Of a DNA stretch of 64,000 nucleotides, positions 1-64,000 are shown piece by piece. The DNA comes from an uncultured Bacteroidales bacterium (lineage in GTDB: Bacteria; Bacteroidota; Bacteroidia; Bacteroidales; GCA-2748055). Where the stretch lies: positions 1,658,910 through 1,722,909 of the forward strand of contig CAVVVN010000003.1 of assembly GCA_963751705.1 (NCBI GenBank), read 5' to 3'. The position numbers and the translations under genes were made by a program. How positions within the stretch are numbered: the first letter of the stretch is position 1; each line of letters opens with the position of its first letter. A model generated the notes under the pieces. The model did no database searches. It was given only the letters and a program-made list of their open reading frames with translations, and was not told where the DNA came from.

Positions 1-588
1 GAAGGGTACCCGGGATGGAAAGACACCAACGAGCAGGAGGGATTGTACGCCTGCGATATCGATGGGGATGGGATAGACGATATTGTGGGAGGAGGTCGCT
101 GGTTCAAATACAATGGCCAGGGAGGATTCCTGGAAAATATCATTGATGCCAGCTATACCTTTACACGTTCTGTGGCGGGACAGTTCATTGAGGGAGGCCG
201 TCCGGAAGTGATCCTGCTGGCCGGAGATGGTCACGCTCCTATGTATCTTTATGAATACAAGAAGAAGGGCACCTGGGAGAAAAGCATGCTCATCCAGGAG
301 GTAGTGGACGGACATAGCATTGATGTGCTGGATTTCAATGGTGATGGGCACCTGGATATCTTCAGCGGTGAAATGGGCCTGAACGGAGGAAATCCCGATG
401 CCAGGATCCGCATCCTGCTGGGTGACGGAGCCGGGAATTTCGTGCATCACGTCGTTAGCAAGGGCATCGGCACCCATGAGAGCAAGATCGCTGACCTGGA
501 CGGGGACGGGGATTATGACATCCTTTCCAAACCCTATACCTGGAAAGCTCCGCGCCTGGACCTATTTATGAATGAAACCGAACAGTAA
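1..588 (+). CDS. FG-GAP/VCBS-type repeat protein; 5' end lies outside the window
   Basis: Frame 1 is stop-free from nt 1, so the listed TTG at 43 is probably internal. Three calcium-binding-like repeats (DIDGDGIDDIV, DFNGDGHLDIF, DLDGDGDYDIL) are typical of FG-GAP beta-propeller repeats. The stop overlaps the next start (TAATG). Confidence 0.6.
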   Translation, partial: EGYPGWKDTNEQEGLYACDIDGDGIDDIVGGGRWFKYNGQGGFLENIIDASYTFTRSVAGQFIEGGRPEVILLAGDGHAPMYLYEYKKKGTWEKSMLIQEVVDGHSIDVLDFNGDGHLDIFSGEMGLNGGNPDARIRILLGDGAGNFVHHVVSKGIGTHESKIADLDGDGDYDILSKPYTWKAPRLDLFMNETEQ

Positions 589-2258
589 TGAGAAGACCAA
601 AACGATTCACAATTGTTCTTTATTCCGGGCTACTGTCCCTGCTTTGGATGACCACGGGATGCAGCTCCCAGCAGGAAGCACCCAACATTGTTTTCATCCT
701 TGCCGATGATATGGGTTTTTCCGATCCGGGATGTTATGGGGCTGAGATCCTGAGAACCCCGAATATAGATGCACTGGCTGCCGGCGGACTTCGATTTACC
801 AACTTCTATAACACGGGCAGATGCTGGCCCACCCGTACCTCTCTGCTCTCTGGGTTCTATCCCCACCAGGTCCTCTCCGATCCTATGCCGGGCGTGGATT
901 ATACTGCATCGAGCGTGCTACCGGTCACATCCACCTGGTTCCCCACCATCCTGAAGGAGCATGGTTACAGCACCTATCATTCAGGCAAATGGCACATTGT
1001 GAGGAAGGTCCCGGAACAAAGCCAGATGAGCCACAGGGAGGTGGGATTCGATCGCTCTTACCGGACCGAAGATGGCAGGCACCTGCGTCCCCTTCACCTG
1101 TGGGAGGATGGCCTGGAGATCCCGGTGCCGGAGGAAGGAAGTGGTTATGAAGCATCTGTGGCCATTGTGGATCATGCCATCAAGTACCTGGAAGAGCATA
1201 AACAGAATCGCGAAGGTGAACCCTTTTTCGAATACATCGCCTTCATCGCACCCCACTTCCCGCTCCAGGCCGTGCAGGAGGATATTGATTTGTACCGGGA
1301 GAAATTTCTGGCGGGATGGGATGAGATCCGGAGACTCCGCAGCGAAAACAGGAAAGAACTGGGGTTTGAAGTGCATGAGGTAAATCCCCTGGAGCCGGAA
1401 CGTTTCGCTCCCTGGAACCTGAGCCCTGAAGAGTTGATTACCCAGATTGATTCCGCTGAGATCGGGCGTGCCGTTCCCTGGAAGGAACTCACAGAAAAAC
1501 AAAAGGAGTTCCAGGCCACCAAGATGGCCATACATGCGGCCATGGTAAGCCGAATGGACCGGGAAATTGGCCGCTATATAGAAGCTTTAAAAAAGCTGGG
1601 ATATTTCGAGAATACGATCATCTTTTTCTGCTCCGATAACGGCGCCAGTACCGAGATCATGAACCGGGCCGATAAACATACCATCGGCGCACCTGCCGGT
1701 TCGGCAGATAGCTATCTCTGCCTGGGACCCGGATGGTCCTCGGCTGCCAATACCCCTTTCCGCCTGCATAAAACCTGGGTGCATGAGGGTGGTATTGCAA
1801 CGCCCCTGGTGGTACACTGGCCTGAAGGGATCAAGGAAACCAGTGCCTTCAGGTCCATGCCTGCACATATCATCGACATTGCCCCCACCCTGCTGGAACT
1901 GGCCGGTGCCGATCCCGCTGAGCTAAATGGAAGGGTGGAAGCTCCCGGAATCAGTCTTGTACCCTTCCTGGCTGAAGATCTTCGGACCGAAAGACCTCCT
2001 ATCTTTTTTCACCACGAAAAGAAAAAAGCACTCAGACAGGGCGACTGGAAGATCACCACCATTGAGGAAGGCGGAAAATGGGAGCTCTATGATCTTTCTG
2101 TGGACCGCGGAGAGACCAACGACCTTGCCGACCAAAATCCCGAGAAACTGCAGGAGTTGATCTCACTCTGGAAGGCTCAGAGAAACCTGATCGTTGAGCA
2201 GCTTGGCGCTGTCAGCCTGAGTGATGAATCGATAATACAAAACAATGATCCCCTTTAA
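588..2258 (+). CDS. Cys-type (formylglycine) sulfatase, lipoprotein
   Basis: Leader with lipobox (TTGCSS). N-terminal PNIVFILADDMGFSD. Active-site signature C-x-P-x-R in NTGRCWPTRTSLLSG. Typical S1 sulfatase length of 556 aa. Confidence 0.9.
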   Translation: MRRPKRFTIVLYSGLLSLLWMTTGCSSQQEAPNIVFILADDMGFSDPGCYGAEILRTPNIDALAAGGLRFTNFYNTGRCWPTRTSLLSGFYPHQVLSDPMPGVDYTASSVLPVTSTWFPTILKEHGYSTYHSGKWHIVRKVPEQSQMSHREVGFDRSYRTEDGRHLRPLHLWEDGLEIPVPEEGSGYEASVAIVDHAIKYLEEHKQNREGEPFFEYIAFIAPHFPLQAVQEDIDLYREKFLAGWDEIRRLRSENRKELGFEVHEVNPLEPERFAPWNLSPEELITQIDSAEIGRAVPWKELTEKQKEFQATKMAIHAAMVSRMDREIGRYIEALKKLGYFENTIIFFCSDNGASTEIMNRADKHTIGAPAGSADSYLCLGPGWSSAANTPFRLHKTWVHEGGIATPLVVHWPEGIKETSAFRSMPAHIIDIAPTLLELAGADPAELNGRVEAPGISLVPFLAEDLRTERPPIFFHHEKKKALRQGDWKITTIEEGGKWELYDLSVDRGETNDLADQNPEKLQELISLWKAQRNLIVEQLGAVSLSDESIIQNNDPL

Positions 2259-2304
2259 TGAGCTCTGAAGATCGACTGCTAACAGCCATTCAATACTGAA
2301 TCTG

Positions 2305-3384
2305 TTGAAACCTTTGCCGATGACGCCAGGAAATGCACCTATTAATGACCAAAAGCTGCGAATAAACAGGATCCTTCTTGTGGTGGCAGTATCCTGGATT
2401 TTTGCCGGCTGCTCAAAGCCCGGCTATGAGTTTGAATTTATGGAAGTAAATACCCCTGGGACAACTTCACTACGGGCCATCTGTGCCGTGGACGAAAACA
2501 CAGTCTGGGTTTCGGGAAGTATGGGCCGGGTATTCTTAAGTTCAAATGGTGGAAAAAGCTGGAAACAGCGATCGGTACCGGATTGCGAGAATACCGAATT
2601 CAGAAGTCTGCATGCCTGGGATGCCTTACGCGCCCTGGTATTTGATGTCTCTCCGGAAGGAAGAGCATTCCTCACCCTGGATGGGGGCTTTCACTGGGAG
2701 AAAGTGTATCAAAGCCCGGTAAAAGGGGCTTTTTTTAACTCTCTTAAATTTGCAGATGATAGGCTGGGAATGGCCATTAGCGATCCCATTGATGAGCGGA
2801 TATTTATACTAAAAACGGTGGATGGAGGCCGGAGCTGGATCCGTCTGGAAAACACCCCTCCCTCGGAAAAGGGAGAGATCAATTTTGCTGCCTCCAATAC
2901 CTGTGTGGAATACCTCTCCTCAGGGGAAGTTTTTATTGTTACCGGGGGGAGCCGATCCCGGATATTAAGCAGCAAGGATCATGGAAAGAGTTGGGAGTTT
3001 ACTGAAACATCTGCCCTGAAAGGAGAATCGGCCGGACTATTTTCAGTAAATTTTCTGAATCCAAAGACTGGAGTGGCCGTGGGAGGAGATTTTAATGATC
3101 CGGCAAGAGAAGGGGTCAGGGCCATTTATACCATAGATGGCGGAGTACGCTGGTCCCGGGCAGACAGTATGCCGGCAGAGTATCGCTCCTGTGTGGTCTC
3201 TGTAAATGAAAAGCTCCTTTTTGCTGTTGGGAAAACAGGATGTGACTATTCTGCGGACCGGGGAAGAAACTGGACCTTTATCAATTCCAGGGGGTACTAT
3301 GCCGCCTCAGCTGTAAAGCGTAAAAACATGCTCTTTCTTTGCGGTTCGGAAGGCAGAGTGGCAAAAGTTATCGTTCGAAAATGA
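2305..3384 (+). CDS. BNR/Asp-box beta-propeller protein (Ycf48-like), lipoprotein
   Basis: Six Asp-box-like motifs: SSNGGKSW, TLDGGFHW, TVDGGRSW, SKDHGKSW, TIDGGVRW, SADRGRNW. Lipobox FAGCS. The ORF opens with TTG at 2305; an ATG at 2320 is an alternative start. Confidence 0.7.
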   Translation: MKPLPMTPGNAPINDQKLRINRILLVVAVSWIFAGCSKPGYEFEFMEVNTPGTTSLRAICAVDENTVWVSGSMGRVFLSSNGGKSWKQRSVPDCENTEFRSLHAWDALRALVFDVSPEGRAFLTLDGGFHWEKVYQSPVKGAFFNSLKFADDRLGMAISDPIDERIFILKTVDGGRSWIRLENTPPSEKGEINFAASNTCVEYLSSGEVFIVTGGSRSRILSSKDHGKSWEFTETSALKGESAGLFSVNFLNPKTGVAVGGDFNDPAREGVRAIYTIDGGVRWSRADSMPAEYRSCVVSVNEKLLFAVGKTGCDYSADRGRNWTFINSRGYYAASAVKRKNMLFLCGSEGRVAKVIVRK

Positions 3385-3840
3385 GTGAAGCATATGAGTT
3401 CCCAACCAATAAACAACTTGCGATTACAGGAGACACTTCATAGCTTTATCCGGGAAAGACTCACTGACTCCAGGGTGTATATCCATTTTACCGGAGAAAG
3501 GTCTGTATCGGAAAAAATTATGCGTGAAGGATTCAGGTATAGTGATTCTTTCGATAAGACTGCCGTAGAAATCTCTTCATCAAAAATTGATATTAAATAC
3601 AAATACCAGCTTTACCGGGATTATGGAAGCTTCCTGATTGTCATTTGCATCCCGCTCAAGTGCTTTGAAACCCACAAGTCCAGAGGCATTGATACCAAGC
3701 AGGATACTCTGTTCAACCTGGGATTGAGTAAGTTGGATCTCCAGGAGGAACTGGAATATCAGCTGGCTCCAAAATATATATTGGGCTACATAGACCTGGA
3801 GGAAAACCGAATATTCAAAAACGAAAATTATTCAGAGTAA
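3385..3840 (+). CDS. hypothetical protein with no recognisable motif
   Basis: 151-codon ORF that fills the gap between neighbouring genes. It starts at GTG 3385 or ATG 3394. No signal peptide and no motif I recognise. Confidence 0.4.
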   Translation: MKHMSSQPINNLRLQETLHSFIRERLTDSRVYIHFTGERSVSEKIMREGFRYSDSFDKTAVEISSSKIDIKYKYQLYRDYGSFLIVICIPLKCFETHKSRGIDTKQDTLFNLGLSKLDLQEELEYQLAPKYILGYIDLEENRIFKNENYSE

Positions 3841-3853
3841 TGAAAAAAAAGCG

Positions 3854-5520
3854 TTGCTATTCAATTCCGTCCTCCTCTTGCTTATAATGGCTTTCGATAC
3901 TCCCGGAGTGGCAGCCATGGAATATCATGTTTCAAAAACAGGAAATGATTCCAACCCGGGTACCATTACAGAACCTTTCCCAAGCATCTCTCAGGCAGCC
4001 AAAATCGCTGTGCCGGGAGATACAATAACGGTGCATGCCGGTACCTACCGGGAATTGGTTAATCCTGCACGCGGGGGAAAGAATGACGCAGAAAGAATCG
4101 TCTACCGGGCTGCCCCGGGAGAAAAGGCCGAGATAAAGGGATCTGAGGTGATCACGGACTGGGAAAATCTTGGAGATGGTATCTGGAAGGTGATCCTGCC
4201 AAACTCTTTTTTCAAAGATTATAATCCCTACAAGGATTCGGTTTTCGGCGACTGGTTTTATGATATGGGCCGGATACATCACACCGGGGAGGTGTTCTTA
4301 AATGGAAAATCTCTCTTTGAAAAAGAATCCCTGGATCTGGTGTATAAGCCTGTCCCCTATACCAGCATAAAAGAGACTCTGGGCTCCACCTATACCTGGT
4401 ACTGCGAAAGTGATGAAGAAAACACCATCATCTGGGCAAATTTTCACCAGCACCATCCAAATCAGGAGCTAACCGAAATAAGTGTACGATGAAGCTGTTT
4501 CTATCCGGAAGAACCAGGAATCAATTACCTGACTATCAACGGATTTTATTTCAGTCAGGCGGCCACCCAGTGGGCTGCCCCGACGGCCGAACAGGTGGGC
4601 ATGATCTCTACCCACTGGAATAAGGGATGGATCATTGAAAACAACGTGATCAGTGGCTCCAAATGTTCCGGAATTACGCTTGGAAAAGAGCGGGGATCCG
4701 GTTATAATGTATGGTCGGCCGATATCGAAAACGTGAACAATGATGGAAATATTCACTACATCGAGGTGATCTTCAAGGTCCTGAGAAAGGGCTGGAACAA
4801 GGAGCACGTTGGTTCCCATATTGTCAGAAACAATACCATCTCTAATTGCGAGCAGACGGGGATTTGCGGAAACATGGGAGCAGCCTTCAGTATCATTGAA
4901 AACAATCATATCTACAACATCTGGACAAAAAGGCAATTTACGGGAGCTGAAATCGGAGGAATTAAACTACATGCCCCTGTGGATGCCCTGATTAAGCGAA
5001 ACCGGATACACGATACTGGAAGGGGCCTGTGGCTGGACTGGATGACACAGGGAACCCGGGTAACACAAAACATTTTCTATAACAATGACCTGGAAGACCT
5101 GTTTATCGAGGTGAACCATGGTCCCTACCTGGTGGATAACAATATTTTTCTCTCCTCCCATTCCCTGAAAATTCAGTCCGAAGGAGGTGCTTTTGTGCAT
5201 AATCTGATATGCGGCATTGTTTATACCTGGCCGGAACCCAATCGCTTTACCCCCTATTTCCTGCCTCACTCCACTGATATTAAGGGACTGACAACCATAT
5301 TTGGAGGTGATGACCGGTATTATATCAACATCAGGTCGATATTGTTACCACAGAGATACTGGGAGAAGCTAAAATCCCCAAGGCCCTCTTTGATCTTCCG
5401 GACGGTTCACCGCTAAGAATTGACCGCGATTACTTCGGATCCATCCGGACCGCTGATAAAAATCATACCGGACCCTTCTCTGCCATAAATAAGGGAAAGG
5501 TTGTCCTGGGGGTCTGGTAA
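3854..5520 (+). pseudogene. right-handed parallel beta-helix protein (DUF1565/pectate-lyase-fold type), disrupted
   Basis: ORFs 3854-4492 and 4595-5416 are in the same frame, separated by a single in-frame TGA (4490-4492). The codons between them read on sensibly (SCFYPEEPGINYLTINGFYFSQAATQWAAPTAEQ). Beta-helix motifs are present: SKTGNDSNPGT..PF.SI..A, and repeated NN.I/N.I turns. Near 5325-5340 the sensible reading moves to frame 1, a start-less stop-free stretch 5314-5517 ending ...LRIDRDYFGSIRTADKNHTGPFSAINKGKVVLGVW. Confidence 0.65.
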
Positions 5521-5550
5521 GAGATTCCAAAAAAAACCAGCTGGCTACCC

Positions 5551-7332
5551 CTACTTATAGAGCGGGCCGTAGGCTTCACAGGCCCGGTAGTCGGCACCTT
5601 CCTTATCCATCCCAAAGGCTGACCAGGAGCTGGGCCTGAAGATCTTCTCTTCGGGAACATTGTGCATGCAGACCGGGATTCGAAGCATAGAAGCCAGGGC
5701 CATCAACCTGGAGCCCAGGTGTCCATAGGAGAAGGCTCCATGGTTGGCTCCCCAGTTTGCCATCACTGCATAGACATCCCTGAAGTTCCCTACCCCGGTC
5801 AAACGCGGTACAAACCATGTGGTGGGCCAGGTGGGGTTGGTGCGCTCGGTCAGAGTGTAATGCACCTCCTCAGGCAGGTCGATGGTATATCCTTCGGCGA
5901 TCTGTAGAGCCGGACCCAGGCCTTTAATGATATTAATCCGGCTCATGGTTATGGGCATCCCTCCCTTTGTATTGAAGGTGGAAGAGAAGCCCCCTCCCCG
6001 GAAATAACCCAGGTCAGCTGCTCCCCAGGTGGTACTGTCCAGGCACTTCTGTGCCTCCTCTTCACTAATTTCGTACCAGGCCTTCATGCCAGGCTTCCCG
6101 CCGATGGTCTGTTCGCCGGAGCCATCCAGAGCAGAGGGACCTGAATTGATCAGGTGGATAAATCCATTTTTCGCCTCCCCGGTAAGTTCATAGCCCGTTA
6201 CACGCTTCACCGCTTCCGGGCTCCAGTAGGTTCGGACATCGCTAAATACCTGAGCGGCGCCTGTCAGGAGGTGCCCAAACAACATGGAGACCCCGTTGAG
6301 GCTGTCGTTTTCGGTGGCCAGCATGTAAGGCTGACGAATTCCATTCCAGTCAAAGGAGGAACATAAAACCGCCTCCATAAAGTCTCCGTTGGGAAAATGG
6401 TCGGTCCATTGCCGCTGTCCCTGGAAGCCTGCTGCGATGGCATTGTGCCCCATGGCCTCCTCTCCGAAACCAAGCTCCTTCAATCTTGGATTCCCCACCA
6501 TAAGGTCGCGTCCGATCAGGGCCATTTTAGCAACAAAATCCCACTCTTCTGCCTTCTTTTCCGGCGACTTTTGCTGTTCAGGCGGGTTGTAGTCTTTACC
6601 CTCCTTGCAATTTTCCCTGATCCATTCCTGAGCCAGTTTCAACTCCTCCGGGTCAAAAATACCCTCCTCGATTCTCCTGGTAAACTCGGACATATCCACA
6701 TATTCGCAACGCATGCCCAGGTACTCTTCAAAGAAATCTGCATCCACAATGGAGCCTGCTATTCCCATGGAAACGCTGCCCATGGAGAGGTAGGATCTCC
6801 CTTTCATTGTGGCTACAGCCAGACCGGCCTGAACAAAGGTCAGTATCTTCTCCTTCACATCTTCCGGAATGGAGGTATCGTCTGAATCCTGCACGTCCTT
6901 TCCATAGATACCAAAAGCAGGAAGGCCCTTCTGATTATGGCCTGCCAGGGCAGCGGCCAGATAGACAGCACCTGGCCGTTCCGTACCGTTAAATCCCCAA
7001 ATGGCCTTTGGAAGAAGAGGGTCCATATCAATGGTTTCGCTGCCATAGCACCAGCAGGGTGTTACGGTCAGGCTCACTCCCACCCCTGCCCGGGCAAATT
7101 TATCAGCAGTAGCGGCGGCCTCGGCTACCCCTCCGATACAACTATCTGCAATCACACATTCCACCTTTGAACCATCTGCATGCCTCAGATTCGATTCAAT
7201 TAGGGTAGCGGCGCTGCGGGCCATCTTCATGGTTTGTTCTTCCAGTGATTCCCTGACACCCTTTTGCCGTCCGTCAATGGCTGGCCTGATGCCCACTTTT
7301 GGGGCTTCTCCGATTAATCTTCCTTTAGTCAT
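5551..7332 (-). CDS. fucI: L-fucose isomerase
   Basis: The 593-aa product is collinear with E. coli FucI as I recall it. Shared segments: [87 protein letters not shown] and a C-terminal DYRAC..YGPLYK. Confidence 0.93.
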
Positions 7333-7338
7333 GGTATT

Positions 7339-8805
7339 TCATGTTTTTAGTGTTAAATATCTCCTGTATCGCTCTTCTGTTCCCTGGGCTGTGGCTGCAG
7401 GCGGGTATCTTTTAACCTTGCAGGACTTTCTCACCAGTTTCCTCCCCTCCTGAAGGTCTTCTAACTTGTCCATTGCAATTGCCTGAATCAATGCATTGCC
7501 CATAGCCGCTCCCTCCACCGGCCCTGAAATTACCTCCCGTTCACATATAGACGCAATTCGCTGACAAAGATAGTCCGACTGACTTCCCCCTCCCACCAGG
7601 TGCAGCACCTGGATGGGTTTCTGAGATAATATTTCCAGTTGCTCGATATGGTATCTGAATGAAAAGCAAAGACTGTCATAGGCACAGCGGATATAGTCGC
7701 TGAGCCGCTCTGGCCGAAGCTGTCCTGTTTTTTCAAAGTAGGTGTCAAAAGCCGCCTTCATGGAATCCGGGTTATAAAATCCCGGATCATCGGGGTCAAT
7801 TACCTGGCTTACAGGATCCTCTGACTGTACCATCTCTTCCATCTGAGCATAGGACACCTCGGCGCTAAAGTGCTTCCTTAGTCCCTGCAGCAACCAGAGG
7901 CCCACAATATTTTTTAAGGAACGGTAGCTGTTCCCGAAAGCTCTTTCGTTGGTAATTCCCAGCTGCAGAGCTTCCTGGCTTATCAGTGGGTGTAGCGACT
8001 CGATTCCCACGATGCACCAGGTACCGGCCGAAATAAATGCGTAGTTGGGATTCTCCACCGGTAAGGCAGCCACCACGCATGCCGTATCGTGGCCGCATAC
8101 TGCCACACACTGCATCTGGTTTTTCCTCAGCTCCTTCCTGATAACCGGCCCGAGTATGGTACCTGCTTGCACGACTTCACCCAGTTTATTCTCATCCAGG
8201 TTCAGCTTCTCTAAAATTTTTTCGTCCCAGGTGTCAGATTCCACGGCAAGCAGTTGCGAGGTGGAAGAGATTGTCAGCTCGTTAGCCGCTTTACCCGATA
8301 GCTGGTAGTTAAGGTAGGAGGGTATAAATAGGATTTTTGAGCTTCTTTGAATAGCCCGGGAATCTTTGATGGAAAGCAGCTGAAACAGGCTGTTAAAAAT
8401 GTAGAAGTTGATGCCGGTGCGAGTGAAGGTTTCAAACTCGGACATCAGCTTTTTCCATTTATCCTGCATCCCTTCAGTGCGACTGTCCCTGTAGGCTACC
8501 GGGGTGTCCACCAGATCACCGTGCCGGTCCAACAACACAAAATCGACTCCCCAGGCATCGACCCCCACGCTTTGAGGAGGCAGACCGGAGCTCTCTATGG
8601 CCATTAAAATTCCTGAAATAATCTCCTTGATTATCAGATCCATATCCCAGGTATCGCGTCCATCCTGAACCCTGATCTCATTCCTGAATCTGTGGATCTC
8701 CTCCAGCGATATGATACCCCCTCTAAAGCTGGCAAGCATCACCCGGACACTTCCTGCCCCCATATCCACTGCAATGCAGCTAAAATCTTCTCCTGTTCCC
8801 TTCAT
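7339..8805 (-). CDS. rhaB: FGGY-family sugar kinase of the rhamnulokinase (RhaB) type; may act on L-fuculose or L-rhamnulose
   Basis: 488 aa. RhaB-like segments: AVDMGAGSVRVML, EIHRF.N, VDAWGVDFVLLD, PVAYRDSRT, LKNIVGLWLLQ, HLVGGGSQ, GPVEGAAMGN. It lies 6 nt upstream of fucI on the same strand. Confidence 0.7.
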   Translation of the reverse strand: MKGTGEDFSCIAVDMGAGSVRVMLASFRGGIISLEEIHRFRNEIRVQDGRDTWDMDLIIKEIISGILMAIESSGLPPQSVGVDAWGVDFVLLDRHGDLVDTPVAYRDSRTEGMQDKWKKLMSEFETFTRTGINFYIFNSLFQLLSIKDSRAIQRSSKILFIPSYLNYQLSGKAANELTISSTSQLLAVESDTWDEKILEKLNLDENKLGEVVQAGTILGPVIRKELRKNQMQCVAVCGHDTACVVAALPVENPNYAFISAGTWCIVGIESLHPLISQEALQLGITNERAFGNSYRSLKNIVGLWLLQGLRKHFSAEVSYAQMEEMVQSEDPVSQVIDPDDPGFYNPDSMKAAFDTYFEKTGQLRPERLSDYIRCAYDSLCFSFRYHIEQLEILSQKPIQVLHLVGGGSQSDYLCQRIASICEREVISGPVEGAAMGNALIQAIAMDKLEDLQEGRKLVRKSCKVKRYPPAATAQGTEERYRRYLTLKT

Positions 8806-8859
8806 TACAGATTCCTGTAAATCGCTTATGCAATATAGCCAGGATAGGGATTCGGTTAA

Positions 8860-9819
8860 ATGGAAAAATATCCTAGATTTGTGTACAAATCAAACATTCA
8901 TCTGATGTTCCGTTTTCAGGAAATCCCCCCGGAAGGGGATCCGTCCAGCAGAATTCAGGAATTCCAGGAAGTGCTGCCCAGGCTTTTATGCTGCAGGTAT
9001 TGGTGGATGAAAGAATGGAAAAGTCAGCAAATGGCTTTCCCTTTCTGGAGGCTCTACTGGAATAAATCGGGCCGGGCCAAGGTTGTGTACAATAGAACGA
9101 CCTACCTGGAGCCGGATAAAATAGTGCTGATCCCTCCCAACACTCCTTTTTCCTCGGATATTGAAGGGACAAGGGTAAATCCGGACCAGCCCTACTCTCT
9201 CAGGGGTGGTCGTGTGGAGAGCCGGGAAATGGAAGAGGAGATGGCCGGCAAAGGAACGGTACTCCACCTGTTTATTCACTTTACATTGGGGTATCCCTAC
9301 GACACCATCACGCCGGAGATTTTTGTTTTCGATAAACTCGCCACTCAGGACTACCTGATCGAAGCCATTACCCACCAGCTTATGGAAGGCCAGGTAGTTT
9401 TCGACCAGGCGGACAGCCTGGACTTATACTCCCTCCTCTTTTCTCTGTTGTTCCAGCTGCCCTCCCACGTCTGGAACAAGCGGAAACTGGATGCCAGGGT
9501 GATCCGTGGTATCAGGTACATGGAGCAACATATCATGGAGATAGAGATATCGAACAGGACCCTGGCAAGCAAAGGCGGGATGTCGGTAAATGCCTATGCC
9601 CGGTTATTCAAAGACCAGACAGGATTTTCCCCACGCAAATATCTCTCCCGTATGCGTGTGGAGAAAGCATGTAACTTACTGCATCACAGCGACCTGTCCA
9701 TTGAGCAGATAGCGGCTGCCTGCGGATTTGCGGATCGTTACTACTTTACCAGGGTTTTCTCCCAGAACATGTATACCTCCCCGGGAGCCTACAGGAAGAA
9801 CAGTGTTTTAGGTAGCTGA
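8860..9819 (+). CDS. AraC-family transcriptional regulator (RhaR-like architecture)
   Basis: C-terminal double HTH (YARLFKDQTGFSPRKYLSRMRVEKACNLLHHSDLSIEQIAAACGFADRYYFTRVFSQ). Divergent from the kinase-fucI operon across a 54-nt spacer. Confidence 0.85.
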   Translation: MEKYPRFVYKSNIHLMFRFQEIPPEGDPSSRIQEFQEVLPRLLCCRYWWMKEWKSQQMAFPFWRLYWNKSGRAKVVYNRTTYLEPDKIVLIPPNTPFSSDIEGTRVNPDQPYSLRGGRVESREMEEEMAGKGTVLHLFIHFTLGYPYDTITPEIFVFDKLATQDYLIEAITHQLMEGQVVFDQADSLDLYSLLFSLLFQLPSHVWNKRKLDARVIRGIRYMEQHIMEIEISNRTLASKGGMSVNAYARLFKDQTGFSPRKYLSRMRVEKACNLLHHSDLSIEQIAAACGFADRYYFTRVFSQNMYTSPGAYRKNSVLGS

Positions 9820-9823
9820 AAAT

Positions 9824-11089
9824 CTAATGTTGACCAAGTAGGAGCTCTTCTGCCTCTACCGACCAGAGTCCACCGTTCCGGTCGCAGATATCGGCCAGAT
9901 CAGAAAACAAGGGATTCTGTTTGCCCAGCTCCCGGAAATCTGAAATGGCGGTAAGTGGCATTTCCAGATGGGTGTATATCAATTTCTTTCCCCCTGGAAT
10001 ATGCGGCAGGTTCAGAGTAGCTTCCGGTACCGCATCCAATCCCCCGATATGCGTAATCAGGCCCGAAGTGTCCATCCCCTTCTCCATCAGTTCCAGTGAT
10101 TCCCTGATATCATCCGTATTCCCCCCGCTGGTTCCCACAATATGGGTAAAGGCATAATGGACATTATAAAAATTGAGTTTGGCTGAGAATTCCGGATCGG
10201 CCGGACCTGCAAAGAAATTCAGGCAACCGTCAAAGGCCAGTAATTTATCGGCCTGTTCTATCACAGGTGCTACCGGAGCAAAAACAAACACGTCGTTATA
10301 TCCTTCGCCTCCGTTCAGGCCCTTCAGAAAGGTGCTTGGATCTTCGAGCCCTCCGGTATTCACATAGTGCAGTTCGATTCCATTCTTTTGAGCCAGTTGC
10401 GGAGGGTAAAGTCCTTCAGCCCGCTTAAGTCGAACCTCATCAATGTCCGTAACTACCAATAAGGAGGGCTTTCTGTCCTCACGGTTCAATACATAGCTGA
10501 TGGCTGCCAGGCCCATGGGCCCCACCCCGGCCAGGATGGCCATTTTACCGCCGTCCACAATCTCCATATCATGTACATAAGTACCAGGTTTGATGTGGTA
10601 GTTGGCATGCATGGCCCCGATCACGCAGGAGTAGGGTTCTGCCATGGAAGCCGGATAGTAGCCCGGTCCCCTGTAGACCAGCAGACAACCCATCTCCATC
10701 ACTTCTTTAGGAATGATCACATAGGTGGCATTGCCTCCCAGGAACTGATAGGAGTAACCGGGTGCCCCGAGGATCCCCACCGGTCCGTCCGGGTAATTGA
10801 GGGCAGGCTGGATGGCAAATTTATCCCCTGCCTTGAACTCACCGCTCCACTTTGCTCCCACTTCCACAATTTCACCGGCGAACTCATGCCCGATCATTAC
10901 CGGGTTCTTCGCTACATCATTGGGGATACGTTTATGAGCTGCACCCTGGATGGCCGCTTTATAGGAGGACATACAAAGGCTGTCGCTCACCACCCTGGCG
11001 AGGATCTCATCCTCCCTGATGGAAGGCAATTCAAACTCTTCGATCCGTAAATCTTCTTTTCCGTATAATCTGACTGCTTTTGTTTTCAT
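9824..11089 (-). CDS. zinc-type medium-chain dehydrogenase/reductase, unusually long (about 420 aa), possibly a ketose/polyol-phosphate dehydrogenase
   Basis: Catalytic-zinc context (SDSLCMSS; IGHEFAGEIVEVG) and Rossmann motif AILAGVGPMGL. There is no Cys-rich structural-zinc loop. About 55 aa extend beyond the usual MDR C-terminus. Start chosen at the internal ATG (MKTKAVRLYG), which leaves a 13-nt gap after the HAD stop; the ORF itself extends to 11140. Confidence 0.7.
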   Translation of the reverse strand: MKTKAVRLYGKEDLRIEEFELPSIREDEILARVVSDSLCMSSYKAAIQGAAHKRIPNDVAKNPVMIGHEFAGEIVEVGAKWSGEFKAGDKFAIQPALNYPDGPVGILGAPGYSYQFLGGNATYVIIPKEVMEMGCLLVYRGPGYYPASMAEPYSCVIGAMHANYHIKPGTYVHDMEIVDGGKMAILAGVGPMGLAAISYVLNREDRKPSLLVVTDIDEVRLKRAEGLYPPQLAQKNGIELHYVNTGGLEDPSTFLKGLNGGEGYNDVFVFAPVAPVIEQADKLLAFDGCLNFFAGPADPEFSAKLNFYNVHYAFTHIVGTSGGNTDDIRESLELMEKGMDTSGLITHIGGLDAVPEATLNLPHIPGGKKLIYTHLEMPLTAISDFRELGKQNPLFSDLADICDRNGGLWSVEAEELLLGQH

Positions 11090-11102
11090 ATAACCAGGTT
11101 TA

Positions 11103-11753
11103 TCAGGAGACGAAATCCAGAATCTGTGAGGGTGTTCCAATCAACTCTCCCATGCCCTCCATCGGCCGCTGGACCAGCCGTCCATATCCCCAGGTGACCC
11201 CCTGCGGGACCATCCCTGCAGCCTGAGCGGTGAGTATGTCATTGTCGGAATCTCCCACAAAAAGGATCTTTTGAGGCTCCATCCCCCAACCTTCAGCAAT
11301 TTCAAATGCTGCTGCCGGATCAGGTTTCCGGGGTACTTCATCGCGCTGACCAAATACAGGGTCTATGGGCCACCCGGAAAGATAGAATTCACAAACCTTT
11401 TTGGTTAACAGGTGAGGCTTATTTGAGAGGATGGCGATCTTTATCCCCCTGTTCACCAGGGCATCCAGTACTTCCGGCACTCCTGAATAAACACGGCTTT
11501 TATTATGCAGGTTCGTGGCATAGACCTCCTTAAACTCATTTACATAGGACCGTAATTGCTCCCTGCTGATCGGTTCACCGTAGGCACGTTCAATAAATTT
11601 CACTGCACCACTTCCAATCCAGTTCAGATAATATTCCAGATCATGCTCAGGAAGACCATGCCGCGCAAACATCATGTTGGCTGCTCCCGCAATATCCTCT
11701 ATGGTGTGGACCAGGGTGCCATCCAGATCAAAAATAACTCCTTCTATATTCAT
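11103..11753 (-). CDS. HAD-superfamily phosphatase (phosphoglycolate-phosphatase-like)
   Basis: HAD motif I FDLDGTLVHT, motif II ILSNK, motifs III/IV K...GDSDND. Start chosen at ATG 11753 (MNIEGVIF); the ORF track begins at TTG 11765. Confidence 0.8.
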   Translation of the reverse strand: MNIEGVIFDLDGTLVHTIEDIAGAANMMFARHGLPEHDLEYYLNWIGSGAVKFIERAYGEPISREQLRSYVNEFKEVYATNLHNKSRVYSGVPEVLDALVNRGIKIAILSNKPHLLTKKVCEFYLSGWPIDPVFGQRDEVPRKPDPAAAFEIAEGWGMEPQKILFVGDSDNDILTAQAAGMVPQGVTWGYGRLVQRPMEGMGELIGTPSQILDFVS

Positions 11754-11761
11754 TCCTTTGT

Positions 11762-12943
11762 TCAACTTAACATCACCTGTCCGCCGGTTACCGGGATGGC
11801 CTGTCCCGTTTCATACTCCTGTTCGATCACATACTTAATGGCCTTCACGACATCTTCCACCCTGCAGCCACGCCCGGCCGGCACCATGGATTCATAATGA
11901 CGCTTTACATCCTCTATTGTTTTTGCGCCACCTACCTTTCCAGCCTTCAGATACTGTACGAACAGTCCGTTCTTCGGATCGGACCACAGAGGGCCTTCGA
12001 AGAAATTTCCCGGACAGATCGCATTAACCTTGATCCGGTCCTCTATGAGCTCCATGGCGAAAGAGTGGGTCAAGCCGATCCCTGCAAATTTGCTGCCGGC
12101 ATAGGCAAAATTCTTCCTGCTTCCCTCAAGCCCCGATTTGGAGTTTATCTGAATAATATCTCCAAAGTTTTCCGAATAGTATTTGTTCTGTAGTTTCATT
12201 ACGGGTACCACTGCTTTTACACAGTTGTAATATCCTTTGTAGTTCACACGGGTCACCTGATCAAACTCTGTTTCTGTCAGCTCTTCGATGGATCCGGCCT
12301 TCAGAATACCTGCGTTGCTGATCATTACATCGAGTCCGCCGAATTCCAGAATGGTCTCATAGACCGCCTGCTGCATGGATTCCAGGCTGCTTACGTCTGC
12401 TTCCACAAACCAGGCCCTGTTAGGCGAGCGGTGCTGGTTGAGCTCTCCAGCCAGCCGCATTCCCTCCTTCCTGTTAATATCCATGATCACCACGTTGGCC
12501 CCCTCACCAAACAGCTGTGTGGCGATACCCTCTCCAAAGCCCATGGCTCCTCCCGTTATGGCCACAATCCTGTTATATAGGGGTTTACGATATTGTGGCG
12601 AGGCTACAGGCTCAGGAAGATCAGCCCCCCGGCTCTCCACGCGGACCGTGGCCAGTTTCTGCTCCACCTTGGATTTGTTGGAAGAGAGGCCCAGCAGTCC
12701 AAGCTCCTCGATAAAGATATATTCTCCAAGGTCCCCTTTAGCCGCTTCAATCTGCTTTAGCATATATTCTGCTTCTCCCTTGAAAACAGATATGCTACGT
12801 CCGAGGCGGACAGTGATTTTTTCGGGATCGCTTTCGTTCAGCTGGTCCATCGGAACAAAACTTCCACTCTTCAGGGAGTGTTCGGACATGATCATCCTGA
12901 TGGCAGGAACCAAAGCAAGAATGGCCTTTTTTTTCTGATCCAT
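11762..12943 (-). CDS. short-chain dehydrogenase of the sorbitol-6-phosphate dehydrogenase (SrlD) type with an N-terminal extension of about 120 aa
   Basis: Cofactor motif TGGAMGFGEG, NAG, and catalytic Y-x3-K (YAGSK). IIQINSKSG and the C-terminal VTGGQVM match E. coli SrlD as I recall it. The first 120 aa or so have no motif I recognise. Confidence 0.75.
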   Translation of the reverse strand: MDQKKKAILALVPAIRMIMSEHSLKSGSFVPMDQLNESDPEKITVRLGRSISVFKGEAEYMLKQIEAAKGDLGEYIFIEELGLLGLSSNKSKVEQKLATVRVESRGADLPEPVASPQYRKPLYNRIVAITGGAMGFGEGIATQLFGEGANVVIMDINRKEGMRLAGELNQHRSPNRAWFVEADVSSLESMQQAVYETILEFGGLDVMISNAGILKAGSIEELTETEFDQVTRVNYKGYYNCVKAVVPVMKLQNKYYSENFGDIIQINSKSGLEGSRKNFAYAGSKFAGIGLTHSFAMELIEDRIKVNAICPGNFFEGPLWSDPKNGLFVQYLKAGKVGGAKTIEDVKRHYESMVPAGRGCRVEDVVKAIKYVIEQEYETGQAIPVTGGQVMLS

Positions 12944-12953
12944 GATACGGGTA

Positions 12954-14168
12954 TTATCCGGTTATTTTAAAATAATGACGCAATACTGCCCGGCCCAGGA
13001 CCTCCATCTCTTCCCGCTCCATCTGTTCATACCCGGGGCCCTCTTTTGCTGTCAGGTACTGATGCGCAGCCAGATAAGCGGCACCCCTAAATGTGATCTC
13101 CAGCAATTTATCGTCCAGTGGAACCTGGTCCCTGCAACTTACAGTCAGGGGCAGCATGGCAGACGTATTGTGCTCGGTTCCAAAGGATATCACAAAGCCA
13201 TTTTCATAAAAGTATTCTGCGTACTCCTTTAAAACCTCGATCCTGTTTCTCAGGGGAATCAGCTCCACAGAATTAAACCCGCGCCCTTTCAGCTCTTTCA
13301 GCAATTGCTCTCTATCCTTCTCAAAGGGAGTGATCCCGCTCCCGGCACCATCCAGCAACATGGGGTAAGTGGGGATGCCTCCTGCATCACGGATGAGCTC
13401 CATGATCTTTTCCACCTTCATGAAAGCATTCTCATCCTCGGGAACAAATGCCGGGGCACCTGCCTTCAGCAGCCTGGCCCTTAATTCTTCCTCGATCCCG
13501 GCCATATCTTCCCGCCGCCTTTCCGAGGATCTTCCCCCATAAACCCTTTCCAGAAGGGTATAGAAGGATTCATCGTCCCCTACAGCTTCTTCCAGCTTTA
13601 ATCGCAGGGCCTTGGCAACATGCCTCTCTCTCAGCAAATGTTTGGCATGCTCTTTCTTGATCTCCTCCACCGAAATGCGAATCCCGGAGGCTTGAAACTC
13701 AAGCCACCGGTTCAGTAGTTCGATCATCTGTTCAACCTGCCTGTTGCTTTCTCGCACCACCCCGTCCAGTATCCTCTGCTGTCCTGTACGGAGAATGGAG
13801 GGAAATGCAAGTCCCTTGCCGCTGATATAGGTCCGCCCCGGATTATTGGGATCGTTCACCCTGATACCCGCCTCCTGATCCTTCCTGCTGATCCCTATAA
13901 GCTCCACATTCAACAGGGGAAATACCTGGTGCTTCAGGCACTGATCAATAAATTCCCCATAGCCCTCAGTTACATAAAAGTCATTAATTCCCAGAATCTT
14001 AACCCCTTCATTTCCAGCTCTTATTACAGCATCTTCGATACTTTCAAACGCACTGAATGAATAGGGAGAATGGATGTGATTATTCACCTTCAGAGGGTAG
14101 ACAGCCTGACCCGGTGGATACGATTCCAACAGGCTCAAGCGATCAGGAAACTGCTCTAAATACTTCAT
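12954..14168 (-). CDS. PHP-domain metal-dependent phosphoesterase
   Basis: N-terminal HxH motif (VNNHIHSPYSFSAF), followed by GINDFY and later His/Asp-containing strands typical of polymerase/histidinol-phosphatase-fold enzymes. 404 aa. Confidence 0.55.
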   Translation of the reverse strand: MKYLEQFPDRLSLLESYPPGQAVYPLKVNNHIHSPYSFSAFESIEDAVIRAGNEGVKILGINDFYVTEGYGEFIDQCLKHQVFPLLNVELIGISRKDQEAGIRVNDPNNPGRTYISGKGLAFPSILRTGQQRILDGVVRESNRQVEQMIELLNRWLEFQASGIRISVEEIKKEHAKHLLRERHVAKALRLKLEEAVGDDESFYTLLERVYGGRSSERRREDMAGIEEELRARLLKAGAPAFVPEDENAFMKVEKIMELIRDAGGIPTYPMLLDGAGSGITPFEKDREQLLKELKGRGFNSVELIPLRNRIEVLKEYAEYFYENGFVISFGTEHNTSAMLPLTVSCRDQVPLDDKLLEITFRGAAYLAAHQYLTAKEGPGYEQMEREEMEVLGRAVLRHYFKITG

Positions 14169-14181
14169 TCATCCGTGCGTT

Positions 14182-16650
14182 TTATACCCCCAGTCTGCTT
14201 CGGCGTTTCTGTTCGCCCGAGGTGAAATTCTGGGTGCATACGTGATTCTTTAAAGGTACTATCTTCTCATGAATGGCATCAACAATCCAAAAGGCTTGTG
14301 GAAAGAAATAGTCCTCCAGTTCATAGGCCGGGGTAATCCAGTTTCTGGAGCCCACCACCACGGGCGGAGCATCCAGATCATCAAAGCCGAGCTCAGTGAT
14401 GTTCTGAGCCACATCCTTCAGGTAGGATCCCCTTTCGCTGGCATCACTGACCAGCACAATACGTCCCGTCTTCTTCAAAGATTTCAGGACCAGGTCGTAG
14501 TTGAACGGAACCAGGGAGCGGGCATCTATAATCTCGGCAGACATCCCGTACTTCTCCTCCAGGATATCTGCAGCCTCCATGGCCCGGTAAAGGCTTGCTC
14601 CGACGGTCAGAATGGTAATATCCTCTCCCGGTCGTTTGATATCCGGTTCTCCGATGGGAATCTCATAGTATCCTTCAGGAACCCCTTCTTTATGGAACTC
14701 TTCCCCGATCCCATAGAGTCGCTGGCTCTCGAAAAAGATTACCGGATCGGTTCCCTGAAGGGCAGAATTCATTAATCCTTTTGCATCATAGGGGGTGGCA
14801 GGGAATACCACTTTAATGCCGGGGATATGGGCCACCAGGGACGACCAGTCCTGGGAGTGCTGGGCCCCGTATTTGGAACCTACCGACACCCTCAGCACCA
14901 CCGGCATTTTAATCAGGTTCCCACTCATGGCCTGCCATTTGGGAAGCTGGTTAAAGACCTCATCGCCCGACCGGCCCAGGAAATCGCAATACATAATTTC
15001 CGGTATAACCCGGCCACCGCACATGCCATACCCAATGGCAGTACCCACGATGGCTCCCTCGGATATGGGGGAATTAAACAGGCGGTTATAGGGCAGAGCC
15101 TCCGTGAGTCCCCGGTAGACGGCAAAAGCGCCTCCCCAGTCACGGTTTTCCTCCCCGTAGGCCACCAGGGTAGGATCCTTGTAAAATCGATCTGAAATGG
15201 CCTCAAAGAGTCCATCCCGGAACTGATATTGTTTCATGGCCGTATGGGCTTTGCCATCCTTATCAAAGGCATATCGTTCTTTTCGTGCGATCTGTTTAAC
15301 CCTGGGATTCTCATCCAGGGGATGGTTCACCTGGGGGACTCCTTCCTCCATACGGTCCATAGACTGGTTGGAGTACATCATCTCCCCGATTAATCCGGGA
15401 TGGCTGACCAGGTCCATTCTGGGGGATACCTGATCATCAATGGATAGTTTAAATGCTCCCAGGATCAATTCATCGCATTCCGCCTTGATCTGATCCAGAT
15501 CCGCCTGATCGGCCACTCCGGAATCCAAGAGCTCTTTGCCAAAGGCGACAATGGAATCGACCGACTCCCATGCTTCGATTTCTTCCCTGGAGCGGTAGGA
15601 GGAGGAATCGGAAGGAGAATGCCCGCTGAAGCGGTAGGTCAGAACATCCAGGAAGACGGGTCCTTTCTTGTCTTCCAGGAGCTTCATCTTTCTTTCATAG
15701 GCATCGATTACCGCCAGCGGATTGTACCCATCCACCCGTTCGGTGTGCATCTTTTCCCGATTCAAAGCAGCTCCCACCCGGGCTGCGATGGCATAACCCA
15801 TGGTCTCGCCACAGGTTTGTCCGCCCATCCCGTACTGGTTATTCATAATATTGAAAATGATGGGTAACCCGCCTTTCATGTCCCCTTCCCAGAGCTCCCG
15901 GAACTGGTCCATGGCTGCAAAGGTCATCCCTTCCCAAACCGGACCGCATCCCAGGGATGCATCGCCGATATTTGCCACCACGATACCTGATTTCCGGTTC
16001 ACTTTCTTATACAAGGCCGCTCCAACCGCAATATCGCCCGAACCACCAACAATGGCATTATTGGGATAAATCCCGAAGGGGGTGAAAAAGGCATGCATGG
16101 ATCCACCCAGGCCCTTGTTAAAGCCGGTCTCCCTGGCGAATATCTCCGCCAGGGTACCGTATACCAGGAATTTAAGTGCCAGTGATTTTACATCCCCTTT
16201 ATGCCCTTTTTCAACGATGCTCAGGATGCGGCCGTCAAAAAAATCCTTCATGATCCCGTGCAGGGTATTCTCATCCAGCTTCTGAATGGCAGAAAGCCCC
16301 TTGGCCAGGATCTCCCCGTGAGAACGGTGGGACCCGAAAATATAGTCATTGATATCCAGCCTGTAGGCCATGCCCACAGCTGCTGCTTCCTGCCCGATGG
16401 ATAGGTGGGCCGGACCCGGATGGGAATGACTTATCCCTTTATATTCATCCTTGGTTTTAATCAGGTTAAGCATGGTTTCAAACTCCCGGATAATCTGCAT
16501 ATCCCTGTAAATCCGGATCAGATCATCTTTCGAAAAGCGCGACAACTCTTCTTTTACAGATCTGTTGTATTTATTGACTGGAATGGAACCCAGTTCCAGA
16601 TCCTGAGACTGTCTGAGGTCTGCGGGGTTGATAAATTGTGTTTTTGGCAT
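14182..16650 (-). CDS. thiamine-diphosphate-dependent 2-oxoacid/acetoin dehydrogenase E1 component with fused alpha and beta subunits
   Basis: 822 aa. Alpha part: HLSIGQEAAAVG, RSHGE, and TPP motif IGDASLGCGPVWEG...IFNIMNNQYGMGG. Beta part: YGEENRDWGGAF.VYRGL......RLFNSPISEGAIVGTAIGYGM.GGR.IPEIMYCDFL. Confidence 0.85.
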   Translation of the reverse strand: MPKTQFINPADLRQSQDLELGSIPVNKYNRSVKEELSRFSKDDLIRIYRDMQIIREFETMLNLIKTKDEYKGISHSHPGPAHLSIGQEAAAVGMAYRLDINDYIFGSHRSHGEILAKGLSAIQKLDENTLHGIMKDFFDGRILSIVEKGHKGDVKSLALKFLVYGTLAEIFARETGFNKGLGGSMHAFFTPFGIYPNNAIVGGSGDIAVGAALYKKVNRKSGIVVANIGDASLGCGPVWEGMTFAAMDQFRELWEGDMKGGLPIIFNIMNNQYGMGGQTCGETMGYAIAARVGAALNREKMHTERVDGYNPLAVIDAYERKMKLLEDKKGPVFLDVLTYRFSGHSPSDSSSYRSREEIEAWESVDSIVAFGKELLDSGVADQADLDQIKAECDELILGAFKLSIDDQVSPRMDLVSHPGLIGEMMYSNQSMDRMEEGVPQVNHPLDENPRVKQIARKERYAFDKDGKAHTAMKQYQFRDGLFEAISDRFYKDPTLVAYGEENRDWGGAFAVYRGLTEALPYNRLFNSPISEGAIVGTAIGYGMCGGRVIPEIMYCDFLGRSGDEVFNQLPKWQAMSGNLIKMPVVLRVSVGSKYGAQHSQDWSSLVAHIPGIKVVFPATPYDAKGLMNSALQGTDPVIFFESQRLYGIGEEFHKEGVPEGYYEIPIGEPDIKRPGEDITILTVGASLYRAMEAADILEEKYGMSAEIIDARSLVPFNYDLVLKSLKKTGRIVLVSDASERGSYLKDVAQNITELGFDDLDAPPVVVGSRNWITPAYELEDYFFPQAFWIVDAIHEKIVPLKNHVCTQNFTSGEQKRRSRLGV

Positions 16651-16698
16651 GGGGAAAAGTTCTTAGTTTATTGTGTTGATATTGTGATCTTATTATAT

Positions 16699-18054
16699 CT
16701 ATTGGAGCATGGCGGGGGACAGTTGCTCTATCTGCTTTTTGATTTCAGCCAGGAACAGGGTGGCCGGCCCACCGTCCAGTGCCCGGTGATCATAGGTCAG
16801 GGAAAGCCCCATAAAAGGCTGAAATCCAAAGTTTCCATCGGCCAGAGTTGCGGGCCGTTGGATGATGGTATTCACGCCCAGGATCCCTACCTGTGGAAGG
16901 TTAATGACCGGAGTAAACATCTCCACACCGTAGGCGCCCAGGTTTGAAACCGTAAAAGTAGCCGCCTCAGGAACAATCAGGTCCGGAGAGATATTCCCTT
17001 TTTTGGAACTTTCTGCCATCTCCTTCAAACGGACCGATAGTTCCGGAAGGGAATAAGAATCTGCATTTAACAGGGCAGGAACCATCAATCCTCGCTCCGT
17101 ATCGACTGCCAGGCCCAGATGCACCTGATCGAAGATCCGAATGTGCTCTCCAAGGAAATGAGCGTTGGCCCCACGATGGAGCAGGAGGCTCTGTACCACA
17201 GCGTAGCAGACCATATCATTCAGGGTGATGTTGTAGGGATACCCGGCTTCCTGCCTGAGCTTAACTTCCCGCCTAAGCTGCAATATTCCAGCAGCATTGG
17301 CACTGAGATGGTGGGTAAGCTGGGCCGAGTTCTGCAGGGAACGGAACATGGCACCGGCAATGATCTTTCGGACATTGCTCAGTGGCACATCCGTATATAA
17401 TCCAGCTGTCTCCACTGAAGCAGCCATGCCTGATCCAGCAGGTGCTGAAATCAGATCTCCTGCTTTATATTTTCCGCAGTCGGGACGGTCACAGGGAACC
17501 GAAAGCCCCTCCGCCTCCTTTTTCTTCTGTGCCAGTGGGGTCAGACGTTTGCCCTGCCTGATGGCGTCCTTTATGTCCCTCTCAATGATGCGGCCGCCCG
17601 GACCCGTTCCAGACACCGCTTCCAGTACTACCCGTTTCTCCTTAGCCAGCTTCCTGGCCCTCGGAGAGATGGCCGAATCCTTGCTTCCCACCTGGGAAGT
17701 CAAACCTGGTTCAGAAACAGAACTTTCAATCGCTTTTTCTGTGCTTTCTGATTCGGCAGGGGACACTTGGCCTATACTGCTGCCTCCCCCTGGACGGAAC
17801 GACTCAATATCCTCTCCTTCCACCCCAATCAATGCCACATTAAACAAGACCGGAACCTCATCACCCTCTTCATAAAAACGGGCAAGCAAAATGCCATCCC
17901 CGGGAGCCTCCTCCTCAAAAGCAGCTTTATCTGTTTCATAGGCAAACAGCAGGTCCCCTTTAGAGATATTATCTCCTTCTGCTTTGTACCATTCGGTGAG
18001 GATGCAACTCTCCACCGATTGTCCCTGCCGGGGCATGATTACTGGATGGGCCAT
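16699..18054 (-). CDS. dihydrolipoamide acyltransferase (E2) with a single lipoyl domain
   Basis: Lipoyl-lysine motif AYETDKAAFE. Peripheral subunit-binding domain SPRARKLAKEKRVVLEAVSGTGPGGRIIERDI. Catalytic motif LTYDHRALDGGPA. Confidence 0.9.
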   Translation of the reverse strand: MAHPVIMPRQGQSVESCILTEWYKAEGDNISKGDLLFAYETDKAAFEEEAPGDGILLARFYEEGDEVPVLFNVALIGVEGEDIESFRPGGGSSIGQVSPAESESTEKAIESSVSEPGLTSQVGSKDSAISPRARKLAKEKRVVLEAVSGTGPGGRIIERDIKDAIRQGKRLTPLAQKKKEAEGLSVPCDRPDCGKYKAGDLISAPAGSGMAASVETAGLYTDVPLSNVRKIIAGAMFRSLQNSAQLTHHLSANAAGILQLRREVKLRQEAGYPYNITLNDMVCYAVVQSLLLHRGANAHFLGEHIRIFDQVHLGLAVDTERGLMVPALLNADSYSLPELSVRLKEMAESSKKGNISPDLIVPEAATFTVSNLGAYGVEMFTPVINLPQVGILGVNTIIQRPATLADGNFGFQPFMGLSLTYDHRALDGGPATLFLAEIKKQIEQLSPAMLQ

Positions 18055-18085
18055 TGTTCTTTGATTTATTCAGGATATTTTGCAT

Positions 18086-18101
18086 ACTTGTATATACAAG
18101 T
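18086..18101. promoter_or_regulatory. perfect 16-bp palindrome ACTTGTATATACAAGT; candidate GntR/HutC operator of the E2-E1 operon
   Basis: Read directly from the sequence. It lies 32-47 nt upstream of the E2 start (18054) and immediately downstream of a minus-strand -7 box. GT...AC cores are characteristic of GntR-family operators. Confidence 0.6.
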
Positions 18102-18102
18102 G

Positions 18103-18110
18103 CAAATATA
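18103..18110 (-). promoter_or_regulatory. Bacteroidota-type -7 promoter box (TATATTTG on the minus strand) for the E2-E1-PHP-SDR-HAD-MDR operon
   Basis: Plus-strand CAAATATA is the reverse complement of TATATTTG and matches TAnnTTTG. It lies about 50 nt upstream of the E2 start codon. Confidence 0.45.
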
Positions 18111-18183
18111 ATTGCTTTTATCCGAATATGGAAATTTAATTATATAAAGCTTTAAAATATATGTTATTATTTTGATTTACTGA

Positions 18184-18197
18184 TTGTTATAACAATA
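18184..18197. promoter_or_regulatory. perfect 14-bp palindrome ATTGTTATAACAAT; second candidate operator
   Basis: Read directly. It shares the TTGT...ACAA core with the 16-bp palindrome and sits in the middle of the divergent intergenic region. Confidence 0.4.
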
Positions 18198-18245
18198 AAA
18201 AAGAAAGAAATATTTAAAATATTTCTATATACATATATTTACAAC

Positions 18246-18268
18246 TATATTTGTAGATAGTTACAAAT
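18246..18268 (+). promoter_or_regulatory. -7 box TATATTTG overlapping the inverted repeat ATTTGTA-N6-TACAAAT; candidate autoregulated gntR promoter
   Basis: TATATTTG (18246-18253) matches TAnnTTTG 32 nt upstream of the GntR ATG. The inverted-repeat arms are at 18249-18255 and 18262-18268. Confidence 0.45.
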
Positions 18269-18284
18269 CAAGCATTCCTGAACC

Positions 18285-18998
18285 ATGGCTTTAAAAGAAG
18301 CTCCCTCCTACCGTAGGTTGTATGAGAAGCTGCGCAGGCTGATGGAGGACGGCACTTACAAGCGAGGAGATCTGCTTCCCTCTGAAAATGAGTTGTGTGC
18401 CGCCCACCACCTGACGCGCCCTACCGTTCGTAAGGCTCTGGATATGCTGGTCAATGAAGGATTCATACTCCGGCACCAGGGACTGGGCTCCATTGTCCAG
18501 GGCCAGCCTAAAGGGATCGGGATCCTCTCGCTTACCGGAACTACTTCGGCCATCGGTGAGGATATCCTGACAACCAGGATCATTGTCAAACCAAAAATTC
18601 TAAGTTGGGATCAGGCCTTCGGCTTTGAAATAAATGACCGGGAGAAAAGTATGGGTTGTATCTATATGGAGCGCTTAAGATTGATAAACGAGCGTCCCGT
18701 ATTCTATGATATTACCATGATCCCCAACCTGAACCTTCCCAGGTTCACCGCCCGTACCTTCGAGAACCGTTCTCTCTTTGAAATTCTCCGAAAACATTAC
18801 CAGGTGGAGGTTAAAGGCGGTGAGCAGAAGATCCAGGCGATCACCGCGGATGATCGGATTCAGAAACATTTCAGGGTAAGCAGTGATCATCCCATCCTTC
18901 GGATCAACAGGAAAATTGAAACCAACCGCATGGGCTTCGCTTTTTACAGCCAGATCTATTGCAACACCGAAGAATACAGCCTTACCGGCCGCTTCTGA
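18285..18998 (+). CDS. GntR-family transcriptional regulator, HutC subfamily (wHTH + UTRA effector domain)
   Basis: N-terminal wHTH LPSENELCAAHHLTRPTVRKALDMLVNEGFILRHQGLGSIV. Its 237-aa length and C-terminal fold fit UTRA-type regulators. Divergent from the E2 operon. Confidence 0.85.
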   Translation: MALKEAPSYRRLYEKLRRLMEDGTYKRGDLLPSENELCAAHHLTRPTVRKALDMLVNEGFILRHQGLGSIVQGQPKGIGILSLTGTTSAIGEDILTTRIIVKPKILSWDQAFGFEINDREKSMGCIYMERLRLINERPVFYDITMIPNLNLPRFTARTFENRSLFEILRKHYQVEVKGGEQKIQAITADDRIQKHFRVSSDHPILRINRKIETNRMGFAFYSQIYCNTEEYSLTGRF

Positions 18999-19014
18999 AG
19001 CTCTTCCCCAAGCT

Positions 19015-20346
19015 TTACAGGGTGGGCAGTTTCCAGGGAGCGCGGTAATGGGCACGGGTAAGCTCAGCTGCATTTGCATCGCCAACGACCTCCCCTTTTT
19101 CAGCATCCCAGAAAATCTTGTGACCGGTTCTGAGCGCGATATTACCCAGCTGGGCCACCCGGGCGATATGTCCGCCTATCTCTATGCTGGCATTGGGGGT
19201 CTCCCTGGTCTTCATGCACTCCAGGAAGTTCTTTACATGCAGGTCCAGGCCACTCTCCCCTCCCTTTTTGATGAGTGGAACAGACTCCATTCGTGCATTA
19301 CCCTGGGGAGACTCGGCGATGACTTCCCAACCTTCCCGGTCCACGACCAGCGTTCCATTGTGTCCAATGAAGGCCACCCCGTGGGCCCTGCCGTAGTTCC
19401 CCTGGCCGATACCCAGTGTGGATTCCCAGATTAATCCAATGTTGTCGAACTCATAGATGGCATACTGGGTGTCCGGAGTTTCCCGGGCGTCTTCAGGAAA
19501 GGCATATTTTCCGCCCGATGACATGACAGATTTTGGCACATACTGATTCATCCCGTACAGGGCATAATCCAACAGATGCACGCCCCAGTCTGTCATCAGT
19601 CCACCGGCATAATCCCAATACCAGCGGAAGTTAAAATGAAAGCGGTTGATATTGAAAGGATGTTTGGGTGCCGGTCCAAGCCAGCTTTCATAGTCCACTC
19701 CTTCGGGAACGGGACCATCGGGCTGCACCGGGAGCATATGCTTCCAGTCCAGGTAAACCCAGGACTTCACGGTACGTATCTTTCCCAGTTTCCCGCTGTG
19801 CACAAAATCAACTGCATTTTTCCAGTGGGGATCGCTGCGCTGCCATTGTCCCACCTGTACCACGCTCCCATACTTCTTCTGGGCAGCAATCATTAAATCA
19901 ATCTCCTCGATGGAATTGGCAATGGGTTTTTCCACATAAACATCCAGTCCGGCCTGGCAGGCCTCTATCATGGGAAGGGTATGCCAGTGGTCAGGAGTCC
20001 CGATAATAACAGCATCCAGGTCCTTATGCTCAAGCAATTTGCGATAGTCCCCATAAAGTGTTGCTTTCTTACCCTGGATCTTTTCCACCTCCGCCGCACG
20101 CTGCTCCAGGATGTTCCTGTCCACATCACAGAGGGCCAGACACTCCACTCCATCCATCTTCAGAAAAGATTTCAAATCGGACATGCCCATGCCATTCAGT
20201 CCAATGGCACCAATATTTATTTTTTCATTGGCCCCCAGGATCCTGGAGGCGGCACGGGCTGTACCTGGAAGAGAACTTATGATTCCGGTTCCTGCAGCTA
20301 AAGCTGCACTCCTATGAATAAAATCTCGTCGTTTCATGGATTTCAA
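19015..20346 (-). CDS. Gfo/Idh/MocA-family oxidoreductase with twin-arginine export leader
   Basis: Leader MKSMKRRDFIHRSAALAAGTG. Rossmann motif INIGAIGLNGMG. Family motif DVYVEKP. Confidence 0.85.
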   Translation of the reverse strand: MKSMKRRDFIHRSAALAAGTGIISSLPGTARAASRILGANEKINIGAIGLNGMGMSDLKSFLKMDGVECLALCDVDRNILEQRAAEVEKIQGKKATLYGDYRKLLEHKDLDAVIIGTPDHWHTLPMIEACQAGLDVYVEKPIANSIEEIDLMIAAQKKYGSVVQVGQWQRSDPHWKNAVDFVHSGKLGKIRTVKSWVYLDWKHMLPVQPDGPVPEGVDYESWLGPAPKHPFNINRFHFNFRWYWDYAGGLMTDWGVHLLDYALYGMNQYVPKSVMSSGGKYAFPEDARETPDTQYAIYEFDNIGLIWESTLGIGQGNYGRAHGVAFIGHNGTLVVDREGWEVIAESPQGNARMESVPLIKKGGESGLDLHVKNFLECMKTRETPNASIEIGGHIARVAQLGNIALRTGHKIFWDAEKGEVVGDANAAELTRAHYRAPWKLPTL

Positions 20347-20395
20347 TTGTATTTATACGGGTCTAAATTAGCAAATAATCCGCTCATCGAATCGG

Positions 20396-21913
20396 TCAGG
20401 CGATCTCTTCCATCTCTATACCCAGAACCTCAGCTGTGGTCCTCATCTGACTGAGATAATCACCATATACCATGGAAAAGTGGTGTCCGGTTTTTCTGGC
20501 AGCCTGGAAGTATTTCACGGCATCTGAGACCTGGATGATGGCCTTCAGCTGACAGCCCCACTGGTCCAATCCTCCAACATCCTTCATTTCTCCCCTAACC
20601 ACCAACATTTTATCCATCTTCGGTGTCATCCGGCAAAAGGTCACAGGTCTACCCCGGTCTCTGGAGAAATCGTAACGAAGGGTAGCTCCCCAGTTCCGTT
20701 CTGTAAAGCTCACCATCCGGAATGGAAGATCGGCCTGATCATAACCCATCATCTTGCGGCCAGGCACGTCATGGTGAATGGAAACCAGGTTCTGTTGCCT
20801 GTCATGGACCAGTGTATTTCCCATAAATGGGGTTCTTTCAGCCAGATAGATCTGCATTGCAATGGAGAAAGTCACATTTAGGTCCGCCTCACAACCCGAA
20901 GCATACCCTTCATCCTTAAGCAAGGAGTGGGTCAGGCAGGGAGTCACTTTGTATTTCATGGGAAGACGTGATACACAGAACTCCTGGCAGGTAGCGCTGA
21001 ATGCATTACATGCATGTTTCTGCATCAATTTTTTTACGGTCAGATAATAGAATACAGAATCCTTAATGGCCTCCTCCTTCATGGTATTGCTTTCAGCTTC
21101 CCGGATCAGTTCTGAGGTGATCTTATCCGCCTCTTTCCGGAAATCCTGTTCCTGCTTCACCGCTTCAAACTCCTTCATCATTGTTGCAATGGGCAGGTAA
21201 ATGGCATCAAAACCAAATTTCTTCCGCATGATCTCCTTGTCCAGGTTGCTGCGCACCGTATTATATTCATAATCCCATTCCCCGTCGGATACCACAAGCA
21301 TCTTAGTCGCAGCAAGTGCCTTCCGTATTTTTATGGCGCGGATATAGTCCATGGCCTGTTCCATATCCAGGGCTCCATATACTTCCTTTCCCTGGGATCC
21401 GAGCCCTGCGGCCACGTCCAGGGTGGAGCAGGCATTGCCTACCATGATTATGGGCTTCTGGGTCTTATAACCCAAACCCGGTATCCTGTAGTTATTGATC
21501 AGGTATACATCCGTATCCGAATCCTGGGCCAGTATCCTGTTCCAGCTTATTTCATCGATCAGGTGATCTCCGGTATACTCCACATACTCAGGTTCCAGTA
21601 ACTTGGTAAAGGGATCCAGCAGGGATTCGGTTGCCGTTCTCCATGCCTGGAAAGAATGAAGGGCTTTTTCCTTCTCAGCTTCTCTGTCCCATCCACTGGG
21701 ATCATTGGGCCGGCAGGGCCCCTCATGTAATTCCTTTGGAATCCGGGTTCCAAAAAGGGGTTTCACATGCGCCTGCAGGTCAAGGGGTCTGGGAATATTA
21801 AATAGTTCTTCCGAAATAAGGGGCCGGGAGTAGAGGCGGCGATTGATGGTGCCAGGAACCAATAGCAGGGAGCTGGCCATTCCGGTGCTTGCCAGAAAAT
21901 CTCTTCTTTTCAT
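20396..21913 (-). CDS. TAT-exported protein of unknown function with weak FucI/AraA-type sugar-isomerase resemblance
   Basis: Leader MKRRDFLASTGMASSLL. Segments GCEADLN and TGHHFSMVYGD resemble the metal-site segments ATENDSLN and [10 protein letters not shown] of the FucI in this same window. The family assignment is tentative. Confidence 0.4.
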   Translation of the reverse strand: MKRRDFLASTGMASSLLLVPGTINRRLYSRPLISEELFNIPRPLDLQAHVKPLFGTRIPKELHEGPCRPNDPSGWDREAEKEKALHSFQAWRTATESLLDPFTKLLEPEYVEYTGDHLIDEISWNRILAQDSDTDVYLINNYRIPGLGYKTQKPIIMVGNACSTLDVAAGLGSQGKEVYGALDMEQAMDYIRAIKIRKALAATKMLVVSDGEWDYEYNTVRSNLDKEIMRKKFGFDAIYLPIATMMKEFEAVKQEQDFRKEADKITSELIREAESNTMKEEAIKDSVFYYLTVKKLMQKHACNAFSATCQEFCVSRLPMKYKVTPCLTHSLLKDEGYASGCEADLNVTFSIAMQIYLAERTPFMGNTLVHDRQQNLVSIHHDVPGRKMMGYDQADLPFRMVSFTERNWGATLRYDFSRDRGRPVTFCRMTPKMDKMLVVRGEMKDVGGLDQWGCQLKAIIQVSDAVKYFQAARKTGHHFSMVYGDYLSQMRTTAEVLGIEMEEIA

Positions 21914-22017
21914 TTCAGGTCAGATATGTAAGTTCAAATGCTATATCAAGATAAGAAAATTCCGGAACACATTTTGTGGTAAACAGGGTATTCCAAACAC
22001 CGTAAAAACCAGAAACC

Positions 22018-22689
22018 ATGATAAAAAGATACCATATACCAGCCATGCTCTTTTTCTTGATATTTACCAGCACCCTGCTGGTAGCACAGAAATCGATCTA
22101 CACCTTTCCTTTTGAAAATTCCTACAGGCTCGCTCCCATGTCTGTCTATATCAATACGGAGGAGATTGCCAATACTTACCAGATCATGGGTAACCTCTAT
22201 ACCACTGAAATCAAAGGATTAGGCAAGGAGATCATGGAGCAGACCTCCACCACCCTGGTCTCCGATGTAAAAGCAATGGATGCGATCCGCTTCCTTGAAT
22301 TCTATCTGCAGGAACAGCTGCTTGCCCAGGGGGAGGATACAAATGGTGCCCTTGAGATGAGTATTATATATTTCAATACAAGAAGCCGGTTTAACCTGGG
22401 ATCTGCTCTGAATGTCCTGACCCTGGGATTGGGAACGCTTTTTGGGATTCCCTTCTCCACAGGCATTACCGATGTAGAAGTGGAAGCCACCTTTTTTGAC
22501 AGCAGCAATCAATTCCTCACCATCCACCGCGGGGTAGGGAGATCTAAAGTACTCGAAACACTTTACAACCTGAACTATTCCAAACGAACACAACATCAGA
22601 AAGCGCTGAAAAAAGCTTTACACGATCTGAATGGAAAGATCATGGCAGATCCCATGCTGATGAACACGAAGACAGAAGCATCCTTATAA
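22018..22689 (+). CDS. hypothetical secreted protein
   Basis: 223-aa ORF with an N-terminal hydrophobic leader (PAMLFFLIFTSTLLVAQ). No motif I recognise. Confidence 0.45.
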   Translation: MIKRYHIPAMLFFLIFTSTLLVAQKSIYTFPFENSYRLAPMSVYINTEEIANTYQIMGNLYTTEIKGLGKEIMEQTSTTLVSDVKAMDAIRFLEFYLQEQLLAQGEDTNGALEMSIIYFNTRSRFNLGSALNVLTLGLGTLFGIPFSTGITDVEVEATFFDSSNQFLTIHRGVGRSKVLETLYNLNYSKRTQHQKALKKALHDLNGKIMADPMLMNTKTEASL

Positions 22690-22703
22690 ATAAGGGATCA
22701 ATA

Positions 22704-24005
22704 TTACTCCTCCACAAAAAATGGGATATTTGCAGTTGCAGATCTCCCGCCATCATCGGTGACATAAATAAAAAGTCTGTATGCCCCGGGATTTTTTGGT
22801 GCATCCAGCTCAATTTCAGCTTGCCCGACCTCCATGGATAAGAGTGTTTCAGGGGTAGTTTCATAATCTCCTCCCATACCCAGGTCAGTGCTTTCCGGCA
22901 GTACTTCCCACCGGTAGCTAAGGGGATCACCCTCGTAGTCTTTTGCCTGTACCTCGGCCTTGTAAGTATCTCCTGCCTTCAGCCTGACGTTGTCGTATGC
23001 CGTACGCTCATCCAGCACAAAGGATTCAAGCGTGGGGCAGCGATTCGCTGGCCATGCTCCTGTCCAGATATATTGCATGGCATCCACCGTTTCCGTTACA
23101 TTTCCATTGGCCAGGAACATGCCATACCAGGTAGGGGTCCGTTCCTGCTTCTGTGCCCAGAGAAATACATAGGATCCCATACAATTTACAGGATCTGACT
23201 GGATGGCAAGCTTATACCTTTCAATAAACGCCTCGGCTTTTTCCTTGCTGGTTTGCTCTATGGCCACATCCCATTCGGTTCTGGCTACTTCCCAGTGACC
23301 GGTAGCTCCCCACTCCGTGACCATATAGGGCCCTTCCCAGCCTGCATCACTGATACGTGCCTGCAGGTTTACAATATCGCCATACATCTGAATGGAGAGA
23401 AAATCAATGTCTGTGCAGTGCTCCTTCATATAATCCACTTCCCGTTTCCCAATTCCAGCTGTGGTAGTCGTCGTTGGATGATTTGGGTCGATTTCGTGGA
23501 TCATCTTAGATAGATCATTTACCGCATCATATACCTTCAGATTGGTGGCTTCGAGGTTTAATTCATTGCCTATGGCCCAGCCCAGCATAGCCGGATGATC
23601 CTTCAGTCGCTCCACCTCCCCTTTGAGGTATTCAAACTGTGTCCTGACCTGATCCGGATCATCATAGTCAAAACCGTGCCGCTCCCGGGCTACATCCAGT
23701 CCCATCAATACCATCAAACCATTTTGATGGGCACGATCAAGCACCTCCAGGGCATCTTCATTTTCATTTGTTGTACGCCAGGTTCTGAAGGAATTTCCAC
23801 CATAGCGGGCCAGGGCCTCTATATCACCAAACTCAAGTCCAGCACCATTCACATAGAATTCCTGTTTATCTACAAACAGGCGATAGTATCCCGATTCATT
23901 CTTCTTCAACTCCACCCTGGCAGCTTTACTGTTGCTGTCATTAGAACACGCGGGAAGAAGCGCTGCGATAATTGCCAATACAAGTAATTGCGATAGTCTC
24001 ATCAT
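22704..24005 (-). CDS. TIM-barrel glycoside hydrolase (clan GH-A, GH2/GH5-like catalytic domain) with C-terminal Ig-like domain, lipoprotein
   Basis: Lipobox LLPACS. NSFRTW, and AIGNELN (the acid/base NE motif context of clan GH-A). 433 aa. Confidence 0.55.
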   Translation of the reverse strand: MMRLSQLLVLAIIAALLPACSNDSNSKAARVELKKNESGYYRLFVDKQEFYVNGAGLEFGDIEALARYGGNSFRTWRTTNENEDALEVLDRAHQNGLMVLMGLDVARERHGFDYDDPDQVRTQFEYLKGEVERLKDHPAMLGWAIGNELNLEATNLKVYDAVNDLSKMIHEIDPNHPTTTTTAGIGKREVDYMKEHCTDIDFLSIQMYGDIVNLQARISDAGWEGPYMVTEWGATGHWEVARTEWDVAIEQTSKEKAEAFIERYKLAIQSDPVNCMGSYVFLWAQKQERTPTWYGMFLANGNVTETVDAMQYIWTGAWPANRCPTLESFVLDERTAYDNVRLKAGDTYKAEVQAKDYEGDPLSYRWEVLPESTDLGMGGDYETTPETLLSMEVGQAEIELDAPKNPGAYRLFIYVTDDGGRSATANIPFFVEE

Positions 24006-24034
24006 ATCTATAGTCTATGTTTAACAAGAAATCT

Positions 24035-24634
24035 TTATAGCTCCCGGACTATAATATTCCTGAACTTCACCGACATATGCACTCCACCATGGAGCTGCAG
24101 GCCAAGAGGGCCCTCATCAACCAGGGCGATGCCGGTATAGTCAACCATGGGCTCACCGTTCAGAAAGGTTCTAATGCGCTTCCCTGTGACCAGCACCTTC
24201 AGGTGGTTCCACTCTCCCACCTTGTGGATTCCAGCTACTTTATCTGTCTGCCCGGGATAGCTGCCTTGCTCGTCTTTGGGCGCATAGATGCAGGCAGTCA
24301 TATCCTTTTGAAGGGATCTGGAGATTCCAATCTGCACCTGGTGGGTCAGGCCTCTAATAAAAATGCCTGTATCATAATCATCCGTCAGGGTGATATAATC
24401 CAACTCAACTTCAAAATCTCCAAACTCCTGTTTGGTCCACAGGATGGACCCTTGCTCCGTTGGATTCTCTCCCAGCAGTTCGCCGGCCACCGCTTTCCAG
24501 TCTACTGCCTGTTCCAGGGGATCGCACTCCCACCCTTCCAGGCTCTTACCGTCAAAAAGGCTTATGGATGAATCACATCCGGAAACCATCAAACCAATTG
24601 CCAGCAAAAGAGCCAGCTTTTTTATCGCTTTCAT
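24035..24634 (-). CDS. DUF1080 / 3-keto-disaccharide-hydrolase-family protein, lipoprotein
   Basis: Lipobox MVSGCD. N-terminal LFDGKSLEGWE and C-terminal GPLGLQLHGG..VKFRNIIV are hallmarks of this concanavalin-like family. Confidence 0.8.
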   Translation of the reverse strand: MKAIKKLALLLAIGLMVSGCDSSISLFDGKSLEGWECDPLEQAVDWKAVAGELLGENPTEQGSILWTKQEFGDFEVELDYITLTDDYDTGIFIRGLTHQVQIGISRSLQKDMTACIYAPKDEQGSYPGQTDKVAGIHKVGEWNHLKVLVTGKRIRTFLNGEPMVDYTGIALVDEGPLGLQLHGGVHMSVKFRNIIVREL

Positions 24635-24650
24635 ACAATATATTTTTTAG

Positions 24651-26030
24651 TTAAACTTCTTTGGGGATGACATAAGGATGCCTGTATTTCCTGGTCAGCA
24701 ACATATTGGCCTCCTGATTGTCTATAAACTTCTCGAATTCGCCGTTAAATTCCAGGGTTTCTCCTACCCGGTAGGCAATGTTGCCCAGATGGGGAAGACA
24801 GGTGGATATATGACCTTCCAGAATATCGCAGGTCAGATCAGAGCGTTTTCCCGATTTCAAAGCTGCGATGAAGTTGGAAAAATGACCGCCTCCACCCGGA
24901 GCAGCCCTGAAACTTTTATCCCCGCCAACAGCTGCGTCCCCGGCGTCCATGCCAGATCCGGCAAAGGCTTCCTCCTCGCGCTGCCGGTAGGCCCTCCACC
25001 GTGAGCCATTGATCTCCATCCATCCTTCGGTTCCGTAGAACAGGTTTCCTATCCTTACCCCGGAAGGAGCTTCACTGTTGGTATATCTTCCACGGGTCTC
25101 AAATTCCAGAATTTTTCCATCCTCGTATTCAAATATGGAGGTCTGGGTGTTGGGGGTTTCCTGTGAACACTCCGCAGGGGAGATTCCAAAAATGCCTCCC
25201 ATGGATTGTACTTTTACCGGGTGCACCTTCTTCCCTAATCCCCAGCGAGCAATATCAAACTGGTGGGGGCCCTGGTTGCCTGTATCCCCGTTGCCGGTAT
25301 TCCAGTGCCAGTGCCAGTTGTAATGTCCCCTCTTTTCATTGTATGGACGGTAGGCGGCCGGTCCCAGCCACATATCGTAGTTAAGGCTTGCCGGTGCCTC
25401 ACTATCAGGTGAAATTCCAAATGAATCTCTCGGTTTGAAGCAGGTCCCCCGAGCCATAAACACCTCCCCAATACCCCCCCGATGCAGAAAATCCATGGCC
25501 TGCATCACGTTGGAAATGGAACGGTTCTGAAAACCTACCTGCACCAGGCGCTGATATTTCCTGGCTGCTTCCACCATCTTTCTGCCTTCCCAGATATTAT
25601 GGGAACTTGGTTTCTCCACATAGACATGTTTCCCCGCCTGGCAGGCCCAGACAGTTCCCAGAGCGTGCCAGTGGTTGGGGGTTGCCATAGCCACGGCATC
25701 AATTTCCTGATCTTCAAATATCCTGCGTAGATCCTGCACTGCATCAGGTCTGTTTCCCTCCTGATTCTCAGCTACCAGTTTCCTGGAGGATTCATGGTAC
25801 TGGGTGTCCACATCACATACCGTTTTAATGTTGACCCCTTCCCCGTACATGAGTGAAAATCCCTCCATCAGGTTCCTGCCGCGTCCCCTGAGGCCAATGA
25901 CTCCCAGATTGATCCGGTCGTTTGCGCCAAGAATACGACCATATGATTTTGCCGACATGGCGGTCAATCCCACTGAAACTCCGGCTGCTCCAATGGCTGT
26001 TTTTTTAATAAAAGTTCTTCTGTTTTCCAT
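24651..26030 (-). CDS. Gfo/Idh/MocA-family oxidoreductase with twin-arginine export leader
   Basis: Leader MENRRTFIKKTAIGAAGVSVG. Rossmann motif INLGVIGLRGRG. Family motif HVYVEKP. Confidence 0.85.
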   Translation of the reverse strand: MENRRTFIKKTAIGAAGVSVGLTAMSAKSYGRILGANDRINLGVIGLRGRGRNLMEGFSLMYGEGVNIKTVCDVDTQYHESSRKLVAENQEGNRPDAVQDLRRIFEDQEIDAVAMATPNHWHALGTVWACQAGKHVYVEKPSSHNIWEGRKMVEAARKYQRLVQVGFQNRSISNVMQAMDFLHRGGIGEVFMARGTCFKPRDSFGISPDSEAPASLNYDMWLGPAAYRPYNEKRGHYNWHWHWNTGNGDTGNQGPHQFDIARWGLGKKVHPVKVQSMGGIFGISPAECSQETPNTQTSIFEYEDGKILEFETRGRYTNSEAPSGVRIGNLFYGTEGWMEINGSRWRAYRQREEEAFAGSGMDAGDAAVGGDKSFRAAPGGGGHFSNFIAALKSGKRSDLTCDILEGHISTCLPHLGNIAYRVGETLEFNGEFEKFIDNQEANMLLTRKYRHPYVIPKEV

Positions 26031-26216
26031 GATTATTCTGTTGGTCTGTTATGTAGGTAGTTGTTAATCAAAACTAAGCCTAAAGATAAAGAATGCAAAA
26101 GGAAATTCACTACGCTGCTTGCTTTCTTCCGGATTCAGACCGGACTTTTCATGGACTATTTTGTATATTTAGTTTCCTTTTTTTCCTATGAACCCATTCA
26201 CTCAGCATTTTCTTCC

Positions 26217-27698
26217 ATGTATATGGCAAGTAAAAAAGTAGTACTTATCCTTAGCTCCATCTTCCTGCTTGGGTGTCATCCAGCCCCCCAAAACTCCCTG
26301 GTAGGTAGCAGGCCCAACATCATCTTTATCCTGGCCGATGATCTGGGCTGGGCCGATTTGCCGGCCTATGGGAATCCCTTTAATGAAGCGCCCAATCTGA
26401 CCCGCATGGCAGAGGAAGGAATTCGCTTTACAGATGCCTATGCTGCCTGTCCGGTATGCTCGCCCACCAGAGCCAGCATCATGAGCGGTCAGTATCCGGC
26501 CCGGGTGGGTATCACCGATTTTATTACCGGGCACTGGAGGCCTTATGAAGAAGTAATTGTACCAAAAAACAGAACGCAGTACCTGCCTGAAGAGATTATC
26601 TCCATAGCTGAGCTAATGCAGAAGGCAGGTTATGCCACCGGCTATTTTGGGAAATGGCACCTGGGATTTGAGCAGAGGCACCAGCCAGAAAATCAGGGAT
26701 TTAAAACAGCTAATGTATACCAGGGTGGCGGTTTCTTCAATTACGCCGAAAGCATGAGTACGCCGCTTAAGCCCAAACCTGGCAGGGTGCTATCCGAAGC
26801 TCTAACGGACCTTAGCCTCGATTTTATCGAATCTAAGCGGGAAGATCCCTTCTTTCTTTTTCTGGCCCACTATGATGTCCATGTGCAGCTGGATGCGGAT
26901 AGCATGTTGATCCAAAAGTATCTGAAAAAGAAAAAGGTGAATGGCTATCCCTGTAATGCCGTGTACGCTGCCATGGTGGAAGAGGTGGACAATAGTGTTG
27001 GTAGAATCCTGGAAAAACTTGATTCGCTGGGCCTGTCAGAGAATACCCTGGTGGTTTTCTTCTCAGACAACGGGGGCCTGAAAAGCCGTTTTGACAAAAT
27101 TCCTTTACTGGCCAAATCGAAACAAGATATCTATGAGGGAGACACCCTTCTTTATGTGGCCACTTCCAATACTCCTTTAAGAGCTGAAAAGGGAACCCTT
27201 TATGAAGGAGGTATCAGGGAACCCCTGATCGCCAGGTGGCCGGGTAAAATAAGACAGGGACAACTCAGCGATGCCCTTATTTCCAGCGTGGACTTCTACC
27301 CTACCTTCGCTGAGCTGGCCGGAGTGAGTTTGCCAGGTGAGCAGGTCTGTGACGGAATTAGTCTGTTGGATCTGCTGGAAGGATCGGAACCTGATCCAGA
27401 ACGGGCCATTTTCTGGCACTACCCGGTCTACCATCACGACATACCGGCCAGTGCCATTCGGAAAGGGAAATGGAAACTGATCCACCACCTGGTGAATGAC
27501 CAGTGCTACCTCTATAATCTGGAGACTGACATTGGAGAGCGCATGGATCTGAGTCAGTCAGAACCGGAAATGACCGAAAAATTATACCGGCTCCTGGAAG
27601 AATGGCGCCGCGATTGCGGTGCAGAATTCCCTGTCCCCAATCCCGGCTTCATTCCCGAAGCACGTTACGAGTGGGGAAAACATCCCGACCGGGAGTGA
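26217..27698 (+). CDS. Cys-type (formylglycine) sulfatase
   Basis: PNIIFILADDLGWADL, and C-x-P-x-R in ACPVCSPTRASIMSG. Start placed at ATG 26217/26223, just before the leader MASKKVVLILSSIFLLGC. The ORF track's upstream extension from 26061 has no leader-like character. Confidence 0.9.
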   Translation: MYMASKKVVLILSSIFLLGCHPAPQNSLVGSRPNIIFILADDLGWADLPAYGNPFNEAPNLTRMAEEGIRFTDAYAACPVCSPTRASIMSGQYPARVGITDFITGHWRPYEEVIVPKNRTQYLPEEIISIAELMQKAGYATGYFGKWHLGFEQRHQPENQGFKTANVYQGGGFFNYAESMSTPLKPKPGRVLSEALTDLSLDFIESKREDPFFLFLAHYDVHVQLDADSMLIQKYLKKKKVNGYPCNAVYAAMVEEVDNSVGRILEKLDSLGLSENTLVVFFSDNGGLKSRFDKIPLLAKSKQDIYEGDTLLYVATSNTPLRAEKGTLYEGGIREPLIARWPGKIRQGQLSDALISSVDFYPTFAELAGVSLPGEQVCDGISLLDLLEGSEPDPERAIFWHYPVYHHDIPASAIRKGKWKLIHHLVNDQCYLYNLETDIGERMDLSQSEPEMTEKLYRLLEEWRRDCGAEFPVPNPGFIPEARYEWGKHPDRE

Positions 27699-27699
27699 A

Positions 27700-30600
27700 T
27701 CACCGGACTAGTTCTAGGATCACCGGTCCCATCAGGCCTGATGGGCTTAGTTCTTCTCCCCTTCTCAGATCTGCCACCGTGAAGGTGGTAAAGCGCTCCC
27801 ATTCAGGAAGGCCCACATCCCCTACCATCCGGTTCCTCCAGACATTTACCACCTTGATTTCAAGACGGTTCACACCTGCAAGCAGGTGATCCTTTACAGG
27901 CAAACGATAGGGTGCCATCCAGGTAACTCCAAGGTCCTCCCCGTTCAGGCTTACCTGTGCCATCACCCCCACTTCACCAAGATTGAGGAAAAGATCCCCC
28001 TCCGGTATTTCATCCAGGGTAAATTCCGAGGTATAGGTGGCTGTACCGGAATAATATTTAATTCTCCAGTCGCCGGATTCAGTCCAATCGGACAATGAGG
28101 TATAGGTCAATGCCTCACCCGGCCCAAACTGCTTATTTTCAAATTCCACTGTCCACTCCGGATCAAGCGCTGTCAGCACTTCAGGTTCTGGAGAATTCTC
28201 AGCATAACCAGTAGCAGTCCTTTCATTGCTGCCCGACGTAAAGACAATAAAGCAGCTTTCATGTTTTTGCAAAACCAGGGGTACAGTGGTCCGGCCACCG
28301 TCGTCTGTATAATCGTTGAGTTGCCTGGTCTCACCACTAACTGCATCCCATAACTGGGGCCGGAGTCCGCTTACCCTGAAAGAGGGCGCAATCTCCAGCT
28401 CTTCATCCCCCTGGTTTGTGAGAAAGTAGATCTCCATTCCCGGCAGGCTGCGGTGCGTCCATAAAAATGGCACACCCTCGGCATGGACCACATCAGCCGG
28501 AACACGGATTAATTCCAGCGCTGCCTGCAGGTCCATTCCATCCAGCACTTTACCCTCTCCTACAGCATGCTCCAGCTTTCCTCCTTCATGAGATTCCCCC
28601 CACATACGATCGGCAATTTCCCGGATCTCCAGGTCGCACTGCGGATAATTCTGCAGGCTGGGGGATTTCATGGGCTTACCGCCCAGTATGGTAGCGCCGG
28701 CCTGCACCAGTTCTTCCAGTTTGGCCAGCACACGGGGCCTCATGTTGGAATTTTCGGGCAGAACCAGGATGGAATAACTCATTCCGTCAGGTAGCATAAA
28801 TTTCCCGTTTTCAACCGACAGCCGATCCAGGATCACCTCGGCATTGATGTAGTCATAGGAATATCCCGGGGGTAGCTGGGGATCTCTGGTCCCGGTCATC
28901 TTCGGAGCATCTTCTCCAATAAAGTAGAGCACATCGGCCGCGTATTTACCCTGCTGAAGCATGTGCTGGCACCTCCGGATATAGTCCACCCAGGCCGATC
29001 CCTGGTCAAACCAGGTGTTCAGGCGGTTGAATTCAGTGGAAAACCAGGCATTGATCCCCGGGGCTTCCTCCCTGGGCTGTTGTATGTAGAGGTGCAAGAC
29101 CAAGTGGTTGATGCCTTCGGTCCAGCACCAGTCCCCCCGCTTCTTCAGCATGGCCGGATGGCGCAGGTAGGAATTCTGTGCGGCTGTAAATGCCTCTGCA
29201 GAAGTAATGGGTTTTCCATACATATGGGCAGCGGAGGAACCCGATTTACATTCTATGTCCCCCAGGCTGCCCTCGTTCCAGAACTCTCCGGCCACCAGGT
29301 CGCTCTGCCCCCCGTACATCAGGAATTCTCCGGGATATCCCCAGTGCCCGTAGTTCTCCAGCCAGGTAAGCAAGCCGTATTCATTGGCCGCCTTACGCAA
29401 TCCTCCCACATACTCATAGGCCACATCGTCGGCCACCAAACGCCGCAGGTCCCAGAGAAAGCGGTCCGACTCTTCCACGCTACCCACTAAGCGGCCCGAG
29501 ATTACGGGCAGGTATTTCATCGGATCATAGCCGAATTTTTTTCTGAATTTGTCCGCGTAGCCATCGCTCCAGTTCTGGGAACCCATCTCGTAGCTGTCGG
29601 CAATCAGGTACTTCAGGGCAGGCCGGCTCTCTTCGGGGATCCGTTTAATGAGCTCCAGCATATACTGCTCGAAATGGAAACGTGCCAGCTCCGAGCTGGC
29701 TTTGTCAATCTCGTATCCTTTTCCCTGGGGGGCCGCGGGTGCATTCTGAGTTCCTGTGGGAGTCATCCCCATCCGCAGCACTGTCCACTCCCCTTCGGGT
29801 ACATCCTCGACGGTCAGCCAGCCATCGGCGTCCATCCGGTCATTGAGTTCGTAAACCTCCGAGATCAACAGCTGCTGATCCTTGACAGCTTCCTGCGCTT
29901 CCCACATATAGGTGCTGAACTCGGGGAATGGCGTGGGGTGCATCTTTCCCAGGGATTTCTCTACATAGTTCTCCAGCACCGGTGCCTCTGATATCCGGAT
30001 TTCTGCAAACCCGGGTGCAAGGGTCCGGTTTGTACTTGCAGCATTGCTGCAAAGCAGCCTGAATGTTTTTGAATCTGTATCCGGAAGGGAGATGGCCACA
30101 GGTCCCCGGGGTAAAGGCCCCACATTCACATTGCTGTTGCTTCGGTCAAACTCAAAGGACTTAATGCTGACAAACTCCCCTTCCACCAGGGCCTGCAGCT
30201 CCACCTGGCATTTAAAGGCTGGAGCGGCCGGAGTGAGAATAATGCTACGGGCAGTGATGGATTCTGCGGCGCTAAGCTCAACGACGAAAGGATTATTGTT
30301 ATCCCTCGTGAAAAAGGCATCTTTTTTTGAGATATAGCGATCTTCCGAAGCGATCTTTTTAAAACCCAGCACATAGGTATCCTGGAATTCTTCTGCAGGT
30401 TTTGGTAAGCGGACCCTGATATCCCCGCCTCCCTGAACGGTGGTTTCGGAATAGACCAGGTGCCTCATGGCCTTGTCATAGGTCACCCAGGGGCCGCCAC
30501 TCTGGCTCCAGCCGGGACAGTTGAAAAAACCCACATCGATCCCGATCCGGTGCCCTTCAATGACCACATGCACCATGGCATCCCACCAGTTATCGCTGAA

Positions 30601-30903
30601 AAGAGGCACCGGGCCGTCCACCTCGTCGGGATTGATGTTCCCGATAAGCACGGCTCCCAGTCCGAACTCCTTCATGGCTTCCAGGTCCCTGGTAATGCCC
30701 TCTTTGGAGATGTCATCTCCAATCCAGTAATAATAACACCAGGGCCTGTTGGTATCAGCTGGAGTGATAAAGCCCTCCTGGATCTGATCATACACCTCCT
30801 GGGCGATCTTAACCGGGCGGGCACAGAGTGCGAAGAGTATGGAGATACTGAGCAAAAGGCCGGTGGGTATCACGAGCCCCTGGTAATTATTTTTCCGTTT
30901 CAT
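27700..30903 (-). CDS. large exported glycoside hydrolase, GH106 (alpha-L-rhamnosidase)-like, with C-terminal GH2-type sugar-binding-like domain
   Basis: 1067 aa. N-terminal signature F.TP...NRPWCYYYW.G...SKEGITRDLEAMKEFGLG. C-terminal GTATY...LNLGEV.VMAQVSLNGEDLG..W..PYRL.V...L..G.NRLEIKVVNVWRNR. The family call rests on recalled Pfam Glyco_hydro_106 architecture. Confidence 0.55.
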   Translation of the reverse strand: MKRKNNYQGLVIPTGLLLSISILFALCARPVKIAQEVYDQIQEGFITPADTNRPWCYYYWIGDDISKEGITRDLEAMKEFGLGAVLIGNINPDEVDGPVPLFSDNWWDAMVHVVIEGHRIGIDVGFFNCPGWSQSGGPWVTYDKAMRHLVYSETTVQGGGDIRVRLPKPAEEFQDTYVLGFKKIASEDRYISKKDAFFTRDNNNPFVVELSAAESITARSIILTPAAPAFKCQVELQALVEGEFVSIKSFEFDRSNSNVNVGPLPRGPVAISLPDTDSKTFRLLCSNAASTNRTLAPGFAEIRISEAPVLENYVEKSLGKMHPTPFPEFSTYMWEAQEAVKDQQLLISEVYELNDRMDADGWLTVEDVPEGEWTVLRMGMTPTGTQNAPAAPQGKGYEIDKASSELARFHFEQYMLELIKRIPEESRPALKYLIADSYEMGSQNWSDGYADKFRKKFGYDPMKYLPVISGRLVGSVEESDRFLWDLRRLVADDVAYEYVGGLRKAANEYGLLTWLENYGHWGYPGEFLMYGGQSDLVAGEFWNEGSLGDIECKSGSSAAHMYGKPITSAEAFTAAQNSYLRHPAMLKKRGDWCWTEGINHLVLHLYIQQPREEAPGINAWFSTEFNRLNTWFDQGSAWVDYIRRCQHMLQQGKYAADVLYFIGEDAPKMTGTRDPQLPPGYSYDYINAEVILDRLSVENGKFMLPDGMSYSILVLPENSNMRPRVLAKLEELVQAGATILGGKPMKSPSLQNYPQCDLEIREIADRMWGESHEGGKLEHAVGEGKVLDGMDLQAALELIRVPADVVHAEGVPFLWTHRSLPGMEIYFLTNQGDEELEIAPSFRVSGLRPQLWDAVSGETRQLNDYTDDGGRTTVPLVLQKHESCFIVFTSGSNERTATGYAENSPEPEVLTALDPEWTVEFENKQFGPGEALTYTSLSDWTESGDWRIKYYSGTATYTSEFTLDEIPEGDLFLNLGEVGVMAQVSLNGEDLGVTWMAPYRLPVKDHLLAGVNRLEIKVVNVWRNRMVGDVGLPEWERFTTFTVADLRRGEELSPSGLMGPVILELVR

Positions 30904-31085
30904 GGTTCAAGTGCATTTGTCGTCATGGAATGTACTCAAATATAGAGCTTAGGCAGCGGAGATTCAATGTCCTCAATGCGCTTTTGTTTGTATTTTTTGA
31001 TCCAGAAAGTGCAAACAATAGCCCACATTGAATATTTGTCCTTGGGTTAACTATGCATATCTTTATCTAAAGATAAAAACCGGGA

Positions 31086-32267
31086 ATGAAACATATACAC
31101 CTTTGGACCTTCATCATCTCCACACTCCTGGTAGCCTGTGAACCGGAAGAAACATTCACAGTAGCAGCCTATTACTTCCCGAATTACCATGAAGATCAAC
31201 GAAATGCATCCTATTTTGAGGAGGGATGGACCGAGTGGAAGCTGGTGAAAGAGGCCCAGGCCAGGTTCCCAAACCACCATCAGCCCAACATCCCCGCCTG
31301 GGGTTATACCGATGAGGCAGATCCCGTTCAGATGGCTCAGAAAATAAAGGCAGCAGCTGACCACGGTATTGACGTCTTCATTTTTGACTGGTACATGTAT
31401 GAGGATGGGCCTTTTCTCGAGCGGGGCCTGGAAGAGGGATTTTTGAAAGCAGAAAATTCTGAGCTCCTTAAATTCGGACTGATGTGGGCCAATCACGACT
31501 GGGTGGACATTCACCCCTATACCCGTGGAACCGAAAAGAAGCTGCTGTATCCCGGCATCGTTAGCCCTGAAAGGTTTGAAAAGATCTGTGATAAGGTCAT
31601 TGAAAACTATTTCACAAAGCCCAATTACTGGATGATTGACGGGAAAGCCTATTTTTCGGTGTATGATGTGCAAAAATTTGTGGAGGGATTTGGTAGCATA
31701 GACTCCACGAAAGCGGCTATGGATCGCATGCGTGAGAAAGCCAGGGCAGCCGGACTGAAAGGAGTACACTGGAACCTGGTGGCCTGGGGGAATCCCATTC
31801 TACCGGGGGAGCAGGCACCCTCCAATACGCCTGAACTCATCGAAATGCTGGGATTCGATTCAAGCACCTCCTATGTCTGGATTCACCACGTGCCTCTTCC
31901 CGACACACAAACCGATTTCAACTATGTCAGGGATGCCTACTTCGAGCACTGGGCTAAAGCAAAAACAGCATACGGAGTTCCCTATTTTCCAAATGTGACC
32001 ATGGGTTGGGATCCTACACCCCGTTGCGCCCCTGAATCGGAATGGGCCCCGGTGGGGTATCCCTTTATGAATACGATCGGGAATAATACTCCCGAGAATT
32101 TCAGGACCGCGCTCCAGATGGTCAAAGAGAAATTGCTGGCAGATCCGGAGGGGACGAGAATTATCAATATCAACTGCTGGAACGAATGGACCGAAGGCAG
32201 CTACCTGGAGCCGGACACAAAAAATGGAATGGCCTATCTTGAGGCCGTAAAGGAAATATTTGATTGA
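31086..32267 (+). CDS. GH99-like / WbsX-family protein, lipoprotein
   Basis: Leader with lipobox LLVAC. AAYYFPNYH...GWTEW......P.......P..GY.DE.DP......I..A..HGID.F.FDWY is the pattern of the Glyco_tran_WbsX / GH99-like family. Confidence 0.6.
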   Translation: MKHIHLWTFIISTLLVACEPEETFTVAAYYFPNYHEDQRNASYFEEGWTEWKLVKEAQARFPNHHQPNIPAWGYTDEADPVQMAQKIKAAADHGIDVFIFDWYMYEDGPFLERGLEEGFLKAENSELLKFGLMWANHDWVDIHPYTRGTEKKLLYPGIVSPERFEKICDKVIENYFTKPNYWMIDGKAYFSVYDVQKFVEGFGSIDSTKAAMDRMREKARAAGLKGVHWNLVAWGNPILPGEQAPSNTPELIEMLGFDSSTSYVWIHHVPLPDTQTDFNYVRDAYFEHWAKAKTAYGVPYFPNVTMGWDPTPRCAPESEWAPVGYPFMNTIGNNTPENFRTALQMVKEKLLADPEGTRIININCWNEWTEGSYLEPDTKNGMAYLEAVKEIFD

Positions 32268-32271
32268 ACTC

Positions 32272-33642
32272 ATGAAAAGAAGATCGCTTTTTAAATCCAT
32301 GGGGGCGCTTTCTCTGGGAGTAATGGCTCCATCCCTTGCCGAGGGAGAAGTCCTGGCAGATCCTTTTGAAACAAAGCTAAACAGCCTAGAAACAGACATT
32401 CTGGTGGTGGGCGGAGGGACCGCAGGTACGGTGGCCGCCATTCAGGCGGCAAGAGCCGGGGCAAAGACGGTGCTGGTGGAATTTGGGAGTCAGCTGGGAG
32501 GCACCACAACCACCGGAGGCGTATCTTTTCCCGGGATTTTTCATGCCTGGGGGAAGCAGGTCATCGGAGGCATAGGCTGGGAACTGGTCCAGGAATGTGT
32601 AGCCATGAATGACGATCTCTTACCCAATTTTTCCATTCCCCATGGCAGGAGCCATCCCAAACACCAGGTATTCATCAATGGTCCGCTGTACACCCTTCTG
32701 GCAGAAGACAAATGTCTGGAAGCGGGCGTGGAACTGAGGTTTTACGAGACTCCTTACAAAATCAAATTTAAGAAGGATAAATGGATCGTGGAGACGGTTG
32801 GAAAAGGAAGCCACACAGAGATAACATGCCGTCAACTAATAGATTGTACCGGTAATGCCCTGGTGACCTCCATGGCTGGATGCAAGGTGCTGAGGGAAGC
32901 TGAAACCCAACCCGGTACCCTCTTATTTACTTTGGAAGGCTACGACAAGTCTCAGTTGGATATGGATCATCTGGAACACCTTTATGCAGAAGAGCTGAAA
33001 AAGGGGGATATGGTCCGGGAAGAATTCCTGAGTATCCGGGGGGTGCTCAACAGCAATGGGTATACCTTCAGTGGTCATGTCTTCGGGGCGGACTCCACCA
33101 CTTCAGAAACCCATACTTCGACCAATATTAACGGGCGCAGGTCGCTTTATAAAATGCTGCGTTTTCTGAGAACTTTGCCGGGATGTGAACATACCCGGGT
33201 GGTAAAAGTTCAAACCGAGACTGGAGTCCGGGAGACCTACCGGATCGTTGGTCTCCATCAGGTGACGCAATCTGAATATGTAAGCGGGAAGGTATTCAAT
33301 GATGCCATTTCCTATGCCTATTATCCCATCGATATCCACGACAAGACCGGAGTGCACCCGGAATACCTTCCTGAAAATGTGGTGGCCACCATCCCCTTAA
33401 GGGCCCTGATCCCCCGGGGAAGCAAGAATCTTCTGGTGGCTGGCAGGTGCTTAAGCAGCGATCGGGGAGCCAATTCGGCACTGCGGGTACAGGCATCCTG
33501 CATGGCTATGGGACAGGCAGCGGCAGTTGCTGCGGTGCTGGCCAGCAAGCTGGGATGTACACCAGCTGAGGTCCCCATTGATGATATCAAACAAGAGCTA
33601 AAAGAACATGGCGCCATTGTTCCACATCAGAAATCCGTTTAG
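32272..33642 (+). CDS. FAD-dependent oxidoreductase (FAD_oxidored type) with twin-arginine leader
   Basis: Leader MKRRSLFKSMGALSLGVMA. Dinucleotide fold DILVVGGGTAGTVAAIQAARAGAKTVLVE. ATG at 32272; the ORF track's TTG at 32260 overlaps the previous stop. Confidence 0.75.
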   Translation: MKRRSLFKSMGALSLGVMAPSLAEGEVLADPFETKLNSLETDILVVGGGTAGTVAAIQAARAGAKTVLVEFGSQLGGTTTTGGVSFPGIFHAWGKQVIGGIGWELVQECVAMNDDLLPNFSIPHGRSHPKHQVFINGPLYTLLAEDKCLEAGVELRFYETPYKIKFKKDKWIVETVGKGSHTEITCRQLIDCTGNALVTSMAGCKVLREAETQPGTLLFTLEGYDKSQLDMDHLEHLYAEELKKGDMVREEFLSIRGVLNSNGYTFSGHVFGADSTTSETHTSTNINGRRSLYKMLRFLRTLPGCEHTRVVKVQTETGVRETYRIVGLHQVTQSEYVSGKVFNDAISYAYYPIDIHDKTGVHPEYLPENVVATIPLRALIPRGSKNLLVAGRCLSSDRGANSALRVQASCMAMGQAAAVAAVLASKLGCTPAEVPIDDIKQELKEHGAIVPHQKSV

Positions 33643-33644
33643 CC

Positions 33645-36395
33645 ATGAAACATCCTGCACATCTCCTGATTTTTACAGCACTCCTTTTCCTTACAGGGCT
33701 CTCCTGCAAAACAATCATATCGGATGCAGAAATACCAGGCAAAATCCAGAAGGAAGCCAAACCCTGGGCCTACTGGTGGTGGATGGGGAATTCGGTGACC
33801 CCCGAGGGAATTACTGCTAACCTGGAAAAATACAGCCGGGCCGGGCTTGGGGGACTGCATATCATTCCCATCTACGGAGAAAAGGGAGATGAATCCAACT
33901 TCATCGATTTTCTCAGCCCAAAGTGGATGGAAATGCTGAATTTTACCCTGACTGAAGCTGAACGACTGGGCCTGGGCATCGACATGACCTGTGGTACGGG
34001 CTGGCCGTTCGGGGGACCAGGTATCGGGCAAGAACATGCAGCCAAAGCCTTTGAGGTCATTGAACTGGAGAGTGCAGACCCCTTTCTGCCAGAGGACCTG
34101 TTTACCCGGATTGGGGGACTGAAGCTCCTGTCCCTGGCCGGATACGACAGGGAGGGCAATTATATGGATATACCCTTCACCCTGGACGGGGAAGGAAAGG
34201 TCCACTGGACAATCCCCCAGCCGGATTATAAGGTATATGCCCTGTTTCAGAGAATGACCGGACAGAAGGTCAAGCGCGCTGCCCCGGGGGGAGAAGGATA
34301 TGTGGTGGACTATTTCAGCAAAAGCGCCTTTCAATATTATTTTCAGAAATTCAGGAAGGCATTTGCGGAGACGGAGTTCAGCAGCGGAAAAGTAAGAGCC
34401 TTTTACAACGATTCATACGAGGTATATGGTGCAAACTGGACCCCTGATTTCCCCGAACATTTTGAAAGGCTCCGGGGGTATTCCCTCCTGCCCCATATTA
34501 AATACTTTACTGACACCACTGGGTGCGAAGAAAGCGTGCGGTTGAAAGTGGATTTCCTGGAAACCATTTCGGACTTGCTGAGGGAGGAGTTTACGCGGGA
34601 TTGGATAGAGGCATCGCACTCCCTGGGAAAGCTGACCAGGTACCAGGCCCACGGATCACCGGGAAACCTGATCGACCTCTATTCCCTGTCTGATATTCCT
34701 GAAACCGAATCCTTTGGAAGAAGCAATTTCCCCATTCCCGGCCTGCGCCAGGATGAAGATTACCGGGAAGAAAACTTCGGTAAACCCACTCCCTTTAGCA
34801 TGAAATTTGCCTCTTCGGCAGCGAACCTCAGCAATCGCCGCCTGGTCTCTTCCGAATCCGCTACCTGGCTGGGAGATCACTTTAAAGTTTCCCTCTCCCA
34901 GGTGAAGCCCCAGATGGATGAACTCTTTGTCTCCGGGATCAATCATATTTTTTATCATGGCATTACCTATTCCCCGCCCGAAAAGCCATTTCCGGGAAGG
35001 CTGTTTTATGCATCCACCAATTTTGGCCCCCTCTCCCATTTCTGGAATGAACTGCCTGCCCTGAACCACTATGTGGCCAACTGTCAGCAGATTCTTCAGA
35101 ATAGCTCCCCCGATAATGACATCCTGGTCTATTTTCCCATTCATGATGTCTGGACAAAAACTGATGGACAAAGCCTTCCCCGGATGTTTGGGGTCCACCA
35201 CGCGGATGACTGGCTACTGGATTCTCCCTTTGGACACCTGATAGAGGATCTCTGGTCCTCGGGCTATGCCTTTGATTATATCTCAGATCTGAAACTGGAA
35301 GAGCTGGAGGTTCGCAAAAAAAAGGTCCTGGCAGGGAATAACAGCTACCGGGCCATCCTGGTGCCGGATTGTCTTACCATGCCCCTGCATACGCTGGAAC
35401 GCCTTCATGAACTTGCAGACAAAGGAATTCCTGTGATTTTTGAGAAGGATCTGCCGGGAGATGTACCCGGACTTCACCGGCTTGAAGAACGACGGCAGGA
35501 GCTGTCAGAGCTAAAAGACTCCATGAGGAAAAGCGCCAATACAAACATAAGCGCTGAATATAAAAAGGACCTGGAGAACTCCGGAATTGTCGCTGAGGGT
35601 TTGGCAGAAAAAGGTGTGAGCTTTATCAGGAAACGGTCCGGTGATTTTACCCTCTATTTTGTAACAAACCTCTCCTCCTCGGAATGCTCGGAATGGATCC
35701 CCCTGAGTGTAAAAGCTGAAAGCATTGAAATTTATAATCCCATAAGTAGCCGGAGGGGACTGGCAGATATACGTCCGGGTAAACGAGGCACAGATATCTA
35801 CCTGCAACTGGCACCGGGTGAAAGCCGCATTCTGACCTGCATGCCGGAAGAGCTTAATAGGCAGCCCTGGACCTATACCAATCCGGATGAATCCCGGAGA
35901 ATCCGGATTTCCGGGAAATGGCTTTTGACCCCCTTGGAGGGAGCTCCCCGGCTACCGGAGCAGGTTGAAATGGGACCACTGCATTCATGGACCGGCCTGG
36001 GAGAAGAATGGGAAGTCTTCAGCGGTACCGTGACCTATTCCACCACTTTCCGGATCCAGGAAGAAGATGCCGGAAAGGCCTTCAGGCTTGACCTGGGAGA
36101 TGTGCGGGAATCAGCCAGGGTAAAGATCAACGGTCAGGATATGGGCCTTTTATGGTCTGTTCCCTTCAGGTTAACTATTCCCAGGGGGATTCTGAAAGAA
36201 TCGAATACCCTGGAAATCGAGGTCAGAAATCTTTCCTTCAATCGGGTGATTGACCTGGAACGGAAAGGGATTCCATGGAAAAACTTCCATGAAATCAACT
36301 TTGTGAACATAAGATATGAACCTTATGATGCCTCCGGAGCTGAACCCATGCCCTCCGGGCTGCTGAACCCGATAACTCTGACACCTCTGAAATAG
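33645..36395 (+). CDS. exported glycoside hydrolase, GH106-like paralogue
   Basis: 916 aa with lipobox TGLSC. N-terminal KPWAYWWWMGNSVTPEGITANLEKYSRAGLGG. C-terminal FSGTVTY...LDLGDV.ESARVKINGQDMG..W..PFRL......L....N.LEIEVRN. Confidence 0.5.
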   Translation: MKHPAHLLIFTALLFLTGLSCKTIISDAEIPGKIQKEAKPWAYWWWMGNSVTPEGITANLEKYSRAGLGGLHIIPIYGEKGDESNFIDFLSPKWMEMLNFTLTEAERLGLGIDMTCGTGWPFGGPGIGQEHAAKAFEVIELESADPFLPEDLFTRIGGLKLLSLAGYDREGNYMDIPFTLDGEGKVHWTIPQPDYKVYALFQRMTGQKVKRAAPGGEGYVVDYFSKSAFQYYFQKFRKAFAETEFSSGKVRAFYNDSYEVYGANWTPDFPEHFERLRGYSLLPHIKYFTDTTGCEESVRLKVDFLETISDLLREEFTRDWIEASHSLGKLTRYQAHGSPGNLIDLYSLSDIPETESFGRSNFPIPGLRQDEDYREENFGKPTPFSMKFASSAANLSNRRLVSSESATWLGDHFKVSLSQVKPQMDELFVSGINHIFYHGITYSPPEKPFPGRLFYASTNFGPLSHFWNELPALNHYVANCQQILQNSSPDNDILVYFPIHDVWTKTDGQSLPRMFGVHHADDWLLDSPFGHLIEDLWSSGYAFDYISDLKLEELEVRKKKVLAGNNSYRAILVPDCLTMPLHTLERLHELADKGIPVIFEKDLPGDVPGLHRLEERRQELSELKDSMRKSANTNISAEYKKDLENSGIVAEGLAEKGVSFIRKRSGDFTLYFVTNLSSSECSEWIPLSVKAESIEIYNPISSRRGLADIRPGKRGTDIYLQLAPGESRILTCMPEELNRQPWTYTNPDESRRIRISGKWLLTPLEGAPRLPEQVEMGPLHSWTGLGEEWEVFSGTVTYSTTFRIQEEDAGKAFRLDLGDVRESARVKINGQDMGLLWSVPFRLTIPRGILKESNTLEIEVRNLSFNRVIDLERKGIPWKNFHEINFVNIRYEPYDASGAEPMPSGLLNPITLTPLK

Positions 36396-36426
36396 AATAA
36401 TACAATAGGAAATGGACTGAAAACAT

Positions 36427-39400
36427 ATGAAACGACTTGTTTTATTTACAGCACTTACAACAGTTTTTATTTATTGTTCGGGTCAAATACCTCCAGCATC
36501 TGACGGGAAATATGCATTAAAAGAAAATCTTGTCAGCCAGCCCGATAACAATCTGGCTTATCCTTCGCAAGAATCAGCAAATAGAATACTGGAAAGTTTT
36601 AAAAAGCCTCCCCATGGCTATGGAGAGGTTCCTTTTTATTGGTGGACAGGTGGAGAGGAACTTACCAGGGAACGGTTGCTCTGGCAATTGGACCAGTTAA
36701 GCAAGGCACCGGTGCTGGGGCTGAATATCAGCTATAATCATACCCATAAAATTACAGACTCCACTGCCAATAAAGGCAGGGATGTATTGTTTGGAGTAGC
36801 GGAACCCAGTGATCCGGAATTTATGACCGCTGAATGGTGGGAACTTTGGAATTGGTTTTCGGAGGAACTTGGCAAACGGAATATGGGTCTGGGCCTCGAT
36901 GATTATGTGGTTGGCCATAAAGGAGCCGGATACTGGGCAGACCGGGTGGATCAAGAATTGCTGGCCGAAAATTATCAGGGGAAATTAATTGTACATGAAC
37001 CTGTAAGGATTAAAGGAGGAGCTATTTTCACTAAAAAAATATCCGGGACAACGATTACCGTAATGGCCTATCCGAAAATCAACGGAGCTTACGATTATAA
37101 CAGAGCCATTGATCTTTTGGAATCAGCCGAAAACCATAACATAAACTGGTTGGCCCCTGAGGGTTCTGACTGGGAAATAATACGCATAGAAACCACGAAA
37201 GGATACATGATCCATCCGGAACACGGGAATACCCTTATAAAGTATTATTACCAGGTATTTGAGGATCAGTTATCGCCGGAAGCAAGAAAAGGCATGAATT
37301 TTTTCTTTCAGGATGAACTGAAAGTGGATATTGACAATCAGGTATGGTCTGAAGATTTTGCTTCTGTTTTTCAGGATAAAAAGGGATACGATATCCGGCC
37401 TTTTTTACCTGCATTGTATTACGAAATTGGAGAAATAACTCCAAAAATAAGGCTCGACTACAATGATGTAATGATCGAACTGGCTGAGAAGAGATATTTC
37501 AAACCAATTTTTGAGTGGCATTGGAAAAGAGGATTAATCTTTGGCTGCGATAATTGGGGAAGAGGGTTAGAACCGGAACGTTACGGCGACTATTTCCGGG
37601 CAACCCGCTGGTTCAGTGCCCCCGGAAATGATGCTCCCAGGAGAGGATATTCCTTTATTCAAACAAAAGTATCAAGTTCTGTGGCTCATCTTTACAAACG
37701 GCCAAGAGTCTGGTTAGAAGCCTATCATAGTATGGGTTGGAATGCCCAACCCTCGCAAATTCATTTTTCTACCAATAAGCATTACCAGTTCGGTGCGAAC
37801 CTGCTGTGCCTGCATGGGCTGTATTATTCCACTCATGGCGGCTGGTGGGAATGGGCCCCGCCCGATTTTCATTTCAGGATGCCCTACTGGCCTCATTTTA
37901 AGAACTGGTTAAAATCAGCGGAAAGGCTCAGTTACCTCTTAAGTCAGGGCACGCATGTTTGCGATGTGGCCATCATGTATCCGGTGGCACCGCTTCAGGC
38001 AAACAACGGAGGGGACAAAACAGTAGCTTTCCAAACGGGTGAAATCTTATTTAACTCGGGAATGGACTTTGATTTCATTGATTTTCAATCCTTAAACCGG
38101 GCAGAAATAAGCAATAATAGATTTTCTGTATCCGATGAAAATTATCAGGTACTGGTACTGGCCGATATGTCGGCCATACATTTTTCTTCGCTCCAGAAAG
38201 CCCTGGAAATTTTCTCTAAGGGAGGAACAGTTATCGGAGTGGGCAAATTACCTCTTGCCAGCGATAGAGCAGGGGCCAAGGATAGGGAGATTGACAACAT
38301 ATTACAGACCATTTTCGGACATTCAGCACTTGAAGCCACAAATCTTACGCAGCCATACCTTCATGAAAAAGAAGGTGTTGGAATTTATTTCCCCGCTGCC
38401 GGTGAAAACATGGCTGAAGTGATATCCCCATATATACACCGGGACTTCTACCCCAAAAATGGCAAGGGTAGCGTATTGCACCGGAAAATTGGGGATAAAG
38501 ATCTATATATGGTGATGGATGTGCCCAAAGGAAGTACATGTTTCTTCAGGACAAAAGGAAAGCCCTCCTTGCTAAACACCGAAACCGGGGAATATAAACA
38601 TATGGATATTGTTGAACAGACAAACGATGGAACATTCTTACGTTTACCACTTGGAATCGATGAAGCCAATCTAATCTTATTTACACCGGGTGAAGCGACG
38701 GTGGGAAAAGATAATACTGGTTCGGAAAAATATTCGGAACAAATTCTTGATGGATCCTGGGAGTCGGAATTTGTGCCCACCCTGGATAACCGCTGGGGAG
38801 ATTATCGAAACCCCGCCAGCGATGATACCATCGGGATTGAAGCAAGACAATTTAAGTATAAAATTACTGATGCCTTTAATGCTGATCTTATAACCGGGGA
38901 TAATAAAAGCTGGAAAGAAATTACCTGTTCCTACGGCCCAAAATTCTGGAAACTCCATTGCAAGGATGAAGATTCAAAGGCGCTTCTGAAGCAGATAAGA
39001 AAAAATAAAGCGCAAACATGGGAAAGCTATGATTATTCCTGGCGCACCGGAGTGGAGGACAACCCGGGATCCCAGGGCTACCATGGTTTAAAATACAAGG
39101 TCAGTGATGATTTTCTGTTGATGCCCGAAGAAGGCTCTTATTTTTTTAAAACGTATTTAAACAGTGATAAGAAAACTAAAGTAGATATTGAAATCTCAGG
39201 CAAAAAGCCGGATGTCCTATTCATAAACGGGAAAAAAATAAAATCCGGCACTACCTCACTAAAAAAGGGAAGCAATCCTGTGATTTTACTTTATACCGGA
39301 GTAGAAGAAAAGACATATAGCAACCATTGGGAAACGGTGGATCTAAGAGAAAGAAGCGCTGTACTATTTAAAAAAACGGGCAGCATCTTAAAACCAGCTG

Positions 39401-40104
39401 AATCCCTTTCAATGAAATGGTTCGGGCAGGAGAGTATCCTGGACTATGATGTCTATGGAAACAAGAGAAAAATTGGCTATTACAGGTTTATAGCTCCTCC
39501 GGGATTGCAAAAAATACAATTTGATGTTTACGGAACGGTCAAGGTATACCAGGATGGAAAAGAAATAAAGGCTGAAAAGAGTAAACCCTTAAACGAAAAG
39601 GGCCTAAGATCTTATGAGCTGGCAATAAATGAAGTAAAAGAAGATTTTTCTGATATCTGTTTCGAAACAGAACATGTGGCAGGCTTCTATGGGGGGAGTG
39701 CCTTTCCTGAACCGGTTGCACTAGAATGTAAAAAAGGAAGAATTAATACAGGCGACTGGTCGGAAATGGGAGTGCTGAAAGCTTATTCCGGGGGACTGTG
39801 GTACAGGAAAAATGTAAAACTAAGCGAAGAGGAGCTTTCCGGTACTATTTTACTGGATCTGGGAGAGGTGGCTGCTTCAGCCGAAATACATATCAATGGG
39901 AAGAAAGCGGGGATTTGCCTGAGGAAACCATTCCGTTTAGATATCACGGAGTTTGTTAAAGAAGGAGATAACTATTTTGAAATATTGGTTTACAGCACGC
40001 TGGTTAATCACTATTCAACCATACCCACTCCTCCGATCTATAGACAATCTTATGAAGCAGGGCTAATTGGTCCGGTTAAGCTCTTGTGGAAGGAGGATCA
40101 TTAG
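36427..40104 (+). CDS. exported glycoside hydrolase, distant GH106-like paralogue
   Basis: 1225 aa. N-terminal FKKPP.GYGEVPFYWWTGGEELTRERLLWQLDQL. C-terminal GLWYRK...LDLGEV.ASAEIHINGKKAG.....PFRLDIT.FV.EG.NYFEILVYST. Lower GC than its upstream neighbour. Confidence 0.45.
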   Translation: MKRLVLFTALTTVFIYCSGQIPPASDGKYALKENLVSQPDNNLAYPSQESANRILESFKKPPHGYGEVPFYWWTGGEELTRERLLWQLDQLSKAPVLGLNISYNHTHKITDSTANKGRDVLFGVAEPSDPEFMTAEWWELWNWFSEELGKRNMGLGLDDYVVGHKGAGYWADRVDQELLAENYQGKLIVHEPVRIKGGAIFTKKISGTTITVMAYPKINGAYDYNRAIDLLESAENHNINWLAPEGSDWEIIRIETTKGYMIHPEHGNTLIKYYYQVFEDQLSPEARKGMNFFFQDELKVDIDNQVWSEDFASVFQDKKGYDIRPFLPALYYEIGEITPKIRLDYNDVMIELAEKRYFKPIFEWHWKRGLIFGCDNWGRGLEPERYGDYFRATRWFSAPGNDAPRRGYSFIQTKVSSSVAHLYKRPRVWLEAYHSMGWNAQPSQIHFSTNKHYQFGANLLCLHGLYYSTHGGWWEWAPPDFHFRMPYWPHFKNWLKSAERLSYLLSQGTHVCDVAIMYPVAPLQANNGGDKTVAFQTGEILFNSGMDFDFIDFQSLNRAEISNNRFSVSDENYQVLVLADMSAIHFSSLQKALEIFSKGGTVIGVGKLPLASDRAGAKDREIDNILQTIFGHSALEATNLTQPYLHEKEGVGIYFPAAGENMAEVISPYIHRDFYPKNGKGSVLHRKIGDKDLYMVMDVPKGSTCFFRTKGKPSLLNTETGEYKHMDIVEQTNDGTFLRLPLGIDEANLILFTPGEATVGKDNTGSEKYSEQILDGSWESEFVPTLDNRWGDYRNPASDDTIGIEARQFKYKITDAFNADLITGDNKSWKEITCSYGPKFWKLHCKDEDSKALLKQIRKNKAQTWESYDYSWRTGVEDNPGSQGYHGLKYKVSDDFLLMPEEGSYFFKTYLNSDKKTKVDIEISGKKPDVLFINGKKIKSGTTSLKKGSNPVILLYTGVEEKTYSNHWETVDLRERSAVLFKKTGSILKPAESLSMKWFGQESILDYDVYGNKRKIGYYRFIAPPGLQKIQFDVYGTVKVYQDGKEIKAEKSKPLNEKGLRSYELAINEVKEDFSDICFETEHVAGFYGGSAFPEPVALECKKGRINTGDWSEMGVLKAYSGGLWYRKNVKLSEEELSGTILLDLGEVAASAEIHINGKKAGICLRKPFRLDITEFVKEGDNYFEILVYSTLVNHYSTIPTPPIYRQSYEAGLIGPVKLLWKEDH

Positions 40105-40143
40105 AATTACAGGATAAAGAATAAGAAACTAAATTAGCTTCAA

Positions 40144-42648
40144 ATGAAGAGAAGAGAATTTATAAGAATAGCTACAACGGCCTCTGTAGTTCCTGCAATA
40201 CCCGGCGTAAGATTTTCATCTGTGTCAGGAGAGGATCCAGTTGTATTAAATCAAAAACTGCTATTAAAAGGTAAGGATGATGAACAGGAAGAGTATCCAT
40301 CCCTGGTAACAGGCGGTGATGGTAACATGTGGACTTATGCACTTCGAAGGATTAGCTATCCTGAAAACAGCGAATTGATTTCTGCCTTTCATTATAAGGG
40401 GAAAGATTGGATTGAAACTGAGCCCGTCACAAAAGTTCCCGGCCAGTTTGAAGCACCAGTTGCTGCGTGTGCAACTGGTGGTAAGCCTGTGGTAGCCTGG
40501 ACCGAAATAAAGAATGAAGAATGGGTAATTAATGTGGCACATATGCAGGGAAAAGGATTTAGCGATCCGTTTACATTCCGTGCGAAGTCTGGCCGATTCA
40601 TCAATCCGGTTTTAATTGCTCCCAATAAAAACCAAACCTGGATTGCCTGGGAAAGTCTGCATAACAGAAAATTTACCATTCATGTCAGTAAATATGAGAA
40701 CGGACAGTGGTCTGAACCAATCGTAATTGATAAGGGTGAAAACAGCTGTTGGGAGCCTGCTATGGCTGAAGATAAAAACGGGGATCTTTATGTGGCCTAC
40801 GGCTTAACTCATGGCTATCATCAAAATATAGAGATGGCCATTATTGACGGCCATTCACTAAGTATAAAGAAAACTGTTCCGATTGCCCTTGGCGGCGGTT
40901 TAAAAGACAGGGTGAACCTGAATACGAAACCGGCATTAGCTTTTGATGCTGTTGATCGTTTGTGGATCAGTTATGAAAATAATAGCAATACGCATCGCCT
41001 TGAAGACAGTGATAATTATACCGGCGACCGCTGTTGTGCAATCCTGTCCTATCAGGATGGTAAAGTGGTAGCCCCTGATAAGAAGGGAAAATGGCTGTTT
41101 CAGGGTAAAAACGACCATAAGCCAACTTTTATTAAAGATAACCTGGGGCATTTATACCTGGCTACTTATTGTGGGGGCGATTTTATAGGAAATCCGCACT
41201 GGCAATATCGCTTGTCGTGGCTCGATCCTCAAAAAGGTTGGGCCGAACCTGTTACCATGCTACAAACTTCGCAAAAGGGTGTATTGCTACCTCCTGCCAT
41301 CGCCTTCGATAAAAAGAATAAGCTATGGCTGGCTACCTGCATCGAAGAAATATCGCATAAAAAGAGTGTCACTGATTCTGCTGAAATTGTGAACTCCCGC
41401 TTGACCCAGTTAGCGATACACCAGTTTACCACAAGCGAATTAAGCAAAGAATATGCGACCATCGGTTTTAAAAATGCGGCAGTAAGGGAGTTTCTTCCCG
41501 CTGATGAGACGATATCTCAATTTAGTGGTCATCCGAAAGTTAGCCGTGAGACAATTACGCTTGATGGTGAGACATATTCCCTGGTTTATGGAAACCTGCA
41601 TGAGCATTCCGAAAATTCAGTTTGCTGGCCGGCAGGAAATGATGGCACCCTGCACGATGATTACCGGTTTGGAATGTTCTCGGAAGCCTATGACTTTATT
41701 GGAATGACTGATCATGGGGGTGCTATGACCGAGGTTTACTGGAGGAAAAATTTACGCATAGCCGATTTTTATAATGAGCCGGATCATTTTGTGGCTATTC
41801 CTGCCATGGAATGGACCCTGCAATCAAATAGTAAACTTGATGATATTCAATATGGTGCCGGACACTATAATGTGATTTTTCGATCCGCTGCTGAAGCAAG
41901 AAAGTTTATACGAAATGAACAGGAGATCTATGCAGCATCTTGTCCTGAGACCAACAATGCTGTTATGTTATGGAACTTACTTCGTGAAAAAAATATCGAT
42001 TGTATAAGCATACCGCATCATCCGGCTGACAAAGTGCATCCGGTAGACTGGCATGTGCACGACGAGAAATATGTACCGGTGGTTGAACTGTTTCAGTGCA
42101 GAGGAAATAACGAGTATCCGGGTTGTCCCCGGGAATTTAACCTGGAACGCCACCAAACTACAGAATACAAAAGAGCCTTCGTAGATTATGCTTTGAAGCA
42201 AATGAAATACAAGATGGGTTTTATTGCCAGTGGAGACCACAATAGCATGGGAGTTGGTGTGGCTGCCCTGTGGGTTAAGGAATTAAGCCGCGAAGGAATA
42301 CTGGAAGCTTTACGAAGCAAACGTTGCTTTGCCACTACCGGCGATAAAATCATTGTTGATTTCAGGATAAATGGAGCTATAAGCGGTTCTAGCATCAAAA
42401 TTAGTGGACAGCCTGATCTTCGCTTTAAGGTGAAAGGGCAGCGTGAACTGGAGAAGGTCGAAGTGTTGCGGAATAGTGAGCCTATCAAAACCTATGCTGT
42501 ATCCAATGGTTCAGCTGAATTTTCCGGGAATTTTATTGATGAGAATTATCAGGACGAAGAGGGTGTCTTATATTATTACATCAGGGCAACCCAGAGGAAT
42601 AATGCCATTGCATGGGCTAGCCCTGTCTGGATCGAGCTCAATAGTTGA
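40144..42648 (+). CDS. TAT-exported two-domain protein: N-terminal beta-propeller-like repeats + C-terminal PHP/CehA-McbA-like metallohydrolase domain
   Basis: Leader MKRREFIRIATTASVVPA. Repeated W.AW......W.I.V units in the first 400 aa or so. C-terminal half carries GNLHEHSENS (HxH), GMTDHG, GAGHYNV, SIPHHP and ASGDHNS, typical metal-ligand strands of PHP-like hydrolases. Confidence 0.5.
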   Translation: MKRREFIRIATTASVVPAIPGVRFSSVSGEDPVVLNQKLLLKGKDDEQEEYPSLVTGGDGNMWTYALRRISYPENSELISAFHYKGKDWIETEPVTKVPGQFEAPVAACATGGKPVVAWTEIKNEEWVINVAHMQGKGFSDPFTFRAKSGRFINPVLIAPNKNQTWIAWESLHNRKFTIHVSKYENGQWSEPIVIDKGENSCWEPAMAEDKNGDLYVAYGLTHGYHQNIEMAIIDGHSLSIKKTVPIALGGGLKDRVNLNTKPALAFDAVDRLWISYENNSNTHRLEDSDNYTGDRCCAILSYQDGKVVAPDKKGKWLFQGKNDHKPTFIKDNLGHLYLATYCGGDFIGNPHWQYRLSWLDPQKGWAEPVTMLQTSQKGVLLPPAIAFDKKNKLWLATCIEEISHKKSVTDSAEIVNSRLTQLAIHQFTTSELSKEYATIGFKNAAVREFLPADETISQFSGHPKVSRETITLDGETYSLVYGNLHEHSENSVCWPAGNDGTLHDDYRFGMFSEAYDFIGMTDHGGAMTEVYWRKNLRIADFYNEPDHFVAIPAMEWTLQSNSKLDDIQYGAGHYNVIFRSAAEARKFIRNEQEIYAASCPETNNAVMLWNLLREKNIDCISIPHHPADKVHPVDWHVHDEKYVPVVELFQCRGNNEYPGCPREFNLERHQTTEYKRAFVDYALKQMKYKMGFIASGDHNSMGVGVAALWVKELSREGILEALRSKRCFATTGDKIIVDFRINGAISGSSIKISGQPDLRFKVKGQRELEKVEVLRNSEPIKTYAVSNGSAEFSGNFIDENYQDEEGVLYYYIRATQRNNAIAWASPVWIELNS

Positions 42649-42701
42649 TATTTCAGAAAATGAGATTGAGGTCTGGATTAAAAATCATATGTACTAAAAA
42701 C

Positions 42702-43424
42702 ATGAGCCATTACAGAACTGTACTGTTGTTTATTACTGCCTTTGTATTGTTATCATCTCATCCGAATGACCAAATAAACAAGACGGATTCTTCTTCCTAT
42801 TTAGCCGGTATTAAAAAGGAACTGACAAAAGAATGGCCCGGGAACAGGACCATCAACCTGGTTTTTCACGGTCACTCGGTTCCGGCCGGCTATTTTAAAA
42901 CACCCGTGGTAAATACCTTCGATTCCTACCCCTACCTCTTGCTGAAACAATTAAAGGAACTGTATCCCCATGCGGTGATTAACGTGATTTGCACCGCCAT
43001 CGGTGGTGAGAACTCTTCGGAAGGTGCTAAAAGATTTGATGCGGATGTACTGGTACATAAACCCGATGTGCTCTTTATCGATTATGCCCTGAATGACCGG
43101 GGGATTGGCCTCGAACAGTCCAAAGAGGCCTGGGAGGAGATGATCAGTAAAGCACTAAAAGAGGATATCAAAGTAATTCTTCTTACCCCGTCACCGGATC
43201 AAAGGGTGGATATGCTGGAGCCGGACAATGAATTGGAGCAACATGCGAAACAGATCAAAGATCTGGCAAAGCATTACGGGACCGGACTGGTGAATAGCTA
43301 TGAAGTGTTTAAATACCGGGTTCGAAACGGAGATCACCTTCCAGACTATATGTCACAGGTGAATCACCCCAATAAAAACGGACATCAACTCATTGCCAGT
43401 GAACTGATCCGCTTTTTCAAATAA
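42702..43424 (+). CDS. SGNH/GDSL-type esterase (carbohydrate acetylesterase-like)
   Basis: Block I VFHGHSV (an atypical G-H-S), block II AIGGENS, block III DYALND, block V NHPNKNGH. Leader MSHYRTVLLFITAFVLLSS, taken from the ATG at 42702. Confidence 0.7.
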   Translation: MSHYRTVLLFITAFVLLSSHPNDQINKTDSSSYLAGIKKELTKEWPGNRTINLVFHGHSVPAGYFKTPVVNTFDSYPYLLLKQLKELYPHAVINVICTAIGGENSSEGAKRFDADVLVHKPDVLFIDYALNDRGIGLEQSKEAWEEMISKALKEDIKVILLTPSPDQRVDMLEPDNELEQHAKQIKDLAKHYGTGLVNSYEVFKYRVRNGDHLPDYMSQVNHPNKNGHQLIASELIRFFK

Positions 43425-43433
43425 CAAACTGAA

Positions 43434-45953
43434 ATGAATAACTCAACATTGCCAGGAGTAAGATTCAGCAACCAAATTTTTTTCTCCATACTGCTGATTA
43501 CCTCTGCGACAATATGGAGCTGCAGTAATGAAAGTGAAGTAAAAACTAAAGATACCAGAGAACCCGGGAACCATGCAGGTGGCTATATCTTACCCCCTTC
43601 TCATCTGCTTGACGGCGCGCAACCCGAAGCCAGCTGGATCTGGGATTCGGGAGAAATAAATCCCTACAACTATTATTTGCATGTCAGGAAGTCCTTTGTT
43701 TTAAAAAAGCCACCCATCGAAGCCAGGGCCTTTATATCTGCTTTTGCCTTTGCAGAACTATATATAAATGGAAGCTATGTGGACCGGGTACCCACCAACC
43801 CAGATCCCGAGTACCAGACTTACGAAGAGATTGACCTGGCCCCCTACCTGAGGAAAGGAAAGAACACGATTACAGCGCTTGTTTATAATCCCGGCGTTGG
43901 ATTGCATCACCGGATGGATGCACGGGGTGGATTTTTCTTTCAGGCTGCTATAAGCGACAGGGCAGGAAAAGTTACAAAGGTACACAGTGACAAAAGCTGG
44001 CATGTGGCTCAGGCTGCTGCCTGGGATACAAGTACAAAAAAGCGTCAGAACGATTTTACCATTGGGATGAGGGAACGCTACGATGCACGCCTCGCATATG
44101 TGGACTGGCAGGAGCCTTCATTTGATGATTCAGACTGGGAATCAGCCAGAGAGATCGGCGTGCCTCCCATAGAGCCCTGGAACCAGATAGTGGTAGTCAA
44201 AAGAGAACGGCTATTTTATGAAACCCTGAAACCCCTTTCCAAGTGGAATGCAAAAGGATATAAAGTGTATGACTTTGGCAGGGAAATAACAGCTTTCCCT
44301 AGTTTTTCTCTTACTTCTGCTCAAGCGGGTGTGGAAATCATTCTTGGAACCGGAGAAAGACTGGATAATGACAGTGTTCCATTAATGACAGATAATGTGA
44401 ATTATACCGATACCTACATCACCAGAGAGGGCTCTCAAAGCTGGCACCCTCTTACCTGGCGTGGATTCAGGTACCTGGCTATCAAAGGAAGTACCGATAT
44501 TTCCATTGATAATGTCAGTGCAGAATTCAGATCCTTTCCTGTACAAAGAACGGGTAGTTTCACCTGCTCGGATGAGGAGCTGAACCAGATCTGGGAAATC
44601 GGCCGCTGGACCCTGCAGATCTGTGCCCACGATACGTGGATGGATACTCCCTGGCGCGAACAGACACAATATATTTCAGGGGATAGCAGGTATAATATCC
44701 GGTATTCTGCCTATGCATTCGCACCCAACATCAAGTTGTTGCATGATTACAATATTCTCAGCGGGGCCTTTTCCCAGCGTCATTCTGAAGAAGGTGCCAT
44801 ACGCTCACGCTATCCGACAGGGGCCCACCTTGGCCCTACCACTTCCACCTATATTCCGGACTATCAGCTGGAATGGATCCTGATGCTCCACGAATATTAT
44901 ATGTACTACCAAGACGCTGACCTGGTTAAACAGGTGTATCCAAATCTAAAGAAGTTATTGCAGTATTTCGAGGGCTATGAATCAGCAGATAGAGGGCTCG
45001 TTGGTAAAGTGCCCGGCTGGGTGGTGCTGGATCACCCCGATACATATAAACAGGATGTGGATGGTGAAAACACGGCTGTAAACTGCCTCTATTATGGCGC
45101 CCTGAATTCTGCCGCATGGTTGGCCCGAAACATTATGGAAGATACCCGAAAGGCATCAGAATGGGAGCAAAAGGCAAAGGCAGTGAAAAATGCCATTCAG
45201 ACATATTTATGGTCGGATAAAGACAATGCTTATAAGGATGGTTATGAAAGCTCCCGTATCACCCAGCAGACACAGGTGTATGCCTTAAAATATGGACTTG
45301 TTCCAAAAAGCAGTAAAGCGGCGGTAATAGAATTTGCAACAGGTCAGGGACGCTCCTGCGAGCAATCTTTCTCTTACTGGCTGCTTCACACCCTGTTTAC
45401 GGAAGGCGAAGGGCAATGGGCGCTTGACTATATCCGCACCTACTGGGGAAAGCAAATGAACAAAGAGGACTTTAATGGTGCCTGGTACGAAATGTGGGAG
45501 TCTCCACGGGGAATGTCGAAATCTCATGCCTGGTGCTCCGGACCTACAGCTCTGCTGCCGGAGATCGTGCTGGGCGTGGAGCCAATTCAGCCCGGCTGGA
45601 AAAAGTTCAAAATTCAACCTCGCCTGTACGATTTAGAATGGGCTGAAGGAGTAATTCCATCTGTAGCGGGGAATATAAGCGTGAAATTGAAAAAGCTTAC
45701 AAAAGGAGACACAGAAACAGGCGTGCAGATTGAAGCAGTGGTGCCCGAAAATACAGCTGCACAGATTTATATCCCGGTTCAGCGCGGTGAACATCTTGCC
45801 ATTTATGTGAATGATAAGCTTATCTGGGATGATGGAAAGTTCATTGGTGAAAGCGATAAGATCATATTCAATTCAGAATCGGACCAGTTCATTGTATTTG
45901 AATTTCAAACAGGTATCTATGTGATTAACACGGTCCATAATTTGAAAAAATGA
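43434..45953 (+). CDS. GH78-related alpha-L-rhamnosidase-like (alpha/alpha)6 glycosidase
   Basis: 839 aa. N-terminal SWIWDS...YYLHVRKSF.L......A...ISA...AELYINGSYV. Catalytic-domain patterns CAHDTWMDTPWREQTQYISGDSRY and SHAWCSGPT. Confidence 0.6.
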   Translation: MNNSTLPGVRFSNQIFFSILLITSATIWSCSNESEVKTKDTREPGNHAGGYILPPSHLLDGAQPEASWIWDSGEINPYNYYLHVRKSFVLKKPPIEARAFISAFAFAELYINGSYVDRVPTNPDPEYQTYEEIDLAPYLRKGKNTITALVYNPGVGLHHRMDARGGFFFQAAISDRAGKVTKVHSDKSWHVAQAAAWDTSTKKRQNDFTIGMRERYDARLAYVDWQEPSFDDSDWESAREIGVPPIEPWNQIVVVKRERLFYETLKPLSKWNAKGYKVYDFGREITAFPSFSLTSAQAGVEIILGTGERLDNDSVPLMTDNVNYTDTYITREGSQSWHPLTWRGFRYLAIKGSTDISIDNVSAEFRSFPVQRTGSFTCSDEELNQIWEIGRWTLQICAHDTWMDTPWREQTQYISGDSRYNIRYSAYAFAPNIKLLHDYNILSGAFSQRHSEEGAIRSRYPTGAHLGPTTSTYIPDYQLEWILMLHEYYMYYQDADLVKQVYPNLKKLLQYFEGYESADRGLVGKVPGWVVLDHPDTYKQDVDGENTAVNCLYYGALNSAAWLARNIMEDTRKASEWEQKAKAVKNAIQTYLWSDKDNAYKDGYESSRITQQTQVYALKYGLVPKSSKAAVIEFATGQGRSCEQSFSYWLLHTLFTEGEGQWALDYIRTYWGKQMNKEDFNGAWYEMWESPRGMSKSHAWCSGPTALLPEIVLGVEPIQPGWKKFKIQPRLYDLEWAEGVIPSVAGNISVKLKKLTKGDTETGVQIEAVVPENTAAQIYIPVQRGEHLAIYVNDKLIWDDGKFIGESDKIIFNSESDQFIVFEFQTGIYVINTVHNLKK

Positions 45954-47053
45954 GAAAACCAATCGTATTTATAATTGTAACAATCCTGAGTCTGCAGCTC
46001 AACTCCTGTAAGAAAGACGAACCCTATATGCAATATGCTAATGCCACTATTCAGACTCTGCAAAAGTGGTATAATCCGGAGACAGGTTTATATGAAACCA
46101 CAAGTTGGTGGAATGCAGCCAATGCACTCACGGCGCTTATTGATTATTCCAGGATAACAGGTTCTAAGGAGTACCTGGATGTGGTGGATAATACCTTTGA
46201 GATTTGTAAGGAGTTTGAAGTACAGATGCCTGATCCTAAAGATAATTGGATATGTCGAAATTATATCAATGATTATTATGATGATGAAGGCTGGTGGGTA
46301 TTGGCCTGGATCGAAGCGTATGAACTTACCTTAGATGACAAGTACCTTAAAATGGCACGCATCACTTTTGCTGATATGGCTACAGGTTGGGATGAGGTTT
46401 GCGGGGGTGGTATCTACTGGAAAAAACCAAAGATAGGCAAATCGGCAGTTCAAAATGAACTTTTTATGTTGAGTGCAATACGCTTGCATCAAAGAGGGGG
46501 AGGCGAGACTCTTGGCAAAAGCTACCTGGAGTGGGCAGAAGATACCTGGGAATGGTTTATGAATACGGGGATGCTAAATGAAAAATATCTTGTGGAGAAC
46601 GGTTTAAATAAGCAATGTGAAGTAAGCGTGGGAAGTTACTACACCTATAATCAGGGCATGATCCTGAGTGCATTGGTGGAACTCTATAAGGAGAAACAGG
46701 AGGAGTCACTGCTGGATTTAGCCCATAAAATTGCCCATGCGACAATTACCCACCTGGTCTATGAAAATGGAATACTGAAAGATCCCAAAGAACCAGATCT
46801 CAATGGTGACGCGACTCAGTTCAAGGGCATATTCATGCGGCATCTGGGCAAGCTCTATTCTGCGTCACCGAGAGAGGAGTACAGAACTTTTATCCTGAAA
46901 AATGCGGATTCTATCTGGTCTGTTGCCAGAGATCAATCGAATAATGAAATTGGCAGTGTTTGGAATGCACCGCCGCAAAAAACCGACGCATCATGCCAGA
47001 GTTCAGCACTGGATGCTTTTAATGCCGCAATGATTGTTAATAGTAAAAATTAA
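45950..47053 (+). CDS. GH76-family (alpha-1,6-mannanase-like) glycoside hydrolase, lipoprotein
   Basis: Lipobox QLNSC. WYNPETGLY....WWNAANALTALIDY, DDEGWWVLAWIEAYELT, CGGGIYW. The start overlaps the upstream stop (ATGA). Confidence 0.7.
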   Translation: MRKPIVFIIVTILSLQLNSCKKDEPYMQYANATIQTLQKWYNPETGLYETTSWWNAANALTALIDYSRITGSKEYLDVVDNTFEICKEFEVQMPDPKDNWICRNYINDYYDDEGWWVLAWIEAYELTLDDKYLKMARITFADMATGWDEVCGGGIYWKKPKIGKSAVQNELFMLSAIRLHQRGGGETLGKSYLEWAEDTWEWFMNTGMLNEKYLVENGLNKQCEVSVGSYYTYNQGMILSALVELYKEKQEESLLDLAHKIAHATITHLVYENGILKDPKEPDLNGDATQFKGIFMRHLGKLYSASPREEYRTFILKNADSIWSVARDQSNNEIGSVWNAPPQKTDASCQSSALDAFNAAMIVNSKN

Positions 47054-47059
47054 GGGGAA

Positions 47060-50000
47060 ATGAAACGATCAAAAACCAGCTTTAGGGAGATTATTAGCTT
47101 AGCAACTTTTGTATTCTTTTCATTGACAAGCTTTATTGGATGCAAAGAAGTGCAAAGGCTTGATGTTACCAATTTAACTTGCGAATATCTCACCAACCCC
47201 ATTGGGATTGATGAGACCAAACCACGATTAAGCTGGCAACTGGTTTCAGACCAACGGGGGCAGGAACAAACTGCATATCGCCTGCTTGTGGCAAGTTCGA
47301 AAGATAAGCTGGAGAATGATGAAGGTGATCTGTGGGATTCGGGCAGGATAACAAATGAGCAATCTCAGAACATCATTTACAGTGGAAAACCATTAAAAAC
47401 ACTTCAACAATGCTTCTGGAAAGTAAAAGTCTGGGACCTTAGCGGGCAGCCCTCCTCCTGGTCCGAACCGAATACCTGGACCATGGGGATGCTTGCTGCT
47501 TCCGATTGGAAGGCAGATTGGATCGGGGCAACTGAAAAAAGCGCCATGGATGGCATGGGCAAAGGTTTTCGCTCAAACTCGGAAAAAAGTGCAAATGCAG
47601 TAAAATGGGTGCAGGTTGATTTAGGGAAAGAGGAACTAATAGACCGTATTCTTCTTTACACGGTAAAGTATTTTCACGATTCGGTGCCCTATTATACCCC
47701 GGACCACGGATTTCCACTTCGCTTTTTTGTTGAAGTGGCCGATAATCCGGAGATGCATAATGCCAGACGGGTACTCGATCACACTGAAAAAGATTATTAC
47801 CCCCCGGGATGGCCCCATTGTCGTGTTCCAATCAAACTGGAGGATGGAGTCTCCGGGCGTTACGTTCGGATTACTGCAACCAGGCTTCGGCGGGAAAGCA
47901 ATGACGAATATTGGTTTGGATTAGCAGAAATCCAGGTCTTTTCCCCCACAGGCCGTAACCTGGCCGACGGAGCTGTGGTTGAGGCATCCGATAGCCAGGA
48001 AACAGGGGAATGGTCGGTAAGCAACCTGACCAAATATTTTAAAACCGAAGAATCCAGGGCCGTTCTACTGCGAAAAGAACTGGTGCTGGAAGAAAAACCG
48101 TTACGGGCAATTGCCTGTATGAGTGGTTTGGGAATGAGTGAACTCTATTTGAATGGCAGAAAGGTAGATGACCATAAACTCGATCCGGCAGATACCGATT
48201 ATCGTAAAAGAGTCATGTACCTCACGTATGACCTGAGCGGTGGCTTCCAAAAAGGGAAAAATGCCCTTGGCGTAATCCTCGGTAACGGATGGTACGACAT
48301 CAATTTCAGGGATATCTGGGATATTGAAGGTTCCACCTGGGCAGCACCTAAAAAACTATTGCTGCAAATTGAACTGGAATTTGCCGATGGCAGTAAACAA
48401 TCCATTGTTTCAGACGGGGATTGGAAATGGTCAAGCGGAGAAATTGTGTATAACAGCCTGCGTGGCGGTGAGACCATCGATGCCAACAGGAAGCAGCCGG
48501 GCTGGAAACTGGCAGGATTTGATGATTCTTCCTGGAAACCGGTAATAAAGCTTAATGCCCCGGAAGGACGCCTGGAATCTCAACTGCATGTTCCGAACCG
48601 TCAGACCAAAGAAGTTCGTCCGCTTAACATCCTCGAGCCTTCCCCCGGAATTTATGTGTACGATATGGGTCAGAACTTTTCCGGCTGGGTGAAATTCCAA
48701 ACATCGGGAGAAAAAGGCCAGAAGATTCAATTGAATTTTGCCGAACAATTGAATGACAAAGGAATGATCGATCAGGATCACTGGAGCTCCAGCTATATTT
48801 ACGGACGTTATCAAACCGGTGAACTGATCCTCAGTGGAGAAGATAAGGATCTTTTTGAACCGCGTTTTACTTATTTCGGATTTCAATATGTCCAGGTGGA
48901 AGGTTTATCGGCTAAACCATCGCTTGACGATATGACGGGAATCATGGTTCATGTCGATCCTGAGGAGAAAGGCAGTTTCGCCTGCTCCAACGAAAAGTTC
49001 AACCGCTTGCATTCCGTCATCACACACTCCCTTCTCAACTATACCCATCACCGGCCCCGGGATCCCGCCCGCGAAAAACTTGGATGGACACAGGATACCT
49101 GGCAGCTTGCAGAGCCTTCCTTTTACAATTATGACCTGGAATCTGTATATCGCCTTTGGTTCAGGGATATGAAAGCCGGACAGGAAGCCAGTGGGCATGT
49201 GCCTCCGGTTAATCCGTCTCCTGTATGGGGAAACTGGGGTCAGAACGGAAGTAATTTATCCTGCCCCTGGTGGGGCGGCGCTTTGCATTACGGGCCATGG
49301 CAACTCTATCATTTTACAGGCGACAAAGATTTGCTGAGGGAACTCTATCCCGGCATGAAAGCATCCCTGGATTTTATTCACAGCACTTCAAAAGAGCTAA
49401 GCATCGATTGGGGACTGGGTGACTGGGGCGAGGTAGGTACCACCGGTCCTCCCGTTAACACTCCCAGAAATTTTAGTAATACCTGCGCTTTCTACTATCT
49501 GGCGACAATTAGTGCACAGATTGCAGAGATCCTGGGTGAAAAGGAAGATGCCTTAAACTATAACAAGCTGGCGAATGACATTCGTGACGCCTTTAATAAG
49601 AAATTCCTGGATTTCAATACAGGCAGTTACGGAGAGAACAGCCAGACGAAATATGCATTACCCCTTTTATTGGGCATGGTTCCGGATGAAATTAGGGATA
49701 TGGCCGGGCAGCATCTGATTGAGGAGGTGAAACAAAAAAACGGGCATTTAAGTACCGGTTTCGTGGGAAGCATGGCGCTGATGAAAGTATTAAGCGACCT
49801 GGATCCGGAGCTGGCCTATGCCATTGCCAACCAGGAGGATGAGCCCAGCTGGTGGGGAATGATTAAAGACGGCCGCACCACTATCCCGGAGTTCTGGAAC
49901 GGAGAAGGGGTACAGAACATCGTTTCTCTGGGTGGCCCACTGGAAAACTGGTTCTATTATGGCCTGGCAGGCATTCGCCCCGATCCTGCATCACCGGGAT

Positions 50001-50296
50001 TCAAAAATTGTATCATCAAACCAGCTTTTGTGAAAGAACTTGACTGGCTCAAAGCGCACCACGATTCGCCATATGGACGCATTTCTGTGGACTGGGAACG
50101 CCAGGAGGATCAAATTCTGTTCAGGCTTACCGTTCCTGTTGGAAGTACTGCCAATGTTTATTTTCCAGGGAAAAACATTTCCGAAGGAGATATACCCGTT
50201 TCTGAAGTAGAAGGAGTCAGCTTACTGCAGTCCGAGAATGGTGCAAGCATTTATAAAATTGTGTCGGGAGATTATAATTTCAGGATCAAAATGTAA
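47060..50296 (+). CDS. GH78 alpha-L-rhamnosidase with an inserted F5/8 type C (discoidin) domain
   Basis: 1078 aa. N-terminal LTCEYLTNPIGID..KPRLSWQL.....GQ.QTAYRLLVASS...L....GDLWDSG. Discoidin-like VKWVQVDLGKEELIDRILLY...YVRITATRL...FGLAEIQVF at about aa 180-300. C-terminal (alpha/alpha)6 and beta-sandwich domains (GFKN.IIKPAFV..L.W..A.H.SPYG.I...W). Confidence 0.85.
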   Translation: MKRSKTSFREIISLATFVFFSLTSFIGCKEVQRLDVTNLTCEYLTNPIGIDETKPRLSWQLVSDQRGQEQTAYRLLVASSKDKLENDEGDLWDSGRITNEQSQNIIYSGKPLKTLQQCFWKVKVWDLSGQPSSWSEPNTWTMGMLAASDWKADWIGATEKSAMDGMGKGFRSNSEKSANAVKWVQVDLGKEELIDRILLYTVKYFHDSVPYYTPDHGFPLRFFVEVADNPEMHNARRVLDHTEKDYYPPGWPHCRVPIKLEDGVSGRYVRITATRLRRESNDEYWFGLAEIQVFSPTGRNLADGAVVEASDSQETGEWSVSNLTKYFKTEESRAVLLRKELVLEEKPLRAIACMSGLGMSELYLNGRKVDDHKLDPADTDYRKRVMYLTYDLSGGFQKGKNALGVILGNGWYDINFRDIWDIEGSTWAAPKKLLLQIELEFADGSKQSIVSDGDWKWSSGEIVYNSLRGGETIDANRKQPGWKLAGFDDSSWKPVIKLNAPEGRLESQLHVPNRQTKEVRPLNILEPSPGIYVYDMGQNFSGWVKFQTSGEKGQKIQLNFAEQLNDKGMIDQDHWSSSYIYGRYQTGELILSGEDKDLFEPRFTYFGFQYVQVEGLSAKPSLDDMTGIMVHVDPEEKGSFACSNEKFNRLHSVITHSLLNYTHHRPRDPAREKLGWTQDTWQLAEPSFYNYDLESVYRLWFRDMKAGQEASGHVPPVNPSPVWGNWGQNGSNLSCPWWGGALHYGPWQLYHFTGDKDLLRELYPGMKASLDFIHSTSKELSIDWGLGDWGEVGTTGPPVNTPRNFSNTCAFYYLATISAQIAEILGEKEDALNYNKLANDIRDAFNKKFLDFNTGSYGENSQTKYALPLLLGMVPDEIRDMAGQHLIEEVKQKNGHLSTGFVGSMALMKVLSDLDPELAYAIANQEDEPSWWGMIKDGRTTIPEFWNGEGVQNIVSLGGPLENWFYYGLAGIRPDPASPGFKNCIIKPAFVKELDWLKAHHDSPYGRISVDWERQEDQILFRLTVPVGSTANVYFPGKNISEGDIPVSEVEGVSLLQSENGASIYKIVSGDYNFRIKM

Positions 50297-50333
50297 ATAA
50301 AAATAGAAAAATGGCATCTCTATTTCTTAAAAC

Positions 50334-51470
50334 ATGCTAAACAAAACTATGAAAAGAACCCTTCTGGTTCTTCCGATTATAATTGTTGTCTGCTGCCTTT
50401 GGACTGCCTGTTCAAGCGGGGGTAGCTGCCAGAACAGCGATGTATCCGAATCTGCATTCAATATTGATGATCAAACCGTAAAACTCTGGTCGGAACCTTA
50501 CAGGGGCTGGCAGTACCATCCTGGTCATGTGATTCTTCCGGAACCGGATATCGAAGGCTTTGAAGATGTTATGATGACGGATGTCCCCACGGTTTTCCAG
50601 TTGCAAGGGGAAAAAAAATGGTACATGAGCTTCATCGGCTATGACGGGCATGGGTATCAATCTTTTATTGCAGAGAGCCAGGATCTTGTAGACTGGGATC
50701 ATGTGAGCCTGGCCATGGGTTACGGGCCCGAAGGAGCATTCGACTACGGGGGAGTGGTACTGGGTGCCTACCTCTATGCGGATTACGGGATAAAATCGCC
50801 CCGCATCCTGAAGGACATGGATGGTAAGTATTACTCTCTGTATGGTTCTTACCCCCGGCAGGGCGGCTATGAACTCCGGCCAGGTTACGAAGGCGTCGCC
50901 TGGAGTGAAGATGGGATCAGCTGGGAACGAGCCAAAGACGAACCCATCCTTTCCGTTTATCAGGAGGACTGCGGTACCTGGGAAAAGGATTGCATTTACC
51001 AGCCCTGGCTGCTTGAGCATGAGGGCACCTACTACAATTTCTACAATGCGGCCAAGGGGAACATCGAGCAGCTGGGTATGGCCACTTCAGTTGACCTGCT
51101 CCACTGGGAGCGCTACGAACACAACCCGGTGATTCCCGTGGGTGCGGAAGGCAGCTTTAACGAGCGCTTCTCTTCCGATGCAAAGGTATTCTGGGATAAA
51201 GATCACTGGATTTCTTTCTTTTTCGGAGTGGGACAGGGCGGTGCACACATTATGGCTGCATTCTCCCGGGATCTTTACCACTGGACTGTCGATCCCGAGC
51301 CCCTGTACAAAGCCGGGGGAAATCCCTCGGGCCTGGATGGGCAATATGCCCATAAGATCTCCCTGGTTTGGAATCCCTCCAATGAAACCTACTATATGTT
51401 CTACTGTGCCGTTGATAAAAAGAATAGAAGAGGCATTGGATTGATCACCAGCAAGCCTCTTGATCCATAG
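50334..51470 (+). CDS. five-bladed beta-propeller glycoside hydrolase-like protein (GH43/GH32/GH130-like), lipoprotein
   Basis: Lipobox WTACSS. Repeated blade patterns (KWYMSFIGYDG, SQDLVDWDH, YYSLYGSYP, SEDGISWER, YYNFYNAA, SVDLLHWERYEHNPV, YYMFYCAVD). Similar to the C-terminal domain of the 55600-59451 product. Confidence 0.55.
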   Translation: MLNKTMKRTLLVLPIIIVVCCLWTACSSGGSCQNSDVSESAFNIDDQTVKLWSEPYRGWQYHPGHVILPEPDIEGFEDVMMTDVPTVFQLQGEKKWYMSFIGYDGHGYQSFIAESQDLVDWDHVSLAMGYGPEGAFDYGGVVLGAYLYADYGIKSPRILKDMDGKYYSLYGSYPRQGGYELRPGYEGVAWSEDGISWERAKDEPILSVYQEDCGTWEKDCIYQPWLLEHEGTYYNFYNAAKGNIEQLGMATSVDLLHWERYEHNPVIPVGAEGSFNERFSSDAKVFWDKDHWISFFFGVGQGGAHIMAAFSRDLYHWTVDPEPLYKAGGNPSGLDGQYAHKISLVWNPSNETYYMFYCAVDKKNRRGIGLITSKPLDP

Positions 51471-51505
51471 AGGAGGGTCTGAAACGCATTCGCATTTACT
51501 ACAAA

Positions 51506-52783
51506 TTATCCATTCTTTATCCGGTTTGTAATCTGTCTGTGCCATTTCACATCTTCCCACATACCCCGAAAATGTGGATGTGTGAAGTTGGAAGTACATA
51601 TAAACCTGTATTCATTGTGTTTTAAAGCCAGGTCCACGCAAATTTCAGCACTTTCCCTCATCCATCTCCAGTCAATTTCGGGATGGTCGAGCCATAAAAC
51701 AGAGCCCCAGCCTTCGGTGTTCCCACAAACTACATTTTGTTTTCTTGCATCAGCGGCTACCATCGAAATCTGCCCATCCATCCAGTCAACCAGGCTTTGT
51801 TTATGCTCATTCCAATACTCTTTTAACCCGGCATAAACCTTTCTGAAATCGTGTTCTATCTTTCTTCCGCCTATGATATCTGTTCCCGGAATAGAACCAT
51901 TATGCTGAAACCAGACATGATTATCAATGGCATCGAAATTTGCTTTTTCGACATTATTATACGACCAGGTATGCAGTGAAGCAAAATAATCAAACTGTGG
52001 ATATGCCTTGCGCATATCGTTTATCAGGCCGTTCAGGAAGTCGTTATAAAATATCTTTTTCAGCTGATTACCCTGTTCTTTTTCCGGGAAATCAGGCAGG
52101 TGGGCATCTGGATTGTCGAGCTTGTATTTTTTTATATCCGAGCGCTGGTTCATCTCGTTTTTCAGCCAGTCGAAACCATGAACATCGGGATACTCATTGA
52201 GCAAATCCACGTACATAATATTATCATCAAGGAGCTGATTCTTATCCAGGAAATCAAGCGTTTCTTTCCAGGCTCTTAGCAGCCCCCCTTCTTCCATAAA
52301 TATTCCGCTGCGTTCAGTTTCATGCTTTAAAAACCAGGTGGCAAGCCCCACTTTTATGCCGTATTTTTTACATTTTGGCAAAAACTCCAAAAGCGCTTCA
52401 CGTGGCCTGAATGACATACTGAAGTCGTTGCCCCATAAGGACGGAGTCCAATCCTTCTTAACAGCCCTGAATTCTTCCTGTATGTTGCCATCGGTATCAG
52501 CTGCAACAAACTGGGGCATTACATCCATTCGTATAGAGTCGTACCCTCTTTCCGAAAGTCCTTCAAGGGCTGCATCCCAGTTTTCGAATTCACCGTAGCG
52601 ATGATGACGTAAAATCCAGCTGAAATCCCACATGGCTATAGCTGTATTTTTCCTTAATTCAGAAATTTTTGAGCTGCTTATAAGAGGTTCAGGAGCCATA
52701 TTATTTCCCAGGCTTTTCATGGAGCCAGTCATCAGAGCACCTGTTCCGGCAGTTGATACATAGATGAATTTTCTACGTTTCAT
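51506..52783 (-). CDS. TAT-exported TIM-barrel glycoside hydrolase-like protein (cellulase-like/GH5-like)
   Basis: Leader MKRRKFIYVSTAGTGALMTG. ERGYDSIRMDV, and VDLLNEYPD (an NE acid/base context). 425 aa. The family assignment is tentative. Confidence 0.45.
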   Translation of the reverse strand: MKRRKFIYVSTAGTGALMTGSMKSLGNNMAPEPLISSSKISELRKNTAIAMWDFSWILRHHRYGEFENWDAALEGLSERGYDSIRMDVMPQFVAADTDGNIQEEFRAVKKDWTPSLWGNDFSMSFRPREALLEFLPKCKKYGIKVGLATWFLKHETERSGIFMEEGGLLRAWKETLDFLDKNQLLDDNIMYVDLLNEYPDVHGFDWLKNEMNQRSDIKKYKLDNPDAHLPDFPEKEQGNQLKKIFYNDFLNGLINDMRKAYPQFDYFASLHTWSYNNVEKANFDAIDNHVWFQHNGSIPGTDIIGGRKIEHDFRKVYAGLKEYWNEHKQSLVDWMDGQISMVAADARKQNVVCGNTEGWGSVLWLDHPEIDWRWMRESAEICVDLALKHNEYRFICTSNFTHPHFRGMWEDVKWHRQITNRIKNG

Positions 52784-52885
52784 GTTAATTTTGCAATTAT
52801 ATTAACCAAATAAAAATTCATAGACCTATTCACCAGCAAGCCCCTTGATTCCTGGGAAGCCCGAAACCTTGCTTGCAGTAAAGGC

Positions 52886-55603
52886 TTAGTCCAGTGTACT
52901 TCCAAAACTATAGGTTCCGGATTCCACTTCATACACACTGCTTTCATCTTCATTTCCAATAAAAGTAACTCCAATGGCATCTTCAACAGGTAAGCCACTT
53001 TCTGTGATTTTATTGCCCTGAACATATACAGTTGCAGTACTGTTAGCCGGAATAGTTACATCCCATTTAAATTGATCCGCCTCAATTCTCCAGTTGCTGA
53101 CAATGTTACCGTATTGGGATTCGTAGTTGCATTTTACCCAATCGACACTCTTAACCAGTGCCGGACGAAGAATGATGTTTTTGAAACCCGGATTTTCAGG
53201 ATCCCATTGGATTCCGGCCAGACCCCGGTAAAACCAGCCACCTATGTAGGGGAAGCAGGAGTGTATCTGTGAATAATATCCGTTCCATTGTTCCCAGCAG
53301 GTGGTTGCGCCTTTTTCTACCATATATCCCCAACCCGGGTAGGTCTTTTGGTTCACCATAATATCGATCAGGTCATTCCGGTTATTTTCAAGCAGGTAAT
53401 CAAAGGTGATCTGTGTACCAATCATTCCGGTGTTCAGGTGCCCCTTATCCTTCACCAGCATCGTTTGAACATACTTTTCGAACACGGCCTTCTTTAGCTC
53501 GTCGGGAGTAATTCCGGTTTGTAAGGGAAAGATGAGGTAGGGCTGTTCTCCGTTTGCATAGGTAGAGTCTTCCGGATTGAACCACTTCTCATGGATCAGC
53601 TTTTTGTGCGATGTTCAATTCTTGCTTAAAGGCTGCAACATCGTCTGTCTTATGGAGAATCGTTCCCACTTTCATCATAATCTGAAGCAGGTGCGTCCGG
53701 TAACAGTTGTTAAAAAAACGACGGGAGTTATCATCTACCCATTCGCTTTTATCCATTCCTCTGCGTGGAGGTACCCAGTCGCCCAGATTGTTCCATTTCT
53801 CACCGGGGAAAATATCCTGAAGCACTCCATCTTTACTATGTGCACCAAGGTATTCCAAATAACGTTTCATATACGGATACCCGGTTTCGAAGAAGCTTCG
53901 TGTCCCTGTAGAAGAGGTAGGTTTTCCACGGAACCACAATACTCATGGCCCCCCATGCCGGTCCGCCACCGGTTCCATGCGGAGTTGGTGCAACAAAGGG
54001 GACAAAACCATCTTCTTTCTGCTCGTCCCACCAGTTTTGTGACCACTTGGTGTAGAGGGTGGACGCATCGAAATTGTAACACCCAACATCCATGGCAGTT
54101 TGTCCATCTCCATAACCAACTCGTTCCCGATGCGGACAATCTACGGTCTGCCCCCCCAGGTTTAAGGCCCGATAGGTCCATCGAACCATATGGTGTATGC
54201 GCATTGTAAAGGTCATTTGAACAGGTAAATGAACCGCTTTCAGGAACTTCCGTTTCAACCGGAATTGCTACCAGGTCTTCCTTTTTGGGAATATAGCTTA
54301 AGCCTTCAATCAATGCATAACGATAACCATGATAGTTAAACACATTCATAAACTGTTCATCTTCCTCTCCGGCAGAGATAAACTCATCCCTTTGATTATA
54401 GGTGGCAAATCCCTTATGTGCCATATTGAGACGCCATGCTTCTTCCGGAGCCCGGCCATCCAGATCGGCATAATGAATGGTGACTTTCTGACCTGCATCG
54501 AGATTACGAAACTTCATCTTCAGCATACCGGTCAGGTTGGTGCCAAAATCAACAAGCACAGTTGTATCATCCAGCAGTTCAATGGATACCGGCGCAATTT
54601 CATCCAGTTGGATGTTATTCCGGCATAGCTGGGCAGTGCACGGCACATCGGATGCTTCCACAATTACAACAGGCTTCCAGTTATTTATTGAGCTTTCTTC
54701 ATTCCACCATTGCCTGTCAATTAAACGTGCATCCAGCAACTCTCCGCCAAATTTTCCCCAGCGCCATTCTCCAATGAGGGATCTTGCACTTGCTTTGCTT
54801 TCCCACGATGTATCAGTGACAATGCGTTGATTTGTTTCACCAGGAATTTCAAGTTGTGCCCGTACAACCGGGCTGTGGTGCTTAACACCGGGCAATCCGG
54901 GAGAATACCAGCCTGTCCCCATCCAGATTCCAATACTGTTCTTTCCTTTTTTCAGGTAGCCGGCTACATCGTAGGTCTGGTAGTAGCTTCGTTCATTGAA
55001 ATTTGATACGGCAGGTGCAAGCACTTCCTTGCCCACTTTTTCGCCATTTATGAAAAGCTCAAAGTAACCCAATGCAGCCAGGTAGATGGGTGCACGTTCA
55101 GGAACATCGTCCAGATGAAATGAATGCCTGTAATATGGTGCGGTGACCGAGTCAGGTGACCCGATCCATTGAGCAGTCCAGTCTTCCTTTTCCAGCAATC
55201 CCATGGACCAGTATGCCGGTTCGCTCCATGCAGATGGAGTGCCGTCTTTGTCCCATGTCCTTACTTTCCAGAAGCACTCCATACGAGAATGAAGCGGGGT
55301 GCCCTTGTATGCAACATGCCTTGATTGATCGGATTCTACCTTACCTGAATCCCAGAGATCACCCTCATCTTTCGCCAGCCTTTGCCGTGAGCTTGCCACC
55401 AGCAGGCGATAGGCCGTTTGTTTCTGCCCACGCTGGTCTGATTCCAGCTGCCAGCTCAACTGTGGCGCTTTTGCATCAATACCCTGGGGATCAGTGAAAT
55501 ATTCGCAGCTTAAATGGGTAACTCGAATCGTCGGGTCTTTCTTGCATCCAATAAAGCTTGCTACTGATAAGAATACTAAAGTAATGGTGATCAGTGGTTT
55601 CAT
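52886..55603 (-). pseudogene. GH78 alpha-L-rhamnosidase pseudogene split by at least three frameshifts
   Basis: Four consecutive minus-strand ORF pieces (55603-54200, 54205-53890, 53895-53600, 53605-52886, approximate) read collinearly with the intact paralogue at 47060-50296. They run from the N-terminus (LSCEYFTDPQGID..APQLSWQL...GQKQTAYRLLVASS) to the C-terminus (GFKNIILRPALV..VDWVKCNYESQYGNIVSNW). The frame changes at about 54199-54203, 53886-53896 and the T5 run at 53601-53605. Confidence 0.8.
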
Positions 55604-58600
55604 AAAATTACCTGAATGTGCATTAAAGAAATTATTTGAAATCCTGATTCTGGCCAGGTACAGTAAGTGGCAGATCCAGCCAGGCCAGGCCCACACTGCG
55701 TTTCATATGACTGGTGCTTGTTGCCTCCCGGAGCATCGTAGAAGAGAGCCAGACGATTGCCGGCTTTAATAACAGATGGCAGTCCAATACACTTATCTGA
55801 CCAGTTACAGTTTTTACCGTCAAGCACAATGGCTTTATTTCTGGGATCCCATTGGTTCAGGTCTTTGCTCCAGTATACCCAGATGGCATCGGTAAATTCC
55901 CTTCCCTCCTCCACACCAATGTGGTTGGTAAACAGGAACCAGGTCTCGTTGCTTTCTTCATAATAAAGCGAGGAATTCTCAATCTGCTCTTCCACTGGAA
56001 CCAGGGGTGCAGGATCAACCCTCCATGAACCATCGAGATCCTTTGTGCGGGCAATACCCAGTGTGCGTTGAACATACTGGCTTTCAGGAGTCCGGGTTGT
56101 TGAGCTAAAGAACTGGAGATACGCATCTCCATGCTTAATGACATGGCCCGGACTCGCAGTAATGGAATAGTAGGTGCCCGGCTTGGTTCGGAAAGGAACT
56201 ACATCTTTCTGTTTGATCCACGGGCCTGCCGGGCTGCCTCCCTGGGCTTTCATGGTCAGATAGGGAAAAGAAGGAACCAGGTCCGGGGGATCGCTTGCAT
56301 TGGGGGTGCCCAGGTAGAACATGTGCCACGTTTTACCATCGTAAAAGGTGACCCCATAACTGGCACTTGCCGCGTCGTCCTGTCCTTCTTTACCAAAGTC
56401 GAGGACCGGGCCCCTCTTTTCCCAGTTCACAAGGTCTTTGCTTACTGCGAGTGAGCTGAGCCATCCTTCAGGTCCTGCTGCATCATAATGCATGTAATAA
56501 GTACCATTGGCCTCAAATACCCAGGCATCGCGTGCCCCCAGAATATCACACTGATCCGGGCCGTCTCCGTACCGAAGAACAATGCCATGATCCTGCACAT
56601 CCATTCTCAAGTGTGCTTCCGGTCGGTCGTCGCTGTACTTCTGGACTTCTGCCGGCCCGGACATTCCCCATTCCACCCCCGCAAGACCACTTGACACTGG
56701 AGTTTTATAAGACCTGGTCCAGGCCACGGCGGTCTGGTTATCCTTCAAGCTTCCGCAATAATTGGCCAGGGTGGTGGTCAGCACGATCTCTAGGCGGTTG
56801 CTTCCCGGCTTCCAGAGGGATCCAACTTCATAGATGTGATTCCCGTACCAATTCATACCTGCGGATTCTCCGTTGATCCTGAGCTCGCTCACTCCTTCAT
56901 TCACATCTGCCAGGCAGATATAATCCCGGCTTTCGGAATTATCGATGACTGTGGAATAGGTGACAGTCCCCGAGAAATTCCGGATTGCATCGTCGGCGGA
57001 TGTCCTGAAATCAATCAGTTCCTCAATTTGCCGGGTAAATACGGACCCATCCACCTGTTCGAATTTCACTTCCCACAGGGTCTCCAGTGGCTGTCTTTTT
57101 GCCGGAACCGCCCTGCTTGAATACAGGGGCAGATCCAGCTTTTCGGGTTCAAATACTACCAGTGCCGACTCGAGAGCATCCAGCTTGAGCTGGAGCTCAT
57201 TGCTATTCTCATATGCCAGGGCAAAGCGCTCCCCGCTCCGGGGATCCCACAGATAAGGGAACTTATTCCCGGTATCGAAACTGGCCTCAAATTCAACGGC
57301 CTCGCTTCGATGGGAATTGACAAAGAAATAGATCTCCTGCTCACCCCTGCTTTGCATCAGGGTATAGAGGTGGCCGAAAGCCTGATTGATATGCACATGC
57401 GGATCCAGCTCCATGCGTTCAAACAGGGAGGCGGTCCAATCCAGCAGGTCGGCAGATTCTTCGGGGGCCGGGACCAGGTGTACATTACCCTGTTCCATTG
57501 CTGACTTTATATGGGCTTTCACCTCCAGGTCGTTATCCACTGCATCCACGAGGGAAAGGGAGCGTTCAGGCAGTTGCCCGATGAAAACAACCTTCCCCCC
57601 GGCACTGGCAAAAGCACTGATCTTTTGAGCTGCACGGGGAGAAAGGGATCTCACATCCGTAAGGATCAGGGCACTATAGGCCATGTTCCCGCAGATCAGC
57701 TTTCCGCCCCCTGTCTCTGAGTCTTCCAGCATGGAAGAGTGCAGGTAGTCACAGGAGCTTCCCAGGTTACTGATAGGTTCCCAGAGCCTGGCATAATACC
57801 AGGGCCGGGTATTGAAGGGCGGTCGCGTGGGACCCACCTCGGCCCAGAAATCGTCCAGACGGCCAACTACGGCCACGTCCGCCACAGGATCGGAGTGCTG
57901 GAAAACAGCGGATAAGCGGGCGTTGTAGTCGGCCCAGTTTCGGAAGTACTTCCACCAGGTGTTCTGCTCGCTAAAATAAGCTCCGTAACGGATCCAGCCA
58001 GGAAATCCCGCCTCCGGGGGGGAGTAATTGAAGCCATGAAGCACCGAATGGTTAATCCCGGTAATGAAGTTCATATCATCCGATTGCTTGATGGTCTCCA
58101 GGGAGGTACGGAATACCCCCTGTGTATTGGTCATGGCTTCACAGCTGGTGATCTTCCGGCCTCTAATATGCGCCCCGGTGGAAGCTGCTTTGTTCCAGAG
58201 CATGTAGCCATGTCCCTGGTTCCAGGTATAGGCATCACTAGCCGCCTCGTCCCTGCCCTGGGAATAGATCCAGTTATTGCTTTCCGGGATGTCGGGAATC
58301 AGGTTGCCCTGGAAGAGCCCCATGTAATAGGGAGTTCCATAGGCCTGGTAGCGGCATAACAAGCCATTTTCTGTACAGAAATGCTGGAATTCCCGGGTGA
58401 ACCTTTCCAGAAAAACATTGATCAGGACCTGGTAGAAGTCATACTGGACCCTGTTCAGCTGATCGGCCAGTTCTTCCGAAGTCTCATAGGTATTGGGCTG
58501 ATTATGTGGTTGTACCACAAAGGGCAGATAGGGCGTGATATCATAGCCCTTTCTTTCGCGGAACACAGAGGCCATGTCGTCGGTCCAGTTGGAACCTCCC

Positions 58601-59451
58601 AGCTCAATGCTATCACAGAAAAGCGCCCTGATCAGTTCAGCAAGGGGCACGCCTGTCTCCTTTTCAATGGCCTTCAGCCTGTCCAGGTAAGCCCGAACCA
58701 CATCCCGTTTATAGTGATCCATGATGGGTCCGTCGGCCCCCGGAGAACCATGGTACACCGACATGAAATTCCGTTCATTGTAGAGAAATACCAGGACATA
58801 CTCCCGGTCTCCCACCTGGTAATTCAGCCGTCCGTCTTTGACAAAGGGGCTCAGATCAATGACCTCATCCAGGGAAGTCAGTCCCAGGGGTATCAGCTGC
58901 AGGGCAAAGAGTTCCACATCGCTGTTCTCCCTCGCCATGCGCGATCCCGGTGCACGATGACTCTCAAACTTCAGGAAGTCTGCCAGGTCAATATCGATCT
59001 CCTCATTGGGTTCAGGCTCATATTTTTTCACCCCGAGACGCTGCATGATCTCATCCTCCTCCAGAAACCTGCCCCCGAAGGGCCAGCCTGATCCCACGAT
59101 AAGATCGGTGATCATGCCCAGCTCCCGGGCCTCCTCGCTGGCCACTTTCACCATCTCACTCCATTCACTGCCCGCCCATTGAAGCGCAGGAGCACCGGTG
59201 GGGACCGCCTGCGGGGGCATGGCGATGGAATTGATTTCCACACCCCCTATCCCGGCCTCCTTCATCACTTTTAATTCCCGTTTGAGCTCATCAGCTTCCA
59301 CTGCATTGCCGTTCCACCACCAGCGCACCATGGGACGGGCATCCGCCGGGGGATTCTGGAAAAGTTCGAAAAGATCCTGCTCTTCCCGGGGAGGATCACA
59401 AGCCGGTAGCAGGACCGTGATTGTCAGAAGACAGGCGAAAAGTTTCCTCAT
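55600..59451 (-). CDS. GH106-like glycoside hydrolase fused to a C-terminal beta-propeller GH (GH43/130-like) domain; the 3' end is frameshifted
   Basis: N-terminal FQNPPADARPMVRWWWNGNAVEADELKRELKVMKEAGIGGVEIN. Internal sugar-binding-like domain (FSGTVTY...SELRINGESAG). The last 330 aa or so resemble the 50334-51470 product (YYMHYDAAG, SKDLVNWEKRGPVL, TWHMFYLG). Start taken at the internal ATG (MRKLFACLL, lipobox LPAC). The sensible C-terminus (STSHMKRSVGLAWLDLPLTVPGQNQDFK, stop at 55632) is in another frame from about 55720. Confidence 0.6.
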   Translation of the reverse strand: MRKLFACLLTITVLLPACDPPREEQDLFELFQNPPADARPMVRWWWNGNAVEADELKRELKVMKEAGIGGVEINSIAMPPQAVPTGAPALQWAGSEWSEMVKVASEEARELGMITDLIVGSGWPFGGRFLEEDEIMQRLGVKKYEPEPNEEIDIDLADFLKFESHRAPGSRMARENSDVELFALQLIPLGLTSLDEVIDLSPFVKDGRLNYQVGDREYVLVFLYNERNFMSVYHGSPGADGPIMDHYKRDVVRAYLDRLKAIEKETGVPLAELIRALFCDSIELGGSNWTDDMASVFRERKGYDITPYLPFVVQPHNQPNTYETSEELADQLNRVQYDFYQVLINVFLERFTREFQHFCTENGLLCRYQAYGTPYYMGLFQGNLIPDIPESNNWIYSQGRDEAASDAYTWNQGHGYMLWNKAASTGAHIRGRKITSCEAMTNTQGVFRTSLETIKQSDDMNFITGINHSVLHGFNYSPPEAGFPGWIRYGAYFSEQNTWWKYFRNWADYNARLSAVFQHSDPVADVAVVGRLDDFWAEVGPTRPPFNTRPWYYARLWEPISNLGSSCDYLHSSMLEDSETGGGKLICGNMAYSALILTDVRSLSPRAAQKISAFASAGGKVVFIGQLPERSLSLVDAVDNDLEVKAHIKSAMEQGNVHLVPAPEESADLLDWTASLFERMELDPHVHINQAFGHLYTLMQSRGEQEIYFFVNSHRSEAVEFEASFDTGNKFPYLWDPRSGERFALAYENSNELQLKLDALESALVVFEPEKLDLPLYSSRAVPAKRQPLETLWEVKFEQVDGSVFTRQIEELIDFRTSADDAIRNFSGTVTYSTVIDNSESRDYICLADVNEGVSELRINGESAGMNWYGNHIYEVGSLWKPGSNRLEIVLTTTLANYCGSLKDNQTAVAWTRSYKTPVSSGLAGVEWGMSGPAEVQKYSDDRPEAHLRMDVQDHGIVLRYGDGPDQCDILGARDAWVFEANGTYYMHYDAAGPEGWLSSLAVSKDLVNWEKRGPVLDFGKEGQDDAASASYGVTFYDGKTWHMFYLGTPNASDPPDLVPSFPYLTMKAQGGSPAGPWIKQKDVVPFRTKPGTYYSITASPGHVIKHGDAYLQFFSSTTRTPESQYVQRTLGIARTKDLDGSWRVDPAPLVPVEEQIENSSLYYEESNETWFLFTNHIGVEEGREFTDAIWVYWSKDLNQWDPRNKAIVLDGKNCNWSDKCIGLPSVIKAGNRLALFYDAPGGNKHQSYETQCGPGLAGSATYCTWPESGFQIISLMHIQVIL

Positions 59452-59455
59452 GGTT

Positions 59456-62400
59456 CTAATATGGATTTGTTGTTTTAATTTCCACCGGACCAAGCAATCC
59501 CGAAGACAGCGGTTCTTTAAAGTTAAAGGAGCCCATGGCGGCCCTCGTGGTAAAGGTGTACCTGCCTGTCTGGTATTTCAGTCCCCCCATCAGCCCGTTT
59601 TCAAACTTAACCGTTCTGACCAGGGCATCCGGATCCTGGCTGTCACCCAGCAAACGGTTTATCCAGCGGTTGGCCACCTCGATCTCAAGTTCATTTTCCC
59701 CTTCTTTCAGGGCGCTGGAAATATCGATCCTCCAGGGGGCGCACCAGACCACTCCCAGGTCCTCCCCATTCAGTTTCACCCGGGCCATGTCTTTCACTAC
59801 CCCAAGGTCCATATAATAGGCTCTGTCCTCCAGCTTCTGAACTTGTATCGTTTTTCTGTAGGTGGCAATCCCGGAGTAGTATTTAATACCGCGCATTTCA
59901 TGTTCAACCCAATCCTGGAGGTGGTCAAAGTGGATCTTTTCCGGTCCGCCAAATTTTGGATCAAATGAAAGCTCCCAGGCTCCATCCAGGCTAAGAAGAG
60001 AAGTGAAGGTGGGGAAATTTGCCTCACCCTCCTTCTGATCGTTCTCTTTTGCTTTCTGACGGTCGAAAACCACAAAATAGCTTTCGTAGGGAACAAATTC
60101 CAGCGGGATGCTTGTTATGCCATCCACGGTACGATACTGCTTTAGTTTTCTTGAACTTCCGTCTACGCCCGACCATAATTCAGCTTCGCCCGAGGCCCTG
60201 AAGGTGCAGGCTGTTTTTTGTACCCGGTCGCTTCGGTTGGCTACAAAATAGATATCTCTGTCCGCAGTCCGGCGATGACCGAATCGAATACTGTTGTTAT
60301 CTGATATAAAGTCTTCCGGAATATGCAATCCGGATAAAAGTTCAGCCGTAGCTTTATAAGAGGGATATAGTTGATCTGCAGCAGAACTTCTAAATTGTCC
60401 TCCCCAGTATATGCTTCCTTCCCCGTAAGATCTCTCAGTGAATTCACCGGGGGACTGAAGTGAACCCCATAACTCCTCCGCCAGTTTAAGCACCTGCATA
60501 TCGCAATCCGGATAATCCTTCAGACTAGGGGATTTAAGGGGTGGTGAGCCGACGATCCTTGCTCCTTTTTCAACCAGTGAGGTAATTGTTGCCAGCAGTT
60601 CGGGGGTCATGGTTTCAAAGTTTGGCAACACCATAATTTCGTAGGAGGATGCTCCGGGGAATACGATTTTCCCCTGTTCCACCTGGGCTCTTTCCATCAG
60701 CATAAGCGGTGAACAGCCATCGAATCCATATCCTTTCTTATCCGGAATGGCTCCGTTTTCCTCCAGGGCATCGGCTGGCGGGGTAAATACCATGGGAGCA
60801 CCCTCGGGAGTGAGGTAAAGAATATCTGCAACGGCCTGTCCCTGCTGCATCATGTGAGAACAGCGGCTAATATAGCTGTGATAGGCTCCTACCATGGGCC
60901 ACCAGGTTTGTCCCCGATCCCAATGTACCCCATAGGGCCCCATGGTCATTCCGGGCCGGTATTCATCACCCAGTGGTTTATGGGCAAAGGTATGGTAAGC
61001 AAAACGGTTCACACCCAGGGCCAGCGCCCAATCGCTCTGGTCTTTCATGGACCAGGGGTATTCCTGCCAGGCTTCGTTATTATTGGATGTAAAAACCTCG
61101 GCTCCAACAACCGGCTGCCCGGTAATATGAGAAATAGAAGTGGCCTGCAATACCGCATAGGAGGTGTGAAACCCAAATCGTTTGCTCCAGAATTCAGCCA
61201 TAATCACATCGGCCACAGAACCCAAATCCAGATCGCCTGCGGGGTTCATATCATAAGGCTCTATGGTCAGCTCCAGGCCGTTTTTGTGTGCATAAGCCTT
61301 CCCGAATTCTGCATGGTTCTCTAAAAGTAACTCCTTGCAGGTCTGGCGAAGGTCCCACAGAAAGCGTTCGGTGATTTCCACACTTTCGATGGCACGCCCG
61401 GTATAGGCCAGAAAATAGGGTTCCGGATCGTAGCCCCGCCTCTCTGTAAACTCTTCAACAATGCCTTCGGTCCAGTTCTGGGCTCCACTTTCCCAGCTGT
61501 CCATATGAAAACCGGTCCAACCTACACCCTCCTTTCGGGGAGCAGTTTTCTCCAGTAAAATATCTGTGTAGTTCTTTAGGTGATTCTCAAAATCACCCGC
61601 ATCCAGCTTATTGGCTTCAAGACCAATGACCGGCTCCGGGGAAGGGCGTGTACTTGCTCCGGTCACACGAATTCCCATACGTATGATTGTCCAATTGCCT
61701 TCTGGCACATCCCATATCAAATGTCCGTTGGAATTTAAATACTGACTGACATCAATGACTTCCTTTTGGTCCAAAACCTTATTCTCATTTACTTCCCCAT
61801 AAATGGCAGGAGCCGGCAAATAAGGTTTAACATTGGGTTTGGAAGAATATGGATCCCGTTCATAAAGTGCCTTTTCATTGATGTCCGATATCAGGGGCTT
61901 CACATCGGAAGGAATGGCATAAACTGCCACATCCTTATAATAGGGATTCTTCATCTGGTGCCAGGTGGTACTGCGCTGTTCTGGAACCGGGAGTTTTTTG
62001 TCTACCCTAAGGCCACCTGAAATCCTGGTTTCACTGTACACCAGGTGCTTCATCGACTCTTCAGGCTTCACCCACGGACCACCGCTTCCACACCATCCGG
62101 GCCCTGCCCCCATGAGTATTTTCATGCCTAAACGCTCTGTCTCCCTCACAGCATGAACAAAATGGTCCTGCCATTCTTCCGACATAAAATCAATGGGACC
62201 CCTGGGTACGCCTATTCCCACCTCCAGGAATATCACATGGTTTATTCCCACTTCCTTCATTGATTCCAGGTCTTTAGTCATCTCCTCCATGGATAAATTT
62301 CCATCCATGAAATACCAGTAGACTCCGGGTTTCGAAGATTCCGGCGGATCTTCAAATGCTTCTTTTAATATATCATTTGATTGTGCGGTGCATGCCTGCA

Positions 62401-62482
62401 TTGCAAAGACTGCAAAAATTACAAGCGTTGCCAGGCTTAACATTCCACGAAAGCTTGTTTTAAGAAAACCCATTTCATTCAT
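59456..62482 (-). CDS. exported glycoside hydrolase, GH106-like paralogue
   Basis: 1008 aa. N-terminal FEDPPESSKPGVYWYFMDGNLSMEEMTKDLESMKEVGIN. C-terminal YSGIATY...MDLGVV.DMARVKLNGEDLG.VW.APWR.DIS..L.EGENELEIEVANRWINR. Confidence 0.55.
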   Translation of the reverse strand: MNEMGFLKTSFRGMLSLATLVIFAVFAMQACTAQSNDILKEAFEDPPESSKPGVYWYFMDGNLSMEEMTKDLESMKEVGINHVIFLEVGIGVPRGPIDFMSEEWQDHFVHAVRETERLGMKILMGAGPGWCGSGGPWVKPEESMKHLVYSETRISGGLRVDKKLPVPEQRSTTWHQMKNPYYKDVAVYAIPSDVKPLISDINEKALYERDPYSSKPNVKPYLPAPAIYGEVNENKVLDQKEVIDVSQYLNSNGHLIWDVPEGNWTIIRMGIRVTGASTRPSPEPVIGLEANKLDAGDFENHLKNYTDILLEKTAPRKEGVGWTGFHMDSWESGAQNWTEGIVEEFTERRGYDPEPYFLAYTGRAIESVEITERFLWDLRQTCKELLLENHAEFGKAYAHKNGLELTIEPYDMNPAGDLDLGSVADVIMAEFWSKRFGFHTSYAVLQATSISHITGQPVVGAEVFTSNNNEAWQEYPWSMKDQSDWALALGVNRFAYHTFAHKPLGDEYRPGMTMGPYGVHWDRGQTWWPMVGAYHSYISRCSHMMQQGQAVADILYLTPEGAPMVFTPPADALEENGAIPDKKGYGFDGCSPLMLMERAQVEQGKIVFPGASSYEIMVLPNFETMTPELLATITSLVEKGARIVGSPPLKSPSLKDYPDCDMQVLKLAEELWGSLQSPGEFTERSYGEGSIYWGGQFRSSAADQLYPSYKATAELLSGLHIPEDFISDNNSIRFGHRRTADRDIYFVANRSDRVQKTACTFRASGEAELWSGVDGSSRKLKQYRTVDGITSIPLEFVPYESYFVVFDRQKAKENDQKEGEANFPTFTSLLSLDGAWELSFDPKFGGPEKIHFDHLQDWVEHEMRGIKYYSGIATYRKTIQVQKLEDRAYYMDLGVVKDMARVKLNGEDLGVVWCAPWRIDISSALKEGENELEIEVANRWINRLLGDSQDPDALVRTVKFENGLMGGLKYQTGRYTFTTRAAMGSFNFKEPLSSGLLGPVEIKTTNPY

Positions 62483-62548
62483 TCAGACAGGCATTTAATT
62501 TAAACCTTGAATTTGTACAATTATGACTTCTTAAACCAGGTTTTCAGC

Positions 62549-64000
62549 TTAGAAATCCCTTTTGCTCCCGAGAATAGCTTCCTCAAAATACTTTGGCCCT
62601 TTGTTTTGCTTGCCTGTGAAAGTTATTTCCGACGAAACATCACCATTACCATGCATAATCAAATATTTGCCGCTTGACTCTGTAGAAAATGAAATAATGC
62701 CTTCTTCTGAAAGCCTATGCTTTACTTTTTTATTTGTCCCAAGATTAAGAATCTCTATTGCTGAACTGTTCCATGGATTTTGCAACTTACATGGATTCCC
62801 TTTTAAACTCTCAATGCCAACAAATGAAACTCCTTCGTTTTTATTTATTTCCGAAGAAACAATAAAAGCTCCCCGAGCCCCTAAAACAAAAGCCCCTTCC
62901 CATTCGCTGGTAACAGCAGGAAATACGCGTATTTTACCCTCATGACTTTGTATTAGCATTTCTGAAACAGTAGTACTAACTATGCTTAAAGCTTCCATTC
63001 CGCACTGAACAAATGGGGCAGCGGGAATTCCGGAACTACCTGCTGTTTTTTTGGAATAATGAGTCCTTTTATCGTATAGGTAATCTCTTTGGTTAGTTAC
63101 ATCGGCTGTGGAAATAGAATCAGCGTACTTCGATAATAGATACCAGTGGTCAATATTGTAAAATAATCCCTGCGGAAAATGTTGCATCCGTCTTATCGAA
63201 TTCGTCATCTTCTTCAATGCCAAATTGCCTAAGCCAAGTCTTGCTGAGACAATAGAACCCGGAGTTATCGCATTTTTGTAAGGTGGCTGATAAAGGGATA
63301 CATTTTCTGCAATCTTGAAATACTCGGTCTCCTTTTCATCAAGTCCCAATATATTGGCAGGAAATACTTGTGTTGTATGGGCATCAAAATGATACTTGCC
63401 TCCCTTGTAATCTTCAGGAGCCGGGTAAGGATTACCCTCTTTAGTAAATGCGGTTCCAAACACTTTACCCCTTTCAGGAATATCCAGCACGGGAGGTTCC
63501 CATAGGTGATTCAAAATATTTGTCCATTCTTGTATTTTTAATTTATCAACTCCTAATATTTCTGCCGACTGCACACACCAACTCAATAGAGCTTCAATCA
63601 TATATCTGTCTGAACTGCTGTTTTTCAGTTGATTATTAGAAGCATGTTCATAAGGTTGAGTCGGGAAAGAATAGTATTCCTGCCTTTCTTCGTCCCACTT
63701 CAGGTAAGCAACATAAAACTGAGCAGTTTTTTTCATGAAAGGGTAACATTTGTCTTCAAGAAACTCCTTGTCGTCAGTAAACTGGTAATACTCCCAAAAA
63801 ACAGCAGCAATCTGGCTGGCAGGTGTAAAGTTATTAATCATATCACCTCTGTATTTGTAGACCATATTACCAAGAAAATCATGCGCTTCACTCCATAAGA
63901 GAGCATCTTCAACACCCCTTTCTTTTGCATATGCTTCAGCATATGGCATCAACCTGAAATATGTGTTGATATAGGGTAACATTAGATCGCAATCGTTTTG
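62549..64000 (-). CDS. GH95-like (alpha-L-fucosidase/L-galactosidase-type) glycoside hydrolase; N-terminus lies outside the window
   Basis: The reading frame stays open to the window edge beyond the listed ATG at 63982. (alpha/alpha)6-like middle region. C-terminal pattern MLIQSHEGKIRVFPAV...WEGAFVLGARGAFIVSS matches the LLQSH.G.I.LLPALP..W..G...GL.ARGGF pattern I recall for GH95. Confidence 0.5.
   Translation of the reverse strand, partial: QNDCDLMLPYINTYFRLMPYAEAYAKERGVEDALLWSEAHDFLGNMVYKYRGDMINNFTPASQIAAVFWEYYQFTDDKEFLEDKCYPFMKKTAQFYVAYLKWDEERQEYYSFPTQPYEHASNNQLKNSSSDRYMIEALLSWCVQSAEILGVDKLKIQEWTNILNHLWEPPVLDIPERGKVFGTAFTKEGNPYPAPEDYKGGKYHFDAHTTQVFPANILGLDEKETEYFKIAENVSLYQPPYKNAITPGSIVSARLGLGNLALKKMTNSIRRMQHFPQGLFYNIDHWYLLSKYADSISTADVTNQRDYLYDKRTHYSKKTAGSSGIPAAPFVQCGMEALSIVSTTVSEMLIQSHEGKIRVFPAVTSEWEGAFVLGARGAFIVSSEINKNEGVSFVGIESLKGNPCKLQNPWNSSAIEILNLGTNKKVKHRLSEEGIISFSTESSGKYLIMHGNGDVSSEITFTGKQNKGPKYFEEAILGSKRDF

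Follow-up and report, generated by a model that had tools for sequence, protein, structure and literature searches.

A conserved operon beside deoxy-sugar genes

What would a complex resembling the 2-oxoacid dehydrogenases do in an operon that adjoins genes for deoxy-sugar breakdown? This question is posed by six co-directional genes, all on the minus strand, within the 64-kb stretch of DNA analyzed here (the window). In order, they encode an E2 dihydrolipoyl acyltransferase with lipoyl, E1/E3-binding, and catalytic 2-oxoacid_dh domains (positions 16699 to 18054; Pfam PF00364, PF02817, and PF00198); a fused, thiamine-diphosphate-dependent E1 alpha-beta protein of 822 residues (14182 to 16650; PF00676, PF02779, and PF02780); a 404-residue PHP-fold protein (12954 to 14168); an SrlD-like SDR dehydrogenase (11762 to 12943); a HAD-IA phosphatase (11103 to 11765; Pfam HAD_2, 101 bits); and a SorE/YggP-type MDR, a putative ketose-1-phosphate reductase of 421 residues (9824 to 11089) whose start codon is the ATG at 11089 rather than the TTG at 11140. 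The genes are separated by 48, 13, 10, about 0 to 8, and 13 nt. Beyond them lie genes for an AraC-family regulator (8860 to 9819, plus strand; Pfam HTH_18 and HTH_AraC), for which RhaS scores best in NCBIfam (72 bits), and, on the minus strand, for a RhaB-type FGGY kinase (7339 to 8805) and the L-fucose isomerase FucI (5551 to 7332). The AraC gene is divergent from the kinase-fucI pair and convergent with the operon. FucI exceeds its NCBIfam cut-off (NF008220, 1085 versus 775 bits), and the kinase matches the rhamnulokinase model TIGR02627 at 450 bits, below the cut-off of 528, and E. coli-type FucK at only 119 bits.

An earlier note on this DNA had described the operon as GntR-controlled, with fucI and a RhaB-type kinase next to it. 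The six genes and their motifs are present, as are a divergently oriented GntR gene, fucI, and the kinase. The note also stated that the 64 kb contain no class II aldolase and no lactaldehyde reductase or dehydrogenase. No class II aldolase domain occurs there (best tblastn E = 1.4), nor does an Fe-ADH or ALDH among the large Pfam-annotated open reading frames. The shorter internal start that it chose for the SDR was wrong, as the protein has 393 residues, including a conserved N-terminal extension of 120 residues before the SDR domain (residues 121 to 393).

The order E2-E1-PHP-SDR-HAD-MDR recurs in about 40 species-level Bacteroidales genomes, so the juxtaposition is not due to chance. Roseimarinus sediminis DSM 28824 and a Proteiniphilum strain are among the cultured carriers. 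Of the 22 close loci for which 8 kb or more of downstream sequence is available, 17 carry the RhaB-type kinase near the operon (13 of the 17 also have FucI within the fetched range), and five have no feeder gene within 10 kb. More distant relatives have RhaT-RhaA-RhaB adjoining E2-E3-E1-PHP (L072 and L074) or FucI with a true FucK (L077, 607 bits). The genome-context comparison that the note had called for thus upholds the proposed link to fucI and the kinase. Four loci (L012, L029, L036, and L038) have a GH29 fucosidase close to the cluster, and the window itself contains eight rhamnosidase genes and one GH95-like gene.

A probable operator upstream of the operon

Divergent from the E2 gene is a gene for a GntR/HutC-family regulator with a winged helix-turn-helix and a UTRA effector domain (18285 to 18998, plus strand; Pfam GntR 60.6 bits, UTRA 67.3 bits), and at least 25 orthologous loci have one placed likewise, at 76 to 89% identity. 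The perfect, strandless 16-bp palindrome ACTTGTATATACAAGT (18086 to 18101), which precedes the E2 start codon by 31 nt, hardly varies when 23 orthologous gntR-E2 intergenic regions are aligned. It is the sole match in the 64 kb when up to three mismatches are allowed, where 0.07 would be expected by chance, and is probably the GntR operator. Directly upstream of it on the minus strand lies TATATTTG (18103 to 18110), and the same alignment contains the conserved block TTATATTTG. The Bacteroidetes -7 promoter consensus, known from Bacteroides promoters, is TAnnTTTG; TATATTTG matches it and is a putative -7 box of the operon promoter.

The dehydrogenases resemble SorE and SrlD

Over its full length, the MDR shares 51% identity with Klebsiella SorE (E = 3e-144); identity is 52.5% with E. 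coli YggP and 50 to 51% with annotated SorE genes, which bears out its earlier assignment to the SorE type. Its translation retains the catalytic-zinc residues (C in DSLCMSS, HE in GHEFAG, and E in AEPYSC) and is without the Cys-rich structural-zinc loop. (R,R)-butanediol dehydrogenase is matched at E = 1.6e-7 in the N-terminal domain only. SorE reduces L-sorbose-1-phosphate to D-sorbitol-6-phosphate (PMC12817954), and SORE forms a distinct subfamily among the polyol-dehydrogenase MDRs (PMC11519228).

The SDR, whose translation contains the motifs IIQINSKSG, YAGSK, and TGGQVM, finds its best relatives in sorbitol-6-phosphate dehydrogenase (SrlD), as had been proposed, whether in NCBIfam (208.6 bits, below the 307-bit cut-off; next best model, 164 bits), the PDB (5o3z, E = 1.5e-37), or enterobacterial and Aeromonas records, in which the best 11 matches are all SrlD at 32 to 34% identity. 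Scores are lower against acetoin reductase, at 143 bits, and against the RhaEW models, at 120 bits. Its SDR domain also shares 61% identity with the corresponding half of a Mariniphaga (L068) aldolase-SDR fusion, and its 120-residue extension aligns to residues 217 to 353 of that fusion (hhalign probability 97%, E = 7e-11). By this comparison, the SDR is what is left of a "class II aldolase + SDR" fusion with RhaEW architecture, and the extension is a remnant of it. RhaEW fusions, found in rha loci including those of Bacteroidetes, yield DHAP and L-lactate, the SDR half oxidizing L-lactaldehyde (PMC3870299).

In relatives, then, a class II aldolase domain is joined to this SDR, and some clusters have a tandem aldolase-like gene inside or close by, two of the close loci (L020 and L029) among them; the label "aldolase-independent" given to the operon holds only for this lineage and only within the 64 kb. 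For the aldolase half of the fusions, "bifunctional aldolase/SDR" models are the sole matches. In L072 and L077, the tandem class II aldolase-family proteins score 165 and 182 bits against 3-oxo-tetronate-4-phosphate decarboxylase and 150 and 164 bits against FucA. Fused SDRs occur both with and without E1/E2. All aldolase-less SDR loci with upstream sequence have E1 directly upstream of PHP (E2-E1-PHP, then SDR), and in a rough neighbor-joining tree the aldolase-less SDRs form three separate clades. This constant association fits a replacement of the aldolase by E1/E2 as the carbon-carbon cleaving step.

E1/E2, and the sugar-cluster relatives of E1

The translations contain ETDKA and DHRALDG in E2 and GDAS...NNQYG in E1. 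The best PDB relatives of E2 are pyruvate dehydrogenase (PDH) acetyltransferases, ahead of the OGDH and BCKDH E2s, and its best NCBIfam model is PDH E2 (232 bits, below the 445-bit cut-off); its sequence is nearest to acetyl-transferring E2s. Every NCBIfam equivalog cut-off is missed by both proteins, and the comparisons support the view that they are neither housekeeping PDH nor BCKDH. E1 is 78 to 92% identical across the Bacteroidales homologues listed. With split Aco-like E1s it shares about 31 to 33% identity and PDH E1s in the PDB score comparably, so that the E1 sequence cannot place it with Aco or with PDH. In relatives, an E3 gene lies inside the cluster, which indicates an oxidative lipoamide cycle.

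The nearest relatives of E1 outside the Bacteroidota are the fused E1s of Rhizobium pRL8, Agrobacterium pAt, and Pleomorphomonas (53 to 55% identity, full length), located in alphaproteobacterial sugar clusters. There they are partnered by a split AcoC-type E2, with a free lipoyl protein and an AcoC-type hydrolase (NF011457, 153 to 202 bits), and the clusters also encode a XylB kinase (463 bits, above cut-off), a fructokinase-like PfkB, a ketose 3-epimerase-like protein, and SorC-type regulators. XylB and fructokinase-like PfkB phosphorylate the far end of 2-ketoses. This setting is consistent with acetoin-type chemistry on an omega-phospho-2-ketose.

The PHP and HAD proteins

The PHP protein contains NNHIH in its translation and matches PF02811 at 30.6 bits over residues 31 to 120 only. 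Its homologues number more than 4780, with 65 to 100% identity in the best 120, and the PDB contains no sequence relative. Its AF2 model (pLDDT 78) matches COG0613-type PHP phosphoesterases in Foldseek (E about 2e-8, 13 to 16% identity). Fold and motif agree with the earlier assignment, whereas the phosphatase role given with it is doubtful, and the protein may instead be an epimerase or isomerase. In L042 and L054, PHP and aldolase-SDR adjoin RhaA in a tight module without MDR or E1/E2. The HAD protein (motif DLDGT) matches phosphoglycolate phosphatase best in NCBIfam (147 bits, below the 225-bit cut-off) and the hexitol phosphatase HxpB more weakly; in L068, an IMPase-family gene follows the MDR in place of the HAD gene. 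Its role may be to prevent polyol-phosphates from building up, as a safety valve.

A possible route by carbonyl transposition, and its alternatives

We tentatively propose, with somewhat less than even confidence, that the operon encodes the downstream half of 6-deoxyhexose (L-fucose and/or L-rhamnose) catabolism by carbonyl transposition and acetyl-CoA-releasing cleavage, the substrates and reactions being predicted from gene content, homology, and synteny. FucI and the RhaB-type kinase would produce a 6-deoxy-ketohexose-1-phosphate, whose C2 carbonyl the MDR would reduce, giving a 6-deoxyhexitol-1-phosphate. On sorbitol-6-phosphate, SrlD attacks the C5-equivalent position, counted from the phosphate. 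The SDR would re-oxidize the C5 hydroxyl, and the resulting 1-deoxy-2-ketohexose-6-phosphate would end in CH3-CO-CHOH, an analogue of acetoin. E1 with thiamine diphosphate would cleave this compound, E2 would pass the acetyl group via lipoamide to CoA, and an E3 encoded elsewhere would re-oxidize the lipoamide, all under control of a GntR/HutC repressor acting at the promoter palindrome. The other product would be a tetrose-4-phosphate. C4, the sole point of difference between fuculose-1-phosphate and rhamnulose-1-phosphate, would become the aldehyde carbon, so both sugars would converge on one tetrose-phosphate. By Fischer-projection derivation, this would be D-threose-4-phosphate or L-erythrose-4-phosphate and not D-erythrose-4-phosphate, so a further isomerase would be needed. 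The predicted tetrose-phosphate is not a central metabolite, which counts against the route. The transposition and cleavage idea, already put forward in the earlier note, draws partial support from homology and the deoxy-sugar context. It is weakened by the RhaEW-type ancestry of the SDR, the missed SrlD cut-off, the ambiguous Aco or PDH affinity of the E1 sequence, the five close loci that lack a feeder gene, and the fact that PHP and HAD, two of the six genes, have no necessary role in it; nor does it predict the L042/L054 arrangement.

The class II aldolase-family genes in relatives' clusters suggest that this lineage may have an unlinked aldolase and that E1/E2 may act after aldol cleavage. 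The ketose-1-phosphate would then give DHAP and L-lactaldehyde, a RhaW-like SDR would form L-lactate, L-lactate would be oxidized to pyruvate, perhaps by the MDR, and E1/E2 would be a dedicated pyruvate dehydrogenase. We consider this unlikely, even though the SDR is a cut-down half of a fusion type that makes DHAP and L-lactate in rha loci, Bacteroidetes included (PMC3870299), RhaA, PHP, and aldolase-SDR form tight modules in two loci, and E1 and E2 match PDH components best in both NCBIfam and the PDB. L-Lactaldehyde from both sugars would also explain either feeder set. Yet the MDR is 51% identical to SorE-type ketose-1-phosphate reductases, a subfamily in which we know of no lactate dehydrogenase; the SDR scores higher against SrlD than against RhaEW; the PDH cut-offs are all missed by a wide margin; and the closest fused E1s stand with AcoC-type E2 in the company of sugar kinases and outside pyruvate metabolism. 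Housekeeping pyruvate oxidation would moreover be duplicated by a pathway-specific PDH that a sugar-type GntR repressor controls, and the scheme leaves the constant attachment of aldolase-less SDRs to E1/E2 unexplained and needs no phosphatases. Direct oxidation of the C5 hydroxyl of the ketose-1-phosphate, without transposition, appears less probable still. E1/E2 would then release acetyl-CoA and OHC-CHOH-CO-CH2OP, which a second dehydrogenase would convert to 3-oxo-tetronate-4-phosphate and decarboxylation to DHAP, by the OtnC-like domain in relatives and here spontaneously or by PHP. Threonine and butanediol dehydrogenases, which are polyol-dehydrogenase MDRs, do oxidize CH3-CHOH groups, and such a scheme would account for a decarboxylase/aldolase domain fused to the SDR; RhaW-type SDRs can oxidize aldehydes (PMC3870299), and the L072 and L077 tandem proteins match the decarboxylase ahead of FucA. 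That match, however, falls below the 250-bit cut-off and is just 14 to 18 bits over FucA, and the fused aldolase halves match bifunctional models only. The specific relatives of the MDR are ketose-1-phosphate reductases rather than methyl-carbinol dehydrogenases, the kinases beside the E1 relatives make omega-phospho-2-ketoses, not 1-phospho-2,5-diketones, and three NADH per sugar would be awkward for fermenters.

Two further readings seem highly improbable to us. E1 might attack C2 of a ketose-phosphate in transketolase-like fashion, giving glycolyl- or phosphoglycolyl-lipoamide and a 4-deoxytetrose, with HAD as a phosphoglycolate phosphatase. The best HAD models are of that kind, and the kinases beside the E1 relatives make ordinary 2-ketose phosphates, but the HAD match lies below its cut-off and is generic for HAD-IA enzymes, the SorE/SrlD pair would have no role, and the fucose and rhamnose products would stay different, a poor fit with one operon for either feeder set. 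It is about as unlikely that these genes serve ordinary acetoin/2,3-butanediol metabolism or encode a housekeeping PDH/BCKDH that merely sits beside sugar genes. Automatic annotation names E1 "2-oxoisovalerate dehydrogenase E1 component", and the SDR and MDR have their weaker acetoin reductase and butanediol dehydrogenase matches. The note's own mundane alternatives, the acetoin/butanediol operon and BCKDH, are nevertheless not supported: operon order and gntR are conserved in about 40 species and linked to fucose/rhamnose genes, the MDR is SorE-like throughout, no equivalog cut-off is reached, BCKDH E1 and E2 score below PDH ones, an AcoR-type regulator is absent, and PHP and HAD have no place in acetoin catabolism.

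Our literature search found no published description of a route by transposition and thiamine/lipoamide cleavage and no paper on any protein of the cluster. If the route is real, an acetoin-dehydrogenase-like complex would take the place of the aldolase in fucose and rhamnose breakdown.

Operon structure and conservation

All six genes of the operon are read from the minus strand, and their coordinates and domains agree with the co-directional arrangement described in the earlier note. An E2 (16699-18054) with lipoyl, E3-binding, and acyltransferase domains and the motifs ETDKA and DHRALDG is followed by a fused E1 alpha-beta (14182-16650; 822 aa; E1_dh, Transket_pyr, and Transketolase_C domains), a PHP-domain protein (12954-14168), a short-chain dehydrogenase (SDR; 11762-12943; 393 aa), a HAD phosphatase (11103-11765), and a medium-chain dehydrogenase (MDR; 9824-11089; 421 aa). 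The intergenic gaps from E2 to MDR are 48, 13, 10, about 0 to 8, and 13 nt. Two translation starts chosen previously were revised. Every close relative has a 393-aa SDR, and because its first 120 residues are conserved in these relatives, the long start is real and the internal one is withdrawn. For the MDR, the ATG at 11089 replaces the former start, in agreement with the gene calls of relatives and the alignment to SorE. A GntR/UTRA regulator gene (18285-18998) is divergent from the operon, and downstream of the operon lie genes for an AraC-type regulator (8860-9819, plus strand), an RhaB-type FGGY kinase (7339-8805), and FucI (5551-7332). The absence of a class II aldolase and of lactaldehyde reductase or dehydrogenase, claimed at first sight of the sequence, was borne out: no class II aldolase domain was found in the 64 kb (domain annotation and tblastn; best E = 1.4), and no Fe-ADH or ALDH occurs among the annotated large ORFs of the window.

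More than 4780 homologues of the PHP protein were found; the top 120 are 65 to 100% identical and carry generic names only. A scan of species-representative genomes located the protein in 411 genomes, nearly all Bacteroidales, and 80 loci (L-numbers below) were fetched. Where the PHP is at least 57% identical (the close group), the order gntR / E2-E1-PHP-SDR-HAD-MDR is invariant. Co-occurrence of the block with fucI/rhaB, suggested earlier as a check, was observed: the RhaB-type kinase is present in 17 of the 22 close loci with at least 8 kb downstream, and FucI also lies within the fetched range in 13 of those 17. A GH29 fucosidase gene lies near the cluster in four loci. Among distant relatives the feeder genes differ, while the association with deoxy-sugar genes is kept. 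RhaT-RhaA-RhaB adjoins E2-E3-E1-PHP in two Proteiniphilum loci (L072, L074); in L072, the scores are 634 bits for RhaA (Pfam) and 526 bits for the kinase against rhamnulokinase, and the aldolase/SDR and MDR genes follow. At L077, FucI and a true FucK (607 bits; cut-off, 471) lie beside gntR / E2-E3-E1-PHP. Since the feeders can be either FucI/FucK or RhaA/RhaB, the substrate of the operon must be reachable from both L-fuculose-1-P and L-rhamnulose-1-P. We consider it likely that the operon belongs to deoxyhexose catabolism.

The MDR and SDR resemble a carbonyl-transposing pair

The MDR had been assigned to the size class of SorE, and this similarity proved to be full-length homology. It is 51% identical end to end to Klebsiella SorE (E = 3e-144; residues 3-420 on 4-403) and 52.5% identical to E. 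coli YggP. The catalytic-zinc ligands (Cys, His-Glu, Glu) are present, with DSLC, GHEF, and (A/V)EP(Y/L)SC conserved in the SorE alignment; the structural-zinc Cys loop is absent, and the lobe region contains no Cys residues. SorE reduces L-sorbose-1-P to D-sorbitol-6-P (PMC12817954) and forms its own subfamily (SORE) of the polyol-dehydrogenase MDRs (PMC11519228).

The closest relatives of the SDR are SrlD in NCBIfam, PDB, and enterobacterial records, in line with its earlier description as SrlD-like; the equivalog cut-off was, however, missed. The sorbitol-6-P dehydrogenase model PRK12384 is its top NCBIfam match (208.6 bits) but falls below the 307-bit cut-off, with glucose 1-dehydrogenase next at 164 bits. 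The best PDB match is the SrlD structure 5o3z (1.5e-37), and the best 11 enterobacterial and Aeromonas matches, all annotated srlD, are 32 to 34% identical over 99% of the domain. Judging by homology, the MDR and SDR genes are best read as a SorE plus SrlD pair for "carbonyl transposition".

In 27 of the 80 loci, all of the distant group, the gene after PHP encodes a class II aldolase-SDR fusion of 650 to 680 aa with the architecture of RhaEW, a bifunctional L-rhamnulose-1-P aldolase/L-lactaldehyde dehydrogenase (Rodionova et al. 2013, PMC3870299). These fusions score 242 to 270 bits against a TIGR02632 cut-off of 568. The window SDR is 61% identical to the SDR half of the fusion in the Mariniphaga locus L068, and hhalign places its N-terminal 120 aa on residues 217-353 of the fusion (probability, 97%; E = 7e-11). 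The class II aldolase domain PF00596 is present in the relatives L068 and L051 and absent from the 393-aa SDR and from the entire window. As judged from these alignments, the window SDR is a truncated aldolase-SDR fusion missing just the aldolase core of ~215 aa.

In a rough NJ tree without support values, aldolase-less SDRs occur in three separate clades among the fused forms. E1 immediately precedes PHP in every aldolase-less locus with upstream sequence. Fused forms occur with E2-(E3)-E1 in 11 loci and also without it, as in Mariniphaga, where PHP-aldolase/SDR-MDR-IMPase adjoins rpsB/tsf. These distributions are an indication that E1/E2 and the aldolase-family domain may be alternative C-C cleaving devices, the aldolase being dispensable only when E1/E2 is present; this reading stays an indication only, because the tree lacks support values and the clades do not represent many independent events. 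A tandem class II aldolase-family gene, absent from the window, occurs in or near the clusters of L072, L077, and two close loci (L020, L029). Its best model is 3-oxo-tetronate-4-P decarboxylase (165 to 182 bits; cut-off, 250), with FucA only slightly behind.

The E1 belongs to a sugar-associated lineage

A TPP-dependent E1 (alpha plus beta) and an E2 with a lipoyl domain are present by Pfam domains and motifs. All PDH cut-offs (NCBIfam) were missed: E1 alpha scores 197 versus 394 bits, E1 beta 234 versus 321 and 226 versus 454, and E2 232 versus 445. For E1 alpha and E2, solved PDH chains outrank BCKDH chains; for E1 beta, Thermus 2-oxo acid dehydrogenase and bacterial PDH lead, and BCKDH ranks below those and above human PDH. 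The name "2-oxoisovalerate dehydrogenase" is an automatic JGI annotation only. E1 is unusually conserved, at 78 to 92% identity among the matches listed, which are near-identical MAG proteins with automatic names. An E3 gene lies inside the cluster in distant relatives.

Outside the phylum, the fused E1 is 53 to 55% identical, over its full length, to the fused E1s of three alphaproteobacterial plasmids (Rhizobium johnstonii pRL8, Agrobacterium pAt15955, and Pleomorphomonas pSM30-1). It is ~31 to 33% identical to split Aco-like E1s, and PDH E1 scores are similar, the references containing no Aco E1 model or structure. The genes that come after the fused E1 on the three plasmids encode a free lipoyl protein, an alpha/beta hydrolase matching the hydrolase half of AcoC (153 to 202 bits), and a SorC-type sugar-binding regulator. 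Nearby are a kinase gene (either xylulokinase XylB, which at 463 bits exceeds its cut-off, or a fructokinase-like PfkB), a gene resembling D-arabinitol dehydrogenase or ketose 3-epimerase, sugar ABC transporters, and lipA; these kinases have no detectable relation to the window kinase. Two more remote E1s (31 to 32% identity) have similar neighbors. In C. difficile, genes for an Aco-like E1 split into alpha and beta, for E2, and lpdA come after one for a SorC-type regulator. An Arthrobacter plasmid (L088) encodes class II FBP aldolase, fused E1, lipoyl protein, FGGY kinase, and a sugar-binding regulator. The free lipoyl proteins of the alphaproteobacterial (L084, L085, L086) and Arthrobacter clusters are 79 to 86 aa long, and we found no characterization of these four clusters in the literature. 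From these contexts, the E1 lineage is sugar-associated in three phyla, with acetoin-type E2s. The partners in the alphaproteobacterial clusters would make omega-phosphorylated 2-ketoses, the compound class that a SorE/SrlD pair would deliver.

The PHP and HAD proteins

The PHP protein had been called a phosphoesterase. The fold stands: PF02811 is matched at 30.6 bits (cut-off, 26.4), and a predicted model (pLDDT 78, pTM 0.83) matches 3o0f, 2yb1, and 9etk in Foldseek (E = 2-5e-8; target-normalized TM, 0.62 to 0.70), which are COG0613-type structures with an inserted helical domain. These fold relatives (BAD_1165, Cv1693, and RNase AM) are 13 to 16% identical; no match by sequence was found in PDB or in plasmids. 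The HxH (H31, H33), D63, and E89 are invariant. Phosphatase activity and a trinuclear phosphoesterase site are doubtful because, by eye on the alignment, other residues seem to stand in for the His expected behind strand 2 (N62-D63-F64) and for the terminal D-x-H (T331-E332-H333-N334).

The PHP gene always adjoins the (aldolase-)SDR gene where the latter is present. Two loci contain a tight RhaA-PHP-aldolase/SDR module (L042:8738-13231; L054:8736-13328) with no MDR, E1, or E2 nearby, an arrangement that links the PHP in function with the aldolase/SDR enzyme and not with E1. Lone homologues (44 to 49% identical) occur among unrelated housekeeping genes in L062, L079, L059, L043, and L071, and the family may have a more general role. 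Their neighbors (TatA, ABC ATPase, PNPase, PorP, and an HD-domain receptor) give no functional clue.

The HAD protein is a generic HAD-IA member (phosphoglycolate-phosphatase-like, 147 bits; cut-off, 225) with weak hexitol-phosphatase matches, and in Mariniphaga an IMPase-family gene follows MDR in its stead. These matches are compatible with a polyol-phosphate phosphatase that would act as a safety valve.

Regulation

Pfam identifies a winged helix-turn-helix and a UTRA domain in the GntR protein, and the divergent promoter contains a palindromic candidate operator. An alignment of 23 orthologous gntR-E2 intergenic regions revealed conserved TTATATTTG, which fits the Bacteroidetes -7 promoter consensus TAnnTTTG at 18103-18110. 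After this box, and 31 nt before the E2 start, lies the perfect palindrome ACTTGTATATACAAGT (18086-18101), which is unique in the window even at 3 mismatches (0.07 matches expected by chance). No site of the ACTTGTATATACAAGT type was found at the kinase-fucI pair, which has its own divergent AraC regulator. When the operon was scanned for sigma-70 promoters and terminators, sites were no more numerous than in shuffled sequence. A second inverted repeat, ATTTGTA-N6-TACAAAT, is present at 18249-18268, 17 nt ahead of the gntR start. Relatives conserve it only in part, and it may serve in autoregulation.

Genomic surroundings

The surroundings look like a polysaccharide-utilization region, with five GH106 and three GH78 rhamnosidase genes, one GH95-like gene, two sulfatases, and periplasmic Gfo/Idh/MocA oxidoreductases. 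The GH genes lie at 27700-30903, 33645-40104, 43434-50296, and 52886-62482. Despite the eight rhamnosidase genes, no rhaA, rhaT, or GH29 fucosidase gene was found in the window, whose sole sugar isomerase and kinase are FucI and the RhaB-type kinase; either rhaA is located elsewhere or these two enzymes serve more than fucose. Two adjacent minus-strand ORFs (52886-53485 and 53867-55696) together resemble one GH78 alpha-L-rhamnosidase, the upstream ORF comprising N-terminal Ig, N, and concanavalin-like domains and the downstream ORF the C domain together with the last part of the six-hairpin domain; a frameshift, a pseudogene, or an assembly error may be the reason. A beta-helix/GH120-insertion protein is also divided between two ORFs (3854-4492 and 4595-5416), and that split is probably real because an independent 5-kb assembly (L091) shows the same pair of gene calls. 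Beyond the window, the only match to one edge protein was on a 5-kb contig, and the other had no record.

The block at 19015-26030 contains two Gfo/Idh/MocA oxidoreductases, each with an apparent N-terminal twin-arginine signal, together with a 3-keto-disaccharide-hydrolase-like gene, a 505-aa AraA-like protein, a GH2-like gene, and a 223-aa hypothetical protein. The oxidoreductase at 19015-20346 best matches the glycoside 3-dehydrogenase family (166 bits; cut-off, 750). In whole or in part, the set is syntenic beside gntR in seven loci (L001, L004, L011, L016, L020, L023, and L081), and it may be a periplasmic oxidative glycoside-cleavage module. We considered the AraA-like gene (20396-21913) as the missing cytoplasmic isomerase and rejected it, as it has a twin-arginine-type signal sequence and only a weak match to SftI (sulfoquinovose isomerase).

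Proposed pathway and alternatives

These observations led us to propose how the operon could process the 6-deoxyketose-1-P made by its feeders. The MDR would reduce this ketose-1-P at C2, and the SDR would oxidize the 6-deoxyhexitol-1-P at C5 to 1-deoxy-2-ketohexose-6-P; L-fucitol is 1-deoxy-D-galactitol (PMC2962223). Without a C1 hydroxyl, the product could not be phosphorylated for a tagatose/fructose-bisphosphate-type aldolase. It would instead be an acetoin analogue, from which E1/E2 would give acetyl-CoA and a tetrose-4-P. Fuculose and rhamnulose would converge on one product because they differ only at C4, the aldehyde carbon. C2 of the tetrose would derive from C3 of the ketose and, by our own Fischer-projection derivation, the product would be D-threose-4-P or L-erythrose-4-P; a further isomerase would thus be required, for which PHP is the only candidate left in the operon without a role. 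Up to the cleavage step, the route would gain a net one NADH and form no lactaldehyde. We put the whole MDR-SDR-E1/E2 chain forward tentatively, as a possibility built on homology and gene context.

Several other explanations were weighed. An aldolase encoded elsewhere, combined with a branch in which lactaldehyde is oxidized in RhaW-like fashion and a dedicated PDH forms the last step, would fit both the fusion ancestry of the SDR and the PDH-like scores; it agrees badly with the SorE identity of the MDR, with the link of the E1 relatives to AcoC, and with the constant attachment of aldolase-less SDRs to E1/E2, and we think it unlikely. Direct oxidation at C5, acetoin-type cleavage, and then decarboxylation of 3-oxo-tetronate-4-P would account for the OtnC-like top match of the tandem aldolase-family gene, but leaves the SorE homology of the MDR unaccommodated and seems improbable. 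An ordinary acetoin/butanediol, PDH, or BCKDH operon is very improbable; when E1 and E2 were compared with the housekeeping complexes, as the earlier note had suggested, PDH cut-offs were missed and BCKDHs were not the closest relatives. We give as little credence to a transketolase-like attack at C2. The probability left over belongs to explanations outside those considered here.

Fucose and rhamnose are major sugars in the glycans of algae, plants, and mucin. Barring a B12-dependent microcompartment, half the carbon entering the known phosphorylated route is lost, either as lactaldehyde, which is toxic, or as 1,2-propanediol, which is excreted, and the classical anaerobic route spends one NADH on lactaldehyde reduction. 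In the full-text literature, for which coverage is incomplete, neither the operon nor its intermediates nor the pRL8 E1 cluster was found described. The enzyme families are all known ones; what would be new is their combination and the substrate proposed for the lipoamide complex. With a little more reserve than for the chain itself, we suggest that this could be the first 2-oxoacid-dehydrogenase-type (TPP/lipoamide) complex with a sugar phosphate as its physiological substrate, a "1-deoxyketose-phosphate dehydrogenase (acetyl-transferring)". The route would be free of lactaldehyde, aldolase, and B12 and would carry all six fucose or rhamnose carbons into acetyl-CoA and tetrose phosphate, and the E1 clade that Alphaproteobacteria encode alongside ketose kinases and an E2 of the AcoC type would be a widespread unrecognized class of sugar-cleaving lipoamide complexes. 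The more distant fused E1 and free lipoyl protein of the Arthrobacter plasmid may fall in the same class.

If true, this would change carbon and ATP yields and redox balance (one NADH gained up to cleavage versus one spent classically), the expected fermentation products of sediment, digester, and gut Bacteroidales, and metabolic models, in which the pathway of such genomes currently counts as incomplete. It would also add sugar phosphates to the substrates of 2-oxoacid/acetoin dehydrogenase complexes and provide functions for a very conserved PHP-fold family and for SorE/YggP-type reductases outside sorbose operons.

Comparison with known systems

The operon shares with the classical FucI-FucK-FucA-FucO and RhaA-RhaB-RhaD pathways the first two steps, isomerase and kinase, which yield a ketose-1-phosphate and are encoded beside it. 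Unlike those pathways, the window lacks FucA/RhaD and lactaldehyde reductase/dehydrogenase, and the proposed route would bypass L-lactaldehyde and 1,2-propanediol. With RhaEW the connection is one of descent: relatives encode a fusion of that architecture at the same position, and the window SDR retains the SDR half together with a portion of the middle, whereas the aldolase core is gone and the SDR half scores higher to SrlD than to RhaEW models. The PHP protein resembles COG0613-type phosphoesterases (the pAp phosphatase Cv1693, BAD_1165, and RNase AM/TrpH) in fold, inserted helical domain, and N-terminal HxH, but differs from them in its low identity and, by eye, in the invariant N-D-F and T-E-(H)-N that take the place of His and D-x-H.

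The sor operons of Klebsiella and E. coli likewise pair a ~420-aa MDR lacking the structural-zinc loop (SorE) with a sorbitol-6-P-dehydrogenase-like SDR (SorD/SrlD), and the proposed logic is the same, from ketose-1-P through hexitol-P to ketose-6-P with the carbonyl shifted to the opposite chain end. Here, however, no PTS (including sorbose PTS) or SorC gene was found within the window, the MDR's neighbors being the feeders FucI and FGGY kinase together with E1/E2. The SDR is only 28% identical to Klebsiella SorD, compared with its 32 to 34% to SrlD, and carries the 120-aa remnant domain. A 6-deoxy substrate would yield a 1-deoxyketose-6-P unable to enter glycolysis.

Like the AcoA/AcoB/AcoC/AcoL system, the operon combines a TPP-dependent E1 with a lipoyl E2, a pair that would split a CH3-CO-CHOH ketol to give an aldehyde and an acetyl unit, and the E1s nearest to it outside the phylum have an E2 of the AcoC (alpha/beta-hydrolase) type as their partner. 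In contrast to Aco, E1 alpha and beta are fused here in one chain, the E2 is of the canonical acyltransferase type, the window contains a GntR/HutC regulator in place of an AcoR-type regulator and no E3 homologue, and the proposed substrate is a sugar phosphate.
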